In this document: one piece after another, positions 1 through 64,000 of the stretch
Layout: every line of letters starts with the position of its first letter
How positions within the stretch are numbered: the stretch's first letter is position 1
Assembly: GCA_029261055.1 (NCBI GenBank)
Contig: JAJDCA010000026.1
Coordinates: 5,747-69,746 of the forward strand
DNA from: Candidatus Omnitrophota bacterium
GTDB lineage: Bacteria > Omnitrophota > Gorgyraeia > Zapsychrales > Zapsychraceae
Direction of reading: 5' to 3'
Length of the DNA: 64,000 nt
The notes under the pieces: generated by a model
Told to the model about the DNA's origin: nothing
Seen by the model: only the letters and a program-made list of their open reading frames with translations
The model's database searches: none
Translations under genes and position numbers: made by a program

Positions 1-3000
1 GCACCACCGACCGCACCATTAATGCGTCGTCTACAGATTTCAACGACATCATTATTGGGGATGGCCTTATTGGCTACTGGAAGCTAGACGAAACTGCAGA
101 CGATGGAAGTTGTGACGGTACGAATGATGCGTGTGACAGTTCTGGGTATGGTAATCATGGGGAGTGGGAAAGTGCCCCGACTGCATCAACAGATACACCA
201 AAACCGTTTAAATTTACTAATACCGGAAGCTTGAATTTTAATGGAACGAGTGATTATGTGGATGTTGGGGGTATTGATGTTACAACAGCATTTACAATGG
301 GGGGGTGGGTAAAATTTGATCAATTAGGAGGTAAAAAACAAGCGTTAATAGCCAAGTCATTTAATGCTTACCAGTTGTTTGCAAGTGATAGTCTTGATCG
401 TGTATTGTTTCAAAGTAATAGTGAGACGCCAATAGCGTACACACATAGTTTTATAATCAATAACTGGTATCACATTATGTTAACGTTTAATACTACAGTT
501 GGCTATGTTTTGTATTTAGATGGAATAGCAGTTAAAAGTGATTCCACTACAACTGTTATCAATACAAATGATATTACAACTAAAATAGGCGCAACTTCAC
601 AGACTCCACAGAATTTCCTTGATGGCCTCATTGACGACGTCCGTATTTACAACCGTGCATTATCAGCTACAGAAGTGAAGGCCTTAGCGCAATCGAAAAT
701 GCTGGAGGGTAAGGAGGGGACGTACACGTTGGCGTCGGCTTTGGATGTGGATGGAGATATTACTTTGGCGGATGGGACATTGGATGTGTCGGGGACGCCG
801 TACAATATTAATGTGGCGGGGGATTGGAATAATTATTCCGGGGTGAATGGGTTTACGGCGCGGACGGCTACTGTCGATTTGGATGGGGCGCCGACGACGC
901 AGAATGTGCGGGGGTCTACCAACTTCTACAATTTCGAAATAAGCACATCCACCGCGCAGACGGTTAACTTCGAAAGCGGCGCGTCGCAGACGATTGTGGC
1001 GAATGGGTCGCTGACGTTGACGGGGGCGTCGGGGCAATTGCTTACCCTTGCACCACTTACGGCCGCTACGGATTGGTTATTGGATTTTGACGGGGCGACG
1101 CAGTCGGTGCAGTATGTGTCGGTGTCGTATTCGGATGCGAGTAATGGGACGACGATTGATGCCTCCGACGGTACGAGTACGGATGGCGGGAATACGACGA
1201 ATTGGTTTTTTGCGCAGAATATCAGCGGGACCACGAATCTCTCGAGCGGTCGCGTGAAAGTCGCGGTCAACTCCAACCTCCGCGCCTCAACCACCGACAT
1301 CTCAGGCAGTGTGTGGACCGTGAGCAGCGTGACGTACACCAGCGGCGACATCATCACCGTGTTTGTCGATGGCGAGGCCGAGTCCACCGAATCCACCGCC
1401 GTCACCAAACACGACGGCTCCGGCGCCATCACCGGCATGGTTCTTAATCAGAACGTGCTCTCCATCGGAAGCGCCGACGACCAAAGCCTGACCGGCACAA
1501 ACTTAGGCCTTTACGACAATGCCGATGACGAAGACATCATGCACATGTTCACAGCAGCGAACATCCTCACCATCGACGCTTCGGCCGCGTACACGAACGA
1601 AATGCTCGACATCCTCTCCGGCGACACGCTTACGATCGCGACCGACGAAACCTTAGAAGCCCACAACGTCAACATCAGCGGAACTTTAACGGCGACAGGC
1701 AGCGCCACGCTCCACGTATCGGGAAGCTGGACCAACGCCGGCACCTTCACCACCAACACCTCCCACATCATGTTTACCGGAACCGAGAGCGAAACCTTAA
1801 CGAGCGGCGGCACAACCTACAACGACGTCACGCTCAACGACGGGTTGGTGGGGTATTGGAAATTAGATGAGACGTCTGTAGGTTCAACAGTTGTGGATTC
1901 GTCTGGATATGGTTATGATGGAACCCCACAGGGAACAGGAGGTGGAAATAATTTACCTCAACCCAATGCGGATGTACCGCAATTAAATTTTAAAAATGTC
2001 CAGAGTTTAGATTTTGACGGAACAGATGATTATGTAGACATTTCGTCAGGATTTGTTACTAACCAATCTGCATGTTCTGTATCTTTTTGGGCGAATATTG
2101 ATAGTGGATCAGCTACCGGGCTAACTGTTTATAGTGAAGGAATTCCAAGTGCTTGGGTGAACAGTCTTTTTATTATTTATTATGGAGATACATCTGATAC
2201 TGCAACTCCATCTGTGCGTGTTTTTTTCAGGGATGCTGCTGCAGCAGGAGGAACTCTTCTTGATTCAGATACAAGTATAAATCTTGCTGATAGTTCATGG
2301 CATCATGTGGCGTATGTTCAACGAGCAAGTAATGATCGTGAGATTTACATTGATGGAATAAGTCGTGATACAGATGCAAATAATATTTCACCAATTGTTC
2401 CAACGTCCTCATCTATTGGTGCAGCCAATAATAATGGAACTTTTAGCCAATTTATTAATGGTTTGGTTGATGACGTCCGTACTTACAGCCGTGCGCTTTC
2501 GGCTGTAGAAATTGCCCGTTTGGCGGTTGGGCGTCAACCGGCAACGGGGAGTGGGACGTACACGTTGCAGGATGCATTGGATGTGAATGGGGATCTCGCG
2601 CTCAACAGCGGGACGTTGGATGTGAATACGAACAAAGCGGTGACGGTGGCGGGGAGTTGGATGAATCACGGTGGTATCCTCACCGCTGGAAGCGGCACGG
2701 TGACACTCGATGGCACAGCGACCGGTAAGACCTTGCTCTCCGGCCAACAACAATTCAACAACCTCACCGTCAACGGCACGGGTGGCGCGTGGACATTCAA
2801 CGATGATGCGACCGTCTCTGGCGCGTTGACATTGATAGACGGAACTCTGACTCATTCAACCTTGCTCGATGTCGTCACCTTCACCGGCGACTTCCCTGTA
2901 GCCAATGCCAACGCGACCTTTGCGGGGGTCGAATCCACCTTCATCATCGATGGCGACCTCAGCTTAACGGCCGGAACTTTCACCGCCCCAAGCGAAAGCC

Positions 3001-6000
3001 TCATCATCACCGGCGCCTACACCCACACCGGCGGCACCTTCTCGCATAACAGCGGAACCGTCCTAATGACAAGCACCGTGGACCGCACCATCAACGCCAC
3101 CTCCACCACCTTCAATGACATCATTATCGGCGATGGGTTGGTAGGGTATTGGAAGTTGGATGAGACGAGCACCCCAGCGGTCGACTCTAGCGGTTACGGC
3201 AACGACGGTATCTGGACAAATTCCCCCACAGCCTCCAGCGACACTCCAAAACCTTTCAAATTTGCCAACACCGGGAGTTTGGATTTTGATGGGGTAGATG
3301 ATCGAGTGGATGTAGGAGACCCGGATATTTTAGATATGGGGACAAACGATTTTACTCTAACAGCATGGGTGAAAGCAAATTCGACACAAACTGATACACA
3401 TCCAACTATTATTAATAAAGGAGGAAGTTCAGACCCAGTAGCAGGGTATTGGTTTGCTCTTACCTCGGGAACAAAATTATGGGTAGGTATTGGTGACGGC
3501 ACTAGCAGGGCTACTTTTGATGGAGCTACTGATATTAGAGATGATACATGGCATCATGTAGCTGCGGTAGTTGACCGCGATGGTAATGGGACAATCTATT
3601 TGGATGGAGCTGTTGATGGAACTCCAGATGATATTTCTTCTCATGCAACAAAAAATATTGATACTGATGTGTACGCTTTTGGAATAGGAGGGAGGGCGGG
3701 TAGCGATATTCAATTCACAGGTATAATCGATGACGTTCGTGTTTACAAGCGTGCGTTGTCAGCCGTAGAGGTGAAGGCGTTAGCCCAAGCAAAGGTATTA
3801 GAAGCCAAGGAAGGGACGTACATGTTGGCCTCGGCATTGGATGTGGATGGGGATATTACGTTGGCGGATGGCACGTTGGATGTTTCGGGGACGCCATACA
3901 ATATTAATGTGGCCGGGGATTGGAATAATTATTCTGGGGTGGATGCGTTTACGGCGCGGACGGCGACGGTGGATTTGGATGGGGCACCGACGACGCAGAA
4001 TGTACGGGGGAATACGAATTTTTACAATTTTGAAATTAGTACGTCGACCGCGCAGATAGTCAACTTCGAAAGCGGCGCGTCGCAGACGGTTGTGGCGAAT
4101 GGGTCGTTGACGTTGACGGGGGCGTCGGGACAATTGTTGACGTTGGCACCGTTGACAGCTGCCACGGATTGGTTATTGGATTTTGACGGGGCGACACAGT
4201 CGGTGCAGTATGTGTCGGTGTCGTATTCGGATGCGAGTGCGGGTACGACGATTGATGCGACGGATGGCACGAGTACGGATGGTGGTAATACGACCAATTG
4301 GTTCTTTGCGCAGAATATTAGCGGGACGACGAATTTATCGAGCGGGCGAGTGAAGGTGGCCGTCAACTCCAACCTCCGCGCTTCCACCACCGACATCTCC
4401 GGCAGTGTGTGGACCATCAGCAGTGTCACCTACACCAGCGGCGACATCATCACCGTGTTCGTCGATGGCGAAGCCGAGTCCACCGAATCCACCGCCGTCA
4501 CCAAACACGACGGAAGCGGCGCCATCACCGGTATGGTGCTTAACCAAAACGTGCTCTCGATCGGAAGCGCGGACGACCAAAGCTTGACCGGCACAAATTT
4601 AGGCCTGTACGACAATACCGATGACGAAGACATCATGCACATGTTCACGGCGGCGAACATCCTCACCATAGATGCGTCGGCCAATTACACCAACGAAATG
4701 CTCGACATCCTTTCCGGCGATACGCTTACGATCGCAACGGACGAAACCCTCGAAGCCCACAACGTCAACATCAGCGGAACCTTAACAGCGACAGGCAGCG
4801 CCACACTCCACGTCTCCGGTAGCTGGACCAACGCCGGCACCTTCACCGCCAACAGCTCGCACCTCATGTTCACCGGAACCGAAAGCGAAACCCTAACGAG
4901 CGGCAGCACAAGCTACAACGACCTCACCCTAAACGACGGCCTCGTGGGGTATTGGAAGTTGGATGAGGCAAGCGGATCGACCGCCACCGATTCCAGTGGA
5001 TATGGGAATGATGGGACGCACACCAATTCCCCGACGATATCTTCAATTGTACCTTCTGTAAATTTTGTCAATCCACGGAGTTTAGAATTTGATGGGGCAA
5101 ATAATTATGTAGAAATAATTGATACTGGAATTTGGGATTTTCAAACAGGAGAATATGCAGTTAGTTTTTGGTTTAAAACATCCGGAAGTGCTAGGGAACA
5201 TGCTCTTCATTTTGGAAGTCTCAGTGCTAATAATCTTGATTTTGATTTTAATGATGGAGGTTATGGAATTTGGGTTTATTGGATGAGCGGAGGAGGTAAC
5301 TATGTGCGTACAACAGATTTTTATAATGATGGATCTTGGCATCATTTAGTAGTTTCTCGAAATTCCTCAGGGACGACTTTATATGTGGATAATATTGTTA
5401 AAGATCAAGATTCCGGTTTAGATAATATTGATATTGCAAGTAATGGACTTATTGGGTCGGCAATTGGAGATCATTATTGGGATGGTTTTCTTGACGATGT
5501 TCGTATTTACAACCGTGAGCTGTCAACTACGGAAGTCGCCCGCCTAGCCGCAGGCCGACAGCCGGCGACGGGGAGTGGGACGTACACGTTGCAGGATGCG
5601 TTGGATGTGAATGGGGATTTGGCGCTGAACAGTGGGACGTTGGATGTGAATACGAACAAGGCGGTGACGGTCGCCGGGAGTTGGATGAATCATGGGGGTA
5701 TCCTTACCGCCGGCAGTGGGACGGTGACACTCGACGGCACGGCGTCCGGCAAGACATTGCTCTCCGGTCAACAACAATTCAACAACCTCACCGTCAACGG
5801 CACAGGCGGCGAATGGACGTTCAATGATGACGCGACCGTCTCCGGTACGTTGACACTTACAGACGGAACACTGACACACTCAACGTTATTGGACGTCGTC
5901 ACCTTCACCGGCGACTTCCCGGTAGCGAATGCCAACGCGACCTTTACGGGCGTCGAATCCACCTTCATCATCGACGGCGACCTCAGCCTCACGGCAGGAA

Positions 6001-7388
6001 CCTTCACCGCCCCAAGCGAGAGCCTGATTATCACCGGCGCTTACACCCACACCGGCGGCACCTTCAGCCACAATAGCGGAACAGTCCTCATGACCAGCAC
6101 CACCGACCGCACGATCAACGCCACCTCCACCACCTACAACGACCTCATTATCGGGGATGGCTTGGTAGGATACTGGAAACTGGATGAAACCACTGGCAGC
6201 ACTGCCACCGACTCCAGTGGCTACGGTAACAATGGTACGTGGACAAATTCTCCGACAGCTTCTACCGACACCCCCAAACCCTTCAAATTCACCAACACCT
6301 GGAGTTTGAGTTTTGATGGGACGGATGATTATGTGGATATGGGAGATGTTTTGGAAATGACAGAAGCTAACGGAATAACCTTGTCTGCCTGGGTAAATGC
6401 AAGTAGTTTAACAGCGAATGGAGCGGTTATTGATAAATTAGGGGGTAACGGTAATTATAGGCTTCAAGTAAATGCTTCTGGTCAGGTTCGTTTTGGGATA
6501 CGAGATGCAGTAAGTTCTTACGAGGAGATGCTCACCACAGATACTTTATCAACTAATCGATGGTATCACCTTGCAGCAACTTTTGATGATGTGACAACTG
6601 GTAAAATTTATATTGATGGAGAGCTTAAAAAGACAAAAACAGATTTTACTCTTACACGAGGTGATACAGCTGATTCTTTAAAGATAGGATACACTTCGAA
6701 TAATGCTCAATATTTTAATGCTAAAATTGATGACGTCCGCATCTACAATCGTGCGCTTTCGGCATCTGAGGTAAGTGCACTTGCACAATCAAAGGTGTTG
6801 GAAGCCAAGGAAGGGACATACACATTGGCATCGGCGTTGGATGTGGATGGGGATATTACGTTGGCGGATGGGACGCTGGATGTTTCGGCGACGCCGTACA
6901 ACATCAACGTCGCCGGCGACTGGAATAATTATTCCGGGGTGAATGCCTTTACCGCTCGCACCGCAACCGTTGACCTGGATGGGGCGCCGACGACGCAGAA
7001 TGTTCGCGGGTCGACGAATTTTTACAATTTTGAAATCAGCACGTCCACCGCGCAGACCGTCAACTTCGAAAGCGGTGCGTCGCAGACAATCCTTACTAAC
7101 GGATCGTTGACACTCACCGGTGCTGCAAGCAATCTTTTAACGCTTGCCCCATTGACAGCCGCCACGGATTGGTTGCTCGACCTTTCTTCCGGCGCGTCGC
7201 AGTCGGTGTCGTATGTGTCGGTATCGTATTCGGATGCGAGTGCGGGGGCGACGATTTTGGCGAATGATGGGACGAACACGGATGGGGGGAATACGAACAA
7301 TTGGCGGTTCAGGGCATTGCTAATTATGCCGATTTTGGTGAGTTTTGTGGGGTTTGGTGTATGGAGACGCCATTTATGGCGTCTCTGA
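1..7388 (+). CDS. Giant repetitive surface protein, 5'-truncated by the window edge. Tandem LamG/concanavalin-like jelly-roll domains are separated by two alternating conserved linker types
   Basis: Frame 3 is open from nt 3 (TTDRTINASSTDFNDIIIGDGLIGYWKLDE...) to the stop at 7386-7388. The LamG hallmark LVGYWKLDE ... WHH ... DDVRIYNRALSAxEV recurs at about nt 70, 1846, 3133, 4936 and 6160. A hydrophobic stretch ALLIMPILVSFVGFGV and a basic tail end the protein. Confidence 0.85.
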   Translation, partial: TTDRTINASSTDFNDIIIGDGLIGYWKLDETADDGSCDGTNDACDSSGYGNHGEWESAPTASTDTPKPFKFTNTGSLNFNGTSDYVDVGGIDVTTAFTMGGWVKFDQLGGKKQALIAKSFNAYQLFASDSLDRVLFQSNSETPIAYTHSFIINNWYHIMLTFNTTVGYVLYLDGIAVKSDSTTTVINTNDITTKIGATSQTPQNFLDGLIDDVRIYNRALSATEVKALAQSKMLEGKEGTYTLASALDVDGDITLADGTLDVSGTPYNINVAGDWNNYSGVNGFTARTATVDLDGAPTTQNVRGSTNFYNFEISTSTAQTVNFESGASQTIVANGSLTLTGASGQLLTLAPLTAATDWLLDFDGATQSVQYVSVSYSDASNGTTIDASDGTSTDGGNTTNWFFAQNISGTTNLSSGRVKVAVNSNLRASTTDISGSVWTVSSVTYTSGDIITVFVDGEAESTESTAVTKHDGSGAITGMVLNQNVLSIGSADDQSLTGTNLGLYDNADDEDIMHMFTAANILTIDASAAYTNEMLDILSGDTLTIATDETLEAHNVNISGTLTATGSATLHVSGSWTNAGTFTTNTSHIMFTGTESETLTSGGTTYNDVTLNDGLVGYWKLDETSVGSTVVDSSGYGYDGTPQGTGGGNNLPQPNADVPQLNFKNVQSLDFDGTDDYVDISSGFVTNQSACSVSFWANIDSGSATGLTVYSEGIPSAWVNSLFIIYYGDTSDTATPSVRVFFRDAAAAGGTLLDSDTSINLADSSWHHVAYVQRASNDREIYIDGISRDTDANNISPIVPTSSSIGAANNNGTFSQFINGLVDDVRTYSRALSAVEIARLAVGRQPATGSGTYTLQDALDVNGDLALNSGTLDVNTNKAVTVAGSWMNHGGILTAGSGTVTLDGTATGKTLLSGQQQFNNLTVNGTGGAWTFNDDATVSGALTLIDGTLTHSTLLDVVTFTGDFPVANANATFAGVESTFIIDGDLSLTAGTFTAPSESLIITGAYTHTGGTFSHNSGTVLMTSTVDRTINATSTTFNDIIIGDGLVGYWKLDETSTPAVDSSGYGNDGIWTNSPTASSDTPKPFKFANTGSLDFDGVDDRVDVGDPDILDMGTNDFTLTAWVKANSTQTDTHPTIINKGGSSDPVAGYWFALTSGTKLWVGIGDGTSRATFDGATDIRDDTWHHVAAVVDRDGNGTIYLDGAVDGTPDDISSHATKNIDTDVYAFGIGGRAGSDIQFTGIIDDVRVYKRALSAVEVKALAQAKVLEAKEGTYMLASALDVDGDITLADGTLDVSGTPYNINVAGDWNNYSGVDAFTARTATVDLDGAPTTQNVRGNTNFYNFEISTSTAQIVNFESGASQTVVANGSLTLTGASGQLLTLAPLTAATDWLLDFDGATQSVQYVSVSYSDASAGTTIDATDGTSTDGGNTTNWFFAQNISGTTNLSSGRVKVAVNSNLRASTTDISGSVWTISSVTYTSGDIITVFVDGEAESTESTAVTKHDGSGAITGMVLNQNVLSIGSADDQSLTGTNLGLYDNTDDEDIMHMFTAANILTIDASANYTNEMLDILSGDTLTIATDETLEAHNVNISGTLTATGSATLHVSGSWTNAGTFTANSSHLMFTGTESETLTSGSTSYNDLTLNDGLVGYWKLDEASGSTATDSSGYGNDGTHTNSPTISSIVPSVNFVNPRSLEFDGANNYVEIIDTGIWDFQTGEYAVSFWFKTSGSAREHALHFGSLSANNLDFDFNDGGYGIWVYWMSGGGNYVRTTDFYNDGSWHHLVVSRNSSGTTLYVDNIVKDQDSGLDNIDIASNGLIGSAIGDHYWDGFLDDVRIYNRELSTTEVARLAAGRQPATGSGTYTLQDALDVNGDLALNSGTLDVNTNKAVTVAGSWMNHGGILTAGSGTVTLDGTASGKTLLSGQQQFNNLTVNGTGGEWTFNDDATVSGTLTLTDGTLTHSTLLDVVTFTGDFPVANANATFTGVESTFIIDGDLSLTAGTFTAPSESLIITGAYTHTGGTFSHNSGTVLMTSTTDRTINATSTTYNDLIIGDGLVGYWKLDETTGSTATDSSGYGNNGTWTNSPTASTDTPKPFKFTNTWSLSFDGTDDYVDMGDVLEMTEANGITLSAWVNASSLTANGAVIDKLGGNGNYRLQVNASGQVRFGIRDAVSSYEEMLTTDTLSTNRWYHLAATFDDVTTGKIYIDGELKKTKTDFTLTRGDTADSLKIGYTSNNAQYFNAKIDDVRIYNRALSASEVSALAQSKVLEAKEGTYTLASALDVDGDITLADGTLDVSATPYNINVAGDWNNYSGVNAFTARTATVDLDGAPTTQNVRGSTNFYNFEISTSTAQTVNFESGASQTILTNGSLTLTGAASNLLTLAPLTAATDWLLDLSSGASQSVSYVSVSYSDASAGATILANDGTNTDGGNTNNWRFRALLIMPILVSFVGFGVWRRHLWRL
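7364..7385. repeat. REP-like 22-nt palindrome GAGACGCCAT-TT-ATGGCGTCTC (10-bp arms), forming the last codons and stop of the giant gene
   Basis: Perfect inverted repeat read directly. The same sequence recurs at 7943-7964 and 17545-17566, and in inverse orientation (loop AA) at 7716-7758 and 7894-7919. Confidence 0.8.
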
Positions 7389-7408
7389 TCAAATATACGG
7401 AATCATAA

Positions 7409-8124
7409 TGCCACAAAAATATAAAGGGAAATACCGAATAAAATCAATCAGGATACCTAATTATGATTATTCATCCAATGGAGCCTATTTCGTCACCATT
7501 TGTGTTCGGGATGGCAGACATTTTTTTGGAGAAATATTAGAAGGGAAGATAAAATTATCAGAATATGGAAAGATAGCCACAAAATATTGGCATGAAATTT
7601 TAGATCGTTTTTCATTTGTCATCGCGGATGAATTTATTGTCATGCCAAACCATGTGCATGGGATTATTGTTATTGATGCTTCAGGGCAGAGGAAAAAGGA
7701 TTTGATAAATTATGGAGACGCCATAAATGGTGGAGACGCCATAAATGGCGTCTGTACGTTGGGGGGAGGGATGACGGGGAAGCATAATCCGATGTTGTCG
7801 TCGCATTCATTGTCGAAGATTGTGCGGTGGTACAAAGGACGTGTTACGTATGAGATACGAAAGATACAGAATTATGGAGACGCCATAAATCGCGGAGACG
7901 CCATAAATGGCGTCTGTACGAAGGGAACATCGGAATACGTAAAGACGCCATTTATGGCGTCTCCAATCAAAAGAGACGCGATTCATCGCGTCTCTGTTTG
8001 TAGGTTTCAATGGCATCCTCGGTTCCACGATCACATTATCCGCAATGAACAATCCTTACGCGAAATCCGTCAATACATTCGGGATAATCCTATGAAATGG
8101 GATGATGATCCGGAGAATATGTAG
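7409..8124 (+). CDS. REP-associated tyrosine transposase (RAYT; IS200/IS605 TnpA-like Y1 HuH transposase) with in-frame REP-derived insertions
   Basis: N-terminal block IRIPNYDYSSNGAYFVTICVRDGRHFFG, HuH motif MPNHVHGIIV, and C-terminal block RFHDHIIRNEQSLREIRQYIRDNPMKW with the catalytic-Tyr context. Compare E. coli RayT, which has HMHCIW ... RFWEHAIRN ... YIYINPVKHGW. The likely start is ATG 7409, not the track's 7345; nt 7345-7408 translate a REP (GDAIYGVS). Confidence 0.75.
7716..7758. repeat. Tandem REP copies (GGAGACGCCATAAATGG + TGGAGACGCCATAAATGGCGTCTG) inside the RAYT ORF; they translate as GDAINGGDAINGVCT
   Basis: Direct reading. Same palindrome family as 7364-7385, in the opposite orientation. 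Confidence 0.75.
7876..7995. repeat. Cluster of REP copies and variants inside the RAYT ORF (7876-7890 half site, 7894-7919, 7943-7964, variant AGAGACGCGAT-TC-ATCGCGTCTCT at 7972-7995)
   Basis: Direct reading. They translate as GDAINRGDAINGVCT ... TPFMASPIKRDAIHRVS. Confidence 0.7.
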
Positions 8125-8127
8125 CCA

Positions 8128-9717
8128 TTATTCCTTCACCAAATTATTCTCTAACTTCGCTGCAATGCGTAGGGTTGAGAGGAATTGGCTGAAGGCTTTG
8201 TTTTTTTGTTCGGTGAGGAGTTTTTCGGATAAGGCGTCTTTTTCTTTGGCATAGGCATCATTATCTACGGGGACGTAGGCGTCGCGATGTAGGATGCAGT
8301 AGCCATTAGCGGTTTTGACAACTTCACTAATAGGGGCTTCTTCGTTTAGGGTAAAGGCAGCATCCTGGAATTCTTTGGATATGCCGATCTTGGGTAAATA
8401 TTGGCCGCGGTTAAATTCGGGTGTCTGGTGAATTTCGAGGCCTAACGTTTTGGCGGCACCAGGGAAGTCTTTGAGTTTGGTTTTGTTGACTTCTTCTTGA
8501 ATAGCGGTGAGATAGGTCTCAGCCTTAGTGCCTGCTAAGGTTTCAGCTTCTTTGTTGGCTACAGCCTGACGGACATCTTCTTTTATTTCTTCAAATTCGG
8601 GGACATAAGCTTCTTTTTTTTCAGTTAATTTTACGATATGCAGGCCATTGTCTGATTCATAAGGTTCGGCGATTGCGTTTGTGTCCATATCAAAGAGGGT
8701 TTTGAGGAGGTCGTAAGACCATCCTAGGCTCAAATTAGGTTGTTCCATACTAAAAAATCCACTGGATTGCATTTTAAGGTTATTTTTTGCGCTAATTTCG
8801 TGCAAGTCAGGATTGAGCAGTAGTTCTTGATAAATGGTATAAGCCGTACTGCGCACGGTATCTTTTTCTTCTTCAATTTTATCCGCTTTAGCCTTTGCCT
8901 CTGCTTCAGCTTTTTCAGTTTCTTCTGTTTTTTCACTACTTTCTTCACTTTTTTCACCATCACTCGTTTCTGTTGTTTCGGTGTCTTGCAAAAGCGAAGG
9001 CTCCGGCTCTGGAAAGTAAAAGCTGACGTAGTCTACATTCACTGCTGGGGGTGTTAGGAATTCGAGTTTATTGTCTGCGTAGTATTTTGTTTTTTGTTCT
9101 TCTGTTACAGTGACTTCATTTTGAAACTGTGTCGGGTCAACAAAAACATAACTGATTTGAATTTTTTCATTTTGTTTTTTGTAGTTTTCAAAGATGTCTT
9201 CATCCGCCACCGTTTCGCCACTGGAGACTTGTTCAAAGAGTTTGTTTATTTTTAAAGAATCACGAAGGCTTTCTTCAAATTCCCGGGGTTTGATGCGGAA
9301 AACAAATTTGAGGATGTCGTTGTACAAAAGCGTATCAAATTTATCATCCCGTTGGAAAAATGCGTATTGTTCAATGGATTTGATGAGTTCTTCATTAGAA
9401 ATTTTAATTTTTTGTTTTTTGACTTCACGCATGAGTATCAGTCGATCCCAGGCTTCAGATTCAAGGTTTAAGAATTGTTTAATATTTTTAAAGTTATCGC
9501 CATAACGCATGATAGCTTGAATTTCGGTGCTTTTAAAACTTTTGCGGTAATCATCAAAAGCAATTTTTTTGCCGAAAATTTTTCCGGCATATCCTTGTTG
9601 GTTGTTATCCGTTAAAAGATAGGCTGTACCAAAAAGTCCAAAAGACAGGATGATCACAATAGCAACAGCCCAGATGAGCTTTTTCATAACACCTTTTTTA
9701 CGTAATAATTTAAGCAT
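8128..9717 (-). CDS. Periplasmic chaperone / peptidyl-prolyl isomerase, PpiD/SurA-like. It has an N-terminal TM anchor and an acidic low-complexity linker
   Basis: The N-terminus MKKLIWAVAIVIILSFGLFGTAYLL is a signal anchor. The region also has a SurA-N-like helical segment, a C-terminal rotamase-like segment (ANGYCILHRDAYVP) and an acidic E/K/T-rich tract. Confidence 0.5.
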   Translation of the reverse strand: MLKLLRKKGVMKKLIWAVAIVIILSFGLFGTAYLLTDNNQQGYAGKIFGKKIAFDDYRKSFKSTEIQAIMRYGDNFKNIKQFLNLESEAWDRLILMREVKKQKIKISNEELIKSIEQYAFFQRDDKFDTLLYNDILKFVFRIKPREFEESLRDSLKINKLFEQVSSGETVADEDIFENYKKQNEKIQISYVFVDPTQFQNEVTVTEEQKTKYYADNKLEFLTPPAVNVDYVSFYFPEPEPSLLQDTETTETSDGEKSEESSEKTEETEKAEAEAKAKADKIEEEKDTVRSTAYTIYQELLLNPDLHEISAKNNLKMQSSGFFSMEQPNLSLGWSYDLLKTLFDMDTNAIAEPYESDNGLHIVKLTEKKEAYVPEFEEIKEDVRQAVANKEAETLAGTKAETYLTAIQEEVNKTKLKDFPGAAKTLGLEIHQTPEFNRGQYLPKIGISKEFQDAAFTLNEEAPISEVVKTANGYCILHRDAYVPVDNDAYAKEKDALSEKLLTEQKNKAFSQFLSTLRIAAKLENNLVKE

Positions 9718-9842
9718 GGGGTCTCCTTAATTAGACGGTAAATATTTGAGAGGGATTATATCTTCCAAATAAAATTTTGACAAGGAGAATTCGTAAAGAC
9801 TCGTGTAAAGGGGTAATGAGTGTGGAGATAATATAAATTCAA

Positions 9843-9918
9843 TTAGGGGCGTGATGAATCATGCCCGTACGGCGGGTGTGTTATTCGTAGGGGCATAATT
9901 TATTATGCCCATGGTTCA
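9843..9918. repeat. Pair of GTAG-headed GGGC...GCCC palindromic hairpins (GGGCGTGATGAATCATGCCC; GGGCATAATTTATTATGCCC) in the divergent ppiD-like/hisG intergenic region
   Basis: Inverted repeats read directly. The first copy is about 25/28 identical to a coding segment at 62476-62503. Confidence 0.5.
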
Positions 9919-10057
9919 TTTAAAAAAATTGGCAAAATGCTTGATTTAGTTTTATACTTTGTATTGGAAAGATAAAATATCTGCTTTACAAATATGCATG
10001 GGATGGATATAATGCCGCTCTTTGATAACCGCACGCATGTGCAAACAAGAGAATGCT

Positions 10058-10933
10058 ATGAAAAAACTCAAATTTGGTTTACCTAAGGGAAGTCTGCAGG
10101 ACGCGACAATTCGGGTGTTTAAGCGCGCGGGATTTAAGATTTATGTCTCAGGGCGGTCGTATTTTCCTACGATTGATGATGTGGAAATCGAACCGGTTCT
10201 TTTAAGAGCCCAGGAGATGTCCCGTTATGTAGAAGAAGGCGCTTTGGATTGTGGTATTACCGGTGCTGATTGGGTGCTGGAGAATCGTTCGAAAGTCGTT
10301 TCTTTGGCTGATTTGGTTTATGCCAAACAAACTTCAGTCAAAGTTCGGTGGGTTTTGGCGGTACCGGAAAAATCATCCATCAAATCGGTTAAAGATTTAA
10401 GCGGTAAAAAAATTGCAACCGAAGTCGTTAATGTGACACAGGAATATTTAAAGAAGAATAAGGTTAAGGCCGATGTGGAGTTCAGTTGGGGTGCTACAGA
10501 GGCAAAGGTGGCGGATGGCTTGGTCGATGCGATTGTGGAGCTGACCGAGACTGGAAGCAGCTTGCGGGCGCATAAGTTGCGTATCATTTCAACTATTTGT
10601 GAGTCCACAACGCAGTTTATCGCTAGCCGACAAGCTGTTAAAGATGCATGGAAAAAGCGCAAAATGGATCAAATTGCCATGCTTCTGAAGGGGGCCATTC
10701 AGGCCAATAATATGGTTGGGTTAAAGATGAATATAGAAGAGAAGAATCTTGATAAAGTTTTAGATCTATTGACGTCTCTGAAAGACCCCACAATATCAAA
10801 TTTGAGTCGTTCAAATTGGCTAGCTGTTGAGACCGTTATTGATGAAAGCATTGTGAGGACGCTTATCCCTAATTTAAAAAGTGCTGGTGCACAGGGGATT
10901 ATTGAGTATCCGTTGAATAAATTGATTTATTAA
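10058..10933 (+). CDS. hisG: ATP phosphoribosyltransferase, long form (catalytic plus C-terminal regulatory domain)
   Basis: [14 protein letters not shown] ... DCGITGADW ... and a C-terminal ACT-like domain. The start is probably ATG 10058 (the track begins at TTG 10022). Confidence 0.7.
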
Positions 10934-10966
10934 ACCGTTATTAATAGTAATAGGAAAAAGTAACAT

Positions 10967-11068
10967 ATGCCGTGTGGTAAAAAGAGAAAAAATCGAAAAA
11001 TTAGAACACATAAGCGTAAAAAATTAAGAAAATCTTTAAGACATCTTAAGAAACGCAAGACGCGATAA
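10967..11068 (+). CDS. Putative 33-aa highly basic peptide (MPCGKKRKNRKIRTHKRKKLRKSLRHLKKRKTR)
   Basis: An ATG is preceded by AGGAAAAAG; the small ORF lies between hisG and the TPR gene. It is below the ORF-track length cutoff. A ribosomal-protein-like or nucleic-acid-binding role is speculative. Confidence 0.3.
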   Translation: MPCGKKRKNRKIRTHKRKKLRKSLRHLKKRKTR

Positions 11069-11114
11069 GTGGGGGCGCAGGCCGTGCGCTCGTACATAAT
11101 AAAAAGGCAAAGCA

Positions 11115-12125
11115 ATGATATTAAGAAACATAAAAATTTCATTTTGTCTTGTTGTCCTCGTGGCCGGACTGCTCAATGCAGGCCGTGCAGAGGCCTTTTT
11201 CTATCAAAGTAATGTTTCGACTTCTAAAGCTTTAGCGCATTATTCTATGGGGCAGCGTTATGATTTTCTCGGCATGCCGGGAAAAGCAGCCCAAGAATAT
11301 AAATTGGCGATACAGTTTGATAAAGCCAGCTACATGACCCATTTAAGACTTGGGGTTGATTATGTGCGGCTGGGGATGCTTACCGAAGCTGTCGAAGAGT
11401 TTCAACTCGTTAAGAACTACAATCCTGAAGATCTGCAGTCACACTATTTTTTAGCACTCATCTATTCCTCCATAAAAGATTACGATAAAGCTGTCGCCGA
11501 GTATGAATACATTTTAAAAACATACACGAAGGTGGATCCGGAGAATATTGACGTATATGCTCAGCTGGGACAATTATATTATTTGCAGAAAAAATATGAT
11601 GAAGCTGTTCAGCAATACGAAAAGGTTCTTATGATGGATCCGAAAAATGTGGATGTTATGTATCTGGTCGGATCCATTTATTGGGAAGTCGGTCAGAAGC
11701 GCAAGGCTATTAATACGTTGGAGGGTGCTGTAGAGGAATCCCCCGAGCATGCCGGCAGTTTAAACACTCTGGGCTATTTTTATGCCGAAGTTAATGAACA
11801 GCTTGATAAAGCGGTGGATTTGATAATGCGCGCTCTTAAAATCAGCCCTGATAACGGAGGTTATCTCGATAGTTTAGGGTGGGTTTATTACAAAAAAGGT
11901 AGGTATAGTAAGGCATTGGAATTTCTTAAAAAAGCCGATGCGTTACTTAAGGATCCGGTGATTGCAGAGCATATTGGCGATGTTTATTACAAAATGGAAC
12001 GTATGGAAGAGGCTGCTGAATATTGGGGGCAATCTTTGGAACTTTTACCTAATCAGCAAGAAGTTATCGAAAAATTAAATTCTTTAAAGAAATTTCAAAC
12101 CAGTAAGGCCTTAAGCGAAAAATAG
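11115..12125 (+). CDS. Secreted tetratricopeptide-repeat (TPR) protein
   Basis: Signal peptide MILRNIKISFCLVVLVAGLLNAGRAEA, followed by multiple 34-aa TPR-like repeats (AxxYxLAL..Y.KAV..Y). Confidence 0.75.
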   Translation: MILRNIKISFCLVVLVAGLLNAGRAEAFFYQSNVSTSKALAHYSMGQRYDFLGMPGKAAQEYKLAIQFDKASYMTHLRLGVDYVRLGMLTEAVEEFQLVKNYNPEDLQSHYFLALIYSSIKDYDKAVAEYEYILKTYTKVDPENIDVYAQLGQLYYLQKKYDEAVQQYEKVLMMDPKNVDVMYLVGSIYWEVGQKRKAINTLEGAVEESPEHAGSLNTLGYFYAEVNEQLDKAVDLIMRALKISPDNGGYLDSLGWVYYKKGRYSKALEFLKKADALLKDPVIAEHIGDVYYKMERMEEAAEYWGQSLELLPNQQEVIEKLNSLKKFQTSKALSEK

Positions 12126-12161
12126 CTTCCTTAGTTCTTATGACACGTTAGACTGCCTGTA

Positions 12162-13043
12162 ATGCCGAAAATTTCTCTTCTATCACCTGCCAAACTCAAT
12201 CTTTATCTTAAAGTCCTTAATAAGCGACCCGATGGGTTTCATGATATTGTCACTTTATTTGAGCGTATTGATCTATGTGATGAAATATCCATAAGTTCAA
12301 ATACCCATAAAAATGGCGATATTCGTATTTATTGTGATCATCCCCAGGTGCCTTTAGGTCCTAAAAACTTGGTCCATCAGGCGACGCGTTTGATACAACA
12401 GTCTACCGGCATTCAAAAAGGGGTAGAAATTAAGATTAAAAAGCGTATTCCCGTTGCGGCGGGTTTAGCGGGAGGGTCCAGTAACGCGGCAACGGTTCTT
12501 TTGGGGCTTAATCAGATTTGGAAATTAGGGTTAAGCAGGCAAAAATTGGTGTCGTATGCCCAGAAGCTCGGGAGTGATGTTGCATTTTTCTTGTATGATG
12601 CTCCATTTGGTTTAGGCACAGGTCGAGGGGAGAAAATCAAGAAATTTAATGTTAAAACAGAATTATGGCATGTTGTGATTGTGCCGCGAATTAAGATGTA
12701 TTCATGGAAGGTTTACGGCGAGCTTTCACTAATAGGGCGCAGCAAATTGCAGTTGACAAAAATACACGATAATGTTAACATCCTGCTCCATTATTTGAAG
12801 CAAAATGATCTTTTTGCTTTGGCACGTATGGTAGACAATGATTTAGAACCTGTAGTGGTAGGTCTATGTCCGAAAATTCTAAAGTTACAAAAGCGACTAA
12901 AGTCATTGAATGCTAAAGGAGTTATGATATCTGGCAGTGGACCAAGCGTATTTGGCACCTTTGAAAACGAACAGGAAGCCAAGCAAGTTTGTTCCATCAT
13001 GCAACGGACTTATTCACAAGTATATGTTGTGAAAAATTCATAA
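12162..13043 (+). CDS. ispE: 4-diphosphocytidyl-2-C-methyl-D-erythritol kinase
   Basis: PAKLNLYLKV ... RPDGFH and the GHMP kinase motif PVAAGLAGGSSNAA. Confidence 0.85.
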   Translation: MPKISLLSPAKLNLYLKVLNKRPDGFHDIVTLFERIDLCDEISISSNTHKNGDIRIYCDHPQVPLGPKNLVHQATRLIQQSTGIQKGVEIKIKKRIPVAAGLAGGSSNAATVLLGLNQIWKLGLSRQKLVSYAQKLGSDVAFFLYDAPFGLGTGRGEKIKKFNVKTELWHVVIVPRIKMYSWKVYGELSLIGRSKLQLTKIHDNVNILLHYLKQNDLFALARMVDNDLEPVVVGLCPKILKLQKRLKSLNAKGVMISGSGPSVFGTFENEQEAKQVCSIMQRTYSQVYVVKNS

Positions 13044-13047
13044 ATTT

Positions 13048-13121
13048 TGCCCGGTAGTGTAATGGTAACACACGAGAATTTGGATCTCGTTTTCCAGGTT
13101 CGAGTCCTGGCTGGGCAGCCA
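13048..13121 (+). tRNA. tRNA-Gln (anticodon UUG)
   Basis: Cloverleaf folded by hand. Acceptor TGCCCGG/CTGGGCA with U1-A72, D-arm GTGT/ACAC, anticodon stem CGAGA/TCTCG with loop ATTTGGA, T-arm CCAGG-TTCGAGT-CCTGG, discriminator G and an encoded CCA. Confidence 0.85.
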
Positions 13122-13200
13122 ATTTTTAATTAAGAGATTGGCCAAAAAAATTATTCTGCCAATCTCCAAAGCGGGTTTAATTTTCCAAGGTAGTTTATTT

Positions 13201-14460
13201 ATGCAAGAACTGAATACTATAATTTTAGCGGCAGGAAAAGGGACCCGGATGAAATCTGACACGCCTAAGGTGCTTCATCAGGTGTGTGGTAAACCTATGT
13301 TGCAATATGTGTTGGATATCTCTAAATCTGTGGGATCTTTAAAGACATGTGTTGTTCTTGGACATAAATGTGATTCAGTGAAAGATTTTTTATCTAAAGA
13401 TTTTCTTACGGTTGAGCAGAAAAAGTTGTTGGGTACGGCTGATGCGGTGAAATGTACAGAAAAATATTTTAAGAATCATAAAGGTAATGTTTTAATTCTT
13501 TGCGGCGACACCCCTTTGTTGAACAAATCGGTTATTAAAAATATTGTCAAACGGCATAAAAAACGCGAAGCGGTTTGCACATTTTTAACAGCGGTTGTCC
13601 ATAATCCAGAAGGGTATGGCCGAATTATTCGTGATGAAAGTGGAAAAGTTGTCGCGATACGTGAAGATAACGATGCTGTCGGGCTTGAGCGGGATCTTGC
13701 TGAAATTAATGTTGGTGTATATTGTTTCAAAGCGCAGGAATTGTTTAAGGCCTTGAAAGAAATTAAAATTAATAAAAAGAAAAAAGAATTTTATCTTACG
13801 GATATTATTGAATTATTTTATGAAAAACAATTTAAGATAGAAACAATTGAGACTGAAAATCCTTCTGAGGGGTTAGGTATTAATACAAGAGAAGGTTTAG
13901 CTGAAGCCGAGGCTATCCTTCGTCGTAAAATATTGAAACGATTTATGTCCGATGGCGTAACGATTATGGATCCACAAACGGTTTATATTGACTCCGAGGT
14001 GAAAATTGGTCGAGACACGATTATTAAACCTTTTACGTTTATTGAAAAAAATGTGAAGGTTGGTGCACGTTGCTCGATAGGCCCATTTGCGCGGCTTCGT
14101 TCGGGTGCCAGAATAGAGGATGATGTAGAGATAGGTAATTTTACTGAAATATCCCGAACTAAAATAGGCAAACGCAGTATGATGAAACATTTTAGTTATC
14201 TGGGGGATGCTGACGTTGGAAGTGATGTTAATATTGGAGCAGGCGCCATTACTGCAAACTTTGACGGGGTGGAAAAGAATTTAACCAAAATATCAGATGG
14301 GGCTTTTATCGGCTGTGATTCCATTATGATCGCACCGGTAAAAATTGGAAAACAAGCGATTGTCGGTGCTGGAAGTGTTGTAAGTAAGAAAAAAAATGTT
14401 CCGGATTACAGCGTTGCTGTTGGAGCTCCGGCGAGAATCATATCAAAAAGGAAGGCTTAG
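13201..14460 (+). CDS. glmU: Bifunctional UDP-N-acetylglucosamine pyrophosphorylase / glucosamine-1-phosphate N-acetyltransferase
   Basis: N-terminal LAAGKGTRMKSDTPKVLH; C-terminal left-handed beta-helix hexapeptide repeats. ATG 13201 is preferred over the track start 13138. Confidence 0.85.
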   Translation: MQELNTIILAAGKGTRMKSDTPKVLHQVCGKPMLQYVLDISKSVGSLKTCVVLGHKCDSVKDFLSKDFLTVEQKKLLGTADAVKCTEKYFKNHKGNVLILCGDTPLLNKSVIKNIVKRHKKREAVCTFLTAVVHNPEGYGRIIRDESGKVVAIREDNDAVGLERDLAEINVGVYCFKAQELFKALKEIKINKKKKEFYLTDIIELFYEKQFKIETIETENPSEGLGINTREGLAEAEAILRRKILKRFMSDGVTIMDPQTVYIDSEVKIGRDTIIKPFTFIEKNVKVGARCSIGPFARLRSGARIEDDVEIGNFTEISRTKIGKRSMMKHFSYLGDADVGSDVNIGAGAITANFDGVEKNLTKISDGAFIGCDSIMIAPVKIGKQAIVGAGSVVSKKKNVPDYSVAVGAPARIISKRKA

Positions 14461-14463
14461 AAT

Positions 14464-15414
14464 ATGAAGGGTTTAGCTGTACTTACAGGAAATGCACATC
14501 CGCATTTAGCAAAAGATATTTGTTCAGTTTTGGGTATTCCGTTGATAGATGTTTTAGCTTCGCGATTTAGTGAAGGTGAAATTCGTGTTGAGATTAAAGA
14601 AAATATTCGCGGAAAAGATGTTTTTATTATTCAGCCTACCTGCCCCCCCACTAATGATAATTTGATGGAATTGCTGATTTTGATTGATGCTGCGCGGCGT
14701 GCTTCAGCTCAAAGGATTACGGCGGTTGTTCCGTATTATGGGTATGCTCGTCAGGATCGTAAAGATCAACCACGCGTGCCGATTACGGCAAAATTGGTAG
14801 CTAATTTGATTGTGGCGGCCGGCGCTCAAAGAGTACTCACCATGGATTTACATGCGAATCAGATTCAGGGGTTTTTTGATATTCCTGTGGATCATTTGTA
14901 CGGCATTAATCCTCTTTGTGAATATTTTAATAATAAAAAATTAGAAAATTTAGTTGTTGTGTCACCGGATGTCGGTGGAATTAAAATGGCCCGAGCTTAT
15001 GCCGGTCGGTTGGGGGCTGGGTTGGCCATTGTTGATAAGCGTCGCGATAATCCTGAGGAAACCGAAGTGATGCATATTCTTGGGGAAGTAGAAGGTAAAA
15101 ATGCTATTCTCGTTGATGATATTGTGGCCACAGCGGGATCTTTAATTAATGCTGTTGGAGCGTTAAAAGAAAAAGGCGTAAAAGATGTTTATGCTGCGAT
15201 TAGCCATGGTATTCTTTCGGGCAGTGCTATCAATCGTTTAAAAAAATGTCCTGCGCTTAAAGAATTGGTTATTACGGATAGCATCCCTTTAGAGGATTCG
15301 AAAAAGATTTCTAATATAAAGGTGGTAACAACGGCTAATTTATTGGCGGAAGCTATTCAACGTATTCATGATGAAGAGTCAATAAGTTGTTTATTTGATA
15401 AAGTAAAAGCGTAA
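14464..15414 (+). CDS. prs: Ribose-phosphate pyrophosphokinase
   Basis: Contains the PRPP-binding VDDIVATAGS and NLIVAAGA; conserved position after glmU. Confidence 0.9.
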   Translation: MKGLAVLTGNAHPHLAKDICSVLGIPLIDVLASRFSEGEIRVEIKENIRGKDVFIIQPTCPPTNDNLMELLILIDAARRASAQRITAVVPYYGYARQDRKDQPRVPITAKLVANLIVAAGAQRVLTMDLHANQIQGFFDIPVDHLYGINPLCEYFNNKKLENLVVVSPDVGGIKMARAYAGRLGAGLAIVDKRRDNPEETEVMHILGEVEGKNAILVDDIVATAGSLINAVGALKEKGVKDVYAAISHGILSGSAINRLKKCPALKELVITDSIPLEDSKKISNIKVVTTANLLAEAIQRIHDEESISCLFDKVKA

Positions 15415-15440
15415 CTACAATTAATGGGAGTTTATGAAAA

Positions 15441-16136
15441 ATGGAAGAGATAAAATTAGATGTTCAGATTAGAAATCAAATTGGAAGGCGAAAAGTAAAA
15501 GTTGTTCGTCAAGAAAATTTTATACCGGCTATTGTGTACGGCGGAGAAAGAAAAGAGCCGACTGCGATTAAGGTTGACCGGAGATCTTATGAGAAAATCA
15601 TGCGTGTTCATAAGGGGGAAAGCGTTGTTTTTCATCTTAGTGTGATGGAGAATGATAAAAAATTAAGGGATTATGCTGCAATTGTTAAAGAAGAACAGCA
15701 TCATCCTGTGAGCGAGTCCTTATTGCATATTGATTTTAACCGTATTTCTTTGACGAAAGAAATTGAGGTGAAGGTTCCAGTTATTCCACGAGGAGAAGCT
15801 ATTGGGGTTAAGAAAGATGGCGGTTCGTTAGATTCTCCGTTACGAGAATTAGATATTGTATGTTTGCCGACAAATATTCCAGCTAATATAGAGATTGATA
15901 TTAGTGCTTTAAATATCGGCGATGTGATTCATGTTAAAGATATTGTTTTGCCTGAAAATGTTAAGACAAATCATGATCCTGAGTCTATTGTGGTTTCTGT
16001 GGTTCCTTCTATGAAAGAGGAAGCTGCCGAACCTGTCGGTGAGGTTGGTCCAGAGGAGCCTGAAGTTATAAAAGAGAAGAAAGAAAAAGAAGTGACAGCA
16101 GAAAAAGAATCAGGAAAGAATGCAGAGGAGAAATAA
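15441..16136 (+). CDS. rplY: 50S ribosomal protein L25 / general stress protein Ctc
   Basis: RGKGGARRLR-like N-terminus (GRRKVKVVRQENFIPAIVYGG) and an acidic/K-rich C-terminal tail; prs-ctc-pth order. Confidence 0.8.
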   Translation: MEEIKLDVQIRNQIGRRKVKVVRQENFIPAIVYGGERKEPTAIKVDRRSYEKIMRVHKGESVVFHLSVMENDKKLRDYAAIVKEEQHHPVSESLLHIDFNRISLTKEIEVKVPVIPRGEAIGVKKDGGSLDSPLRELDIVCLPTNIPANIEIDISALNIGDVIHVKDIVLPENVKTNHDPESIVVSVVPSMKEEAAEPVGEVGPEEPEVIKEKKEKEVTAEKESGKNAEEK

Positions 16137-16728
16137 ATTAATTGTTGGACTTGGGAATCCTGGAAAAGATTATGAGTATACAAGGCATAATCTTGGGTTT
16201 TTAGTTGTACGGCAATTAGCAGATCGCATTAATGCTTCCTTTCGATTGAGTTCTTTCACAAATGGTTTGGTGGCAGAAGGCCAAGCTAAATATAGAAATT
16301 TAAATTTATTATTGCCGCTGACGTATATGAATAATTCCGGCGTGGCTGTTAAATCTGTTATAGCTAAAAAGCAATTGGCTATTGAAAATATTTTGGTTGT
16401 ATGTGATGATTTAAATTTAAATTTTGGTCAATTACGTTTAAAGCAAAAAGGACGTGATGGAGGTCACAATGGTTTGAAGTCTATCATGCGTCATCTCGAT
16501 TCAAACCAATTTGCGCGATTGCGGATGGGAATTATTGGAGATACGAATTGTGGCACAGCGCAGGCAGTTAAAAATCGAGATACGACGGACTTTGTTTTAG
16601 GGGAATTCACAAAACAGGAAAGTAAGCAGTTAGAAAACTTTATTAGCAGGGCTGTAGATTGTTGTCTTGTATGGCAGCAAGAAGGTACTACGAAAGCCAT
16701 GTCAGAATTTAATGGTAAGGGAACTTAA
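16120..16728 (+). CDS. pth: Peptidyl-tRNA hydrolase
   Basis: LIVGLGNPGKDYEYTRHNLGF ... HNGLKS. Confidence 0.85.
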   Translation: MQRRNKLIVGLGNPGKDYEYTRHNLGFLVVRQLADRINASFRLSSFTNGLVAEGQAKYRNLNLLLPLTYMNNSGVAVKSVIAKKQLAIENILVVCDDLNLNFGQLRLKQKGRDGGHNGLKSIMRHLDSNQFARLRMGIIGDTNCGTAQAVKNRDTTDFVLGEFTKQESKQLENFISRAVDCCLVWQQEGTTKAMSEFNGKGT

Positions 16729-16742
16729 TCAAAGGAAAGAAA

Positions 16743-17048
16743 ATGGAAAACACACTAATACTTAGAAAATATGAATTGATGTTTATTGTTGATGCACAAT
16801 TAACAAATGAGGACAAGGAAGATGTTCGTAAAGTTGTCGTCGAAATTATAAAAAAAGGAGGTGGTAAGGTCATTAATAGTCAGGTATGGCAGGAAAAGCA
16901 TAAATTTACTTTTCCAATTAAAAAGCTCAATGAAGGAGCTTATTTTATTATTAATTTTGAAGGAGAAGGTGATTGTATTGAAAAAATACAGCCAATATTG
17001 AAACTTAACGAAAAGGTTCTTCGGTTTATGACTAAGAAGGTTGATTAA
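16743..17048 (+). CDS. rpsF: 30S ribosomal protein S6
   Basis: YELMFIVDAQL ... and rpsF-ssb-rpsR synteny. Confidence 0.8.
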   Translation: MENTLILRKYELMFIVDAQLTNEDKEDVRKVVVEIIKKGGGKVINSQVWQEKHKFTFPIKKLNEGAYFIINFEGEGDCIEKIQPILKLNEKVLRFMTKKVD

Positions 17049-17091
17049 CACGAAAGAATGGTTATGGAATTTAGTTTATAAGGAGGAGTAA

Positions 17092-17538
17092 ATGGCGAAT
17101 TTAAATAAGGTATTTTTAATCGGAAATTTAACTCGAGACCCGGAATTACGATATACTCCGGGTGGAACAGCTGTGGCAAATTTGGGCTTGGCTGTTAATA
17201 GAAAATTTAAAGATAGTACGGGTGAATTGAAAGAAGAGGTTTGTTTTTTAACTGTTACAGTTTGGGATAAGCAGGCTGAGGCTTGTTGCCAATATTTAGT
17301 GAAAGGGCGACCTGTTTTTGTTGAAGGTGTTCTTCAATCAAGATTTTGGGAGACATCTGATGGTCAAAAGCGTAGTGCTATTGATGTACGGGCTGAACGC
17401 GTTCAGTTTTTAGGAAGCTATGGTGGGGGTAAAGAAAAAGATACAGAGAAAACAGAGAAAGCAACGGGAGAAACTGTTGCTGCTGGATCTAATCAAAGCG
17501 AAACCATTAAACCTGAAGATGTTGTTTGGGATGAGTAA
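17092..17538 (+). CDS. ssb: Single-stranded DNA-binding protein
   Basis: MANLNKVFLIGNLTRDPELRYTPGGTAVANLGLAVN, an OB fold and a Gly-rich tail. Confidence 0.9.
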   Translation: MANLNKVFLIGNLTRDPELRYTPGGTAVANLGLAVNRKFKDSTGELKEEVCFLTVTVWDKQAEACCQYLVKGRPVFVEGVLQSRFWETSDGQKRSAIDVRAERVQFLGSYGGGKEKDTEKTEKATGETVAAGSNQSETIKPEDVVWDE

Positions 17539-17544
17539 AACATA

Positions 17545-17566
17545 GAGACGCCATTTATGGCGTCTC
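17545..17566. repeat. REP palindrome GAGACGCCATTTATGGCGTCTC between ssb and rpsR
   Basis: Identical 22-mer to 7364-7385. Confidence 0.8.
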
Positions 17567-17603
17567 ATTTAAAGTTAATTAAAAAGAGAGGAGGATAGTT
17601 ATT

Positions 17604-17864
17604 TTGATGAATAAAAGTTTTAAAAAAAACAAAACAAAAAGAAGAACTAATCGGCTAAGAAATACACTTAAATATCAAATGCCAAAAGATGCCGATATTG
17701 ATTATAAGAATGTAAACTTGATACAAAAATATTTAACGGATCGTGGAAAGATTGTCCCACGACGAATTTCCGGTGTCACAGCTAAGGAACAAAGACAACT
17801 AGCTGATGCCATAAAGCGTGCACGGTTTTTGGCTTTATTACCGGTTGGAGGAGTTAGAAAATAA
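17604..17864 (+). CDS. rpsR: 30S ribosomal protein S18
   Basis: ...[43 protein letters not shown]; the start may be the ATG three nt downstream of the TTG. Confidence 0.85.
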
Positions 17865-18307
17865 TGGAAGTAATATTATCTCAAGATGTACAAGATGTTG
17901 GAAAAGTTGGTGAGGTTATTAAAGTTAAAGATGGTTATGCTCGAAATTTTCTTATACCTCGGAAGTTAGCTTTTTTTGCAACAAAGGGGAATTTAAAAAG
18001 GGTTGAATCTCAAGAGAAGAAACGAAAAACCCAATTTGAGCAAGAGAAAAAGAAGGCTGAAGATTTAGCACAAAAGCTAAGTAAGGTTTCTTGTACGGTC
18101 AATGTAGAGGTCAATGATCTGAATAAGTTGTATGGTGCTATTAGTGAGCCAGACATTGCGAAGGCTTTGGAAGTCGAAGGTTTTACCATTGATCGAAAAG
18201 ATATCATCATCGAAAAGCCTATTGAAGAATTAGGTATTTTTGAGGTGGGTGTTAAACTTCATTCTGAAGTAACCGCGAAAATACGTTTATGGGTCACCAA
18301 AAAATAA
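17864..18307 (+). CDS. rplI: 50S ribosomal protein L9
   Basis: [32 protein letters not shown]. Confidence 0.9.
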   Translation: MEVILSQDVQDVGKVGEVIKVKDGYARNFLIPRKLAFFATKGNLKRVESQEKKRKTQFEQEKKKAEDLAQKLSKVSCTVNVEVNDLNKLYGAISEPDIAKALEVEGFTIDRKDIIIEKPIEELGIFEVGVKLHSEVTAKIRLWVTKK

Positions 18308-19620
18308 AAGTCCCCCCCCAGAACATTGACGCAGAGAAATCTGTTTTAGGCGCCATGCTTATTGATGAGGACGCCATTGGCTTTGCTGTTGAAATTCTAA
18401 ATGAAGCGTGGTTTTATGAGCACTCCCACCGTACTATTTTTCGGGCGATAACTGATCTTTATCAGGGCCGAAAAAATGTCGATCTCATTACACTTTCCGA
18501 TCAATTAAAAAACGATGGGCTTCTTGAGCAGATTGGAGGTTCAACGTACCTTTCCGAACTTATTGATTTTGTTCCTACGGCAGCCAATGTCGAGCATTAT
18601 GCGCGCATAGTCAAAGAAAAGGGTATTTTGCGGAAGCTTATTCAAAATGCTACGTCTATCGTTACAGAAAGCTATGATGTTAAAACCACTATCGAAGATG
18701 TTGTAGATAACGCAGAACGTCTTATTTTTGAGATTGCTGATTTAAAACAAAGCCAAAAGTCTGTTCATATCAAAGACCTTGTGAAGGAAGGGATTGAAAC
18801 GATTGATAAATTGTATCAACGTAAGGAGCATCTTACGGGCATTGAAACTAAGTTTTCTAAACTTGATCAAATGACTTCAGGATTACAAAAGTCAGATTTG
18901 ATTATTCTTGCCGCCCGTCCATCTATGGGGAAAACGGCATTGGCCATTTCTATTGCTGAAAATGTGAGTGTTGGGAACGATGTCGGCGTTGCTGTTTTTA
19001 GTCTTGAGATGTCAAAAGAACAGTTGGTTCAGCGTATGTTGTGTTCACAGGCTCGTGTTGATGCCCATAAAGTACGGTCTGGTTTTTTGTCGCCTGCAGA
19101 TTGGCCAAAATTGACAGCGGCCGCCGGAAAGCTTTCATCATCAAAAATATTTATTGACGATACGCCTGCCATTACTGTATTGGAGTTACGCGCAAAAGCG
19201 AGGAGATTAAAGGCGCAAAATGATATTCAACTTATTATTTTGGACTATATTCAGCTTATGCGCAGTGTCCATAAGACAGATAATCGTCAGCAGGAAATTT
19301 CTGAAATTTCACGTTCTTTAAAAGCTTTGGCCCGTGAGTTAAGTATTCCTATGGTTGTTTTAAGTCAGTTGTCCAGGGCCGTTGAATCCAGGCAAGATAA
19401 AAGACCTCAACTTTCTGACTTGCGTGAATCTGGTGCTATTGAGCAGGATGCCGATGTTGTTGTATTGCTTATGCGTGAAGAATATTACAATCCGACGGAA
19501 GAGAACGCTGGGGTTACCGATTTGATTATTGCGAAACAGCGAAATGGCCCGGTTGGAACTGTAAAGCTTTCATTTGTAAAGGAATACATGCGCTTTGAAA
19601 ATCTTGCACATGTTGATTGA
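18289..19620 (+). CDS. dnaB: Replicative DNA helicase
   Basis: PPQNIDAEKSVLGAML N-terminal domain; Walker A GARPSMGKTA; RecA-like C-terminal domain. Confidence 0.9.
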   Translation: MGHQKIKVPPQNIDAEKSVLGAMLIDEDAIGFAVEILNEAWFYEHSHRTIFRAITDLYQGRKNVDLITLSDQLKNDGLLEQIGGSTYLSELIDFVPTAANVEHYARIVKEKGILRKLIQNATSIVTESYDVKTTIEDVVDNAERLIFEIADLKQSQKSVHIKDLVKEGIETIDKLYQRKEHLTGIETKFSKLDQMTSGLQKSDLIILAARPSMGKTALAISIAENVSVGNDVGVAVFSLEMSKEQLVQRMLCSQARVDAHKVRSGFLSPADWPKLTAAAGKLSSSKIFIDDTPAITVLELRAKARRLKAQNDIQLIILDYIQLMRSVHKTDNRQQEISEISRSLKALARELSIPMVVLSQLSRAVESRQDKRPQLSDLRESGAIEQDADVVVLLMREEYYNPTEENAGVTDLIIAKQRNGPVGTVKLSFVKEYMRFENLAHVD

Positions 19621-19645
19621 CAGGCAAGAATAATAATTCTATAAT
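19617..19645 (+). promoter_or_regulatory. Consensus sigma70-type promoter TTGACA-N17-TATAAT upstream of bamA
   Basis: TTGACA at 19617-19622 and TATAAT at 19640-19645, with an exact 17-nt spacer. Confidence 0.55.
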
Positions 19646-19665
19646 CAATCCGAAAAAAACATTGA

Positions 19666-19743
19666 CCGTACAGGAAAGTATAAAACTTTCCTGTCGGCAC
19701 CAAAAATACGCCGTCAGGTTGTTGCCAAAGACGATTTTCTTGG
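19666..19743 (+). promoter_or_regulatory. 78-nt conserved 5'-UTR motif with an 8-bp stem (CAGGAAAG-TATAAAA-CTTTCCTG); a second copy is at 61604-61680
   Basis: The two copies are about 85% identical, and the stem base pair covaries (C-G versus T-A). Confidence 0.5.
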
Positions 19744-19749
19744 AGAAAA

Positions 19750-22080
19750 ATGAAGAAAAAATTTTACATCTTAATACTTCTTGCTTTATCCATTTCCTTT
19801 TTTCCTGCCAAAGTATTTGCTCAGTCGATAGAAGAGCCTTCTTCTTTTGGGAACGAATCAATCGTTGTTAAAGCGATTGAAGTTGAAGGCAATAAAACTA
19901 TTAGTCTCGCAACAATTTTATCAAGAATCAAAACCCGTGTGGGGCAAAACTATATACAATCTGTCATCAGCGATGATTTGAAACGGTTATACAATACGGG
20001 GTATTTTTCTAATGTGCGTGTGGACCGGCAGGAGCATGAGGGTGGGTTCAAAGTGATTATTTATTTAGAAGAAAAGGCCATTGTTGAAGAGGTTACTTTT
20101 TCTAAAACGCGTGCACTAAACCAAAGAGCTTTTTCCAGAAAATTAAAAACGCAGGCAGGTAAATTTTTAGATAAAAAAGCTTTGCAAGATGATATAAAAA
20201 CAATTAAAGAACTTTATGCAAAAAAAGGTTTAACTCAGGCAGAAGTTGATGTGGAAACATTTGTTGATGAGGTGACAAATAAAGCAAGTTTACATTTTGT
20301 TATAAGAGAAGGGCATCGCGTTAGAATTAGGCGAATTCATATTACAGGAAATGATAGTTTTAAAGATAAAAAGATTCTACGGGTTATTAAGACACGACGG
20401 AAACTTTTTTATAGATCTGGACATCTTAAAGACGAAGTGTTGGATGAAGATATGGAACGAATTTCTTCTTTTTATGAGCAGCGAGGATTTATTGATGCGC
20501 GAGCTGAACATTCTTTAGAATATTTATATAAAGGTTACGTTGATGTTAATATTCAGATTCATGAAGGAAGTCGGTATTTTGTAGGCAGCATTGTTATTGC
20601 CGGCAATAATATTATTTCCAATCGTGAAGTTTTAAGGGTTATGGAAGAAATTGAAGAAGGTAATGTGTTTAGTCGTGAAAAGTTATCTCTTGATCTAGCG
20701 CATATTCGTACATTATATTTTGATAGAGGGTATATATTTGCCGACGTTAATGAGTCTACCGCTTTAAATCCATCTACTGGTAAAGTGGCTATAAAAATAG
20801 ATATTACGGAAGGTGGGTTAGCTTTTATCGATAAGGTTAAAATTCAGGGGAATACGCGAACAAGGGATATTGTTATCCGTCGGGAATTAAAAATGTATCC
20901 TGGGGATCGTTTTGATGGTGCAAAACTTCGACGGAGCAAAGAAAAATTGAATAATTTAGGGTATTTTGAAGATGTGAGTTTTGATCTCGAAGATGCAAGT
21001 GCGTTTGACAGGAAAGATCTTGTTGTCCAAGTGAAAGAAGCGAAGACAGGAAGTTTTAGCTTTGGTGGTGGGTTCAGTACGGTTGATCGCGTGGTAGGTT
21101 TTGTTGAGGTAGAACAAAGAAATTTTGATATTACAAATTGGCCTACATTTACAGGTGGTGGGCAGAGGCTCCAATTGCGAGCAGAAACGGGATCCACAAA
21201 AAATAATCTTTTGTTAAGTTTTACTGAACCATGGATAATGGATTATCCGATATCGGGAGGTTTTGATCTTTATCGAAGCGAAAGAGATCGAGAAAGAGAT
21301 GTTGGGTTTTCTTATGATGAAGAGAAAGCAGGGGGAGATATTCGGCTTGGAAAACGATTCACAGACTATGTTTCCGGCACGGTTTCTTATAAATTTGAAG
21401 AGGTAACCATTGAAAACTTTGAGGATAACGTAACCGCTGATTTGCTTGCTGAGGAAGGGACGAATACTGTGAGTGTTCTAGGATTTAATCTCAAAAGAGA
21501 CTCCCGGGATAGTGTGTTTAGTCCAAGAAAAGGTTTTACGGTTAATGGTGGCTTTGATATTGCTGGTGGACTTTTAGGAGGCGACAAAGATTTCTTTAGG
21601 TTGCAGGGTGGTGGGAATTATTATATGCCTTTGAAATTTAAATCAGTTTTGGAATTTCGAGCTAGAGCGGGGATTGTGGATGGTTATGGAGATGGGGAAG
21701 ATTCAAAGGTGCCTATTTTTGAAAGGTTTTTTGCTGGAGGAGCCAGAACAATTCGAGGTTTTGATGAACGGCAGGTTGGCCCATTAGATCCAAGTAATAA
21801 CGATCCTATCGGTGGTGAGGCGCTTTTGGTTGCGAATATTGAGTATACGATTCCTGTTATAGAGTTTTTGAAATTAGCTGCATTTTTTGATACGGGTAAT
21901 GTTTGGGCTGATGCTAAAGATTTTGGTTCTGGAGGTTTAAAATCTGGTGTAGGATTTGGCGCTCGTGTTAAAACGCCTATTGGACCTGTTAATTTAGATT
22001 ACGGATATCCGTTAAGTGACGAACCTGGTGAAGAAGGTAAGTCAGGAAAATTTTATTTTAGTGTAAGTCGAGGGTTTTAA
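19750..22080 (+). CDS. bamA: Outer membrane protein assembly factor BamA (five POTRA domains plus an Omp85 barrel)
   Basis: Signal peptide, POTRA-like repeats and a C-terminal barrel ending ...YFSVSRGF (aromatic terminus). Confidence 0.85.
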   Translation: MKKKFYILILLALSISFFPAKVFAQSIEEPSSFGNESIVVKAIEVEGNKTISLATILSRIKTRVGQNYIQSVISDDLKRLYNTGYFSNVRVDRQEHEGGFKVIIYLEEKAIVEEVTFSKTRALNQRAFSRKLKTQAGKFLDKKALQDDIKTIKELYAKKGLTQAEVDVETFVDEVTNKASLHFVIREGHRVRIRRIHITGNDSFKDKKILRVIKTRRKLFYRSGHLKDEVLDEDMERISSFYEQRGFIDARAEHSLEYLYKGYVDVNIQIHEGSRYFVGSIVIAGNNIISNREVLRVMEEIEEGNVFSREKLSLDLAHIRTLYFDRGYIFADVNESTALNPSTGKVAIKIDITEGGLAFIDKVKIQGNTRTRDIVIRRELKMYPGDRFDGAKLRRSKEKLNNLGYFEDVSFDLEDASAFDRKDLVVQVKEAKTGSFSFGGGFSTVDRVVGFVEVEQRNFDITNWPTFTGGGQRLQLRAETGSTKNNLLLSFTEPWIMDYPISGGFDLYRSERDRERDVGFSYDEEKAGGDIRLGKRFTDYVSGTVSYKFEEVTIENFEDNVTADLLAEEGTNTVSVLGFNLKRDSRDSVFSPRKGFTVNGGFDIAGGLLGGDKDFFRLQGGGNYYMPLKFKSVLEFRARAGIVDGYGDGEDSKVPIFERFFAGGARTIRGFDERQVGPLDPSNNDPIGGEALLVANIEYTIPVIEFLKLAAFFDTGNVWADAKDFGSGGLKSGVGFGARVKTPIGPVNLDYGYPLSDEPGEEGKSGKFYFSVSRGF

Positions 22081-22089
22081 TGTTAGTCA

Positions 22090-22132
22090 TCAGACGTCAG
22101 TGATTTACTGATGGCTGACGACTGATGTCTGA
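22090..22132 (+). terminator. Stem-loop (12-bp stem TCAGACGTCAGT/ACTGATGTCTGA with one G-T wobble) after bamA
   Basis: Inverted repeat read directly; no clear U-tract follows. Confidence 0.35.
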
Positions 22133-22175
22133 AAGCCAAAAGTTCCGTCGAAGGCGGCCTAATTTAAGGAGATTT

Positions 22176-22682
22176 ATGATGAAGAAATATAAAATTATTT
22201 TTGCAATGTTTTTAGTTTTGAGTTTTATTGCTACAGGCGCGTATGCGGCTAAAAAAGATACAAAGATCGGATTTGTTGATTTGAGCCGTTTGTTTGATGA
22301 ATATCATCGCACCAAAGATTATGACAAGATTTTAGAGGCTGAACATAAAGGATTTGAAAAAGAGCGTAATGCAAAGATTGAAAAAATACGTGAATCGAAC
22401 GGGAAATTAAGTTTATTGACTGATGATAAAAAGGGAGCTCTTGAGGAAGAAATTGAGCAGTTGAAGGCTGAATTGTTAGAATATGATCGTCAGAAAAAAG
22501 AAGATATGACGAAAAAAAGAAATGAAAAGATTCGAGAATTATTGTTAGAAATTGAGAAGGTTGTTAGTGATTATGCTGAAGCGGAAAAATATACGATTAT
22601 GTTAAATGATCGGGTACTTATTTATGGCAATCAAGAGTTTAACGAAACAGAAAATATTTTAAAAATTCTGAATAAGAATTAA
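22176..22682 (+). CDS. skp: Periplasmic chaperone Skp/OmpH family
   Basis: Signal peptide [26 protein letters not shown]-rich coiled-coil content, and the conserved bamA-skp-lpxD order. Confidence 0.7.
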
Positions 22683-22690
22683 TCATTCAC

Positions 22691-23731
22691 ATGGATAAAA
22701 CCTTAGCCGAAATAGCCAAGATTGTGGGAGGCGAGGTTGTCGGTGATGAAAATATAATCATAACAGGAATCAATGGTCTTCAAGAAGCAAAAAAAGGTGA
22801 CTTGACTTTTGTTGCTGATTCTAAATTTATTTCACTTGCAAAAACGACAGAAGCCACAGCCCTTATAGTTTCTCGAGATGTTCAAATCCCGGGAAAGGCT
22901 TGTATCCTTACGGATAATCCTTCCTTTTCTTTTTCCAAAATTATTTCATTTATTTATGAACAAGACCAATGTCGTATTGGGGGAATACACCCATCTGCGG
23001 TAATTGATAAAGAGGCTGTAATTGGTAAAAATGTGGCTATAGGGCCTTGTGTTGTGGTTGAAGGCCAGGTTATATTAGGAGACAATACGGTTATTCATAG
23101 TGGATGCCATATTGGGTATAAGACCAAGATTGGGCAGAATTGTCAGATTTATCCTAATGTGACGATTCGCGAGAAAGTTGAAATAGGTCAGAAAGTCATT
23201 ATTCATAGTGGAGCTGTTGTGGGTGCGGATGGTTTTGGATTTACAGAAGTAGATGGTGTTCACGAAAAAATTCCTCAAATTGGGACCGTTTGTATTGAAG
23301 ATGATGTAGAAATTGGAGCCAATGTTACGATTGATCGCGCACGATTTGATAAAACGATTATCGGACGAGGGACAAAGATTGATAATTTAGTACAGATTGC
23401 GCATAATGTTGTCATCGGAGAAAATTGTATTGTTGTTTCTCAGACTGGGATTTCTGGTAGCGTGCATATTGGCAATCGAGCTATTTTAGCCGGACAAGTA
23501 GGAGTTGTTGGGCATCTCACTATAGGCGAGGGTGCCGTTGTTACAGGACGAGCCGTTGTCAGGAAATCTATTCCTTCGTTTACAAAGGTTTCCGGCGACC
23601 CTGCTAGGCCTCATATTGAAGAGCTGAGAGGGCAAATCCATATTAAAAAATTACCGGAATATATAAAAAAAATTGATGATTTGGAAAAGAAAATTAAAAT
23701 ATTGGAAAAAAGGATAGAGGGTAAAGGGTAA
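22691..23731 (+). CDS. lpxD: UDP-3-O-acylglucosamine N-acyltransferase
   Basis: N-terminal LpxD domain followed by hexapeptide left-handed beta-helix repeats. Confidence 0.85.
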
Positions 23732-23740
23732 AAGAAAAAA

Positions 23741-25069
23741 ATGACTCGAAAACAGCAGACAATTAAAGAAGAATTTTCCCTTTCAGGGGTCGGTGTGCAT
23801 ACAGGATGTCAGGTACACTTGACGTGTCAGCCTGCAGGAGAAAATGAAGGGATTAACTTTATCCGCATAGATTTACCCAATAAGCCCGTTATTAAGGCTA
23901 ATTTGTCAAATGTATGTATAGATTCAAAAATTACACGATGCACATCGCTTAGATCAGGTGATGCAATCGTTCACACGGTTGAGCATATCATGAGTGTTTT
24001 ATGTGGCCTTGGCATTGATAATTTAAATATTTTGCTTGATGCCGAAGAGGTTCCTGTTTTAGATGGAAGTGGGATTGATTTTTTTAAAGCCTTTCAAAAT
24101 GTGGGCATTATTGAACAAAATGTAGAATTTCAATTTTATAAAATTATGGAACCCATTGGAGTAGAGCATAATGGATGTGCTATTTATGTTTTTCCAAGTG
24201 ATCAACTTAAAGTTTCGTATTCTCTCGACTACAAACATCCTTTTTTAGGGTCGCAGTTTTTTAATTCTATTGTTGATGAAACCGTGTATGAAAAAGAAAT
24301 TGTTTCTTGTCGGACATTTTGTTTGGAAGAGGAAGCTGATGAGTTGCGGAAGCATGGGTTAGGCAAAGGGGCTAATTATAAAAATACTTTAGTCGTTGGG
24401 GAAAAGGGGGTCAAAGAAAATCAAGTGCGTTTTCCTGATGAATTTGCCCGGCATAAAGTTCTTGATTTGATTGGAGATTTGTATTTATTAGGCATGCCTA
24501 TTCGTGGGCATATTTTTGCGACAAAAAGTGGACATGATTTAAATAGACGATTATTAAAGAAAATTTATCAGCAGAAAAAGAAATATGATAAGCGAGAAGA
24601 AAGAAGTAATTATGATTTTAACGGGAAAGAAATGGATATTCAGGGTATTATGAAGGTTTTGCCGCATCGATATCCATTTTTACTGGTTGATCGTGTCATA
24701 GAAATTGAAAAGGGGAAAAAAGCTATAGGAATTAAGAATGTTACCATGAATGATGACTTTTTTCGGGGGCATTTTCCAACACGACCTGTTATGCCGGGGG
24801 TGTTAATGGTGGAGGCTATGGCGCAGACGGCAGGGGTTATCATATTGACTAATGAGAAACATCGTGGTAAAGTATCTTTTTTTATGGCCGTGAATAATGT
24901 TAAATTTAGAAAGGTTGTTTCGCCAGGCGATCAATTGATTATGGAAGTGGAAATTGTAAAAGATAAGTCAAGAGTATCCCAAGCGAAGGCAAAGGCTAAA
25001 GTAGGTCAGGATGTCGTTGCTGAAGCTGATATGACATTTTCATTTACAGATGCTTCTTATTTAGATTAA
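23741..25069 (+). CDS. lpxC-fabZ: Bifunctional UDP-3-O-acyl-GlcNAc deacetylase / 3-hydroxyacyl-ACP dehydratase (LpxC-FabZ fusion)
   Basis: LpxC N-terminal half (FSLSGVGVHTGCQVHL ... HKVLDLIGDL) and FabZ C-terminal half (LPHRYPFLLVDRV ... FFRGHFP..PVMPGVL). Confidence 0.85.
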   Translation: MTRKQQTIKEEFSLSGVGVHTGCQVHLTCQPAGENEGINFIRIDLPNKPVIKANLSNVCIDSKITRCTSLRSGDAIVHTVEHIMSVLCGLGIDNLNILLDAEEVPVLDGSGIDFFKAFQNVGIIEQNVEFQFYKIMEPIGVEHNGCAIYVFPSDQLKVSYSLDYKHPFLGSQFFNSIVDETVYEKEIVSCRTFCLEEEADELRKHGLGKGANYKNTLVVGEKGVKENQVRFPDEFARHKVLDLIGDLYLLGMPIRGHIFATKSGHDLNRRLLKKIYQQKKKYDKREERSNYDFNGKEMDIQGIMKVLPHRYPFLLVDRVIEIEKGKKAIGIKNVTMNDDFFRGHFPTRPVMPGVLMVEAMAQTAGVIILTNEKHRGKVSFFMAVNNVKFRKVVSPGDQLIMEVEIVKDKSRVSQAKAKAKVGQDVVAEADMTFSFTDASYLD

Positions 25070-25135
25070 TTAGGAATTTCTAGCTTTAAAGAAATTCCAA
25101 AAGGGTCTAATTCCCCGAGGCTTGCCCCGAGGAGT
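25067..25135. repeat. 69-bp dispersed repeat that begins with the stop codon TAA and contains a GGAATTTCT/AGAAATTCC hairpin; identical copy at 58753-58821
   Basis: Exact 69/69 match between the two loci. Confidence 0.8.
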
Positions 25136-25148
25136 TTCACTGTATTCT

Positions 25149-25934
25149 ATGGAAAATGTAAATATTCATAAAACAGCCATTATTCAAGCTGGAGCAAAGC
25201 TGTCTCCTGGAGTTAGCGTTGGGCCATATTCTATTATTGAAGGTAATGTAACGCTTGGCGATAATGTTCGTGTGGGTAGCCATTGCATGATTACGGGCCA
25301 GACGACGATAGGAAAAAATTGCAAAATTTATACAGGAGCAGTGGTAGGAAGCGCGCCGCAAGATATTAAATATTCTGCCGATGATAATGTTTTTCTTAAT
25401 ATTGGTGAAAATAATATTATTCGTGAATATGTGACTATCAATCCGGGTACAGCTGAAGGTGGTGGTAAAACTACCATCGGGGATAATAATTTATTTATGG
25501 CCTATTGTCATATTGCACATGATTGTATTATTGGGAATAATTGTGTGATGGCTAATGCTGCTACTTTAGGGGGGCATGTTACGTTGGAGGATAATGCGGT
25601 TGTGGGTGGGCTTAGTGCTGTGCATCAATTTACCCGGTTAGGACGTCTTTCGATTGTGGGAGGGTGTTCTAAAGTTGTCCAAGATGTACCTCCATTTTCT
25701 ATGTGTGACGGGCATCCGGCACAAGTGGTGCAAATTAATTCTATTGGTTTAAAACGTGCACAACTTTCTTCTAAGGCTATTCGTACGCTTAAACAGGCCA
25801 TGAAAATTTTATTTAAAGAAGGTCTTTCTAAAAAAAGTGCTTTAGAAAAGATTTCTAGTAAACTCGATTTTTCCGAAGAATTAGAACATTTCATATTTTT
25901 TTGTAAAACTTCCCAAAGAGGTTTGTGTAGTTAG
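25149..25934 (+). CDS. lpxA: Acyl-ACP--UDP-N-acetylglucosamine O-acyltransferase
   Basis: MENVNIHKTAIIQAGAKL ... hexapeptide repeats. The track start 25122 is a TTG inside the repeat element. Confidence 0.85.
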   Translation: MENVNIHKTAIIQAGAKLSPGVSVGPYSIIEGNVTLGDNVRVGSHCMITGQTTIGKNCKIYTGAVVGSAPQDIKYSADDNVFLNIGENNIIREYVTINPGTAEGGGKTTIGDNNLFMAYCHIAHDCIIGNNCVMANAATLGGHVTLEDNAVVGGLSAVHQFTRLGRLSIVGGCSKVVQDVPPFSMCDGHPAQVVQINSIGLKRAQLSSKAIRTLKQAMKILFKEGLSKKSALEKISSKLDFSEELEHFIFFCKTSQRGLCS

Positions 25935-26744
25935 ATGGGGTCCAAACGCCTCGGCCTCATTGCCGGAAACGGTAAATTTCCCATCCTGTTCGCACAAAGA
26001 GCCAAGTCTCAAGGCTTTCAAGTCATTGCTGCTGCTATCCGTGGAGACACTTCTCTTTTTTTAAAACCATTTGTCGATAAATTAGCCTGGTTTAAAGCTG
26101 GGGAGCTACAAAAGCTTTTTTCATTTTTTAAGGATCAAGATGTTCAGCAAGTGATTATGGCAGGGCAGGTGAATCAAAATAATCTTTTTGATCCTAATGT
26201 TACATTTGATGATGAGCTACAGTCTTTGTTTCAAGCGTTGAAAGATCGTAAAGCCGATACAATATTTACAGCGGTAGCGGATAAATTAAAGGAACAGGGG
26301 CTTGAATTGGTGGATTCTACTTTTTTAATTAAAGAATATTTAGCCCCTAAGGGTATTTTAACTCAGCGAAAACCAACAGAGGCGGAACAATCAGATATTG
26401 AATTTGGTCGTACCATTGCGAAAGCCATGGGGGGGCTTGACGTCGGTCAGACGGTGGTCATCAAAGACAAAGCCATTGTAGCTATTGAGGCTATGGAGGG
26501 CACGGACCAAACAATTTTACGCGGTGGAAAAATTGCTAGAACAGGTTCTGTTGTTGTTAAAACAAGCAAACCTAACCAAGATATGCGTTTTGACGTCCCT
26601 GTCATAGGCCCACGCACCCTACGAAATATGATTAAGTCCAAGGCAAATTGTTTAGCTATTGAAGCGGAAAAAACGATTGTTATTGACTTGGAAATTTGCT
26701 TAAAATTAGCCAATAAAAATCAAATCAGTATTATTTCTACTTAA
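25935..26744 (+). CDS. lpxI: UDP-2,3-diacylglucosamine hydrolase LpxI family (DUF1009)
   Basis: RLGLIAGNGKFPILFAQRAKSQGFQVIAAAIRG, in the characteristic position after lpxA. Confidence 0.65.
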   Translation: MGSKRLGLIAGNGKFPILFAQRAKSQGFQVIAAAIRGDTSLFLKPFVDKLAWFKAGELQKLFSFFKDQDVQQVIMAGQVNQNNLFDPNVTFDDELQSLFQALKDRKADTIFTAVADKLKEQGLELVDSTFLIKEYLAPKGILTQRKPTEAEQSDIEFGRTIAKAMGGLDVGQTVVIKDKAIVAIEAMEGTDQTILRGGKIARTGSVVVKTSKPNQDMRFDVPVIGPRTLRNMIKSKANCLAIEAEKTIVIDLEICLKLANKNQISIIST

Positions 26745-26786
26745 TTTTAGAGACGAGATAATGCTTTGGTTCTAGCTCTCTTTTCA

Positions 26787-26815
26787 TTGACACCCCGTCG
26801 TATTTTTAATATAAT
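26787..26815 (+). promoter_or_regulatory. Consensus promoter TTGACA-N17-TATAAT upstream of lysS
   Basis: TTGACA at 26787-26792 and TATAAT at 26810-26815. Confidence 0.55.
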
Positions 26816-26899
26816 TCTTTTTCAAAATCTAATCATGTCAATAAACATTCAGGTGTAATTGTATTTGAATTGTTACGGCTTTTAACATATGGAGAACTT

Positions 26900-28360
26900 A
26901 TGGAAGTTGATGAAATAAAGCAGGCTAGGTTAAATAAACTCAATGCGTTGAAGGATAAAGGGGTTGAGCCTTATGGACATCGTTTTGAGCGGACAGAGTG
27001 TATTGCAGCCACATTGGCTGATTTTTCTGAAGAAAAAGAGGTTGTGCTTGCCGGGCGTGTTATGGCGAGTCGTAAGCATGGTAAGGTTATATTTATGGAT
27101 TTGGAAGACCAGTCTGGTCGTATACAACTTTTTGTTAAGGAAAGTGTGATCACTCCGGAACAATTTGAACTTATTCAAAATTTAGATATTGGGGATATTA
27201 TTGGTGCTAGCGGCATTCTTTTTGTTACGAAAACAGGGCAGCAAAGTGTGCGTGTTAAAGGCTTTGAAGTGCTTTCTAAGTCTTTGATGACTTTGCCGGA
27301 AAAATGGCATGGATTAAAAGATGTTGAAGTTCGTTACCGGCAACGTTATGTGGATTTGATTGCGAATAAAGATGTTCGTGAGGTCTTTGTTAAACGAAGT
27401 AAAATTATTTCATTAATACGAACATTTTTAGATAAGCAAAACTTCTTAGAAGTCGAAACGCCCATGCTTCAACCGATGGCTGGTGGGGCACGTGGCCGGC
27501 CGTTTGCGAGTAAGCACAATGCCTATGATATGGATGTGTTTTTAAGGATTGCGCCCGAATTATATTTAAAACGACTTCTCGTCGGTGGCCTGGAACGGGT
27601 TTATGAGATTAACCGTAATTTTCGTAATGAAGGCGTCTCCACACGGCATAATCCAGAATTTACCATGCTTGAGGTGTATCAATCGTATGGTGATTACAGC
27701 GATATGATGAAGCTGACGGAGGATTTAGTAAGTTTATTAGCCAAAGAAATTACAGGCTCATGCAAGGTGATGTATCAAGGGAAAGAAATTGATTTTAGCG
27801 CTCCATGGGAGCGTCGGTCATTTGCAGGGGTTGTTAAGGAAAAATTTGATATTAATCCTGAAGATAATGCCGAAGTGATGTTGGAAAAAGTAAAAAAAAT
27901 AAAAGGGAATAAAATAAAGATTGATAAATTGACGCGGTCAGCGGTTATGACGATTGTGGAAGATGTGCTTGAAGAAGATGAAATTATTAACCCGATTTTT
28001 TTCACAGATTATTTTACTTTTCTTTGTCCTTTAGCTAAAACTAAAAAAGATAACCCTGCCATTTCTGAAAGGTTTGAATGTTTCGTCGCGGGGATGGAAA
28101 TAGGCAATGCTTATTCTGAACTTAATGATCCTCAGGAACAGCGTAGGCGTCTGACCGAAGATTTAGAAGATGATGTCGAAACAGGCAATAGGACTATTGA
28201 TGAAGATTTTCTTAATGCTCTTGAATATGGCATGCCGCCAGCGGGTGGTCTTGGTATCGGTATTGATCGTCTTGTGATGCTTTTAACGGATGCCCCTTCA
28301 ATTCGAGATGTCATTTTGTTTCCCCTTATGAAACCACAGAACTCAGAAGAAGGAAAATAG
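26900..28360 (+). CDS. lysS: Lysine--tRNA ligase (class II)
   Basis: OB-fold N-terminus and class II motifs (FRNEG, GLGIGIDRLVMLLT). Confidence 0.9.
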   Translation: MEVDEIKQARLNKLNALKDKGVEPYGHRFERTECIAATLADFSEEKEVVLAGRVMASRKHGKVIFMDLEDQSGRIQLFVKESVITPEQFELIQNLDIGDIIGASGILFVTKTGQQSVRVKGFEVLSKSLMTLPEKWHGLKDVEVRYRQRYVDLIANKDVREVFVKRSKIISLIRTFLDKQNFLEVETPMLQPMAGGARGRPFASKHNAYDMDVFLRIAPELYLKRLLVGGLERVYEINRNFRNEGVSTRHNPEFTMLEVYQSYGDYSDMMKLTEDLVSLLAKEITGSCKVMYQGKEIDFSAPWERRSFAGVVKEKFDINPEDNAEVMLEKVKKIKGNKIKIDKLTRSAVMTIVEDVLEEDEIINPIFFTDYFTFLCPLAKTKKDNPAISERFECFVAGMEIGNAYSELNDPQEQRRRLTEDLEDDVETGNRTIDEDFLNALEYGMPPAGGLGIGIDRLVMLLTDAPSIRDVILFPLMKPQNSEEGK

Positions 28361-29553
28361 TGAAATACGAAAATTGGATTAGCTATCGATATTTGACGGA
28401 GAAGAAAGGCCGGTTTTTAAGTTTTCTCAATTTTATATCTATTGCGGGTGTGGCTATCGGCGTGATGGCTCTGATTGTTGTTACGGCTGTTATGACGGGT
28501 TTTGGGAATAATCTACGTGAGAAAATTATTGGCACCACGCCGCATATTATGATTGAAAAAGAGACTGGTGTGCAGGATTACACTCAAGTGCAGGAAAAAA
28601 TTAATGCCATTGAAGGCGTCGTGGCATCTGCAGCGTATATTCAGGGGAATATTTTTCTTGAGAATACTGGTCAGGCTATGGGAGTTGCCATTAGAGGTAT
28701 TATTCCCGCAGAAGAAAAACATATTACCAAGGTTGATCAGTATTTAGTTAAAGGTGGTATGGAAGATTTAAAAGGCGATGGGGTTATTGTCGGCAAAGAG
28801 CTTGCCAGATATTTTGGGTACACTTTAGGCGACACGATTACGTTAATTTCTCCAGGCTCAGGGATAGCTGGACAAGGATGGCGTTATTCGCTAACAATTG
28901 TAGGTATTTTTAGCACGGGTATGGTGGATTATGATATGAATCTTGTTTTGGTGTCTTTGCCAAAGGCGCAAGAAATTTTTAATATGTCTGAAGATACGTC
29001 AACAGGTATTGGGGTTAAGGTGGTTAATCCTGATCAAGTGAAAGAGGTGAAAAAACAATTGTATGCTGTTTTAGGGTATGGATTTTTAATTCGTTCGTGG
29101 ATTGATATGAACCGTAATCTTTTTGAAGCTTTATTTCTTGAAAAATGGGGGCTATTTCTTATTTTAACACTCATGATTCTGGTAGCTTCATTTAATATTA
29201 TCAGTACCCTTATTGTTACTGTGACGAGTAAAATTCATGATATTGGAATTTTGCAGTCGATAGGTGTGTCCAAAAAATCTATTCGAAAGATTTTTACGAA
29301 TCAGGGGGTTTTTATCGGGTTTATGGGAATTGCGTTGGGGGTGGTGAGTGGCGTTGGTATATGTTATGTTTTGGGAAATTATATTCAGGTTCCGAAAGAA
29401 ATTTATTCTATTGATCATGTTCCTGTGGACCTGCAAATGTTTGATATGTGTATGATCGTGGGTGCTGCTATGATTATCAGTTATTTGGCGACGATCTATC
29501 CAGCTGCTAAGGCAGCGAACCTTCAGCCGGTTGAGGCGTTGAGGTATGAGTAA
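28360..29553 (+). CDS. lolE: Lipoprotein-releasing system permease (FtsX/MacB-like)
   Basis: N-terminal TM, a MacB-like periplasmic domain and a C-terminal FtsX 3-TM bundle; GTG start. Confidence 0.8.
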   Translation: MKYENWISYRYLTEKKGRFLSFLNFISIAGVAIGVMALIVVTAVMTGFGNNLREKIIGTTPHIMIEKETGVQDYTQVQEKINAIEGVVASAAYIQGNIFLENTGQAMGVAIRGIIPAEEKHITKVDQYLVKGGMEDLKGDGVIVGKELARYFGYTLGDTITLISPGSGIAGQGWRYSLTIVGIFSTGMVDYDMNLVLVSLPKAQEIFNMSEDTSTGIGVKVVNPDQVKEVKKQLYAVLGYGFLIRSWIDMNRNLFEALFLEKWGLFLILTLMILVASFNIISTLIVTVTSKIHDIGILQSIGVSKKSIRKIFTNQGVFIGFMGIALGVVSGVGICYVLGNYIQVPKEIYSIDHVPVDLQMFDMCMIVGAAMIISYLATIYPAAKAANLQPVEALRYE

Positions 29554-29558
29554 TTGTA

Positions 29559-30230
29559 ATGATTCTTGAGGCCAAAAATGTCCATAAGTGGTATAATCAC
29601 TCCGGCAGTAAACTGCATGTTTTGAATGGTATTGATCTTGCGATTAAGGAAAAAGAAGTTTTATGTATTGTTGGGCCTTCAGGAGCAGGAAAGTCTACGC
29701 TGTTACACATTCTCGGTGGATTGGATTATCCAAATGAGGGGTCAGTTGAATTAGATAATCAAGATTTTTACGGGCTTAAAGATAATGCTCGAGCAGATAT
29801 TCGCAATCAAAAAATAGGATTTGTATTTCAATTTTATCATCTATTGTCTGAATTTACAGCTTTAGAAAATGTTCTTCTGCCGGCATTTATACGAGAAAAA
29901 AAGAAGAAGGGGAAACATTTAGAAAAGAAAGCGTTGGCCCTTCTTGAGCGTGTCGGTTTGGAGGCACGAAGTCAGCATAAGCCGTATCAATTGTCCGGTG
30001 GAGAGCAACAACGTGTTGCGATTGCCCGGGCATTGATCAATGATCCAGAAATTATTTTTTGCGATGAACCGACAGGTAATTTGGATTCACAGTTAGGGAA
30101 TGAAATTATTGATTTATTAATGGAATTAAATAAAGAAAATAATCAGACGCTGGTCATTGTTACACATGCAGAAGAAATTGCACGGCGCAGTCATCGGGTT
30201 GTGCATATTAGAGATGGGAAGTTAACTTAA
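29559..30230 (+). CDS. lolD: Lipoprotein-releasing system ATP-binding protein
   Basis: Walker [13 protein letters not shown] signature LSGGEQQR and Walker B IIFCDEPT. Confidence 0.85.
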
Positions 30231-30330
30231 AGTGACTCGTCGCACGTGGCGCGTGACTCGTTTTTTACGAGCGACGCGTCACTAGCGACGCGACACATAA
30301 GTTGCCGCCGAAGGCGGCTTAAAAAGGGGT
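30231..30330. repeat. GC-rich compound palindromic region (GTGACTCG direct repeats, GACGCGTC palindrome, GCCGCC-GAA-GGCGGC hairpin) between lolD and ilvE
   Basis: Direct reading. Composition differs from the AT-rich surroundings. Confidence 0.5.
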
Positions 30331-30334
30331 TTGG

Positions 30335-31198
30335 ATGAAGATTTATCTTAATGGAAAATTTGTCGGGAAAAATCAAGCTTGTGTTTCTGTATTTGATCAT
30401 GGTTTTTTGTACGGGGATGGCGCTTTTGAAGGTATTCGATCCTATGATCGGCTTGTTTTTAAGTTAAAAGCGCATATTGACCGGCTTTATGAAACGACAC
30501 ATACGCTTATGATTGAAATTCCTTTGACAAAGAAGCAGATGATTAAGGCGATTGTGGATACACTTAAAATTAATAAATTAAAAGATGCGTATATCCGTGT
30601 TATTGTGACACGTGGTGTGGGAGATTTGGGATTGGATCCTCAAAAGTGTGATGGTGGTCCGAATATTATAATTATTACAGATAAAATTACTCTTTATCCT
30701 GAAAAGTTATATGATAAAGGAATGGATATTATTACAGTGCCGACTATACGTAACAATCCGGAAGCATTGAATCCGCAACTGAAATCATTGAATTATCTTA
30801 ATAACATTTTAGCGAAGATTGAAGCTAATAATTCGGGATTTAGTGAAGCTATTATGCTCGATCATCAAGGGTATGTGGCTGAATGCACGGGGGATAATAT
30901 TTTTATTGTAAAAGATAATTGTCTTTCAACCCCGAGTCAAGGGCGGTTGAAAGGAATCACACGTGACACGGTAATGCATTTGGCGACCAAGAGTAAATTA
31001 AAGGTGGAAGAACGTTTTATGACGCGGCATGAAGTTTACACGTCTGACGAATGTTTTTTAACAGGAACGGCTGCAGAGATTATCCCTGTTGTGAAAGTGG
31101 ATGGCAGGATGATCGGTAATGGACGACCCGGCTCGGTGACTACAAAGATTATGAAAATGTTTAAGGTGGTTACACGTAAGGATGGGGTAAAGTATTGA
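30335..31198 (+). CDS. ilvE: Branched-chain amino acid aminotransferase (PLP fold type IV)
   Basis: VSVFDHGFLYGDGAFEGIRSY, the class IV signature. Confidence 0.75.
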   Translation: MKIYLNGKFVGKNQACVSVFDHGFLYGDGAFEGIRSYDRLVFKLKAHIDRLYETTHTLMIEIPLTKKQMIKAIVDTLKINKLKDAYIRVIVTRGVGDLGLDPQKCDGGPNIIIITDKITLYPEKLYDKGMDIITVPTIRNNPEALNPQLKSLNYLNNILAKIEANNSGFSEAIMLDHQGYVAECTGDNIFIVKDNCLSTPSQGRLKGITRDTVMHLATKSKLKVEERFMTRHEVYTSDECFLTGTAAEIIPVVKVDGRMIGNGRPGSVTTKIMKMFKVVTRKDGVKY

Positions 31199-31325
31199 TA
31201 AGAGAAGTAGAGATGTAAAGAGAAGTAAGAAGTAAAGAAGCAAGAAGCAAGAAGCAGAGAGGTAAAGAGATGAATTAACTTTTTTGTTTTTTCTCTGCAT
31301 TTTGCTGCTTGCCTCTTTGCTTCAT
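31199..31325. repeat. Purine-rich arm (GAAGTARAG.. units) plus a complementary pyrimidine-rich arm forming a long imperfect hairpin immediately 5' of the mcsA RBS
   Basis: The same architecture recurs at 46888-47008, 58828-58920 and 61556-61720. Confidence 0.6.
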
Positions 31326-31343
31326 TATAAGAAGGATAAAACT

Positions 31344-31844
31344 ATGCAATGTGATATTTGTGGAAAACGGAAAGCTACGGTTCATTTGACGGAAATTGTT
31401 GATGAACAAATGTCAGAGATGCATTTGTGTGAACAGTGCGCCCGTCAGAAGAGTATGAAAATGGAGCAACAGTTTGGTTTGGCAGATTTATTGTCAGGCC
31501 TGGCAGATTTTAGTAAACATGTTAAAACAGATGTGAAGGAAGTTTTAAAATGTGAGCATTGTGGTATGGATTATGAAGATTTCAGAAAGTTTGGGCGTTT
31601 AGGCTGCAGTGGATGTTATGAATCTTTTCAGGCGCATTTAACAACATTGTTAAAGAAGATTCACGGTTCTAATCATCATTTGGGTAAGTCGCCTCAGAAG
31701 GTTCCTCCTGCTACAAAAAAGAAAATAAAGGATTTTCATAATTTGAAAGATCAGTTAGAACAAGCTATTCAGGTAGAAGATTTTGAAAAGGCAGCTAGGC
31801 TGCGGGATCAAATTCGTGAAATGGAGAAGAAGGGTAAAAAATGA
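31344..31844 (+). CDS. mcsA: Protein-arginine kinase activator McsA (zinc-finger and UVR motif)
   Basis: CDICGKRKA, CEQC and CEHCG Cys clusters; C-terminal UvrB/C motif EDFEKAARLRDQI. Confidence 0.75.
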   Translation: MQCDICGKRKATVHLTEIVDEQMSEMHLCEQCARQKSMKMEQQFGLADLLSGLADFSKHVKTDVKEVLKCEHCGMDYEDFRKFGRLGCSGCYESFQAHLTTLLKKIHGSNHHLGKSPQKVPPATKKKIKDFHNLKDQLEQAIQVEDFEKAARLRDQIREMEKKGKK

Positions 31845-32893
31845 AATTAGATGATTTTATTGATAATACAGGTCAGTGGCTTAAAGGGACAGGTGATCAT
31901 GCCAATATTGTTATGTCATCGCGTATTCGTTTGGCCAGAAATTTAGATTTAAGGCCTTTTCCTAACAGAGCGAAAAAAAAGGAACTTGAAGAAATTTTAA
32001 CCATGGTTAAAGAAGCTATGGACAAAACTGATTTCTTTAAGAAATCCATATTCTTTAAAATTACGGAGTTGGATCAAATTGATAAGCAATTTTTGATTGA
32101 GCGTCATTTGATGAGTCATGAGCATGCGACGAATCCTGAAGGCAAGGCGTTGATTGTTTCGGAAGAAGAGGTGATATCTGTTATGATCAATGAGGAAGAT
32201 CATTTACGTATTCAGGTAATGCAATCGGGGTTTGATTTAGAGGAAACATGGCAAATTGCTAATTCTATTGATGATGGATTGAGTAAGTTGTTAGAGTTTG
32301 CTTATGCTCCTCGGTGGGGGTATTTGACTTCGTGTCCAACGAATACGGGTACGGCTATGCGTGGTTCGGTGATGCTTCATTTACCTGCTTTGGTGATGAC
32401 CAAACAAATTAATAAAATTTTGAATGCCATTTCAAAATTAAATTTTGCGTCCAGAGGTTTTTATGGTGAAGGCACGCAAGCCAGCGGCAATATTTATCAA
32501 ATTTCTAATCAAGTTTCTCTGGGGCATAGCGAACAAGATGTGCTGCAGAATATCAGCGGCTTAATCCGGCAAGTTATCGAGCAGGAAGAGCAGGCTCGTC
32601 AGGCTTTGTTATTACAAAATAAACCGATGTTGGAAGATAAGATTTTTCGATCTAGTGGGATTTTAAAGAATGCGCATATTATTTCGAGTCAAGAGACGGT
32701 CGAATTATTATCTATGATTCGTTTAGGAATTGACCTGAATATTATTAAGAATGTGGAGCGGAAAGATATCAATGAACTCTTTATTATGATTCAACCTGCC
32801 CATTTACAGAAAATTGAAGGAAAAAAACTTAATGCAACAGAGAGAGATACCCGACGAGCAAGTCTCATTAGGGAAAAAATAGGAGGAGAATAA
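31841..32893 (+). CDS. mcsB: Protein-arginine kinase (ATP:guanido phosphotransferase)
   Basis: Phosphagen-kinase fold motifs ([17 protein letters not shown]). Confidence 0.85.
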
Positions 32894-32895
32894 AA

Positions 32896-35316
32896 ATGTT
32901 CAATCGATTTACCGAGCGTGCCAGAAAAGTAATTGTTTATGCTAAAGAAGAGGCAAGAAGATTTAACCACGATTACATCGGCACAGAACATCTTCTTTTA
33001 GGTTTAGTGCGTGAGGGGGAGGGCGTTGCGGCAGCGGTTTTGCAAAAATTGGGTTTGGATTTAGAAACGATACGTATCGAGGTTGAAAAATTAGTCCAGC
33101 CGGGACCTCAGACACAGGTGCTTGGGGATATTCCCTTTACACCGCGGTCTAAAAAAGCGTTAGAACTTTCCGCCGAAGAAGCGAGAGCTCTTGGGCATAA
33201 TTATATTGGTACGGAACATTTGCTTTTGGGATTGGTCAAAGAAGGTGAAGGCATGGCCTACCGTGTTTTATTGAATTTAGGTTTGGATTTAGGGAAACTA
33301 CGTAATGAAGTTATGGAGTTGTTAGGCTCAGGGATCCCTGGATATGGCGGACAGGAGCAGGTTAGTAAATCGGATAAAACGCCTGCTATTGATGCGTATG
33401 GCCGTAATTTAAATAAATTAGCCAAAGACGGAAAGTTAGATCCGGTGATCGGGCGCGCAGAAGAAATTCAACGTATTCTTCAAATCTTAAGCCGTCGTAC
33501 AAAAAATAATCCGGTTTTATTGGGGGAAGCCGGTGTTGGAAAAACAGCCATCGTCGAAGGTTTGGCACAACTCATCGTTAATGGTGATGTTCCTGAGCTA
33601 TTACGTGATAAGAGTATTGTGATGCTTGATTTAGCATTAATGATTGCAGGGACAAAATATCGCGGTCAATTTGAAGAACGGATTAAAGCGATTATGGAAG
33701 AAATTAAACGTTCTGGAAAAATTATTTTATTTATTGATGAGCTGCATACGCTGGTTGGTGCTGGAGCTGCTGAAGGGGCCATTGATGCGGCTAATATTCT
33801 TAAGCCTGCTTTAGCTCGTGGAGAAATTCAGTGTGTTGGAGCCACTACACTTGATGAATATCGGAAGCATATCGAAAAAGATGCAGCTCTTGAAAGACGG
33901 TTTCAAACTATTACGGTGGAGTCACCCACTGTGGAAGAGGCCATTTTGATTCTTAAAGGGCTACGGGATAAATATGAAGCGCATCATCGTGTAAAGTTTT
34001 CTGATGAATCTTTAGATGCAGCCGTACGTCTTTCGGAGCGGTATATTTCCGGGCGTTCTTTACCTGACAAAGCCGTTGATATTCTAGATGAGGCTGGTGC
34101 TCAGGCGCGTCTTAAGGCAATGGTTGTGCCTTCCGGAGTCAAAGAATTAGAAGCAGAAATTGAAAAACTTCGAGAAGAAAAAGAGGACCATATCAAGAGT
34201 CAAGATTTTGAAAAAGCAGCACAAATGCGTGATTTGGAGCGTGAAAAACGCGAAAAATTAAAAGGTGTTAAGACGGAATGGTCTGAAGAGCGGGATAAAT
34301 CAACATTGACTTTGGGTTATGAAGAAATTGCTAAAATTGTTTCTCAATGGACAAAGATTCCTCTTGTTCGATTAGAAGAAAAAGAAACACAGAAGCTTTT
34401 GAAGATGGAAGATCAGATGAAGGGTGTTGTGATTGGCCAAGAAGAAGCCATTGGTGCCATAGCGCGTGCCGTAAGACGTTCCCGTGCGGGCATTAAAGAT
34501 CCTCGTCGACCCATAGGGTCTTTTGTTTTCTTAGGACCTACCGGTGTGGGGAAGACACTTTTGGCACAAGCATTAGCGGAATTTATGTTTGGCGGAAAAG
34601 ATGCTGTTATCCAGATTGATATGTCTGAGTATATGGATAAATTTAATGTTTCTCGCCTTATCGGTGCGCCACCGGGATATGTTGGATATGAAGAAGGTGG
34701 GCAGTTAACAGAGAAAGTAAGACGTAAACCTTATTCGGTTGTTCTTCTTGATGAAATTGAAAAGGCGCATCCGGATGTTTTTAATTTGTTATTACAGGTT
34801 TTTGAAGAGGGACGGTTAACCGATAGTTTGGGGAGGAAGGTTGATTTTCGTAATACGATTATCCTTATGACATCTAATGTTGGGGCGGATATGTTACGTA
34901 AGCAGGGGTCTTTAGGTTTTGTGGCCCCTAAAGAAGAGGTAACGCATGATGACATGAAAGGTCGATTGTTAGAAGAAGTCAAAAAAACATTTAAGCCCGA
35001 ATTTTTAAATCGTGTTGATGATATTATTGTTTTTAGATCATTGACGAAAGAAAATCTCTACGGCATTGTTGAATTAGAGATTAATGCTGTTCAAGATCGC
35101 CTGAAAGAAAAAGATATGAGCATTGAACTTTCCAAAGATGCTCTTGAACTCCTTATTGAAAAAGGTTTCGACCCGGTTTATGGTGCGCGGCCGCTTAAAC
35201 GGACAATTCAACGGCTTTTAGAAGACCCTCTTGCTGAAGATATGATTTCTGGTCGATTTAAAGACGGTGATAAAATAAAGGGTGCCCGCAAAGGCGATAA
35301 ATTGGAATTTAAGTAG
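32896..35316 (+). CDS. clpC: ATP-dependent Clp protease ATP-binding subunit ClpC
   Basis: Duplicated Clp-N repeats, two AAA+ modules ([17 protein letters not shown]) and a UVR linker motif. Confidence 0.9.
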
Positions 35317-35330
35317 GATGATTATTTTTT

Positions 35331-36392
35331 ATGCACATTTTAAAAGTTTTTGCATGCACATTTATTTTTATTATTTTTATCGCGAGGCTGTCTTTTTCAG
35401 AAACTATCCTATCCTTTGAAGGGCAGATGAATTTCAAGGAGGAGCGGCTTCAGGTTAAATTGAAGCCGCTTCATTTTTTGTCCGGTCCTTCGTCTTCTGT
35501 AGGTAGTGGCACAGTTCCGTCCTTAATTGAAGCTAATGATGATAAAAGTGCTGTTGTTCTTAAGGCTGAAAAGACATCAAAGAATGAATATCGTCTTTTA
35601 TTTAACATCGAGCATTTAAGGACGCCCTTGTTTGATATTTCTAGCCAAATTGAGAGCAGGCTTAGAATGTCCAGGTCTTCAGAGAATAAAAATATTTTTC
35701 TGGAGGGAGATGTTTCGAGCCAATATTCCCTCATCGATTTTGAACCTATCAACGAATTTAATGGAAGATTTGTCATAGCTGATAGCAATCAAGCGTATAA
35801 AAAGTTGATTGTTCCTAGGTTATCTTTTGGAAATGTTACTTGCCAAGGGGTGGTAGACCTTAAATATCCGTTTAAAATAGATCTTGTTGTAAATTTGAAC
35901 TCTGTTTTAATGAAAGATTTTCTTGGTTTTTGGGTTCGGAACAAAAAGCATGATTCCTCTGGAATTGTCTCTGGGAAAATTAAAGTTTTAGGTGATTTAA
36001 GCCGGGTAATTTTAAAGGGTGATTTAGAGAGTTATGATGGGCATATTAAAAAATTATCATTTAATAATATTCACTTAAATATTGGTGGGGTTTATCCTCA
36101 TATGAAGATTACAGATTCCACTCTTTCGAAAGCCGATGGATTGAGTGTTTCATTTGATGGGCCTTTTAATTTGGCAGATCGTAAAAATTTTAAGAAACAG
36201 CTCAAAGCTTTGACGCTTGCTCCATTGATTAAAGAAAGTGGGCTAGATTCAGAATGGACCATACGACGTTCAGAAAGAGATGATCAGGCTACGACAGAAC
36301 TTAAATACCTTTTGAGAAAAGAAAAAGGCTTTGGCGACACCGGGCCGGACAGTTTAGATGTATTAGGGATTGAAAGAACGATGGAGTTTTGA
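35331..36392 (+). CDS. Hypothetical secreted protein (353 aa)
   Basis: Hydrophobic N-terminus MHILKVFACTFIFIIFIARLSFS. I recognise no domain. The sequence is AT-rich. Confidence 0.5.
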   Translation: MHILKVFACTFIFIIFIARLSFSETILSFEGQMNFKEERLQVKLKPLHFLSGPSSSVGSGTVPSLIEANDDKSAVVLKAEKTSKNEYRLLFNIEHLRTPLFDISSQIESRLRMSRSSENKNIFLEGDVSSQYSLIDFEPINEFNGRFVIADSNQAYKKLIVPRLSFGNVTCQGVVDLKYPFKIDLVVNLNSVLMKDFLGFWVRNKKHDSSGIVSGKIKVLGDLSRVILKGDLESYDGHIKKLSFNNIHLNIGGVYPHMKITDSTLSKADGLSVSFDGPFNLADRKNFKKQLKALTLAPLIKESGLDSEWTIRRSERDDQATTELKYLLRKEKGFGDTGPDSLDVLGIERTMEF

Positions 36393-36396
36393 TTTT

Positions 36397-36490
36397 ATTT
36401 AGGAATTTTGATGCTTTAACGAAATTCCAAACGGGTTTAATACCCCGCAGCTCGCTGCAGCTGATAGGGTTCAGGGCTTGCCTTGGGGTT
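36397..36490. repeat. Divergent copy of the post-stop hairpin repeat family (GGAATTTT...GAAATTCC, GGGTTTAATACCC, GCAGC-TC-GCTGC)
   Basis: Same architecture as 25067-25135 and 58753-58821. Confidence 0.5.
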
Positions 36491-36648
36491 CATGCCTTTG
36501 ATTTTAAGAAATATACGTTTTAAGAAAGAATTGTATCATTATCTGATAAAACAAGTTACAAAATATTTAAATTTACCTGCCTGAAAATAATTTTATAACA
36601 TGATTTATTGTAATGAGTTATGAAATTCTTCATTAAATTCCCCTCCTC

Positions 36649-36676
36649 TTGACACTTGCCAGAAATATGTTATCTT
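36649..36676 (+). promoter_or_regulatory. Promoter TTGACA-N16-TGT-TATCTT (extended -10) of the giant gene
   Basis: Aligns with TTGCCG-N16-TGT-TATCCT at 61431-61458 upstream of the paralogue. Confidence 0.5.
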
Positions 36677-36682
36677 TTCAGT

Positions 36683-36765
36683 ATATTAGTAAGAAAACGC
36701 TTTTTTCCACAAAATTGTACCAATAGCTCTGTCTATCGACAGGTAGTCCTGCCACGGATTGGTTA
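36683..36765 (+). promoter_or_regulatory. Conserved structured 5' leader (GAAAA..TTTTC hairpin; ACCAAT ... ATTGGT closing stem around an internal CTGTC-TATC-GACAG hairpin; GCCACGGATTGGT)
   Basis: Duplicated at 61465-61546. The internal hairpin is replaced there by a different palindrome, CCTGCATGCAGG. Confidence 0.5.
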
Positions 36766-36847
36766 TGAGTTGTAAATAATCAGTACATATTTATTTACAA
36801 TCTCTTAAATTTTAAAAAAATAAATGTAGAGATGTACGTCTTTAATT

Positions 36848-36868
36848 AAACGTAGCAACGCTACGTTT
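36848..36868 (+). promoter_or_regulatory. Perfect 9-bp hairpin AAACGTAGC-AAC-GCTACGTTT 10 nt upstream of the RBS of the giant gene
   Basis: Direct reading. Confidence 0.5.
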
Positions 36869-36887
36869 CTACAACATAGGAGAAGAA

Positions 36888-39800
36888 ATGAATATTTACA
36901 TAAAAAAACAACGTTTTTGTAGTATTTACAGGATTTTATCCGCATTTATTGCCGTAGCATTCTTAACCACCACCATTGTGCCGCAAGGATATGCCAATAC
37001 AGTGATCAGTGCGCCATTGTCAGGGATCAATTTGCCTGTGCCAGGTACTATGCTGGGAATGACCGAAAGTTTTACGCCGGTTATGGTTAAGGGTGTGACC
37101 ATTCATCCGGACAATCCGCTGCGGTTTGATTTTATTGTGGATACGGGAAATACAGAATTAGGTCAGGGCGATGCTTTGCAGGAAGAAACCACCAAATTGG
37201 TCAAATATTTTTTGGCCGCGTTGACAGTGCCGGAAAAAGAGATGTGGGTCAACCTCAGTCCGTATGAAAAAGATCGTATTATTGCCGATGGTCTGGGGCA
37301 AACCGATATGGGCCGCGATATGTTGGCACAAGACTATCTACTGAAACAAGTTACAGCTTCACTCATGTATCCGGAAGAAGAGCTAGGCGAAAAGTTTTGG
37401 ACGCGTGTGTATGCGCGCGCACAAGAGGAATTTGGGACAACCGATATTCCGATGAACACGTTTAATAAAGTTTGGATAGTGCCGGAAAAGGCCGTTGTGT
37501 TCGAAGATGAAAAAACATCAAGCACGTATGTGTTGGAAAGCCATTTGAAGGTCATGTTGGAAGAAGATTACGAGGCAATGGAACATAATGTGGATCGTAG
37601 GGGTTTGATTCATCAAACCCAAGATAAGGGCATGATAAATCATGCCCCTACGGATATCATCCGCGAACTCCTCATTCCCGAAATCGAAAAAGAAGTCAAT
37701 CAAGGTAAAACCTTCGCCAATTTACGTCAAATCTACAACTCCATGATCTTAGCCGCATGGTACAAACAAAACCTCAAAGACAGCCTATTAGGCAAGATCT
37801 ACATGGATCAAAACAAGACCAAAGGCATCGACACCGAAGACAAACAAATTACCCAAAAAATTTACGATCAATACATATCCTCCTTCAAAAAAGGCGTGTA
37901 TGACTACATTAAGGAAGACTATGATTCAGCTACGCAGCAAGTTGTGCCAAGAAAATATTTCTCCGGAGGGCTGAAGATGGGGATTGATCTTTCAATGTTG
38001 GATACCAAAAAAGGACGTGGAAATATTACAAGACTTGATGCAGAAAATGTGGGAGAAATTTTAAAATTTGGATACGACATGGTTGATTTAGGCATGGGTT
38101 CCGCAAAGATTGTAAAAATCAAACAGGCGATTAATAATGCAACGTATGGGGATAACTCCATGGTAGCAAGTGAACAAGGGCTGAAAATATCTCAATATAT
38201 CCGGGAGGGGTTTGATAGTGACGTGGAAAGAGAAAAAAGAGCAGCAGTTATTGAAGCACTTTATGATCATGTGGATGTTTTACGAAAACAGTTTAAATCA
38301 GCTTCAGCTGTCGCTGATCTTCCTGTTTTTTTTCGGACAATTTCAGATTATTTGGAGAATGAAGCATTTTTAGAAATATTAAAAGAAAAGGTTTTGACTG
38401 AAGAAAAATACAACACAAGAATATCGACAGAAGATGATTTTTTAAAGGTTATTGCGGAATTTAAAGAGATCTTAGAGATAAAATCTAGCAGCACGATAGT
38501 TGAATCTGGTGTTTGGACAGCAGTGGAAAAAATAGCAGAGATATCATTTTATTTTAGTGGTTTACACGAAACAAAATGGTCTGCAACTTATCATAAAAGT
38601 AACATTGCTATGTTTTTGGCAGAAGGGATCATGGCAGAGTCAAAAGATGTAGAGAAAGAAAAGAAAATAAAAGAAAACGCTCTTAATCTTCTAGAGGGTA
38701 CAAAGAGTTTGTTTGATCGTATTCTTTTGAACGAAAAAAATGAAGAGTATACAGATGTATTCAAAAACCTTAATCAAAAGTTAGTCAACAATATAAAAAT
38801 TTTAGACTTAGAAAGTGAGGCGGCGAAGTTGCAATATTCTCTTGAGGAATACGAAGAAGACCTGGATGCATTTGAAAATAATTTGAATCAACATTTATTT
38901 GATGTTTTTCAAGAATTTATGGGGGATATTCCAAAAGTGGATGGTTTTATTAAGGAAGTAAGAAAAACACTTAATAATATTCAAAATAAAACAGGGAGTA
39001 GATTGAAACTCATCGCTGAAGAATTGAATAAAGCGATTGATGCTTTGGAGTTGGATGTCGCCATGAGTACAGAGGTGACGTCGCTTTCTGACGAAGGTGT
39101 TAAGCTTACTCAATGGGATGATATGGATGAATGGATCTTGGCGGGAGGGAGTGGATGGGGTAGTACATACAATAGAGATCAGGAGATACATGATGGAAAT
39201 TCTTATTTTACTGATACAGCAATAGAAGAAATTTATTATCGAGACAAAATTAATTCTTCTGGTAAGGTTATGGTTATAAAACTTAAATTAAAGGTTATAG
39301 AAACAATAGTTAAAGATAAAAAAATAGACATTAATGTTCCAGAGGTGATTATTGAAACAAATGAGAATAAAGAATTTGATATTGTTGTGAACGCTGATAA
39401 AAGAAAAATAAATTTTATGATTTGGAAGGCAAAATATAATATTACGATTGTTTTTAAGGATTCTAATAGTGAATTTCAAAAAATATTTTTAAATTTTGAT
39501 AAATATCAAAATATTATGAAAAATCCCGAGTCTTTTCGTAAAATTATACAGGATAAATTTATAGCAAGTGAGTATCTGGTGAAGTTAGTAGAAGAAAAAC
39601 TTGGGGAGATAGTGCAAGATGCTACAAATTCTCTTGATCCGATAGAGCTGAACAGTATTATGTCTGAAATTAATAATGTTAAAGAAATTTTGACCCAAGA
39701 AAAGGAAAATACAGAATTCTTAAATAAAATAAAACAAAAATTAAAAAATTTATTTTTAGCTATGGGGTCAGTTAATAGGCGGAAGAAGATAGAATTTATT

Positions 39801-42800
39801 GATGCTAGAAAGGCGCTTAACGAAATCCCGGAGATTCTTGGTTTAGGGAAGATTGATTTTCATTCTGAGGCGTATGATGATGCCATGCTGACGGATGAAG
39901 GAAAAAAGAAAATTAGAACGGAGCGGGTCATCAATGGGCTTTTAGATCTTGTGGTTCCGGAGAGTTTAAAAGAAAGCGGCTTGGAGGGGGTAAGGGGCGT
40001 TATTACGCAAGTAGTTAACATAATGGAAAAAGAATGGAGTGTAAAATATTTAGAGGATACGGCATCAAAACTTGAAAAACAATTTGATGATAAATTCGCA
40101 GAAACGGAAGAAATATCAGAGAGTTATGCGCATGTAATTAAGATGTTGGAAAAAGAACATGATACTCTTGATAACGATGGAAGAGCCGTTCAACATGATT
40201 TGATTCAAACACAATTTTCTGAACTGATTGAGTCCGCAATTAATGCGTATAATGATGTTGGCAAATCGTATGCGAGATCAAAAAATATTATTTTAATATT
40301 TAGAGACGAAATAAATAGAATCCAAGTAGAAAATGAAACGAAACAATTAAAAGAAAGTGATTTTAAGAAAATAATCCATAAGGCGTTGAAGGCTACTTTT
40401 CAAAATACGCTAACGGAGGTAAGTAAGGAAAATAAAGATGCATTTGTCATCTTAAATTTTAGAACTTTAATAGATGTCATTAAAAATAAAGTGGATTCTA
40501 TTATCGAAAATATTGATGGTGACGATGAAATAGGGGAAAAAATTTATGAAATATTCAAGAATCCTCCTATGTCGGAAGCGGAGAAGGATAAGGTAGTATT
40601 CGAAGTGATTTATCCTGGGATCTTTCAATTGACAGAATATAAATTAAGTCATTCAGGTTTTGAGAAATTTCCTCACTTAGGTTTTGAGAGTCAGCCCGAA
40701 GAACTCTTTGAGGCTCTTTTTAAAAAAGTTAATAAGTCCAATTATGTGACGATACCTGTAGGGAGGTTTAGTCCGGAAGGGGACATCATTCAAAATGCTA
40801 TGAAAAGTCTTGTCGAGACAGGACAAGCCATAATTGACGGTGACATAATTGGTTTGGATGAGCCGATAGAGACAGGGTTTAAGGCAAATGATAAAGATGA
40901 TTTAGAGGACATCAGGGGAATTATGCATAACATAAAGGTTAAATTTGATAATATTACGAAGAATTTTGAGGAAAGAATTCAAAAATCAAAAGGTTTTGGC
41001 GGTAATGATCAAATTCGAGATGATTTAAAGGAATTTATTTCTAAGAATGAAATGTCTCCTTATTTGATAAGATCGATTGCGAGTATATTTGACTACATAA
41101 TCAATCATTATCTCACTGTTGGTTCAGAGCTTGATAATTCTTTTTACGAATTAGCGCATGGTTTAAATATGAGGATTGTCGGTATTAAAAAAGATGGTCA
41201 TAAGATTTTTGTAGAAGCATGGGGTAAACACGGAGCCATTTATAAGTGGAGAGAATGGACAGATGACTTGGCGAAGGATATTGCTAAGGATACTATTGAA
41301 ATAATTCATCAGAGTAAGGACAGGTCTATGGCCACAGGAAAATTGGTTGCTTTTAAGGTGCAAAAAAAATATGGGGAAGGCAATTCTCTGAAAGTAGGAG
41401 AGGCTGTTATTGAAAAGTTAAGAGAGCAAGGCGTTACACTTTCTGATTTTAATGATTTTACGATTACTTTAAAGGGAAATCTGGGGGATGGGAAGAGTAG
41501 GGCGATTAGTATTAAATTTGCCGATGTTTCTTTTTCACAGGATGACGGCGCAGTTCATATTAAAAGTAGTGACCATTTTTTGGCATGGGAGCAAAGTTTA
41601 GATGACACTAGTGTGGAGTTTGAAGGACATTTAAAGGATGATAAAGATAATACGATAAAGAGTGAGGTCTCCGATAGTTCCATGATTGTGGAAGAGTGGA
41701 TTGGAAAGAAAATTGTTGGATGGGTTATGAATGAGAAGGCGGATCCAGAAGTTAACTTTATAAAGATGGATGCTTTATTGGAGTATCTTAAAGGGGAAGA
41801 TATTATTTCTTTTCCTGAAACTGAAGATTTGCGTGCATTTTTGTTAGAGTATGGTGCTGAAAGTACGGATGTTAAGGTCGAAGGGACCAATGAAATGTTT
41901 TATGTTTCTCAATTTAAAGGGCAGGAATTTTTAGCCTGGAATCAAAGTGTAAAACTTTACAAGTCGTTAATGGTTTTTACGCATATGGATGGTATTCCGC
42001 AAGAAGATTGGGGTAGCCCTGTTCAATTTTTATTTCATTATTTAAAGGTAAAAAAAGAAAAAAGGGACGGATTTGTTAGGAAAATTTTAGAAATAATTCT
42101 AAAAGAAAATGGTTTGTATCAGGAATCATTGAGCGATGTGCAAATTGTGGGTAAAGTAAGACCCATCCTTCAAAAAATTGAAAAAACTTTTGAGCCTAAT
42201 GAGACAGTTGTTAAGGGGGTGTTCTATACAGAATTAGTTCAGTTTTCAGAAGGTTTAAAAAAAGAAGAAAACGGAAATATTTATCCTGATGAGTTGATGA
42301 AACGGCATATTGACGCCGTTATTTCTCGCCTCATGGAAGGGCGCGTATTTGAGCGTATTTCTTTTTTATTAGATAAATACCGAATGAATAATACAAATTT
42401 AAAAGGTTTGAATACGATATTAAAGTGGGTGACCGAAAAACAAGAAGACAATGCCATGAGGTCTGAAGGGCGGGAAAAGATTGAGGCTATTGCGGATGAG
42501 GTGAAAAAACGGCTAAATTCTAAAGAATATGTGGATGTGTTACGGTTATTTAATAGATTTTTGAACGTACATCAGGAAATGAAAACAAAATGGGAAGAAG
42601 AGGTATTGCCTGAGGTGACTCTTGAAAATGAAAGAGATCTCTTAAGATGGAGTTTTAAAGATAATTTAGAAAAGATGTTAAATATTTTGGAAATCATGAG
42701 AGATAAAATTGTTTATAATAATGAGTATTATGCGTATGAATCTCAAGAAACCATAGGTGTGTTCGTCAATGAATGGGATGGGCAAGGTAAAATGTCGCTT

Positions 42801-44075
42801 TTTACGACAGGTGATATACTTCATGATATGGAGTTAGTCGTAAGAGACGTGGTGATTGGCGGTATGATTGAAAAAGTATTAAACGAAGAAAAAATTATCT
42901 TAGTGTCAGGAGATATGCCGATAAATAAAGTCGATATTCATGATATGGAATTGAAGGGTGAAGCTAGCTATGATGAAATACTAGAAAGATTAAATCATAA
43001 TCTTAACGCATTCAATAAAAGTAGGCCTATTAAAATAAATGGCTATTCTGTTTTTCATGTTGATGATGTGGCCAGAATTTTATTTTCTTTGAAAGGAAAG
43101 AGGAAAAAGGGTGAGAAAATTAATAGAAGAAAGAAGAAAATAAATATGCCTTTTTCACATAAAAAGTTGTCTAATTTTGTGTATGACGCGTATAAAACGA
43201 AATATGTAAAAAAATACACAAGAATAGAAAAAATGGAGTTGGGGTGGATACGAGAGAAATTAGAGAATTTTGAGCTGTTGGAAAAGAAAGATTTCGATGT
43301 AGTTCTTAATATTGAGAGACTCGATGGTGAGCTTAGAAGAAAGCTTAATGAAAAAATTAATGTTTTGTTTGGAAGTGAAATTAAGCTGGACAATAATCTT
43401 AAGAAAGATACTAAATTGGATATTATTAAGGCTATTCGATGGGATACATTCTTTAGCGTGGTTGATTCTATTGTTACGAGGAAGGATTCTCGAGTAGATG
43501 GTGGGACCATAGATATGGCGGTAGATATTTATCAAGAGTATGTTAAAAAAAGAGAGAGTATCTTTATTAATATTGAGGTAAAGGCTTTGTTGGCGGATGT
43601 GCCCATGCTTGACAAACAAGGCATTGAATATGCTTTGGACAATATTATTTTATTGGGGCAGCGGGGAAGAATAATTGTTCCGGGGTTGTATGGTGAACGT
43701 TTTTATGAGCTTTTAGAATCAGCCAGAGTTATTGGAGCAATCGACCGTGCAATGTTCGAGATGACAGGTGAGGTCGAAAAACAAGTTAATAAAATTAAGA
43801 AGGTCGGTGGTATTAACCTTGATGCGGCGATGTTGGATTTGCAGATTAGGCGGGACGGGAATGGGGTGCCGTTGCCGGTTGCGGAGCAGGATTTCTCAAC
43901 GATACATATTGAAGGAGTTTTTCCGGTTTTTATTAATGCGACGCCAGTGAGTATTCCTCTCCTGTTGGGTTTTGCGGATGAAGCCGTTCCTGTCGGGTGT
44001 CCGTCTGATGAAGAAAGTCTCCATTGTGACCAAGCTTTGATTTTCAGTAAGCCGGAAGAAGAGATTGTTTTGTAG
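36888..44075 (+). CDS. Giant 2395-aa protein. A signal peptide/anchor and a conserved roughly 360-aa N-terminal module precede an AT-rich Lys/Glu/Asn/Ile-rich region of about 2000 aa of unknown function
   Basis: One continuous ORF with RBS AGGAG. The N-terminal module is roughly 75-90% identical to the N-terminus of the ORF starting at 61738. Confidence 0.8.
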   Translation: MNIYIKKQRFCSIYRILSAFIAVAFLTTTIVPQGYANTVISAPLSGINLPVPGTMLGMTESFTPVMVKGVTIHPDNPLRFDFIVDTGNTELGQGDALQEETTKLVKYFLAALTVPEKEMWVNLSPYEKDRIIADGLGQTDMGRDMLAQDYLLKQVTASLMYPEEELGEKFWTRVYARAQEEFGTTDIPMNTFNKVWIVPEKAVVFEDEKTSSTYVLESHLKVMLEEDYEAMEHNVDRRGLIHQTQDKGMINHAPTDIIRELLIPEIEKEVNQGKTFANLRQIYNSMILAAWYKQNLKDSLLGKIYMDQNKTKGIDTEDKQITQKIYDQYISSFKKGVYDYIKEDYDSATQQVVPRKYFSGGLKMGIDLSMLDTKKGRGNITRLDAENVGEILKFGYDMVDLGMGSAKIVKIKQAINNATYGDNSMVASEQGLKISQYIREGFDSDVEREKRAAVIEALYDHVDVLRKQFKSASAVADLPVFFRTISDYLENEAFLEILKEKVLTEEKYNTRISTEDDFLKVIAEFKEILEIKSSSTIVESGVWTAVEKIAEISFYFSGLHETKWSATYHKSNIAMFLAEGIMAESKDVEKEKKIKENALNLLEGTKSLFDRILLNEKNEEYTDVFKNLNQKLVNNIKILDLESEAAKLQYSLEEYEEDLDAFENNLNQHLFDVFQEFMGDIPKVDGFIKEVRKTLNNIQNKTGSRLKLIAEELNKAIDALELDVAMSTEVTSLSDEGVKLTQWDDMDEWILAGGSGWGSTYNRDQEIHDGNSYFTDTAIEEIYYRDKINSSGKVMVIKLKLKVIETIVKDKKIDINVPEVIIETNENKEFDIVVNADKRKINFMIWKAKYNITIVFKDSNSEFQKIFLNFDKYQNIMKNPESFRKIIQDKFIASEYLVKLVEEKLGEIVQDATNSLDPIELNSIMSEINNVKEILTQEKENTEFLNKIKQKLKNLFLAMGSVNRRKKIEFIDARKALNEIPEILGLGKIDFHSEAYDDAMLTDEGKKKIRTERVINGLLDLVVPESLKESGLEGVRGVITQVVNIMEKEWSVKYLEDTASKLEKQFDDKFAETEEISESYAHVIKMLEKEHDTLDNDGRAVQHDLIQTQFSELIESAINAYNDVGKSYARSKNIILIFRDEINRIQVENETKQLKESDFKKIIHKALKATFQNTLTEVSKENKDAFVILNFRTLIDVIKNKVDSIIENIDGDDEIGEKIYEIFKNPPMSEAEKDKVVFEVIYPGIFQLTEYKLSHSGFEKFPHLGFESQPEELFEALFKKVNKSNYVTIPVGRFSPEGDIIQNAMKSLVETGQAIIDGDIIGLDEPIETGFKANDKDDLEDIRGIMHNIKVKFDNITKNFEERIQKSKGFGGNDQIRDDLKEFISKNEMSPYLIRSIASIFDYIINHYLTVGSELDNSFYELAHGLNMRIVGIKKDGHKIFVEAWGKHGAIYKWREWTDDLAKDIAKDTIEIIHQSKDRSMATGKLVAFKVQKKYGEGNSLKVGEAVIEKLREQGVTLSDFNDFTITLKGNLGDGKSRAISIKFADVSFSQDDGAVHIKSSDHFLAWEQSLDDTSVEFEGHLKDDKDNTIKSEVSDSSMIVEEWIGKKIVGWVMNEKADPEVNFIKMDALLEYLKGEDIISFPETEDLRAFLLEYGAESTDVKVEGTNEMFYVSQFKGQEFLAWNQSVKLYKSLMVFTHMDGIPQEDWGSPVQFLFHYLKVKKEKRDGFVRKILEIILKENGLYQESLSDVQIVGKVRPILQKIEKTFEPNETVVKGVFYTELVQFSEGLKKEENGNIYPDELMKRHIDAVISRLMEGRVFERISFLLDKYRMNNTNLKGLNTILKWVTEKQEDNAMRSEGREKIEAIADEVKKRLNSKEYVDVLRLFNRFLNVHQEMKTKWEEEVLPEVTLENERDLLRWSFKDNLEKMLNILEIMRDKIVYNNEYYAYESQETIGVFVNEWDGQGKMSLFTTGDILHDMELVVRDVVIGGMIEKVLNEEKIILVSGDMPINKVDIHDMELKGEASYDEILERLNHNLNAFNKSRPIKINGYSVFHVDDVARILFSLKGKRKKGEKINRRKKKINMPFSHKKLSNFVYDAYKTKYVKKYTRIEKMELGWIREKLENFELLEKKDFDVVLNIERLDGELRRKLNEKINVLFGSEIKLDNNLKKDTKLDIIKAIRWDTFFSVVDSIVTRKDSRVDGGTIDMAVDIYQEYVKKRESIFINIEVKALLADVPMLDKQGIEYALDNIILLGQRGRIIVPGLYGERFYELLESARVIGAIDRAMFEMTGEVEKQVNKIKKVGGINLDAAMLDLQIRRDGNGVPLPVAEQDFSTIHIEGVFPVFINATPVSIPLLLGFADEAVPVGCPSDEESLHCDQALIFSKPEEEIVL

Positions 44076-44140
44076 GTGGATTTGGTGGATATTTTCTTTA
44101 TGACGATTTTGACCAAAGTAGAAAAATCTTGCGTTATTTT

Positions 44141-44156
44141 TTGACTTTGGTATAAT
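44141..44156 (+). promoter_or_regulatory. Extended -10 promoter TGGTATAAT, 6 nt before ATG 44163 (likely a leaderless transcript)
   Basis: TGGTATAAT at 44148-44156 with no RBS; the start codon sits at the expected transcription start site. Confidence 0.4.
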
Positions 44157-44162
44157 TTCTTC

Positions 44163-45344
44163 ATGTTGCGTGATCGTTATTTACATCAGCCGATTTTGTC
44201 AGATCTAAAAACCCACATGGTTTTTATGGGAGGTCCCCGCCAGGTAGGAAAGACCACGTTAGCAAAATATATTGGAAAACAGCATTTTCCACACACCTAT
44301 TTAAACTGGGATAGTCGGGAGGATAAAAAAACAATCCTTGCACGGACATTTCCCGGTCCATCCAAGCTTATCATTTTTGATGAAATCCATAAATATCGTC
44401 CCTGGAAAAATTATCTAAAGGGGGAGTTTGATAAATATAAAGACAGGTTTTCCATTATGGTTACCGGAAGCGCCCGTTTGGACCTTTATCGAAAGGGGGG
44501 AGACTCTCTTATGGGGCGATATCATTATTACCGTCTTCATCCTTTTTCTGTTGCCGAAGTTTTTACACCACAGGGGCTGTCTGTGGAAGCCGGAAAAGAG
44601 TTAGTTTTTTCTAATTCTTTAGATAAAAAACGGCAAAAGATTTTTAAAGATCTTTTTAAGTTTGGCGGGTTCCCCGAACCTTTTTTGAGTAAAGATGCTA
44701 AAACACTGCGGCGTTTTCATAATGAACGATTGGACCGACTTGTTAAGGAAGATATTCGTGATGTTGAAACACTGAGAGATCTTTCCGCCATTCAGATTCT
44801 TGTGGAAATGCTTCCTGAAAAAGTGGGATCGCTTTTGTCCATTAATTCGTTAAGAGAAGATCTTCAGGTGACGCATAAAACAATTTCGCTGTGGATGGAT
44901 ATTTTAGAGCGGTTTTATTATCATTTTCGGATACGTCCTTTTTCAGCCAGACGTATCCAGTCGTTGAGGAAAGAACCTAAGATGTACCTTTGGGATTGGT
45001 CTCAGTTAGAGGATGAAGGGGCTAAGTTTGAGAATATCATTGCTTCACATCTTTTAAAATTTGTGCATTTTCTGTACGATACCGAAGGGTATAAAGCAGA
45101 ACTTTATTTTTTACGTGACACAGCCGGCCGTGAGGTTGATTTTCTTGTGACGATTAATAAAAAACCATGGTTTGCTGTGGAAGCTAAACTATCTTCTTCA
45201 AAAATATCCCCGCATTTAAAATATTTTCATGAACGCCTTACTATTCCGTATGTTTACCAGGTTGTCAAAGCGCCTGATATTGATTTTTTTAAAGATAGTT
45301 TCCGTGTCATCAGTGCAGATAAATTCTTAAGTGCATTGGTCTGA
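44163..45344 (+). CDS. AAA+ family ATPase with a C-terminal DUF4143 domain (COG1373-like)
   Basis: Walker A GGPRQVGKTT; Walker B LIIFDEIH; characteristic C-terminal DUF4143-like region. Confidence 0.7.
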   Translation: MLRDRYLHQPILSDLKTHMVFMGGPRQVGKTTLAKYIGKQHFPHTYLNWDSREDKKTILARTFPGPSKLIIFDEIHKYRPWKNYLKGEFDKYKDRFSIMVTGSARLDLYRKGGDSLMGRYHYYRLHPFSVAEVFTPQGLSVEAGKELVFSNSLDKKRQKIFKDLFKFGGFPEPFLSKDAKTLRRFHNERLDRLVKEDIRDVETLRDLSAIQILVEMLPEKVGSLLSINSLREDLQVTHKTISLWMDILERFYYHFRIRPFSARRIQSLRKEPKMYLWDWSQLEDEGAKFENIIASHLLKFVHFLYDTEGYKAELYFLRDTAGREVDFLVTINKKPWFAVEAKLSSSKISPHLKYFHERLTIPYVYQVVKAPDIDFFKDSFRVISADKFLSALV

Positions 45345-45424
45345 TCTCCACGACATTTCCGTTGTTTATTTATCGATATTTGGTAGAATGGCACGCGTAC
45401 TAAATTTAATTTTGAAGTAACCAT

Positions 45425-45482
45425 AAACAGACCTCGAGGGATTGCCTGGGTTATTCGATAACAACCCCCCGAGGACTGTTTA
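45425..45482. repeat. Imperfect inverted repeat AAACAGACCTCGAGGG ... CCCCCCGAGGACTGTTT (about 14/16-bp stem)
   Basis: Related to the 27-bp-arm hairpin at 57552-57619. Confidence 0.5.
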
Positions 45483-45507
45483 TTTATTTTGAAGAACTTG
45501 GATACTT

Positions 45508-46887
45508 ATGAAAACTAAGACCTTATTTGTTTGTCAAGAATGTGGGACGCAATCGCCGCGATGGGTGGGGAAGTGTTCGGGCTGTAATAGCTGGAATTCT
45601 TTTGTAGAGGAAAGTGTTGTGTCAAGTCGTCCTGGAAAAGGGGCGGGATTTTTAAAGGACGAGCCTGTTTTATTGACGGATGTTGTGATTGATCACGAAA
45701 AACGGTTGATGACGGGCATAGGGGAATTTGATACGGTTTTAGGGGGTGGTGTTGTACCGGGATCGGTAACGCTTATTGGCGGTGATCCAGGTATTGGAAA
45801 ATCGACTTTGTCGCTTCAAGCGGCATGTGCTTTAAGTCAAAAAAAACACAAGGTTCTTTACATCAGCGGGGAGGAATCTGTCAAACAGTCGCGCATGCGA
45901 GCCCAGCGTTTAATGGGGGCTATGGATGGGGCTGCTGAAGAAGCGATGAGTTCGCTGTACATTGTTAATCAGGTGGACTTAGATATTATTTTAGAATACA
46001 TAAAAAAAATGAAGCCGGCGGTTGTGGTGATTGATTCTATTCAGGTGATGGGCTGTTCATCTGTAGCTTCTTCTCCGGGGAGTGTTAGCCAGGTGAGAGA
46101 ATGTTCGGCGATGTTAACGCAGTCGGCTAAGTCTTTGGGCATATCATTATTTATTATTGGTCATGTCACTAAGGAAGGTATGTTGGCTGGTCCACGCGTG
46201 TTAGAACATATTGTGGATACGGTATTGTATTTTGAAGGGGAACGTTATTCTACGTATCGGGTTTTGCGGGCCACTAAAAATCGTTTTGGATCGACGAATG
46301 AAATCGGTGTGTTTGAAATGGTGTCTACGGGGTTAGCCGAAGTGCCTAATCCATCGGAAATATTTTTATCTGAGCGTCCTCATGATGCGAGTGGTTCTGT
46401 GGTGGTTCCAATTATGGAAGGAACACGGCCTTTGCTTATTGAGGTGCAAGGATTGGTCAGTCGTGCCAGTTATGGAATCGCCCGCCAGAAGAGCCAGGGC
46501 TTTGATAGCAATCGTTTAGCTTTGCTTGTTGCTGTTTTGGAAAAAAGGATCGGTTTGAATTTGCAAGATCAAGATGTTTTTCTCAATATGGTCGGTGGTG
46601 TTAAAGTGGTGGACCCGGCCGCTGATCTAGCGGTTACAGTGGCTATTGCTTCTGCTTTTTTAGATAAGCCAGTTCCTTTTGATACGGCCGTTTTGGGGGA
46701 AGTGGGTTTATCATCGGAAGTACGCAGTGTTAGTCAGATACTGTCGCGCATTAATGAGGCTGCCAAATTAGGTTTTAAGAGATGCATCCTTCCTAAAAAT
46801 AATTTGAAAGCAGGGATTGATTTAAAAAAACAAAACTTAGAAATTGTCGCTGTAGAAAGTGTCCGGGAAGCACTGGATAAGTTGTGA
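45508..46887 (+). CDS. radA: DNA repair protein RadA
   Basis: N-terminal C4 zinc finger CQECGTQSPRWVGKCSGCNSWNS; Walker A GDPGIGKST; KNRFG motif; C-terminal Lon-like domain. Confidence 0.9.
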   Translation: MKTKTLFVCQECGTQSPRWVGKCSGCNSWNSFVEESVVSSRPGKGAGFLKDEPVLLTDVVIDHEKRLMTGIGEFDTVLGGGVVPGSVTLIGGDPGIGKSTLSLQAACALSQKKHKVLYISGEESVKQSRMRAQRLMGAMDGAAEEAMSSLYIVNQVDLDIILEYIKKMKPAVVVIDSIQVMGCSSVASSPGSVSQVRECSAMLTQSAKSLGISLFIIGHVTKEGMLAGPRVLEHIVDTVLYFEGERYSTYRVLRATKNRFGSTNEIGVFEMVSTGLAEVPNPSEIFLSERPHDASGSVVVPIMEGTRPLLIEVQGLVSRASYGIARQKSQGFDSNRLALLVAVLEKRIGLNLQDQDVFLNMVGGVKVVDPAADLAVTVAIASAFLDKPVPFDTAVLGEVGLSSEVRSVSQILSRINEAAKLGFKRCILPKNNLKAGIDLKKQNLEIVAVESVREALDKL

Positions 46888-47008
46888 AAAAAAAGAAGTA
46901 AAGAAGCAGAGAGGCAAGAGGTAAAGGTACAAGAAGTAAAGAGGTAAGAGGCAGAGGTTAAAGTTTTTTCTTTGCTTCTCTATTTCTTACTCCTCTGCTT
47001 CTTTTAAC
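46888..47008. repeat. Purine-rich / pyrimidine-rich hairpin repeat directly 5' of the RBS of the PIN-TRAM gene
   Basis: GAAGTAAAGAAGCAGAGAGGCAAGAGGTAAAG ... CTTTGCTTCTCTATTTCTTACTCCTCTGCTTCTT. Confidence 0.6.
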
Positions 47009-47021
47009 CAAGGAGTCGCTG

Positions 47022-47999
47022 ATGACATTAATATTCATTCGTTTATTTTTTACCTTAATCATGGGGTTTTTGGGGTTTTATGTTGGAACGACAATGTATC
47101 AACCTTTGTATGGTTTTCTTTCCGGGTTAGGGTTTGGTTTATTTTTCATCGTAATGGAAATGAGCTTACGGCGGGTCTCTGTTCGCGGTTTGTCCAGTAT
47201 GGTTTTTGGCCTTTTGCTAGGGGTTTTTATGGCAAAATTAGTGGCTGATGTTTTGTCATTATTGCCTTTAAGTGAATTTGTTCAATCTATGTCTCGGGTT
47301 ATTTTGACATTTGTTTTTTCTTATTTGGGGGCGGTGATGGCGTTGAGAGGGAAGGATGAATTTAATGTTATTATTCCATACATTAAATTTCGGCGGGAAG
47401 GTATTAAGGAAGGGGTTATTCTTTTAGATACAAGTGCAATTATCGATGGAAAGATTTCAGATATTTATAAAACACATTTTTTAAGTGGACGTTTGGTTGT
47501 TTTAAGATCTGTTTTGCATGAATTACAAAAATTAGCAGACTCAGCGGATGACATCAAAAGACAACGGGGTCGTCGTGGGATGGAGTTATTGCGTCTTATG
47601 CAGCATGATTCCAAAATAGATATTCATATTCATGAGGATGAAATGGAAGAATCTATGGATGTTGATGCTCGTTTGGTGCGCATAGCAAAAGTAATGGATG
47701 CCAGAATTTGTACTATCGATTTTAATTTGGGAAAGATAGCGGCATTACAGGGGGTGGACATATTAAATATTCATGACTTGGTCAATGCAGCTAAGTTTGT
47801 TGTGTTTACCGGGGAACAATTTGAAATTAAGTTGGTTAAAGAAGGTAAAGAATCTAATCAGGCTGTGGGGTACATGAATGATGGCACCATGGTGGTGGTG
47901 CGTGATGCACAGGATTGTATTGGTGAGACAGTCAAAATTACGGTTACATCTGTTTTGCAAACGCAGGCCGGCAAAATGATTTTTGCGGATTTAATTTAA
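47022..47999 (+). CDS. yacL: PIN/TRAM domain membrane protein (YacL-like)
   Basis: Two N-terminal TM helices, a PIN domain (ILLDTSAIIDG) and a C-terminal TRAM; occupies the conserved position between radA and ispD. Confidence 0.75.
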   Translation: MTLIFIRLFFTLIMGFLGFYVGTTMYQPLYGFLSGLGFGLFFIVMEMSLRRVSVRGLSSMVFGLLLGVFMAKLVADVLSLLPLSEFVQSMSRVILTFVFSYLGAVMALRGKDEFNVIIPYIKFRREGIKEGVILLDTSAIIDGKISDIYKTHFLSGRLVVLRSVLHELQKLADSADDIKRQRGRRGMELLRLMQHDSKIDIHIHEDEMEESMDVDARLVRIAKVMDARICTIDFNLGKIAALQGVDILNIHDLVNAAKFVVFTGEQFEIKLVKEGKESNQAVGYMNDGTMVVVRDAQDCIGETVKITVTSVLQTQAGKMIFADLI

Positions 48000-48002
48000 A
48001 GA

Positions 48003-48692
48003 ATGAAGACCCAAGCTATTATTCCAACAGCCGGTTCAGGCTCACGATTTAACTCTACTCTTCCAAAATCACTTGTGACCGTGAGGGGAAAGCCTCTTTT
48101 TGTTTATGCCTTAGAGGTTCTTAAAAAGTCGCCTTTGATTGATAGTGTCGTGCTTGTTGTTCCTCAAGAACATCATGAAACATTTGAGAAAATTGTCGAG
48201 CAATCAGGTTTTACTCAAGAAGTAAAAATTGTTAACGGCGGTGCAACGCGGTGTGATTCTGTGGGATGCGGGCTTGAAGCTACGGATGCAGATACGGATA
48301 TCGTGCTTATTCATGATGGGGCACGTCCGCTTATTGGTTTAGATGTTGTTGAGGCATCTATTAAATTATGTGCACAAAAAGAAGCGGTTGTTGTCGCTGT
48401 TCCTGTCACTTCTACGATTAAGAAAATTGATACACAAAATATGTTGGTTCAAGAGACTTTAGCCAGAGAGGAACTTTGGGAAATTCAAACGCCGCAGGTT
48501 TTTAAAAGAGAAATTCTTCGAAGGGCGTATGTAGAAGTTAAAAATAAAAATGATCTTACAGACGACGCCTCTTTGGTGGAGCGGTTGGGGATGGGTATTA
48601 GTGTTTTAAAAGGGGATTATCGAAATATTAAAGTAACGACACCAGAAGACCTTTTTGTTCTTGAGTCTTTTCTTTCAGGAGAAAGAATATGA
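48003..48692 (+). CDS. ispD: 2-C-methyl-D-erythritol 4-phosphate cytidylyltransferase
   Basis: AIIPTAGSGSRF. Confidence 0.85.
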   Translation: MKTQAIIPTAGSGSRFNSTLPKSLVTVRGKPLFVYALEVLKKSPLIDSVVLVVPQEHHETFEKIVEQSGFTQEVKIVNGGATRCDSVGCGLEATDADTDIVLIHDGARPLIGLDVVEASIKLCAQKEAVVVAVPVTSTIKKIDTQNMLVQETLAREELWEIQTPQVFKREILRRAYVEVKNKNDLTDDASLVERLGMGISVLKGDYRNIKVTTPEDLFVLESFLSGERI

Positions 48693-49168
48693 AATTTAAA
48701 ACAGGCATAGGTTACGATATTCATCGTTTTGCCAAAGATCGTAAACTTGTTGTGGGGGGCGTAGAAATTCCTTATGAGAGAGGCCTTGAAGGGCATTCGG
48801 ATGCAGACGTTTTATTGCATGCCCTATGTGATGCTCTTTTAGGCGCTATTGGACAGGGCGATATTGGAGAGCATTTTCCAAATACAGACCCAGAGTACAA
48901 GGGTATTTCAAGTTTAATATTGTTAGAGAAGGTTAATACAATCGTTCATCAATCTGGTTATGCCATCGGTAATATTGATGCGGTTATTCAGGCCGAAGAA
49001 CCCAATCTTAAAGCTTACAAACCCAAGATGCGTGAGGTGATTGCCAAATATTTGACTATCGACGAATCGGCTGTTAATATTAAGGCCACCACCCAGGAGC
49101 GTTTGGGCGCAATCGGTAATAAAGAAGGCATGGCGGCTTTTGTATCGGTGTTGTTAGAAAAGAAATAA
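48689..49168 (+). CDS. ispF: 2-C-methyl-D-erythritol 2,4-cyclodiphosphate synthase
   Basis: GIGYDIHRF ... [10 protein letters not shown]. Confidence 0.9.
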
Positions 49169-49173
49169 ATATT

Positions 49174-49848
49174 ATGTTTTTAACCATTTTATTATTAATC
49201 ATAGTTATTTTTCTTTTTGTTGTGGTGGCATTTTCTCAAGAAATTAAATCCACACGGGAAAGAGATCCTGCGGCGACGGGGTATTTGCAGGTTGTATTTT
49301 TGTATCCTGGCTTGCACGCAGTTATTGCGTATCGGATTGCGCATGTGTTGTGGCAATGCCGGCTTAAGCTTTTATCTCGTTTAATATCTCAAATTAGTCG
49401 TTTATTTACAGGAATTGAAATTCATCCTGGGGCGCAAATAGGTAAAGGCCTTTTTATTGATCACGGCATGGGTGTTGTTGTCGGGGAAACGGCTATTATT
49501 GGAGATAATGTTGCACTTTTTCAAGGCGTAACCTTAGGTGGGACAGGGAAAGAAACCGGTAAACGTCATCCAACGGTAGGGAGTAATGTGGTGATCGGAG
49601 CCGGGGCTAAGGTATTAGGGAATATTCAAATAGGTTCTAATTCTTACATAGGTGCCAATGCTGTTGTTCTACGTGATGCTCCGCCAAATTCTACGGTTGT
49701 TGGGGTTCCTGGACATGTGACAAAGCAGGATGGTAAGAAAATTGATTTAATGATGGATCATGTCCATGTTTCAGACCCTGTTATGCAACATATGAAAGAT
49801 CTTCTGAAGCGTATCCGTGATCTCGAAGAGAAAGTACAAGATAAATAA
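49174..49848 (+). CDS. cysE: Serine O-acetyltransferase
   Basis: ERDPAA N-terminal motif and hexapeptide repeats. The true start may be GTG 49226; the first 17 codons of the track ORF are hydrophobic. Confidence 0.8.
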
Positions 49849-49851
49849 GTC

Positions 49852-51249
49852 ATGGCTATCCAGATTTACAATACACTCACAAAGAAAAAAGAAGAGTTGA
49901 TTCCGCAGGATGGAAAGACCATCAAGATGTATGCGTGTGGGGTGACTGTCTATGATGTGTGTCATATCGGTCACGCACGGAGTTTGTATGTTTTTGATAT
50001 GATGCGGCGGTATCTTCAATACAGGAATTATGACGTCAATTTTGTCCGTAATATTACGGATGTTGATGACAAAATTATTCATAAATCCAATGAGTTGAAA
50101 AAAAGTTTTGAAAGTGTGGTTGAAGAGAATATTGCGGCATACCGCAAGGATTTAGAACGCTTAGGTGTCAGAGATGTAGATCAAGAACCACGCGCGACGG
50201 AAAATATTGAAGATATGATTAAAGATATTGAAGCTTTGATTGCAAAGGGTTTTGCGTATGCGGTGGAAGGAGATGTGTATTACAATGTCCGCCATTTTAA
50301 GACTTACGGAAAGCTTTCGGGGCAAAGTATTGAGAAAATGCAAGAGGCTGTGCGCATTGAAGCAGATGAAAAAAAACAAGATCCTTTAGACTTTGCTTTG
50401 TGGAAAAAATCTAAGGAAGGCGAACCGTCTTGGGATAGTCCGTGGGGTAAAGGACGTCCGGGGTGGCATATTGAATGTTCTTGCATGAGCCGTAAATTTC
50501 TTAAGTGTGAAACGTTAGATATTCATGCCGGCGGTCGGGATTTAGTTTTTCCTCATCATGAAAATGAAATAGCCCAGGCAGAACCTTTGACCGGTAAACC
50601 CTTTGCCAAATATTGGATTCATCATGGTTTATTGACGATCAATGGTCAGAAGATGGCGAAATCTTTGGGGAATTTTATTACCATTGAAGATGCTTTGAAG
50701 AAATACAGTGTGAATCAGTTAAAGATGTTTTATCTTTCCTCTCATTATGCCAGCCCTGTTGATTTTACAGAAGGAAAGATGCAAGAAGCGGCCAAGGCAT
50801 TGGAGAGGGTTGAGCTTGTATTGAGGCAGTTAGACGACAGAAATTCTGATTCGAGTGCTGGAGATATTGCTCCAGAGATTTTGGAAAAACGCGCCGCTTT
50901 TACAGTATGTATGGACGATGATTTTAATACGCCACGTGCTTTAGCTGTTTTGTTTGATGTGGTGCATTTATGTAATAAAGTTTTAGCTGAGAAAAATGAT
51001 GAACAAGAAAAAATGTTGCAGGATGCACATCAATTTCTCAATGAAATCATCGATATTTTTGGTCTAGAATTTGTTTTAGAAACAACAGAAGATGCGTTAA
51101 CAGAGGAAATGCAGGATTTACTAGCGGAGAGAATCGAGGTACGTAAAAATAAAGATTTTCAGCGTTCCGATGAATTAAGAGATATTCTTCATGAAAAAGG
51201 CGTTGCGGTTGAAGACACCAAGGATGGGCAAAAATGGCGAACAATATGA
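49852..51249 (+). CDS. cysS: Cysteine--tRNA ligase
   Basis: HIGH (CHIGHARS), KMSKS (KMAKS) and the zinc ligand motif. Confidence 0.9.
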   Translation: MAIQIYNTLTKKKEELIPQDGKTIKMYACGVTVYDVCHIGHARSLYVFDMMRRYLQYRNYDVNFVRNITDVDDKIIHKSNELKKSFESVVEENIAAYRKDLERLGVRDVDQEPRATENIEDMIKDIEALIAKGFAYAVEGDVYYNVRHFKTYGKLSGQSIEKMQEAVRIEADEKKQDPLDFALWKKSKEGEPSWDSPWGKGRPGWHIECSCMSRKFLKCETLDIHAGGRDLVFPHHENEIAQAEPLTGKPFAKYWIHHGLLTINGQKMAKSLGNFITIEDALKKYSVNQLKMFYLSSHYASPVDFTEGKMQEAAKALERVELVLRQLDDRNSDSSAGDIAPEILEKRAAFTVCMDDDFNTPRALAVLFDVVHLCNKVLAEKNDEQEKMLQDAHQFLNEIIDIFGLEFVLETTEDALTEEMQDLLAERIEVRKNKDFQRSDELRDILHEKGVAVEDTKDGQKWRTI

Positions 51250-51863
51250 AGGGAATATTAATTACATTTGAAGGTTCTGAAGGTTCGGGCAAAAGTACTC
51301 AAATTAATTTATTGCAAAAGTATTTTAAGAAACAAAAGAAGTCCACTTTATTTTTGCGTGAGCCCGGTGGGGTTAAGATCAGCGAGAAGATTAGAAATAT
51401 TCTTTTGGATGTAAAAAATACAGCCATGGGCAATGAATGTGAGACTTTATTGTACATGGCCGCCCGTGCACAACTTGTACAAGAAGTGCTTCTGCCCGCT
51501 TTGCAAAAAGGCGAGGTTGTTCTTTGTGATCGTTTCCTCGATTCGACAATGGTGTATCAGGGATACGGGTGTGGCGTCGATGTTTCTTTAATTAAGAAAA
51601 TCGGTCATTTTGCGACGCAGGGGATTCAACCGAAGTTGACATTTTTCTTTGATATTGATGCTAAAAAAGGATTGGCGCGGATTAATCGTGCCAAAGATCG
51701 TATTGAATGTCGCGCCATTGCGTATCACAATCGTGTCCGACAAGGGTATTTGGCTCTTGCCAAAAATGAACCGCGGCGGATTAAAGTCATTGATGCAAGT
51801 AAGAGTAAAAGTGAAATTCATGACATTGTATTAGGGCATGTGGAAAAAATATTTTCAAAATGA
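51234..51863 (+). CDS. tmk: Thymidylate kinase
   Basis: ILITFEGSEGSGKSTQ P-loop; DRF motif. Confidence 0.85.
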   Translation: MANNMKGILITFEGSEGSGKSTQINLLQKYFKKQKKSTLFLREPGGVKISEKIRNILLDVKNTAMGNECETLLYMAARAQLVQEVLLPALQKGEVVLCDRFLDSTMVYQGYGCGVDVSLIKKIGHFATQGIQPKLTFFFDIDAKKGLARINRAKDRIECRAIAYHNRVRQGYLALAKNEPRRIKVIDASKSKSEIHDIVLGHVEKIFSK

Positions 51864-52843
51864 TAGAAACACAATCAGACATTAATTTATCTATTATTCA
51901 GCGATTTGCTGCATTGCACAAAAAAAATTGTTTGGCGCATGCGTATTTATTTGTGGGAACTAAAGAGGCGGGAAAGTCAGAAACAGCTGTAGGTGTCGCG
52001 AAATGGTTTAATTGTGAGAAGGCCAAAGAAGAGGGGTTTGCATCTTTTTGTGATCAATGTTTATCTTGCCGGAAAATTAATTCGAAGAATCATCCGGATG
52101 TTCATATGATTGAAGGGGATTACGAAAAATCCATAAAGGTCGAGGAGATTCGGCAGCTATTAAGCCAAATTAAATTGCGACCATTTTTAGCAGAGAAGAA
52201 AATTTTTATTATTAAAAATATGGAAAATTTAACTTTGGAAGGAAGTAATGCACTTTTAAAGACCTTGGAAGAGCCTTCAACAAATAGCCTTTTGATTTTA
52301 ACCTCTTCTGTACCGGAAAAAGTGTTGGATACGGTTAAGTCACGTTGTCATGTGGTACCTTTTCTTCCTTTGTCTCAAAAAGAATTAATGGCAAAGGTAT
52401 CTGAAAATGGCAATGGCAATCCTGAAATTCAATTTATGACATATTTTGCTGAAGGGTGTGTAGGAAGATTTCGAAAGCTTCAGGAAAATCATTTTTTTAC
52501 GATGAAAAACGAAAGCATAGACCGATTTATTTTAAATCCGGCTACAGATGAGAATTTTACGAAAAAAGTGTTGGTAGATAAACAGGCGACAAAGGATTTT
52601 TTGGATGTGTTACTGAGTTGGGTGCGGGATGCGATGTTAATAAAATCAGGGGTAGAAGATGAACGTTTAATTCATTTAGACCGGAGAGCTGAATTGCGTG
52701 ATTTTCAGCGCAGGTTTTCTTTTGAAGCATTGACGTATTTACAGAATGCCGTTATTAAAATGTTTGGATTATTGTCAGAAAACTTTAATGTAAAAATGCG
52801 GTTAGTTATTATTAAAAATTTATTGAGGAGTAATTATGCATAA
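51860..52843 (+). CDS. holB: DNA polymerase III subunit delta'
   Basis: HAYLFVGTKEAGKSE; zinc module CDQCLSCRK; tmk-holB synteny. Confidence 0.8.
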   Translation: MIETQSDINLSIIQRFAALHKKNCLAHAYLFVGTKEAGKSETAVGVAKWFNCEKAKEEGFASFCDQCLSCRKINSKNHPDVHMIEGDYEKSIKVEEIRQLLSQIKLRPFLAEKKIFIIKNMENLTLEGSNALLKTLEEPSTNSLLILTSSVPEKVLDTVKSRCHVVPFLPLSQKELMAKVSENGNGNPEIQFMTYFAEGCVGRFRKLQENHFFTMKNESIDRFILNPATDENFTKKVLVDKQATKDFLDVLLSWVRDAMLIKSGVEDERLIHLDRRAELRDFQRRFSFEALTYLQNAVIKMFGLLSENFNVKMRLVIIKNLLRSNYA

Positions 52844-53621
52844 AGTTGTTCAAGCAAAATTGGGAGAATATCGTCCCGTTTATTTGTATGACGCTAATGA
52901 TGTCGATTGTAAACGGGGAGATTGTGTCATTCTGGAAGTTGACCGAGGGTCTGAGTATGCAACGGTAATTTCGGTAAAGACATTTGATTGTAAGAAAGGC
53001 GATAGTGTTAAAGGAAAAATTGTCCGGCATGCCACAACAGGTGACAAGAAGCAAATAGAAAATAATCGTATGAAGGCCAAAGATGCGCTTAATACAGGGG
53101 TTCGGAAAATTACAGAACGGCATCTTCTAATGAAAATTGTAAAAGTCGAATACACTTTTGATAATAGTAAAATTATTTTTTTCTTTGCGGCAGACGGGCG
53201 TGTTGATTTTCGGGCACTGGTCAAAGAGCTGGCCGGTATTTTTCGTGTGCGTATTGAATTAAAACAAATTGGTGTTCGGGATAAAGCCAAGATTACCGGG
53301 GGGTATGGTGTATGTGGACGGGAACTTTGTTGTCATTCGTACATGAATATGTTTCATCCGCTTTCGGTCAAGATGGCTAAACGACAGGGTTTACCATTAA
53401 ATCCTTCACGCATTTCAGGATTGTGTGGTCGGATTAAATGTTGTATGGCGTATGAATTTGATGTTTACAGGAGGTATTCAAGGTCGCTGCCATCTATTGG
53501 CGATAGTATTACGATTAGTGAAGGGCAAGGAAGAGTGGTGGATATCAATATTTTAAAACGCCGTGTGAGTGTTGATCTTGGTGAGGGAAGAATTGTGAAA
53601 GCGACGATTGATGAAAAATAA
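52836..53621 (+). CDS. ricT: PSP1-domain protein (RicT/YaaT family)
   Basis: PSP1 C-terminal domain with a Cys cluster (CGRELCC ... CGRIKCC); conserved position after holB. Confidence 0.7.
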   Translation: MHKVVQAKLGEYRPVYLYDANDVDCKRGDCVILEVDRGSEYATVISVKTFDCKKGDSVKGKIVRHATTGDKKQIENNRMKAKDALNTGVRKITERHLLMKIVKVEYTFDNSKIIFFFAADGRVDFRALVKELAGIFRVRIELKQIGVRDKAKITGGYGVCGRELCCHSYMNMFHPLSVKMAKRQGLPLNPSRISGLCGRIKCCMAYEFDVYRRYSRSLPSIGDSITISEGQGRVVDINILKRRVSVDLGEGRIVKATIDEK

Positions 53622-55113
53622 ATTTTATGTAACAACGCCTATTTATTACGTTAATGACAAGCCGCATATCGGGCATGCGTACACGACGATCCTTGCCGAT
53701 GTTTTGGCACGTTTTCATAGGGCCAGCGGGGATGATGTTTTTTTCTTAACGGGATTAGATGAACATGGGCAAAAAGTTCAGCAGGCGGCTGAAGCCCGTC
53801 AAATGACCTCCCAAGCCCATTGTGATGATTTGGCACCACGATTTTTGCATTTGTGGGAAAAGTTAGAGATTCAGCATGATGATTTTATTCGGACGACACA
53901 GCCTCGTCATGTGAGGGTTGTTCAAGAGACCTTGCAAAAAGTTTACGATGCCGGTGATGTGTATGAGGATGAATATGAGGGGTGGTATTCGGTTTCCGAA
54001 GAGCGCTTTATTACAGCGACAGAAAAAGAGTCTGGTGAATTTCGGGATATTAAGCAGCTGAAAGAAAAGAATTGGTTTTTCCGCATGAGCAAATATCAAC
54101 AGAGGCTCATCGACCACATTAATGACAATCCAGAATTTATTCAACCCGTGCATCGTCGTAATGAAGTTTTGGGTTTTCTTCGCCAGCCTCTGGGAGATTT
54201 GTGTATTTCTCGTCCTAAGTCGCGTATGAGTTGGGGAATTGAATTACCCTTTGATACAGAGTATGTGACGTATGTCTGGTTTGATGCCCTTTTGAATTAT
54301 GTGACAGGTCCCGGCTATTTAGCTGACGAGACTCTGTTTCAGAAATGGTGGCCGGCTTCAATTCATTTAATTGGTAAAGATATTCTTACCACGCATTCGG
54401 TGTATTGGCCGACGATGTTATTTTCTTTAGGGTTACCCTTACCGAAAACTATTTTTGCCCACGGGTGGTGGTTAACCGGTGATGCTAAGATGAGCAAGTC
54501 TCTAGGGAATATCGTGAATCCTTTGGACTTGATTGATGAATACGGGGTAGATCCGGTGCGGTATTATTTGATGCGCGAGATGGTTTTAGGGCAGGATTCT
54601 AATTTTACCGAGGCCTCATTTATTAAACGGTACAATAGTGATTTGGCGAATGATTTTGGTAATTTGCTTAATCGCGTGAGTGGGCTTATTGGAAAGTATT
54701 TTGATGGGTGCGTGCCGGCGCCACAAGAAGAGACGCCAGCGGAACAAGAAGTTCGTCAATGTGCTGAAAGTTTAGATGGGCGTAAACATGAATTGATTCA
54801 AGAATTAAAGGTGCATGAAGCGATTGAAGAAACTTTGGCTTTGGTACGAAAAATGAATAAATATCTTGAAAGTCAAGCCCCGTGGAAAGTAGCTAAGGAA
54901 GATTTAGGTCGTGCCGGTACAATCCTTTACACGGCTTGTGAAGCCTTACGCATCAGCGCCGTGCATTTAGAACCCGTCATGCCGGCCAAAACTAAAATTC
55001 TTTTAGAAGTTCTAGGTGCCGAAACTACAGGCGTAAAGTGGGGCGAACTTCAAAGTGGTACAAAATTAAAAGCACACGAGGCGCTATTTCCTAGGGTAGA
55101 AATTGAAAAATAA
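53608..55113 (+). CDS. metG: Methionine--tRNA ligase (short form)
   Basis: HIGH (PHIGHAYT) and KMSKS motifs. Confidence 0.9.
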   Translation: MMKNKFYVTTPIYYVNDKPHIGHAYTTILADVLARFHRASGDDVFFLTGLDEHGQKVQQAAEARQMTSQAHCDDLAPRFLHLWEKLEIQHDDFIRTTQPRHVRVVQETLQKVYDAGDVYEDEYEGWYSVSEERFITATEKESGEFRDIKQLKEKNWFFRMSKYQQRLIDHINDNPEFIQPVHRRNEVLGFLRQPLGDLCISRPKSRMSWGIELPFDTEYVTYVWFDALLNYVTGPGYLADETLFQKWWPASIHLIGKDILTTHSVYWPTMLFSLGLPLPKTIFAHGWWLTGDAKMSKSLGNIVNPLDLIDEYGVDPVRYYLMREMVLGQDSNFTEASFIKRYNSDLANDFGNLLNRVSGLIGKYFDGCVPAPQEETPAEQEVRQCAESLDGRKHELIQELKVHEAIEETLALVRKMNKYLESQAPWKVAKEDLGRAGTILYTACEALRISAVHLEPVMPAKTKILLEVLGAETTGVKWGELQSGTKLKAHEALFPRVEIEK

Positions 55114-55381
55114 AATGAAGAAAATTGTTTGGCATGCCCATGCTAAAGCAAGGTTGGTAGAACGAGGTATTGGATTAAAGCTAATAAGAGATGCTTTAGA
55201 TTATCCAGATCAAATAATTTCTGAAGGTAAATACAGTATTATTCATAAATTTTACGGTGATTTTAATCGTAAAAAGAAGTATTTGTTGAGAATTTTTGTT
55301 GAAGAGCAAGAACGGAAATTCATAATCCGTTCAGTTTATCGTACTTCAAAAATTCATAAATATTGGAGGGATACCAAATGA
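55103..55381 (+). CDS. DUF4258-family small protein (putative toxin of a two-gene module)
   Basis: About 90 aa, overlapping the next ORF by ATGA. This pairing with DUF2283 is widespread. Confidence 0.55.
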   Translation: MKNKMKKIVWHAHAKARLVERGIGLKLIRDALDYPDQIISEGKYSIIHKFYGDFNRKKKYLLRIFVEEQERKFIIRSVYRTSKIHKYWRDTK

Positions 55382-55599
55382 AAATGAACTATGATCCAAA
55401 GGCCGATGCCTTGTATATTCGATTAAAGTCATCTAGAACAAAAATTGATGAAAGTGATGAGGTTTCAAAAGGGGTTATTATTGATTACGATACCTCGGGA
55501 AAGCCTGTTGGAATTGAGTTTTTAAATGCAGCTAAACTTTTTGGAGGGCGCAAAGAATTTCAAGTTGAAATGTCTTTAACGGAAAATATTAGAAAATAG
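55378..55599 (+). CDS. DUF2283-family small protein (putative antitoxin partner)
   Basis: MKMNYDPKADALYIRL N-terminus and an RBS GGAGGG. The track start 55363 is an alternative upstream codon. Confidence 0.55.
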   Translation: MKMNYDPKADALYIRLKSSRTKIDESDEVSKGVIIDYDTSGKPVGIEFLNAAKLFGGRKEFQVEMSLTENIRK

Positions 55600-55614
55600 G
55601 AAGGGTAAAATCAT

Positions 55615-56652
55615 ATGGCTATGGAAACGATTACGTGGGTGAAGGGTCAGGTTAAGTTGATTGATCAGACGTTGTTGCCGGGGAAGTTGAAATACATTTA
55701 TTGTAAGGATGTGAAAACATTGTGGGAGGCGATTAAACGGTTGAGTGTGCGGGGGGCGCCGGCTTTGGGTGTGGCAGCGGCGTTTGGTGTCTTGCTCGGG
55801 TTGAAAAAGTTTAAAGGAAAAGATTCAGCAAAGTTCGTGAAACATGTAGCGGATGTGTGTGATTACATTGGGACATCCCGGCCTACGGCGGTGAATTTGT
55901 TTGCTGCGCTGGAAGAGATGAAGGCTTCGGCGGTTATGCATCGCGATTGTTCTGTGACAGAAATTACGAAATATTTAAAGAAGACGGCGATGGCCATTTA
56001 TGACGAAGATCGCCGGGTGTGTCGCACGATGGGGAAATTTGGGGCGACTTTGATTCGGTCTGGACAGAATGTTTTAACGGTCTGTAATGCCGGAGCTTTG
56101 GCGACGGTAGATTTTGGGACGGCATTGGGTGTGTTTTACAGTGCCAAAGCCCAACGAAAGAAATTTAAGGTGTATGCTTGCGAAACACGTCCGCTTTTGC
56201 AAGGGGCGCGATTGACAACTTGGGAACTTCTTCGAGGCGGTATTGATACCACATTAATTTGTGACAATATGGCAGCCACAGTGATGAAGCAGGGCAAAGT
56301 AGATGCGATTTTTACCGGAGCCGATCGTGTGGCGGCGAATGGCGATTCCGCCAATAAAATTGGCACGTACAGTTTGGCTGTTTTGGCTAAATATCACAAG
56401 ATTCCTTTTTACATTGTGGCGCCACGCTCAACGTTTGATTTGAGTATTAAAAGTGGGCAGGAAATTCCTATTGAAGAACGTGATAAATCAGAAGTCATTA
56501 ATTTCCAAAATCAATCAACAGCACCTAAGCAGGTCAAGGTGTACAATCCTGCCTTTGATGTCACAGATGCCAAACTCATTACGGCGATCGTCACAGAACA
56601 TGGGATCATCAAACCGCCTTTTCGTCAAAATATTAAGAATGTTTTCAAATGA
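55615..56652 (+). CDS. mtnA: S-methyl-5-thioribose-1-phosphate isomerase (eIF-2B alpha/beta/delta family)
   Basis: RGAPALGVAAAFGV ... CNAGALAT ... GADRVAANGD. Confidence 0.8.
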   Translation: MAMETITWVKGQVKLIDQTLLPGKLKYIYCKDVKTLWEAIKRLSVRGAPALGVAAAFGVLLGLKKFKGKDSAKFVKHVADVCDYIGTSRPTAVNLFAALEEMKASAVMHRDCSVTEITKYLKKTAMAIYDEDRRVCRTMGKFGATLIRSGQNVLTVCNAGALATVDFGTALGVFYSAKAQRKKFKVYACETRPLLQGARLTTWELLRGGIDTTLICDNMAATVMKQGKVDAIFTGADRVAANGDSANKIGTYSLAVLAKYHKIPFYIVAPRSTFDLSIKSGQEIPIEERDKSEVINFQNQSTAPKQVKVYNPAFDVTDAKLITAIVTEHGIIKPPFRQNIKNVFK

Positions 56653-57554
56653 CAACATTGTCCCAGGTAGGTGAATTTGGGTTGATTGATCAGATTAAGA
56701 AAGGCGTCTCATCATCGCGCTCAATTGTGTGTGGTGTCGGCGATGACACGGCGGTGGTAAAAAGTCCTTCCGGTTTACAATTATTAACAACAGATATGTT
56801 GGTTGAAGATGTGCATTTTACATGTAAAATGTCACCGTTGGCCATTGGGCATAAGGCTTTGGCGTGCAGCATTAGTGATGTGGCGGCCATGGGAGGCCAG
56901 CCGCAGTACGCATTGATATCTCTAGGGGCTCCAGCTAATTTTTCTAAACAATTTATTTTGACAATGTACCGGGGCCTGCAGCGTACGGCTAAAAAATTTG
57001 GTGTGCATGTAGTCGGTGGGGATACGGTTAAAAGTAACAAGCTGACAATTAATGTGGCTTTAACCGGTGAGGTTGCTTCAAAAAATTTAGTTACGCGTAA
57101 AGGGGCAAGGCCTGGGGATCAAATTTTTGTCACAGGGCCTTTGGGAAAATCATTTACATCCGGCTGGCATTTGAAATTTATTCCACGTGTGAAAGAGGCG
57201 CACTACTTGGTAAAATATTTTAAGCCGACGGCCATGATGGATATCTCCGACGGATTAGCCGCAGATTTAGGACATGTCTTAAAGGCGAGTGGTGTAGGGG
57301 CTGTTATTGAAGAAGAAAAAGTGCCACGCAGGCAGAAGGCTACTCTTCAGCAAGCTTTGCACGATGGGGAAGATTTTGAGTTATTGTTTACGTTGTCTTC
57401 GCAGCAAGCGCAGAAATTAACAAAACAGAAACTGCCTTTTAAATTTTTTTTCATTGGCGGAATTGTAAAAGAACCTGGCCTATTACATGTTATTAACAAA
57501 AAAGGAAAAGCGCGAAATATTTCACCAAAAGGATTTGAACATTTTAAACCATAA
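56649..57554 (+). CDS. thiL: Thiamine-monophosphate kinase
   Basis: GEFGLIDQI ... GDDTAVV ... PurM-like fold. Confidence 0.75.
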   Translation: MTTLSQVGEFGLIDQIKKGVSSSRSIVCGVGDDTAVVKSPSGLQLLTTDMLVEDVHFTCKMSPLAIGHKALACSISDVAAMGGQPQYALISLGAPANFSKQFILTMYRGLQRTAKKFGVHVVGGDTVKSNKLTINVALTGEVASKNLVTRKGARPGDQIFVTGPLGKSFTSGWHLKFIPRVKEAHYLVKYFKPTAMMDISDGLAADLGHVLKASGVGAVIEEEKVPRRQKATLQQALHDGEDFELLFTLSSQQAQKLTKQKLPFKFFFIGGIVKEPGLLHVINKKGKARNISPKGFEHFKP

Positions 57555-57619
57555 ACACACCTCGGGAGTCTGTTTGGGGTACACAACGCCATCCCAAACA
57601 GACCCCCGAGGTGTGTTTA
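57552..57619. repeat. Long hairpin with 27-bp arms (TAAACACACCTCGGGAGTCTGTTTGGG / CCCAAACAGACCCCCGAGGTGTGTTTA) and a 13-nt loop, beginning at the thiL stop codon
   Basis: 26/27 complementary; no U-tract follows. Confidence 0.7.
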
Positions 57620-57635
57620 CGGTTAATCGTCGATT

Positions 57636-58088
57636 ATGTCATTTAAATTAATAACAAGGACTCAGGAAGAGACTATTCAATTTGGGGTCACTTTGGCGAA
57701 GAGGCTGAAGCCTGGCGACATTATTTGTCTCTTCGGTGATTTGGGTAGCGGGAAGACGACATTCGTTAAAGGCCTGGCGAAGGGGTTAAGGATTAATCCT
57801 ACAAAGGTGAGTAGTCCGACGTTTGTTGTGATGAACATGTATGAAGGCAAGTTGCCTTTGTACCATTTTGATTTGTACCGGTTTGAAGACGCAAATGAAA
57901 TTTATGCGATTGGTTACGAAGAGTTCTTTTATGGAGAGGGCATTGCTGTTGTCGAATGGGCTGAGCGCTTAGGCGCATTGTGTCCGAAGGAATATTTGAG
58001 TGTACATTTTTCCCATCGAAAAGATCATGGACGAACAATTCAATTGAAAGCAAAAGGGAAAAGGTATCATGAAATTATTAACCATTGA
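57636..58088 (+). CDS. tsaE: tRNA threonylcarbamoyladenosine biosynthesis ATPase
   Basis: P-loop [13 protein letters not shown]. Confidence 0.85.
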
Positions 58089-58755
58089 AGCTTCAACACG
58101 AAATTACAGCTTGGCGGTTTCCGATGAGGAAAAGGTTGTTGCTTACAAAAATTTTAGACTTAAGAATGTGCTTTCATCATCCGTCATGCCGGGCATCAAA
58201 AGTGTTTTAGATAAATCTGGAATTCCGCTCAATAAATTGGATGGGTTTGCGGTGGGATTAGGTCCAGGGTCGTTTACCGGTTTGCGTGTGGGATTAGCAA
58301 CGATACAAGGGCTTATTTTTGCCACGCAAAAACCTGTGGTGGGTATTTCCAGTTTAGATATTTTAGCGGCCAACGTCACTACAGAGGTGGAGCAAATTTG
58401 TGTCATCACGGATGCCAAGCGTAGCATGGTGTTTTCATGTGTGTACCAACGGAAAGGATCTCAGCTCAAGAAGCTAAGCCCGTATGTTTTAGCACCGGTC
58501 GAAGATGCCCTTAAAAATATTAGCGGCGCAACGATTTTTGTTGGGGATGGTATTGCTTTGTATCACGAGCGAGTTGTGCAGTTTTGTCGTGGAAAATTTG
58601 CCATTACGTTTGCCGCAGAAAAATTATGGAGCCCTCAAGCCCGGCGAGCTGTTCCTTTAGTTTTAGAAAGATTTCGTCAGAAAAAAGTCGACAAGATTGA
58701 AAAGTTATTACCTTTGTATTTGTATCCAGAAGATTGTCAAGTTAGGAGAAGTTAA
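58069..58755 (+). CDS. tsaB: tRNA threonylcarbamoyladenosine biosynthesis protein TsaB
   Basis: YeaZ-like N-terminus; tsaE-tsaB order. Confidence 0.75.
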
Positions 58756-58821
58756 TTAGGAATTTCTAGCTTTAAAGAAATTCCAAAAGGGTCTAATTCC
58801 CCGAGGCTTGCCCCGAGGAGT
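58753..58821. repeat. Second identical copy of the 69-bp post-stop hairpin repeat; it supplies the tsaB stop codon
   Basis: 69/69 identical to 25067-25135. Confidence 0.8.
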
Positions 58822-58827
58822 GTCATT

Positions 58828-58920
58828 AAGAGGGAGAAGTAAGGTGTAAGAGGCAAGAAGCAAGATAAAGAATTTATGTTTTATCTTGCATCTTACATCT
58901 TGTAACTTGCTTCTTTTAAA
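58828..58920. repeat. Purine/pyrimidine hairpin repeat (GAAGTAAGGTGTAAGAGGCAAGAAGCAAGATAAAG ... TTTATCTTGCATCTTACATCTTG) 5' of alr
   Basis: Family shared with 31199, 46888 and 61556. Confidence 0.6.
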
Positions 58921-58925
58921 AGAGG

Positions 58926-58950
58926 TCAGTGATCAGTGGTCAGTGCTCAG
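58926..58950. repeat. Heptamer tandem TCAGTGN x3.5 spanning the alr GTG start codon
   Basis: TCAGTGA TCAGTGG TCAGTGC TCAG. Confidence 0.5.
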
Positions 58951-60105
58951 AAAGAAAACAAACTAGCCCCCGTTACCTATTGCGAAATAGACTTAAAGGC
59001 CATTCGACACAATGTTAAAGCCTTGCGTCATTTTGCAGCCTCCCGGAAACTGCACAATATTTCCCGCCCATCGACATTACAGCTTTTAGCCGTCATTAAA
59101 GCAGATGCGTATGGTCATGGAATGGAGCCGATCGGTCATTTATTGGATGAGCTTGGTATTGATTTTTTTGGTGTTTCCGATGTGTTTGAAGGAATGCGCC
59201 TGCGGGCAGCTGGACTGAAGAAGCCGATTTTGTTATTTGAAACAACGCTGGCGGCACAGGCTCAACACATTGTTGATTACCAATTAATGCCAACGGTTTG
59301 TACCCTGGATGTGGCGCAGGCCTTAAATCGGTATGCCCAGCAAAAAAAACAGTCCCTTAAAGTTCATGTCAAAGTAGATACAGGGATGGGGCGTTTAGGG
59401 GTGTGGTACAAAGATGCCATTACTTTTGTGCAAAAGATCATGGCGTTGAAATATTTGGTGATCCAGGGGGTTTTTACGCATTTCCCGGTAGCTGACACGG
59501 ATTGTGCTTTCACAGAAAAACAAATTAAGCAGTTAACCACATTAGTGCAGCAGTTAGATCAAAAGGGGCTAGTGATTCCGTACGTGCATGCGGCTAATAG
59601 CATGGGGCTGACCGGGTATCAAGTTGATGTTTTAAATCTTTCACGTCCAGGGCTCACGATCTACGGCCTTTATCCTGATTCAAAAATAAAAACAAAAATT
59701 AATCTCAAGCCAGCCATGAGCATTCGCTCTACAGTTATTTTTTGCAAAGATGTTCTTAAGGGGCAAGGCATTAGCTACGGGCATTCATTTACAGCCAAAA
59801 AAAAGATGAAGGTTGCGGTTGTGCCTATTGGCTACAGTGATGGATACCTCAGAATTTTCTCCAATAAAGCTGATGTGCTGGTGGGCGGTCAACGCTGTCC
59901 TGTCATCGGTCGTGTCACCATGGATCAAGTCATGGTGGATGTTTCCAAGGTCAAAAATACTCGGATCGGAATGGCCGTGACCATTTTAGGAACGCAAAAA
60001 CAAGAGTGCATCACGGCCGAAGAACTTGCCGATCATGCCCAAACCATCAATTACGAAATCGTGTGTTCCCTTGGTAGCCGTTTGCCAAGAATTTACAAAT
60101 CTTAA
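58936..60105 (+). CDS. alr: Alanine racemase
   Basis: PLP lysine motif AVIKADAYGHG; GTG start with RBS AGAGG. Confidence 0.85.
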   Translation: MVSAQKENKLAPVTYCEIDLKAIRHNVKALRHFAASRKLHNISRPSTLQLLAVIKADAYGHGMEPIGHLLDELGIDFFGVSDVFEGMRLRAAGLKKPILLFETTLAAQAQHIVDYQLMPTVCTLDVAQALNRYAQQKKQSLKVHVKVDTGMGRLGVWYKDAITFVQKIMALKYLVIQGVFTHFPVADTDCAFTEKQIKQLTTLVQQLDQKGLVIPYVHAANSMGLTGYQVDVLNLSRPGLTIYGLYPDSKIKTKINLKPAMSIRSTVIFCKDVLKGQGISYGHSFTAKKKMKVAVVPIGYSDGYLRIFSNKADVLVGGQRCPVIGRVTMDQVMVDVSKVKNTRIGMAVTILGTQKQECITAEELADHAQTINYEIVCSLGSRLPRIYKS

Positions 60106-60155
60106 GAATTCAATTGTTGTAACATGTTGAAAATAAACAAAGAAAATTGAGTTAT

Positions 60156-60179
60156 GAAATTGCCCCGCGGGGCAATTTC
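60156..60179. repeat. Perfect 24-nt palindrome GAAATTGCCCCG|CGGGGCAATTTC
   Basis: Direct reading; lies between alr and the next gene. Confidence 0.6.
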
Positions 60180-60222
60180 ACAACTCGCGAAAAGAAAGGA
60201 TTCGTTTGTGAGAAAATATCTA

Positions 60223-60624
60223 ATGAGGCTCGTTATTTTTATTGCCTGTTTCAGTGTTTCTTCATGGGCCTTGGCCGATGTGATTGGGTATGCCGACAAA
60301 GAGGTTCAGGAGATTGCGGAACCGATTTTGGATGGCATTCTTCAGGGTTTTAAGGACAATGATTACACCCAATACGCCAAAAATTTTGATGACATGCTTA
60401 AAGAATCTGTGCCAGAAAAACGCTTTTTAGCCGTCGACCAACAGATTGAAGGTTCCATGGGAGAGTTTAAATCCAGAGAATATTTGGGATTTCTGAATCA
60501 GGGCCAAATTACCGTCATCCTTTGGAAAGGCCAATTCGAAAAAAGCGAAAACGACATCTTGATCAAACTCGTCATCTCCAAACGCGCCAACACATTCGTC
60601 GTCACCGGGTTGTGGTTTCAGTAG
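60223..60624 (+). CDS. Small secreted hypothetical protein
   Basis: Signal peptide MRLVIFIACFSVSSWALA. ATG 60223 is preferred over the track start 60154. Confidence 0.5.
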   Translation: MRLVIFIACFSVSSWALADVIGYADKEVQEIAEPILDGILQGFKDNDYTQYAKNFDDMLKESVPEKRFLAVDQQIEGSMGEFKSREYLGFLNQGQITVILWKGQFEKSENDILIKLVISKRANTFVVTGLWFQ

Positions 60625-60649
60625 AGAAAAAGTGCGGCGTAAATTTATT

Positions 60650-60675
60650 TGATATGATATCACAGATATGATATA
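60650..60675. promoter_or_regulatory. Putative TA operator: palindrome TGATATGATATCA and two GATATGATAT direct repeats
   Basis: About 25 nt upstream of the RHH gene start. It overlaps a TATGAT -10-like hexamer. Confidence 0.4.
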
Positions 60676-60699
60676 CTTCTAGTAAAGGAGGAGAAAATC

Positions 60700-60942
60700 A
60701 TGGTAAGAACTTTAATTGGAATATCTCAAGACGACAAACAATGGTTGGAGCGGTACAGTCATTCGTGTCATCAATCTATGGCTCAGACTATTCGTCTGGC
60801 CATTCAGGCATTTCGTCAGCAGAATAGAAAAGGGATGCAAAAAAATGTTTTTAAACAGACTGCAGGGTTGTGGAAAGGGCGAAAAATAGACAGCCAAGAA
60901 TATGTGCAGAAATTACGTAAAGAATGGGATGGGGCATTTTGA
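60700..60942 (+). CDS. Ribbon-helix-helix (CopG/VapB-like) antitoxin
   Basis: 80 aa with a strong RBS AAGGAGGAG. It overlaps the downstream PIN gene. Confidence 0.55.
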   Translation: MVRTLIGISQDDKQWLERYSHSCHQSMAQTIRLAIQAFRQQNRKGMQKNVFKQTAGLWKGRKIDSQEYVQKLRKEWDGAF

Positions 60943-61310
60943 GTCCAAAATATCTTATTGATACGGTAATATTGATTGAGCACCTTAATGGCCTTAAAAA
61001 AGCTACGGATTGGCTGGCTGCACTAAAGGATGGGGAAGCGGTTATTTCTGTCATTACCTATGCGGAAGTCCTAGCAGGGATTAAAGATGGAGAAGAGGAT
61101 GAAATTTATTCTTTTTTAGACTATTTTACATGTTTTCCTATTCAGGTATCCACTGCTAAGCTAGCGGCTAGTTTACGCCGGAAATGGCGTTGGAAATTGC
61201 CGGATGCCTTTCAGGCTGCACTTGCCACAGAAAATCAAATTTACTTAGTAACCCGCAATACAAAAGATTTTTCTTCAAAAAAGCATACCTTTGTCAAAAT
61301 TCCGTATTAA
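60939..61310 (+). CDS. vapC: PIN-domain toxin VapC family
   Basis: YLIDTVILIEHL ... acidic residues typical of PIN. The start is either TTG 60939 (TTGA overlap) or ATG 60924. Confidence 0.6.
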   Translation: MSPKYLIDTVILIEHLNGLKKATDWLAALKDGEAVISVITYAEVLAGIKDGEEDEIYSFLDYFTCFPIQVSTAKLAASLRRKWRWKLPDAFQAALATENQIYLVTRNTKDFSSKKHTFVKIPY

Positions 61311-61430
61311 ATTTCTTTATTTGAAGGGGTATTGGGACTTTTTCATAAAATAATTAAAATATTTTTTTAATAAAACTGTAACTAATTGGTATTAAATATG
61401 TTGTAGTAAGAATTATTTGACCTCCCACCC

Positions 61431-61458
61431 TTGCCGATTGTCCAGAATATGTTATCCT
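61431..61458 (+). promoter_or_regulatory. Promoter TTGCCG-N16-TGT-TATCCT, paralogous to 36649-36676
   Basis: Alignment of the two leaders. Confidence 0.45.
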
Positions 61459-61464
61459 TTCAGC

Positions 61465-61546
61465 GTACAACGTAAGAAATCGGTTTCTTAACAATATCCT
61501 ACCAATAAAGGCCTGCATGCAGGTTTTAACCTCGCCACGGATTGGT
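61465..61546 (+). promoter_or_regulatory. Second copy of the conserved structured leader (hairpin GAAA-TCGG-TTTC; ACCAAT ... CCTGCATGCAGG ... GCCACGGATTGGT)
   Basis: Aligned with 36683-36765; covarying internal hairpin. Confidence 0.5.
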
Positions 61547-61555
61547 AATTCTTGA

Positions 61556-61720
61556 AAAGAAGTAAGAATCAAGGTGTAGAGAATTAGGTAATTATTTTTT
61601 TTACCGCATAGGAAAGCATAAAACTTTCCTATCGGCATTGAAAATACGCCTTCAGGTTATCGCCAAAGGCGATTTTCTTGTTTCTCTACCTCGTATTCCT
61701 CTACTTCTTTCTTTACTTAA
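61556..61720. repeat. Purine arm (61556-61587) and pyrimidine arm (61681-61720) of the hairpin-repeat family, here enclosing the bamA-type 78-nt motif
   Basis: AAGAAGTAAGAATCAAGGTGTAGAGAA versus TTCTCTACCTCGTATTCCTCTACTTCTT. Confidence 0.55.
61604..61680 (+). promoter_or_regulatory. Second copy of the bamA 5'-UTR motif
   Basis: About 85% identical to 19666-19743. Confidence 0.5.
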
Positions 61721-61737
61721 CCCAAGGAGAAAATCCA

Positions 61738-64000
61738 TGAATACAACTATTCACAAATACAAAACCCGTCTTTATTACCGAATATTTTCTGCCTTTGTGG
61801 CGGTGGCATTTTTGACAACGACTATTGTGCCGCGGGGTTTTGCGCAGAATGTGTCTGTGCCTGCGCCAATAGGTGTCAACTTGCCGGCTGTAGGTAGTCT
61901 GGTGACGGCCAGTGAGGCCTTTACGCCTACCATGATTAAAGGTTTAACCATTCATCCGGAGAATCCGTTGCAATTTGATTTTATTGTGGATACGGGGAAT
62001 ACCGGCCTGAAGCAAGGGCAAGCATTGAAGGATGAAACCACCAAATTGGTGAAATATTTTTTGGCATCGTTGACTGTTCCCGAAGATGAAATGTGGGTCA
62101 ATTTGAGTCCGTATGAAAGTGATCGTATTATTGCCGAAGGATTAGGGCAAACGGATATGGGGCGCGACATGTTAGCCCAGGATTATTTGCTCAAACAGCT
62201 CACCGCTTCCTTGATGTATCCGGAAGAAGAGTTGGGAAATACATTTTGGCAAAGAGTGTATGAGCGGGCGTATGAAGAGTTTGGTGTCACGGATATTCCG
62301 ACGAATACATTTAACAAAGTATGGATTGTGCCGGAGAAGGCTGTGATTTACGAACAAGCTGAGACGGCGAGCACGTATGTGTTGGAGAGTCATTTGAAGG
62401 TGATGTTGGAGGAGGATTATGTCGCGATGGAGAACGCGGATCGTAGGGGTTTGATTCATCAAACCCAAGAAAAGGGCGTGATGAATCACGCCCCTACGGA
62501 TATTATTCGCGAATTGCTTATTCCCGAAATCGAACGCGAAGTCAACGAAGGCAAGACCTTTGCCAATCTACGCCAAATCTACAATTCCATGATCCTGGCC
62601 GAGTGGTACAAGCACAATCTCAAAGAATCATTGTTAGGGCAAGTGTATGTCGGGCAAAACAAAATTAAGGGTATTAATACCGAAGACAAAGACATAGCTC
62701 AAAAAATTTACAATCAATACATCAAATCATTTAAGACAGGCGTCTACGACTACATCCGCGAAGACTACGACCCTGCGACCAATCAAATCATCCCAAGAAA
62801 ATATTTCTCTGGAGGGATCCTTCGAGCGAAACGCTCCATGTTCACCGTACTCACGGATGCTGCCGAGATAAGCGCAACCCAAGCCGACGATCTATTCTAC
62901 TTAGGAACTCCTCAATACCTCGCCCCCGTCGACATGGCCGAACTAGGAACAGATGCGGCCGAAGTGATGGAAATTGAACGTGCGTTGAGAAATACGAAAT
63001 CTATTAAAACAGCCTTAACAGATGCATCAATGATGGAAAGAAAAGTATCAAAAAAAAGTTTAGCTCTATTAAAAAAACTTAAAAACAAGAAAAATGTATC
63101 AATCCTTGTTGCAGAAGATGATCCTCGAATGGCTAAAAATATTGAGAATCATTTTTCTAAAGATAAAAAGTATTCTATTACAATTGCACGCGAAGGAATT
63201 TCTTTTTTTGCTTTTGCGCACAATAAACCAGAGAGCTTTGATGTAATTGTTTCAGACGTTAGTTTGCCTTCTATGAGCGGTATTGAAGTTGCAAAAAAAT
63301 TACATAAGGAGGATAAGCTTGATACCCCCATACTAATTATGACTGGGTATGATATAGACAAAATTGAAGAAAATGCGCCGCCTAATGTCATTAAGGTGTT
63401 TTCTAAGCGTGTGTTTGGGGGGTCTGTTTTTAAAGATATTCAGAATTTTATTGAAGGAAAAGAAAACGAAGCTGACGACGCCATGTCGTCAAATACAAAG
63501 AAATTTAAAGGAAACATTTTAAGCAAGATTAAGGGATATTCTAATAGTCGAAATGCTTATCAGCAATTGGCCTATTATTATGAAGATGAAATACGTCGGG
63601 TGCGGAATGCTTCGGGTTTTTTGTTTTTCATTAAACCTATCTGGATAACTTATTTGAAGGCAAAAGCGGTAGGTTCTTACAAGAAAGTTATTGAGCTTGA
63701 GAAGGGGGATGTAAATAAATATAAAACGTATGAAGATTTCTCGAAATATTTTGGTGGTCGTAAGGCAGCCACGAAGGATCTTGATCTTGCACGTGATATC
63801 GTCACAAAGCATTTTTTAAATAGGTATGCTAAGCGAAAGGGTCTAGGGTTAATTTCTGTGAATGAAAGTGTTAATTTTCCGCATTACATTGTTGGTAAGT
63901 ATTCTGTAGAAGATGCTGCACGTTCTGTGACTAATAGTAATTTGAATATTTTTACTCATGATTATGGTGATCAAAAGGCTAAGGTCGCCTTGGTAACGGC
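61738..64000 (+). CDS. Partial giant protein (3' end runs beyond the window): paralogous N-terminal module, then a CheY-like receiver (REC) domain at about 63095-63410, then an AT-rich K/E-rich region
   Basis: ATG 61738 with RBS AAGGAG and no stop before the window end. The N-terminus MNTTIHKYKTRLYYRIFSAFVAVAFLTTTIVP ... matches 36888. REC motifs are ILVAEDD, DVIVSDVSLPSMSG, ILIMTG and KVFSKRV. Confidence 0.8.

What the first reader, a model, noticed from the sequence alone, without database searches (positions are those of the whole stretch)
35331..45507. 10-kb insertion splitting the conserved clpC-radA pair: secreted hypothetical, 2395-aa AT-rich giant protein and DUF4143 AAA+ ATPase
In Firmicutes-type genomes clpC is followed directly by radA, then disA/yacL-ispD-ispF. 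Here clpC ends at 35316 and radA starts at 45508. Between them are three genes with no housekeeping counterpart, along with dispersed repeats (36397-36490, 45425-45482) and a 495-bp non-coding stretch (36393-36887). The giant protein's distal 2000 aa are extremely Lys/Glu/Asn/Ile-rich and noticeably more AT-rich than the flanks. The DUF4143 ATPase appears to be transcribed from a leaderless extended -10 promoter. Together this looks like an acquired accessory island. A giant protein plus a stand-alone AAA+ ATPase would be a plausible transport, defence-like or surface-structure module.
Basis: partly seen in the sequence, partly recalled or inferred. Interest (0 to 1): 0.55.

Follow-up and report, generated by a model that had tools for sequence, protein, structure and literature searches.

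The report
Variable gene slot with capped giant protein
The stretch between clpC and radA is not one acquired three-gene island: it holds a core gene, then a variable slot where this Omnitrophota genome carries a member of a huge, uncharacterised family of exported modular giant proteins and, separately, a candidate anti-phage ATPase-nuclease.

Summary
The genome is Omnitrophota. In 16 related loci the order is mcsB-clpC-(ORF1)-mlaE-mlaF-mlaD-radA, so clpC and radA are not adjacent in this phylum.

ORF1 (35331-36392) is a core, syntenic, Omnitrophota-only envelope gene and is not part of an insertion. Here mlaEFD is missing. In its place are about 9.1 kb (36393-45507) holding two independent genes with host-like codon usage.

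1. The 2395-aa protein belongs to a family of at least 8,320 sequence clusters. Members share a signal peptide plus a conserved 360-aa N-terminal "cap", a variable payload cut into modules by D-x-[AS]-M junction motifs, and a conserved C-terminal cap. This member's 1,864-aa payload has no homologue. A second family member starts at 61737.

2. The DUF4143 ATPase matches PADLOC candidate defence gene PDC-S01. It sits next to family genes in only 2 of 62 loci.

The low GC of the giant gene comes from amino-acid composition (GC2 0.26, GC3 host-like). The closest relative has a different capped giant, a toxin-antitoxin pair, an SNF2 helicase and a PKS in the same slot. The interval is a variable hotspot, not a functional module. 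The giant-protein family is the interesting part.

The parts
32896..35316 (+). clpC (context; left anchor of the conserved block mcsA-mcsB-clpC)
   Evidence: Pfam Clp_N, AAA_2, ClpB_D2-small. It is 71-86% identical to the clpC of related Omnitrophota loci.
35331..36392 (+). ORF1: core Omnitrophota-specific secreted or envelope protein, possibly TamB/AsmA-like. Not part of the insertion.
   Evidence: 45 full-length homologues, all Omnitrophota. It lies directly after clpC and before mlaE in L002, L124/L144 and L146-L149. Weak TamB PF04357 hits in 6 of 39 homologues, best E 0.0015. Host-like GC3 0.32.
36402..36447 (+). Copy of a dispersed intergenic hairpin repeat (GGAATTT..AAATTCC + AAACGGGT..), probably the ORF1 terminator or a REP-like element
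   Evidence: Further copies at 25073 and 58759. Absent from relatives' loci. A Logan contig breaks inside it at 36439.
36649..36676 (+). Sigma-70-type promoter-like site of the giant gene (TTGACA-16-TATCTT with upstream TG)
   Evidence: Best + strand match in the region, 10 of 12. A homologous promoter and leader lie upstream of the second family gene at 61737.
36719..36763 (+). Conserved 5' leader element: stem ACCAAU/AUUGGU enclosing a hairpin and the invariant CCUGCCACGG (36748-36757)
   Evidence: In all Omnitrophota-derived sequence held, the exact 10-mer occurs only 100-255 nt upstream of family genes, in sense orientation: 8 loci, two of them (L088 and L124) near-identical there. The enclosing stems covary. 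No Rfam match.
36888..37970 (+). Giant gene, constant N-terminal part: signal-peptide-like segment (aa 1-36, ..PQGYA|N) plus N-cap ending VPRKYFSGG (aa 354-361)
   Evidence: The profile of the N-cap hits 8,320 50%-identity clusters, always at the N-terminus. It is 45-73% identical to 120 listed homologues. GC3 0.48 against 0.30 in the middle. No Pfam, NCBIfam, PDB or fold match.
37971..43805 (+). Giant gene, variable payload: orphan modules delimited by D-x-[AS]-M junction motifs (D at aa 367, 422, 723, 997, 1478, 1596, 1854, 2286)
   Evidence: Aa 422-2285 have no homologue in 5.8 billion proteins and no Pfam hit per module. No internal repeats. The whole protein has 9 motifs against 0.3 expected; the ninth, at aa 2312, lies in the C-cap. 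Host codon usage, KL 0.044.
43806..44075 (+). Giant gene, constant C-terminal part (C-cap): GGINLDAAMLDLQIRRDGNGVPLP..IEGVFPVFINATPVSIPLLLGF, including a Pro-rich hydrophobic segment (aa 2344-2362), plus an acidic tail
   Evidence: A GGI[ND][LF][DN] motif occurs 63-134 aa from the C-terminus in about 113 of 120 family proteins. GC3 0.48-0.62. The AF2 model is mostly coil, pTM 0.31. No Pfam, NCBIfam or PDB match.
44148..44156 (+). Extended -10 (TGgTATAAT) 6 nt upstream of the DUF4143 ATG; implies a leaderless mRNA
   Evidence: Direct reading. No Shine-Dalgarno sequence between it and the ATG.
44163..45344 (+). AAA_14 ATPase + DUF4143 (PD-(D/E)xK) gene = PADLOC candidate single-gene defence system PDC-S01
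   Evidence: Pfam. PADLOC PDC-S01, E 1.6e-47. D..EAK motif in ..REVDFLV..AVEAKLS. Literature: PMC12988326 and PMC3424549. Host-like codon usage.
45425..45481 (+). Terminator-like hairpin (AAACAGACCTCGAGGG...CCCCCGAGGACTGTTT + T-run) after the DUF4143 gene
   Evidence: A related hairpin lies at 57547-57600.
45508..46887 (+). radA (context; right anchor; then yacL-like, ispD, ispF, cysS, tmk, holB as in relatives)
   Evidence: Pfam. Synteny.

Best explanation
The interval is a conserved block followed by a variable slot, not one island.

Shown:
- In Omnitrophota the ancestral order is mcsA-mcsB-clpC-(ORF1)-mlaE-mlaF-mlaD-radA-yacL-ispD-ispF.
- ORF1 is a core envelope gene.
- In this genome the mlaEFD lipid-transport operon is missing from the slot.
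- Two unrelated accessory genes with host-like codon usage occupy the slot.

Gene 1 is a capped modular giant protein.
- A sigma-70-type promoter (36649-36676) appears to drive a leader of about 210 nt. The leader carries a family-specific CCUGCCACGG element.
- The 2395-aa product has a signal-peptide-like N-terminus and a conserved N-cap (to aa 361).
- Its payload consists of orphan modules separated by D-x-[AS]-M junction motifs.
- It ends with a conserved C-cap that contains a proline-rich hydrophobic segment.
- Inferred mechanism: the protein is exported by Sec. The two caps are the constant export, anchoring or processing handles shared by thousands of paralogues. The payload is displayed on, or released from, the envelope for host or prey interaction, and the junction motifs are linker or proteolytic processing sites.
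- Inferred origin of diversity: recombination between the conserved caps replaces whole payloads. Caps are 69% identical between the two copies in this window, while the payloads share nothing.

Gene 2 is a leaderless, stand-alone PDC-S01-type AAA+ ATPase fused to a PD-(D/E)xK nuclease.
- Inferred function: a nucleic-acid-targeting defence or conflict gene that acts independently of the giant protein.

The slot between ORF1/mlaD and radA is a recurrent landing site for such cargo in this lineage.
For: Synteny:
- 11 GTDB Omnitrophota loci have mlaE, mlaF and mlaD (Pfam-confirmed) and nothing else between clpC and radA. L002 adds ORF1, and L014 adds a 604-aa ORF1 relative.
- Four ORF1-bearing contigs are colinear with the window from lpxA to PSP1 except for mlaEFD.
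- The closest relative (clpC 86% identical) has clpC-ORF1-mlaEFD-PIN/RHH-capped giant P0106-SNF2 helicase-PKS.
- No mla genes or remnants were found in the window.

Composition:
- GC3 and synonymous usage of ORF1, the payload and DUF4143 lie within the housekeeping range.

Family:
- More than 2,719 homologues match only the N-cap, and the N-cap profile hits 8,320 clusters.
- The cap architecture is present in about 113 of 120 proteins.
- Tandem arrays are common, and a second copy starts at 61737.
- Junction motifs are enriched: 315 observed against 53 expected, and 141 against 5.
- The motifs flank full-length PGI and PGK domains and were never found inside the enzyme domains of the five members checked.
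- The payload has no homologue.
- Caps have GC3 about 0.10 above the payload in 43 of 46 genes, p = 1e-12.
- The two N-caps in the window share codons more often than expected, 57% against 43%.

Leader element. Promoter.

ATPase:
- PADLOC PDC-S01, E 1.6e-47.
- PMC12988326 describes PDC-S01 as an ATPase fused to PD-(D/E)xK and as the fourth most common candidate defence gene, not yet validated.
- A DUF4143 gene lies next to family genes in only 2 of 62 loci, and no recurrent partner gene exists.
Against: - The function of the caps, export, anchoring and cleavage are all inferred. The AF2 models of the N-cap (pLDDT 57) and C-cap (pTM 0.31) are poor and gave no fold match.
- Family payloads elsewhere include cytoplasm-type enzymes such as PGI, PGK and acyl-CoA dehydrogenase, and receiver domains. 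These fit badly with an extracytoplasmic location.
- The ORF1|giant junction is supported only by the MAG assembly. Short-read Logan contigs break at 36439 and 43865, inside repeated elements. The loss of mlaEFD is therefore not independently confirmed.
- mlaEFD may exist elsewhere in the genome; only 64 kb were available.
- Elevated GC3 in the caps could reflect causes other than recombination.
- PDC-S01 has no experimental validation.
Confidence: 0.68

Rival explanations
1. One reading: a horizontally acquired three-gene accessory island in which the secreted protein, the giant protein and the AAA+ ATPase work together as a transport, defence or surface-structure module.
For: The giant gene and DUF4143 are absent from this position in 15 of 16 relatives. 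All three genes lie on the same strand. No terminator was predicted between the giant gene and DUF4143.
Against: ORF1 is core and syntenic. Codon usage is host-like. No integrase, tRNA or att-like repeats were found. DUF4143 lies next to capped genes in only 2 of 62 loci and there is no recurrent partner gene. DUF4143 has its own leaderless promoter-like site. PDC-S01 is described as a single-gene system.
Confidence: 0.08
2. The giant protein and its family are not exported. They are tethered to the cytoplasmic face of the membrane by the N-terminal and C-cap hydrophobic segments and act as enzyme or scaffold strings (metabolon-like). The N-terminal segment is then an anchor rather than a cleaved signal peptide.
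For: Family payloads are complete cytoplasmic-type enzymes and receiver domains that need ATP, NAD, FAD or phosphotransfer. Both ends carry one hydrophobic segment, and 85 of 108 members have none in between. West-Roberts et al. raise the possibility of wrong localisation.
Against: The N-terminus has the classic n-h-c layout: a K/R-rich start, a hydrophobic core, then ..GYA|Q/N. This predicts N-in/C-out. The DeepTMHMM analysis of larger Omnitrophota giants places such content outside the cytoplasm (bioRxiv 10.64898/2026.06.07.730766). This member has no recognisable enzyme at all.
Confidence: 0.15
3. Assembly artefact at the left junction: the MAG assembler joined ORF1 to the giant gene's leader across a dispersed repeat. 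In the real genome mlaEFD, and perhaps more, lies between them, as in relative L124.
For: Logan contigs from SRR15505515 end exactly inside the dispersed repeat (36439) and inside the C-cap (43865). L124 has ORF1-mlaEFD-TA-capped giant.
Against: The repeat copy at 36402-36447 is only 88% identical to the other two copies in the window. That is too divergent to confuse assemblers using long k-mers or read pairs. The right junction, C-cap-DUF4143-radA, is independently confirmed at 100% identity. A capped gene plus DUF4143 therefore does sit upstream of radA, and mlaD is not adjacent to radA.
Confidence: 0.08
4. The 7.2-kb ORF is a decaying or non-functional relic whose orphan middle does not encode a working protein.
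For: The middle has no homologue and no domain. Its composition is biased.
Against: An open frame of 1,864 codons in DNA of about 34% GC is vanishingly unlikely without selection; by my estimate from base composition, P is about 1e-70. Other-frame ORFs in the region are at most 153 aa. Codon usage is host-like. The caps, promoter and conserved leader are intact. Hydrophobic content of 0.30-0.36 is typical of folded protein.
Confidence: 0.03

Closest known systems
Omnitrophota giant proteins: 'Archaeovorins' and 'multi-enzyme metabolic' giants (West-Roberts et al. 2023, bioRxiv 10.1101/2023.11.21.568195; Nielsen & Lui 2026, bioRxiv 10.64898/2026.06.07.730766)
   Same: Same phylum. Very long ORFs with a signal peptide and/or TM anchor. 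Payloads in the family include sugar-metabolism enzymes (PGM, PGI, starch synthase), receiver domains and HEAT repeats. Sequences are mostly orphan, and post-translational cleavage has been suspected.
   Different: Those papers treat proteins of 10,000 aa or more (up to 147,155 aa) with many TM helices and C39/S8 peptidase or SecA-like domains. This protein is 2,395 aa with one hydrophobic segment at each end and none of those domains. Term searches of the two papers for 'N-terminal', 'C-terminal' and 'cleav' returned no mention of conserved terminal caps or junction motifs.
Polymorphic toxin / Rhs / CDI-type cassette systems
   Same: Constant trafficking part plus hypervariable payload. Many paralogues and tandem arrays. 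Mosaic evolution suggests cassette replacement.
   Different: Here both ends are constant and the middle varies. No toxin or immunity domains are recognisable, and no orphan-cassette or immunity genes lie downstream. Payloads elsewhere are housekeeping-type enzymes.
Secretion cargo with a Sec signal plus a C-terminal sorting domain (T9SS CTD; exosortase, rhombosortase or sortase signals)
   Same: N-terminal signal peptide and a conserved C-terminal element of about 60-70 aa containing a hydrophobic stretch, near the C-terminus.
   Different: No match to any NCBIfam or Pfam sorting-signal model. The tail after the hydrophobic segment is acidic rather than basic. The element is followed by 20-70 variable residues. 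An additional 330-aa N-cap has no counterpart in those systems.
PDC-S01 (PADLOC candidate single-gene defence; COG1373, AAA_14 + DUF4143)
   Same: Full-length HMM match with E 1.6e-47. AAA_14 P-loop (GGPRQVGKT) and a C-terminal PD-(D/E)xK-type D..EAK motif.
   Different: Nothing distinctive apart from the apparent leaderless start. Defence activity is unproven for the whole family (PMC12988326).
Firmicutes ctsR-mcsA-mcsB-clpC-radA-disA/yacL-ispD-ispF cluster
   Same: The same gene order on both sides of the interval.
   Different: In Omnitrophota, mlaEFD (with or without ORF1) is normally intercalated between clpC and radA. In this genome mlaEFD is replaced.

Membership tests
Omnitrophota capped modular protein family (defined here by N-cap profile A2) | N-cap homology at the extreme N-terminus | tested here: met
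   P0001 (the window protein) scores E 2.9e-186 over profile positions 1-361. It is 45-73% identical to 120 homologues.
Omnitrophota capped modular protein family (defined here by N-cap profile A2) | N-cap ends with [PKR][RK][KRQ]YFSGG at about aa 340-370 | tested here: met
   PRKYFSGG at aa 354-361.
Omnitrophota capped modular protein family (defined here by N-cap profile A2) | Single C-cap (GGI[ND][LF][DN]..LQIKRDG..PLP..Q..GF.PVI..) 63-134 aa from the C-terminus | tested here: met
   GGINLD at aa 2307, 88 aa from the end. Aligned with 39 others in A4.
Omnitrophota capped modular protein family (defined here by N-cap profile A2) | Payload divided by enriched junction motifs (D-x-[AS]-M or [AS]SSP) | tested here: met
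   9 D.[AS]M motifs against 0.3 expected.
Omnitrophota capped modular protein family (defined here by N-cap profile A2) | Export and proteolytic processing at the junctions | not testable with these tools
   Only the signal-peptide-like sequence can be read. Internal translation starts were excluded: an SD-like sequence precedes 10% of motif ATGs against 7% of other ATGs.
PDC-S01 candidate defence gene | Match to the PADLOC PDC-S01 HMMs | tested here: met
   PDLC04790, E 1.6e-47, residues 16-350.
PDC-S01 candidate defence gene | AAA_14 ATPase fused to a DUF4143 / PD-(D/E)xK domain | tested here: met
   Pfam PF13173 E 1.3e-24 and PF13635 E 1.7e-25. D..EAK motif read. DUF4143 is listed in the PD-(D/E)xK superfamily (PMC3424549).
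PDC-S01 candidate defence gene | Protects against phage | not testable with these tools
   Validation is pending for most PDC candidates (PMC12988326).
Horizontally acquired genomic island | Atypical composition or codon usage | tested here: not met
   GC3 0.30-0.34 and synonymous KL 0.04-0.06, as in housekeeping genes. Only the family's caps deviate, and they do so in all genomes.
Horizontally acquired genomic island | Mobility hallmarks (integrase or transposase, tRNA target, flanking direct repeats) | tested here: not met
   No such ORFs. The only tRNA is at 13048. Only weak AT-rich chance-level repeats were found.
Horizontally acquired genomic island | Absent from the same site in relatives | tested here: met
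   True for the giant gene and DUF4143 in 15 of 16 loci. False for ORF1.
Archaeovorin / 10-kaa-plus Omnitrophota giants | Length of 10,000 aa or more, many TM helices, C39/S8 peptidase or SecA-like domains | tested here: not met
   2,395 aa, two hydrophobic segments and no Pfam domain.
Known C-terminal sorting signals (T9SS CTD, PEP-CTERM, LPXTG and others) | Match to the curated models | tested here: not met
   No NCBIfam or Pfam hit for the protein or for 40 C-caps.
Coiled-coil or repeat surface fibre | Internal sequence repeats or long heptad-regular segments | tested here: not met
   Self-BLAST found none. TRF found none. A crude home-made heptad score found none; this last test is weak.
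TamB/AsmA-like envelope lipid-transport proteins (for ORF1) | Homology to the TamB C-terminal domain | tested here: inconclusive
   PF04357 is hit weakly by 6 of 39 ORF1 homologues, best E 0.0015, and not by the window protein itself. The gene always lies next to mlaEFD.

The most novel reading that the evidence does not exclude
The giant gene is one copy of an undescribed Omnitrophota-wide 'capped polyprotein' system with more than 8,000 sequence clusters. In this reading, a Sec signal plus N-cap and a C-cap bracket strings of complete enzymes or orphan modules. The lineage-specific junction motifs (D-x-A-M or A-S-S-P) are proteolytic processing sites. The caps serve both as export or anchoring handles and as recombination handles for wholesale payload exchange. 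A dedicated CCUGCCACGG leader RNA regulates a subset of the genes. If so, this would supply the missing cleavage points for the phylum's giant proteins. It would also explain how cytoplasm-type enzymes are delivered outside the cell, or into hosts.
Probability: 0.3. Interest if true: 0.75.

Novelty: new variant of a known kind. Interest (0 to 1): 0.5.

Why it matters
As a genomic island the finding is ordinary: a variable slot holding a very common candidate defence gene.

The giant gene matters more. It exposes a very large protein family (at least 8,320 clusters at 50% identity) that has no Pfam or NCBIfam model. The family has a simple, testable grammar: signal peptide plus N-cap, modules separated by short junction motifs, then a C-cap.

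Two recent studies of Omnitrophota giant proteins left two questions open. One is whether such proteins are cleaved, and where. The other is why glycolytic-type enzymes appear to be exported. The junction motifs give concrete candidate cleavage sites that could be checked in existing proteomes of Velamenicoccus-type enrichments. The caps give handles for finding the export or processing machinery.

The result also corrects database annotations that name such proteins after a single embedded enzyme, for example 'phosphoglycerate kinase'.

Tried and rejected
- Relation between the two giant ORFs (231-7388 and 36888-44075): unrelated.
- Remnants of mlaE, mlaF or mlaD in the three intergenic regions, or elsewhere in the window: only noise.
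- Flanking repeats or inverted repeats as insertion scars: only weak AT-rich matches at chance level, for example 36555-36575 with 45401-45421 at 76%.
- Junction-motif methionines as internal translation starts: an SD-like sequence lies upstream in 10% of motif ATGs against 7% of other ATGs. Rejected.
- A conserved partner gene (protease or transporter) next to family genes: none recurs. The top non-family cluster occurs in 6 of 45 loci.
- Fold of the C-cap: the model is mostly coil and uninformative.
- Profile searches of both caps and of ORF1 against PDB and Pfam: nothing significant except weak TamB hits for ORF1.
- Rfam on the leader regions: only chance-level hits.
- Sigma-54 reading of CCTGCCACGG: it matches only in the antisense direction. 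Rejected by inspection.
- Look-ups of P0001 and P0002 contigs: not indexed.
- Recent gene conversion between the two N-caps in the window: 75% nucleotide identity and a longest identical run of 33 nt. Exchange is not recent, though codon sharing exceeds expectation.

Full report
**Observation.**
- clpC is 32896-35316, ORF1 is 35331-36392, and a 495-bp gap follows.
- The 2395-aa ORF is 36888-44075, the AAA_14+DUF4143 gene is 44163-45344, and radA is 45508-46887.
- Downstream come a PIN/TRAM yacL-like gene, ispD, ispF, a hexapeptide transferase, cysS, tmk and holB.
- ORF1 and the giant ORF have no Pfam or NCBIfam hit.
- The payload is K/E/N/I-rich and has GC 0.33-0.36.
- TGgTATAAT ends 6 nt before the DUF4143 ATG with no Shine-Dalgarno sequence, so a leaderless transcript is plausible.
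- The "dispersed repeats" are short intergenic hairpin elements that recur elsewhere in the window (25073, 58759, 57547) and are not specific to this interval.

**Organism and synteny.** Every named homologue of the giant protein and of ORF1 is from Omnitrophota.
- I fetched radA loci from GTDB species genomes. The 13 best are Omnitrophota or mislabelled relatives.
- In the 12 of these whose contig reaches clpC, mcsB-clpC lies 2.2-4.1 kb upstream of radA.
- The gap always holds mlaE, mlaF and mlaD.
- L002 also carries an ORF1 homologue, and L014 carries a 604-aa relative of ORF1.
- Four contigs carrying ORF1 homologues are colinear with the window over about 20 kb, from lpxA-lpxI-aspS-lolE-lolD-ilvE-mcsA-mcsB-clpC-ORF1 to radA-yacL-ispD-ispF-hexapep-cysS-tmk-holB-PSP1. 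The only difference is that they have mlaEFD where the window has the gap, the giant gene and DUF4143.
- Adjacency of clpC and radA is a Firmicutes trait (30 loci), not the ancestral state here.
- ORF1 therefore belongs to the conserved block. The novel segment is 36393-45507 (about 9.1 kb), and the event is a replacement of mlaEFD.
- No mla gene or remnant is detectable in the window.

**The slot is a hotspot.** The closest relative available (clpC 86% identical) has this order: clpC-ORF1-mlaEFD, then a PIN/RHH toxin-antitoxin pair, a different 3589-aa member of the same giant family (P0106), an SNF2 helicase and a 3369-aa PKS. Two lineages thus carry different accessory cargo, including a capped giant gene, at the same place upstream of radA.

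**Composition.** ORF1, the giant's payload and DUF4143 have GC3 of 0.32, 0.30 and 0.34. Their synonymous-codon divergence from the window's housekeeping genes is 0.053, 0.044 and 0.060, inside the housekeeping range of 0.025-0.10.
- The low GC of the payload comes from GC2 of 0.26, that is, its amino-acid content.
- There is no integrase, tRNA or convincing flanking repeat.
- None of this indicates recent foreign acquisition.

**The giant protein belongs to a huge family.** More than 2,719 proteins match it, but only over the first 15-22% of its length.
- A profile of that N-terminal region hits 8,320 clusters at 50% identity, 6,627 of them at E <= 1e-30, and always at the N-terminus.
- In about 113 of the 120 best hits the N-cap ends with ..PRKYFSGG at aa 340-370. 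A single GGI[ND][LF][DN]..LQIKRDGNGVPLP..Q..GF.PVIINITPV..LLLGL element lies 63-134 aa from the C-terminus.
- The window protein has both elements (aa 354-361 and aa 2307 onward).
- Between the caps the sequences are unrelated. In other members the payload includes complete enzymes, receiver domains and HEAT repeats:
  - PGI at 648 bits, covering profile positions 1-467 of 486;
  - PGK covering positions 3-379 of 379;
  - acyl-CoA dehydrogenase, UGPase and PGM.
- Family genes often lie in tandem arrays.
- A second member starts at 61737 in this window. Its N-cap is 69% identical in amino acids and 75% in nucleotides to the first, its payload is unrelated, and it begins with a receiver domain.
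- The window protein's payload (aa 422-2285) has no homologue among 5.8 billion proteins and no Pfam hit per module. It has no internal repeats.
- An open frame of that length in AT-rich DNA with host codon usage argues that it is a real coding sequence.

**Module grammar.** The motif D-x-[AS]-M occurs 9 times in the window protein against 0.3 expected.
- Across 120 family proteins it occurs 315 times against 53 expected. In other lineages [AS]SSP occurs 141 times against 5 expected.
- The motifs sit just after the N-cap and about 10 residues before the C-cap.
- They flank full-length PGI and PGK domains and fell inside no enzyme domain in the five members checked.
- They are not internal translation starts.
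- I read them as inter-module linkers or processing sites. This is an inference.

**Topology.** 94 of 108 members have a signal-peptide-like N-terminus and 85 of 108 have no strongly hydrophobic segment between the caps.
- The payload should therefore lie on the same side of the membrane as the N-cap, nominally outside the cytoplasm.
- That conflicts with the cytoplasm-type enzymes. Both preprints on larger Omnitrophota giants note the same paradox.
- The cap structures could not be resolved: N-cap pLDDT 57, C-cap pTM 0.31, and no fold or profile match.

**Signs of cassette evolution.** Caps have GC3 about 0.10 above their payloads in 43 of 46 genes from many genomes (p = 1e-12). The same holds for 22 of 27 C-caps.
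- The two N-caps in the window share codons at 57% of identical residues against 43% expected.
- Conserved caps combined with unrelated payloads fit payload replacement by recombination in the caps. This is an inference.

**The 495-bp gap is a regulatory region.** It contains three elements:
- a copy of the dispersed hairpin repeat after ORF1;
- the best + strand promoter match, TTGACA-16-TATCTT with upstream TG, at 36649-36676;
- a leader in which a stem (ACCAAU/AUUGGU) encloses a hairpin and the 10-mer CCUGCCACGG (36748-36757).

The second family gene has a homologous promoter and leader. In all Omnitrophota-derived sequence held, the exact 10-mer occurs only 100-255 nt upstream of family genes, in sense orientation, in 8 loci (two of them near-identical sequences). 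The enclosing stems differ in sequence but remain complementary. Rfam has no match. The evidence for a structured RNA is suggestive only; fold z-scores range from -0.5 to -2.1.

**The ATPase.** It matches PADLOC PDC-S01 (E 1.6e-47).
- It has a P-loop and a D..EAK nuclease-type motif.
- DUF4143 is classified in the PD-(D/E)xK superfamily (PMC3424549).
- PMC12988326 describes PDC-S01 as an ATPase-nuclease fusion and the fourth most common candidate defence gene, still unvalidated.
- DUF4143 genes lie next to capped genes in only 2 of 62 loci, and no other partner gene recurs.
- It is best read as an independent occupant of the slot.

**Caveat.** Short-read Logan contigs from SRR15505515 match the window at 100% identity. 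They end at 36439, inside the dispersed repeat, and start at 43865, inside the C-cap.
- The junction C-cap-DUF4143-radA is therefore independently confirmed.
- The junction ORF1|giant rests on the MAG assembly alone.

**Verdict.** The interval holds a core gene plus a variable slot with two unrelated accessory genes. The notable item is the capped modular giant-protein family. It is a variant of the known Omnitrophota giant-protein phenomenon. Its caps, junction motifs and leader element are not mentioned in the two preprints I searched by term.

Noticed in passing
window 61737-64000 (+), runs off the window end: A second member of the capped family. Its N-cap is 69% identical in amino acids and 75% in nucleotides to the first. 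A DASM junction follows, then a Response_reg receiver domain. It has a homologous promoter and a CCTCGCCACGG leader upstream (61472-61585).
   Followed up: yes
window 231-7388 (+), probably starts before the window: A third giant ORF (at least 2385 aa, GC about 0.50 against 0.39 for the genome). It has five Laminin_G_3 domains, repeat units of about 1000 aa and a C-terminal TM segment. It is unrelated to the capped family. Seymour et al. (PMC10066038) describe laminin_G_3-bearing giant ORFs in Omnitrophota.
   Followed up: partly
window 36719-36763 and 61497-61545; L124 8664-8745; L090 9628-9700; L092 38-112; L086, L094, L100: A conserved CCUGCCACGG element in the 5' leaders of a subset (about 9-11 of 72) of capped-family genes. 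It is enclosed by a covarying stem and has no Rfam match. It is a candidate new cis-regulatory RNA or protein-binding site.
   Followed up: partly
window 25073-25140, 36402-36447, 58759-58826: A dispersed intergenic repeat of about 70 nt (hairpin GGAATTT..AAATTCC followed by GGGTCTAATTCCCCGAGGCTTGCCCCGAGG) placed just after stop codons. The copies at 25073 and 58759 are nearly identical. It was not found in relatives' loci. It may be REP/MITE-like or a terminator family.
   Followed up: partly
Family-wide (L082-L143; window): N-caps and C-caps have third-position GC about 0.10 higher than the payloads of the same genes, in genomes of very different GC content. This may reflect biased gene conversion among paralogues or a nucleotide-level constraint.
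   Followed up: partly
L124/L144 7794-8404 (-) and 19706-29637 (+): In the closest relative the same slot holds a PIN_3/RHH toxin-antitoxin pair, an SNF2-family helicase and a 3369-aa hybrid PKS/NRPS-type gene downstream of its capped giant gene.
   Followed up: partly
One search hit list (e.g. P0010, P0025, P0049, P0100, P0103, P0111): Public annotations name capped-family proteins of 1.7-2.8 kaa after one embedded enzyme ('phosphoglycerate kinase', 'glucose-6-phosphate isomerase', 'triose-phosphate isomerase', 'acyl-CoA dehydrogenase'). This could distort metabolic reconstructions of Omnitrophota MAGs.
   Followed up: no
window 35331-36392 and homologues (A5): The ORF1 family is Omnitrophota-only, single-copy and always lies between clpC and mlaE. 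It has weak TamB-domain similarity and a 604-aa long form in L014. It may be an unrecognised component linked to the Mla lipid-transport system.
   Followed up: partly

Follow-up and report, generated by a model that had tools for sequence, protein, structure and literature searches.

Genes A and B, which lie on the forward strand of the 64,000-nt stretch of DNA analysed here (the window), are old paralogues, and the unit repeated between them is their 5' end, i.e. a conserved protein head together with a conserved upstream segment (Table 1). The 'structured leader' described in the original prediction resolves into three separate elements, namely a promoter, a palindrome and an 11-mer, and looks unlike a single aptamer. 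We favour the reading that these are independent signals, a family promoter, an operator of the LacI/GalR type and an RNA 11-mer read by a protein, and we would give this model as a whole a probability of roughly 0.45.

Table 1. Positions of the features of genes A and B, counted from the first letter of the window.
Feature	Positions	Strand	Remarks
Predicted promoter A	36649..36676	+	-35 TTGACA 36649-36654; 16-nt spacer; TG 36668-36669; -10 TATCTT 36671-36676
Palindrome A AGAAAACGCTTTTTT	36692..36706	.	degenerate; just 3' of the inferred start site
Leader element A	36719..36763	+	ACCAAT 36719-36724; CTGTC-TATC-GACAG 36729-36742; ATTGGT 36758-36763
Invariant 11-mer TCCTGCCACGG	36747..36757	+	RNA UCCUGCCACGG; possible mini-hairpin CC[UGCCAC]GG
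Distal leader of A	36770..36868	+	non-conserved; without counterpart in B; no terminator call
Distal hairpin TTGTAAATAA/TTATTTACAA	36770-36800	+	distal leader of A
Distal hairpin AAACGTAGC/GCTACGTTT	36848-36868	+	distal leader of A
Gene A	36888..44075	+	2395 aa; protein identical to P0121
Head module of A	36888..37970	+	hydrophobic N-terminal helix aa 12-30, then alpha/beta domain to PRKYFSGG
Compound palindrome in head CDS	37596..37652	+	codes RRGLIHQTQDKGMINHAPT; repeat D18; variable, low-confidence loop of the family
C-terminal family module GGINLDAAMLDLQIRRDGNGVPLPVAEQDFSTIHIEGVFPVFINATPVSIPLLLG	43806..43970	+	conserved, ~55 residues; common to A and B/P0123
Predicted promoter B	61431..61458	+	TTGCCG 61431-61436; 16-nt spacer; TG 61450-61451; TATCCT 61453-61458
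Palindrome B AGAAATCGGTTTCT	61475..61488	.	exact GAAANCGNTTTC core at 61476
Leader element B	61501..61546	+	ACCAAT 61501-61506; inner hairpin GGCCTGCATGCAGG 61510-61523; ATTGGT 61541-61546
11-mer variant of B CCTCGCCACGG	61530-61540	+	two mismatches
Distal leader of B	61600..61683	+	81-nt two-hairpin module, repeat D14
Terminator-like second hairpin of B	61659-61673	+	plus T-tract TTTCTTGTTT
Gene B	61737..64000	+	clipped by window end; complete protein P0123, identical to window part
Head of B	61737-62816	+	
REC (receiver) domain of B	aa 456-541		

The duplicated 5' end and its protein family

Over residues 1-361 the heads of A and B share 77% amino-acid and 74% nucleotide identity, in agreement with the similar modules of about 360 residues originally noticed, including the shared SAF(I/V)AVAFLTTTIVP helix. 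Four-fold degenerate sites within the head are just 49% identical, hence the duplication must be old. Some details of the earlier description need correction. The start codon of B is at 61737 and not at 61738, and B does not encode a second giant protein, its complete product having 945 aa. The downstream payloads had been called unrelated and AT-rich. The bodies are variable indeed, but A and B have a C-terminal module in common (39%, 103 aa, E 3e-16), and of the tails just that of A is clearly AT-rich (GC 0.33-0.35 vs about 0.39-0.42). The gene 3' of A encodes an AAA_14/DUF4143 ATPase, and the best explanation is that A and B each form a separate transcription unit.

The head consists of a so far unclassified domain of about 330 residues behind the N-terminal hydrophobic helix. 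It is a conserved N-terminal module that is probably exported or membrane-anchored. In many paralogues this one head is joined to very diverse bodies, which supports the proposed combination of a conserved head with differing tails. Signalling-type domains (REC, ankyrin, HAD) occur in the bodies, the members are about 600-5000 aa long, and tandem arrays of family genes are frequent. The C-terminal module was found in 48 ORFs. Together, head and C-terminal module define a very large and uncharacterised family restricted to Omnitrophota, with approximately 8000 sequence clusters and several to many copies per genome. A term search of three Omnitrophota papers (bioRxiv 10.1101/2023.11.21.568195, PMC10066038, bioRxiv 10.64898/2026.06.07.730766) found no description of either module. 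Most database members are partial, which suggests that the repeated conserved head probably helps to explain broken metagenome assemblies at these genes.

The window contains several families of short palindromic repeats. The compound palindrome inside the head coding sequence of A has relatives between genes, at 9847-9915; the paralogue P0122 carries the palindrome and P0125 lacks it. It resembles the Rickettsia palindromic elements, being in frame, located in a disordered loop and related to intergenic copies, but just three loci with it were found, and any mobility would be assumed only by analogy.

Conserved upstream blocks, promoter and palindrome

Alignment of A and B revealed approximately 125 nt of upstream sequence that are kept in blocks (36640-36765 vs 61422-61548). 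These are a 22/23 block around the -10 element, the GAAA...TTTC palindrome, TACCAATA and a 13/13 block GCCACGGATTGGT; an inner hairpin also lies within this segment, but its sequence differs between the copies. From this conserved 5' leader to the start codons, the two genes have unrelated sequence. Because four-fold sites of the head retained only the low identity given above, the 22/23 and 13/13 blocks are not neutral leftovers, and the unrelated distal leaders speak for selection on the 5' leader. Motifs of these blocks recur in other MAGs. The original prediction that the similarity reaches upstream is confirmed, and the analysis supports the view that this similarity is functional and not limited to this genome. 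For the family comparison we used 142 related loci with their flanks (1.13-1.14 Mb). The 81-nt module in the distal leader of B recurs upstream of ORF 19750 (19662-19742, 85% identical).

The -35/extended -10 element proposed for both copies was recovered (TTGACA-N16-TGtTATCTT vs TTGCCG-N16-TGtTATCCT). Promoter A reached 10/12 matches with the TG in a promoter scan; promoter B was sub-threshold in the simple scan and was read from the sequence and its alignment to A. Moreover, head genes of many MAGs are preceded by the TATGTTATCTTT-type extended -10 block (e.g. L001, L027, L053, L070), and judged by its consensus this block represents the family promoter, of the sigma-70-type extended -10 class. 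Inspection ruled out a sigma-54 promoter on either strand, as the GG-N10-GC spacing does not occur.

The palindrome follows the family motif (A/G)GAAAnCGnTTTC(C/T), in which the copy of A reads TTTTTT for TTTCTT. In the 1.13 Mb searched, 21 of the 27 GAAANCGNTTTC sites precede a head gene at a distance of at most 400 nt, where 1.3 would be expected (about 16-fold enrichment), and the palindrome is present in about 20% of the family leaders. In some loci it follows the promoter, in others it precedes the best -10 match by 35-50 nt, as far as positions relative to the transcript, here and throughout, rest on consensus promoter matches. Since the position varies around the -10 and the outer positions are often unpairable (AGAAA...TTTCC), the palindrome reads as a DNA site. 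What had been described as a GAAA-loop-TTTC hairpin is correct as a conserved palindrome, but probably not as an RNA hairpin, as transcription from the best -10 match would leave out the copies that precede it.

Sites of the LacI family have been described as palindromes of 14 bp in which the central CG is conserved (PMC2978694). The palindrome AGAAAnCGnTTTCT likewise has 14 bp and a central CG, and it shares with LacI/GalR operators such as the CcpA cre and the PurR box an AAnCGnTT core and the position beside a sigma-70 promoter. Furthermore, a LacI-family gene (E 3e-30 to PurR) is located directly upstream of the head gene in L070, followed by the promoter and then TGTAAGCGCTTTCA. This is the only one of the 142 loci with such a neighbour, and among the window genes scanned no regulator gene adjoins A or B. 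Differences from the known operators are the outer half-site (A/G)GAAA and the degenerate copy at A. Situated between about +10 and +25 of the presumed transcript, the palindrome would serve as operator of a LacI/GalR-type regulator, which at A and B may act as a roadblock repressor.

The 11-mer and its possible readers

When 1.14 Mb were searched on both strands, every exact copy of the 11-mer TCCTGCCACGG (11/11) was found to precede a head-family start codon by no more than 400 nt and in sense orientation, with 0.27 expected (roughly 40-fold enrichment). Including variants, the at least 13 copies are all on the sense strand and 3' of a recognisable -10, at a variable distance of about +5 to +65 from the promoter. 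The motif is kept in loci with heads that are just about 55% identical. It occurs in about 10% of the family leaders. The independent lineages are few, with approximately nine distinct 11-mer loci. Given the share of the 11-mer and that of the palindrome, most family members must be controlled differently. Among genes with 6 kb of flanking sequence, 4/4 motif-bearing genes exceed 2350 aa vs 13/48 without the motif (Fisher P=0.009), an association based on four genes, of which a single MAG contributed three. Neither the 11-mer nor the inner hairpins were found elsewhere in the window beyond the leaders of A and B, and a literature search for the motif string gave nothing relevant among the top-ranked matches.

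Several observations point to a function of the 11-mer as RNA. The CC/GG mini-hairpin appears in 7/14 minimum-energy folds, although in type-II leaders its stability is too low for a prediction. In the type-I lineage the helices beside the 11-mer covary (GGGUC/GACCC to GGACC/GGUCC; closing stem G.U to A-U). In two loci the region of the ribosome binding site (RBS) is complementary to the 11-mer (L090, -17.2 kcal/mol; L084, -14.6; both P<0.005 vs shuffles), which matters only as RNA and therefore argues for a role at this level. As a general mechanism, 11-mer/RBS pairing was rejected, as it applies to L084 and L090 alone and is absent in A and B. We read the 11-mer as a putative RNA signal recognised by a protein. 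On the nascent RNA, UCCUGCCACGG could fold into a very small CC/GG hairpin that has UGCCAC as its loop. Its neighbour is a helper hairpin specific to each lineage, and in this genome the ACCAAU/AUUGGU stem encloses the 11-mer. A trans-acting protein may bind the 11-mer there and control elongation or translation of the longer members.

An alternative, in our opinion unlikely, is that the 11-mer acts as non-template-strand DNA of the transcription bubble in the manner of ops, where it would make RNA polymerase pause and attract a specialised NusG paralogue for processive antitermination on very long genes. The ops sequence, which works with RfaH, reads GGCGGTAGnnTG, and LoaP uses a UNCG hairpin. 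Like these signals, the 11-mer is a short, invariant and orientation-specific element of the transcribed leader, its distance from the promoter varies, a mini-hairpin of two pairs is possible, and, judged by four genes, it may go with long genes (>2350 aa). But it differs from ops as well as from the UNCG hairpin, no NusG-like gene or NusG paralogue was found in the window or in the flanks of all 142 loci (1.1 Mb), leader terminators are not enriched, and the covarying helices and the lineages that pair the 11-mer with the RBS point to RNA rather than to DNA.

The original prediction favoured a riboswitch-like or attenuator leader. Accordingly worded, the segment at about 36686-36765 would be one cis-regulatory RNA, in which the closing stem, the inner hairpin and the GCCACGG junction respond to a ligand or factor and act on a downstream terminator or the RBS. 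Both copies indeed have a closing stem around inner hairpins of distinct sequence, each more stable than 96-98% of the shuffles of its own segment, and the whole leaders fold better than random (z -3.5 and -3.9). A terminator-like hairpin exists in leader B, with none called in A, type-I leaders elsewhere have a closed two-hairpin junction with some covariation, and one family member (L098) is even preceded by a genuine c-di-GMP-I riboswitch, a class with which the A/B leaders share a conserved 5' segment and variable hairpins before the start codon. Unlike riboswitches, they do not have a constant multi-helix architecture with scattered conserved junction nucleotides. The conserved 94-nt segment is no better folded than its shuffles (z 0.0 and -0.5), and the pairing probability of the closing stem is 0.98 in B but merely 0.3-0.4 in A. 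The ACCAAT/ATTGGT stem with its inner hairpin is, among the 142 loci, limited to the two copies of this window, and because the stem is identical in both it gives no covariation signal. The contiguous 11-mer is the sole feature common to the lineages, whereas order and number of helices vary, the hairpin being 5' of the 11-mer here and 3' of it in types I and II, and the supposed P1 hairpin also occurs 5' of the best -10 match. Rfam gave no relevant match for the window at gathering threshold or for both leaders at E <=10; with the window plus 47 locus entries it returned tRNAs and the riboswitch of L098 only. A covariance search for leader homologues brought no new members either, as the model of the type-I leader (R1) recovered its own training sequences alone. 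Finally, terminator-like hairpins are not enriched (4/14 vs 23/120). Taken together, we regard a single regulatory RNA as rather improbable. A leader peptide was also rejected: one frame reads ...ATDW(L)-stop in both leaders, but in A this frame lacks a start codon, and the frame is not kept in other lineages. Guanidine-II-like ACGR loops and CsrA GGA sites were likewise dismissed on inspection, as both lack conservation across lineages.

We see even less chance that a transcription factor or a site-specific recombinase binds the 11-mer as double-stranded DNA and that the hairpins are incidental. This would explain why the sequence is conserved rather than the structure, in a structural context that varies. 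But the uniform sense orientation 3' of the -10 would not be required for a symmetric roadblock, the 11-mer is not palindromic, no recombinase is encoded nearby, and the site is away from the head/tail junction needed for cassette exchange. The weakest reading, in which the leader has no dedicated function and is a remnant of duplication or gene conversion or belongs to the small palindromic repeats of the genome (such repeats exist in the window, within the head coding sequence and as D14 in the distal leader of B), is largely refuted by the enrichment of palindrome and 11-mer upstream of homologues in unrelated MAGs, by blocks conserved far above four-fold sites amid unrelated sequence, and by the restriction of inner hairpins and 11-mer to the two leaders of the window.

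Relation to known protein systems and biological meaning

Omnitrophota are uncultivated, ultra-small bacteria that probably depend on hosts, and a role in attachment or predation has been proposed for their long unannotated envelope proteins. From the same phylum, giant proteins of the Archaeovorin and Dockerin types have been reported, with an ORF of >90 kb (>30,000 aa) and glycosyl-hydrolase/NUDIX/SecA-like or dockerin/TSP3 domains as defining content (bioRxiv 10.1101/2023.11.21.568195). The family of A and B is similar to them in being long, poorly annotated and probably membrane-associated with mixed 'cytoplasmic-type' domains, but its members are far shorter, as the sizes of A and B exemplify, and none of the defining Pfam domains were found in A or B.

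The likeness to polymorphic secreted toxins and effectors (CdiA, Rhs, LXG, MafB) suggested originally can be kept in part. The conserved N-terminus, the diverse downstream sequences, the many paralogues and the tandem arrays agree with it. However, the C-terminal tip of the family is conserved rather than variable, the bodies contain REC, ankyrin or HAD domains and no recognised toxins, and no immunity-like gene follows A, the next gene being the ATPase mentioned above.

The result brings structure into the dark matter of long Omnitrophota proteins, as a family of about 8000 clusters can now be recognised by its head and a short C-terminal module. In addition, it provides two family-specific regulatory signals that are searchable genome-wide (TCCTGCCACGG with <=1 mismatch; RGAAANCGNTTTCY) and directly testable. 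As a bolder and rather doubtful extension, UCCUGCCACGG could recruit a previously undescribed control of elongation or translation that is specific to the phylum, exerted by a NusG paralogue or another RNA-binding factor, and that licenses full-length expression of long surface-protein genes. The head and C-terminal modules could then define a new system that exports or anchors a hypervariable protein repertoire for interaction with hosts or prey. If it were true that the 11-mer recruits an elongation factor, this would bear on the question how very long genes get fully transcribed.

The duplicated head and its protein family

Two genes of the window, A and B, start with nearly alike N-terminal heads of about 360 aa. 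Our preferred reading, to which we assign a probability of roughly 45%, is that the duplicated unit represents the standard front end of a protein family, in which promoter, operator and an RNA-level recognition signal precede the head domain and the promoter would drive the head gene. Residues 1-361 of A and B share 77% identity at the protein and 74% at the DNA level, and approximately 125 nt upstream can be aligned as blocks. Hence, the duplicated head and the upstream similarity of the original prediction were confirmed, with corrections concerning the start of B (ATG at 61737 instead of 61738) and the tails. Since only 52% of the third codon positions and 49% of the four-fold degenerate sites in identical codons of the head are identical, the duplication must be old, and runs of 13/13 and 22/23 matching nucleotides are unexpected where neutral sites are approximately 49% identical. 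Between the blocks and the start codon (~120 nt in A, ~190 nt in B) no sequence could be aligned between both genes. As judged from the sequences, this blocky pattern with a kept 5' end and a free 3' end indicates selection and not recency; the duplication itself is ordinary paralogy. Housekeeping genes flank A and B.

Features of the duplicated unit, its leaders and the repeats in the window
Feature	Window position	Description
Gene A	36888-44075	2395-aa ORF
Gene B	61737 to window end	ORF starting with ATG, cut at the window end
-35/extended -10, leader A		TTGACA-N16-TGtTATCTT
-35/extended -10, leader B		TTGCCG-N16-TGtTATCCT
A/B block around -10		22/23 matching
A/B upstream block		GTAAGAAA...TTTC
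A/B upstream block		TACCAATA
A/B inner hairpin		sequence unlike between copies
A/B upstream block GCCACGGATTGGT		13/13 matching
Palindrome, A	36692	degenerate AGAAAACGCTTTTTT
Palindrome, B	61476	exact core
Exact 11-mer		winA, L015, L016 (sequence same as L088), L024, L084, L086, L122, L090, L092, L098
11-mer variant, winB		CCTCGCCACGG
11-mer variants		L031, L130, L081
Terminator-like hairpin, B	61659-61673	with T-tract
C-terminal module of A	43806-43970	~55 residues; in 47 further ORFs in loci L001-L134
Before A		mcsA/mcsB/clpC-like genes
After A		genes for AAA_14/DUF4143 ATPase and RadA-like protein
Before B		alr, tsaE, tsaB, PIN-domain gene
Compound palindrome	37596-37652 (A), 62442-62498 (B)	in head CDSs
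Relatives of compound palindrome	9847-9872, 9886-9910	intergenic
81-nt two-hairpin module	19662-19742, 61600-61680	5' region of ORF 19750-22080 (OmpH-like gene next); distal leader of B
74-nt repeat	25066-25139, 36396-36469, 58752-58825	directly 3' of three unrelated genes
CTGCCACGGATTGGTTAT	36749-36766, 4159-4176 (also 1063-1080, 7161-7173)	18-nt exact identity with leader A
AGACGCCATTTATGGCGTCT palindromes	7365-8002	clustered 3' of the repeat ORF
AGACGCCATTTATGGCGTCT palindrome	17546-17574	after ssb-like gene
Purine-rich repeats	31204-31265, 46878-46954	before UVR-motif protein gene at 31284 and ORF 47022

The head query retrieved more than 1300 proteins from a 90%-clustered database, most of them partial, and nearly all named matches bear the label Candidatus Omnitrophota or Omnitrophica. 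An exhaustive search of 50%-identity representatives resulted in 8081 clusters at E <=1e-3 and 6235 at E <=1e-30. Among the matches listed, the head is located at or near the N-terminus in 150/150 representatives, and the proteins comprise ~600-5000 aa; the giant proteins described for Omnitrophota are far larger. Species-representative genomes contain at least 572 head-encoding stretches, several per MAG, with five from DATDQB01 among the best 80 of these. The database proteins P0121 and P0123 correspond to A and to full-length B (945 aa), respectively; P0121 is encoded on an NCBI contig of 85,384 bp and P0123 on one of equal length, and five further paralogues (68-81% identity) on contigs of 321,631 and 145,582 bp are probably from the same genome.

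The tails are very diverse (25 of 5565 tail pairs share at least 30% of the shorter tail), and the body of B includes a receiver domain. The tails of A and B had been claimed to be unrelated, but they have a C-terminal module in common (39% identity over 103 aa, E 3e-16), GGIDLNPxLLDLQIKRDGNGVPLP...IEGFxPVIINITPVxNLPLLLG, which has no Pfam match and occurs in 48 ORFs of the loci, 60-100 residues before the stop. In most complete family members it is located close to the end, with a short acidic tail behind it. These 48 ORFs include A, and many of them terminate directly 5' of a head gene, from which tandem arrays of family genes can be deduced. The family architecture thus consists of head, variable body and conserved C-terminal module, and its genes are often arranged in tandem. 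In its logic the family is similar to polymorphic surface-protein families, and the proposed likeness to polymorphic effectors holds for the conserved head and the diverse bodies, but not for the defining variable C-terminal tip and immunity gene, which the head family lacks.

Both head CDSs carry in frame, within the variable, low-pLDDT loop of the family, the compound palindrome CGTAG-[GGGTTTGAT tc ATCAAACCC]-aagaNaa-[GGGC(A/G)TGAT Na ATCA(T/C)GCCC]-CTACG. It is ~93% identical between A and B (neutral sites 49%) with one compensatory A:T to G:C change, present in the paralogue P0122 and absent from P0125, and may represent either an insertion akin to the Rickettsia palindromic elements or a structured RNA within the coding sequence.

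Promoter and palindrome upstream of head genes

The leaders were compared in 142 related loci, each anchored at the start codon. No signal upstream of head genes is more enriched than a TATGnTATAnTT-type block with TTG ~17 nt upstream; L001, L027 and L053 contain the exact TATGTTATCTTT of A as well, and L070 has TGTTATCTTT. In many loci the promoter is located just 17-60 nt from the ATG, hence long leaders are a minority.

The palindrome GAAANCGNTTTC was found at 27 sites in 1.13 Mb; 21 of these precede a head start codon by no more than 400 nt, compared to 1.3 expected. It is situated 15-25 nt after the -10 in the leaders of A and B (winA, winB) and in L031, L053, L044, L014, L012, L057 and L005, and precedes the best -10 match by 35-50 nt in L036, L050, L063, L067, L072, L076 and L077. 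Because it occurs on either side of the -10 and pairing of its outer bases is often impossible (AGAAA...TTTCC), it behaves like a DNA site rather than the GAAA...TTTC hairpin formerly assigned to the leader RNA. It resembles the cre consensus TGWAANCGNTNWCA. The operators of the LacI family are 14-bp palindromes with a central CG (PMC2978694), and the same is true for the palindrome of the window and family; on such sequence grounds it is probable that it belongs to this known kind. A LacI-family gene adjoins the head gene in one supporting case among the 142 loci, namely L070 (2282-3460, E 3e-30 to E. coli PurR), where it lies immediately 5' of the head gene with its promoter TTGACA-N17-TGTTATCTT and the subsequent cre-like palindrome TGTAAGCGCTTTCA.

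Several other repeats occur in the window. The 74-nt repeat contains two inverted repeats and possibly serves as a terminator or is of the REP type; one copy is located just upstream of leader A. Of its three copies, two match each other at 99% identity, and the remaining one has 61% identity with the reference copy. Purine-rich imperfect repeats (GAAGTAAAGAAGCAAGAAGC...) are found in two intergenic regions, and AGACGCCATTTATGGCGTCT palindromes at two places. The 18-nt CTGCCACGGATTGGTTAT, with an estimated chance expectation of ~2e-4, links leader A to the large repeat ORF (231-7388), where it falls into the repeated segment that codes for ...AATDWLLD.... The very long ORF at 1-7388 is outside the head family and contains ~3-kb internal repeats of 80-84% identity, many LVGYWKLDE...DDVRIYNRALS units, which by sequence look concanavalin/LamG-like, and a hydrophobic C-terminal anchor. 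Judging from repeat copies at 1-94 and 121-271, it seems to extend past the left end of the window.

The 11-mer and the readings of the leader

When both strands of 1.14 Mb were scanned, TCCTGCCACGG was found in 11 copies, all 11 on the sense strand and no farther than 400 nt 5' of the start codon of a head gene (0.27 expected), always 3' of a recognisable -10 and ~5-65 nt into the inferred transcript. The surrounding helices are unlike between lineages. Type I leaders (L016, L090, L086/L122) show a closing stem AGACRUU/AAUGUCU around CC[UGCCAC]GG and then a hairpin, with compensatory changes from GGGUC/GACCC to GGACC/GGUCC in essentially three independent sequences. In type II (L015, L024, L084, L092, L081), a hairpin with variable stem (CAGG/CCUG, CGGAU/AUCCG) follows the 11-mer, then GAAGCAnUGC and AAUCCCAA, without closing stem. 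In the window leaders the hairpin is 5' of the 11-mer and the unit is closed by ACCAAU/AUUGGU. The CC/GG mini-hairpin appears in the minimum-energy folds of 7/14 leaders.

Because the 11-mer is invariant, fixed in strand and transcribed in a variable helical setting, it would be expected to act as a hairpin loop recognised by a protein, with factor and effect both putative. In L090 (CCGUGGAGGAU, -17.2 kcal/mol) and L084 (GGCAGGAU, -14.6 kcal/mol) it is complementary to the RBS, a pairing absent from the other leaders including A and B; this striking sequestration argues that the 11-mer matters as RNA in at least these two lineages. Motif-bearing genes with 6 kb downstream encode more than 2350 aa in 4/4 cases, three of them from one MAG, compared to 13/48 others (P=0.009). 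As a leader motif the 11-mer is new; it can be compared in function, but not in sequence, with ops, LoaP and boxB-type signals. An ops-like signal, i.e. one acting in the non-template strand (PMC12691694), would fit its invariance, strand, transcribed position and variable helices as well; no NusG-like gene was found in any locus flank, and we consider this alternative unlikely.

The riboswitch-like leader of the original prediction appears still less probable, as no Rfam match was found for the leaders, the conserved 94-nt segment folds no better than its own shuffles, the 11-mer leaders revealed no common multi-helix architecture, the type-I covariance model found no new members, and an invariant, fixed-strand 11-mer with variable helices is unlike a ligand-binding aptamer. 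Since neither the ACCAAT/ATTGGT stem nor the two inner hairpins recur elsewhere in the window or in the loci, their independent support is the stability of the two hairpins compared to shuffles (P=0.04 and 0.024). Attenuation is not borne out either: the terminator-like hairpin of B is part of the 81-nt repeat shared with the 5' region of ORF 19750, the scan found none in leader A, and such hairpins occur in 4/14 motif leaders vs 23/120 controls. The two copies of this 81-nt module are 85% identical, show one compensatory change from C-G to U-A and have no Rfam match; its first hairpin also lies upstream of the L086 head gene (1159-1185).

Regulation and identity of the family

Among 40 metagenome loci (L080-L119) scanned at the gathering threshold, a known riboswitch was found only in L098, where the score of a c-di-GMP-I-GGC riboswitch (891-1046) was 61.7 bits (threshold 59). 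The 650-nt non-coding region upstream of this head gene (820-1480) contains, in this order, a palindrome and a promoter, the riboswitch with its terminator, another promoter similar to the first, another palindrome and the 11-mer, which suggests control of at least one family member by c-di-GMP. A search of three Omnitrophota papers for N- and C-terminal features revealed no description of the head or the C-terminal module, and together they define an uncharacterised family. The head fold has no solved relative and is worth following up alongside the family-wide invariant leader motif.
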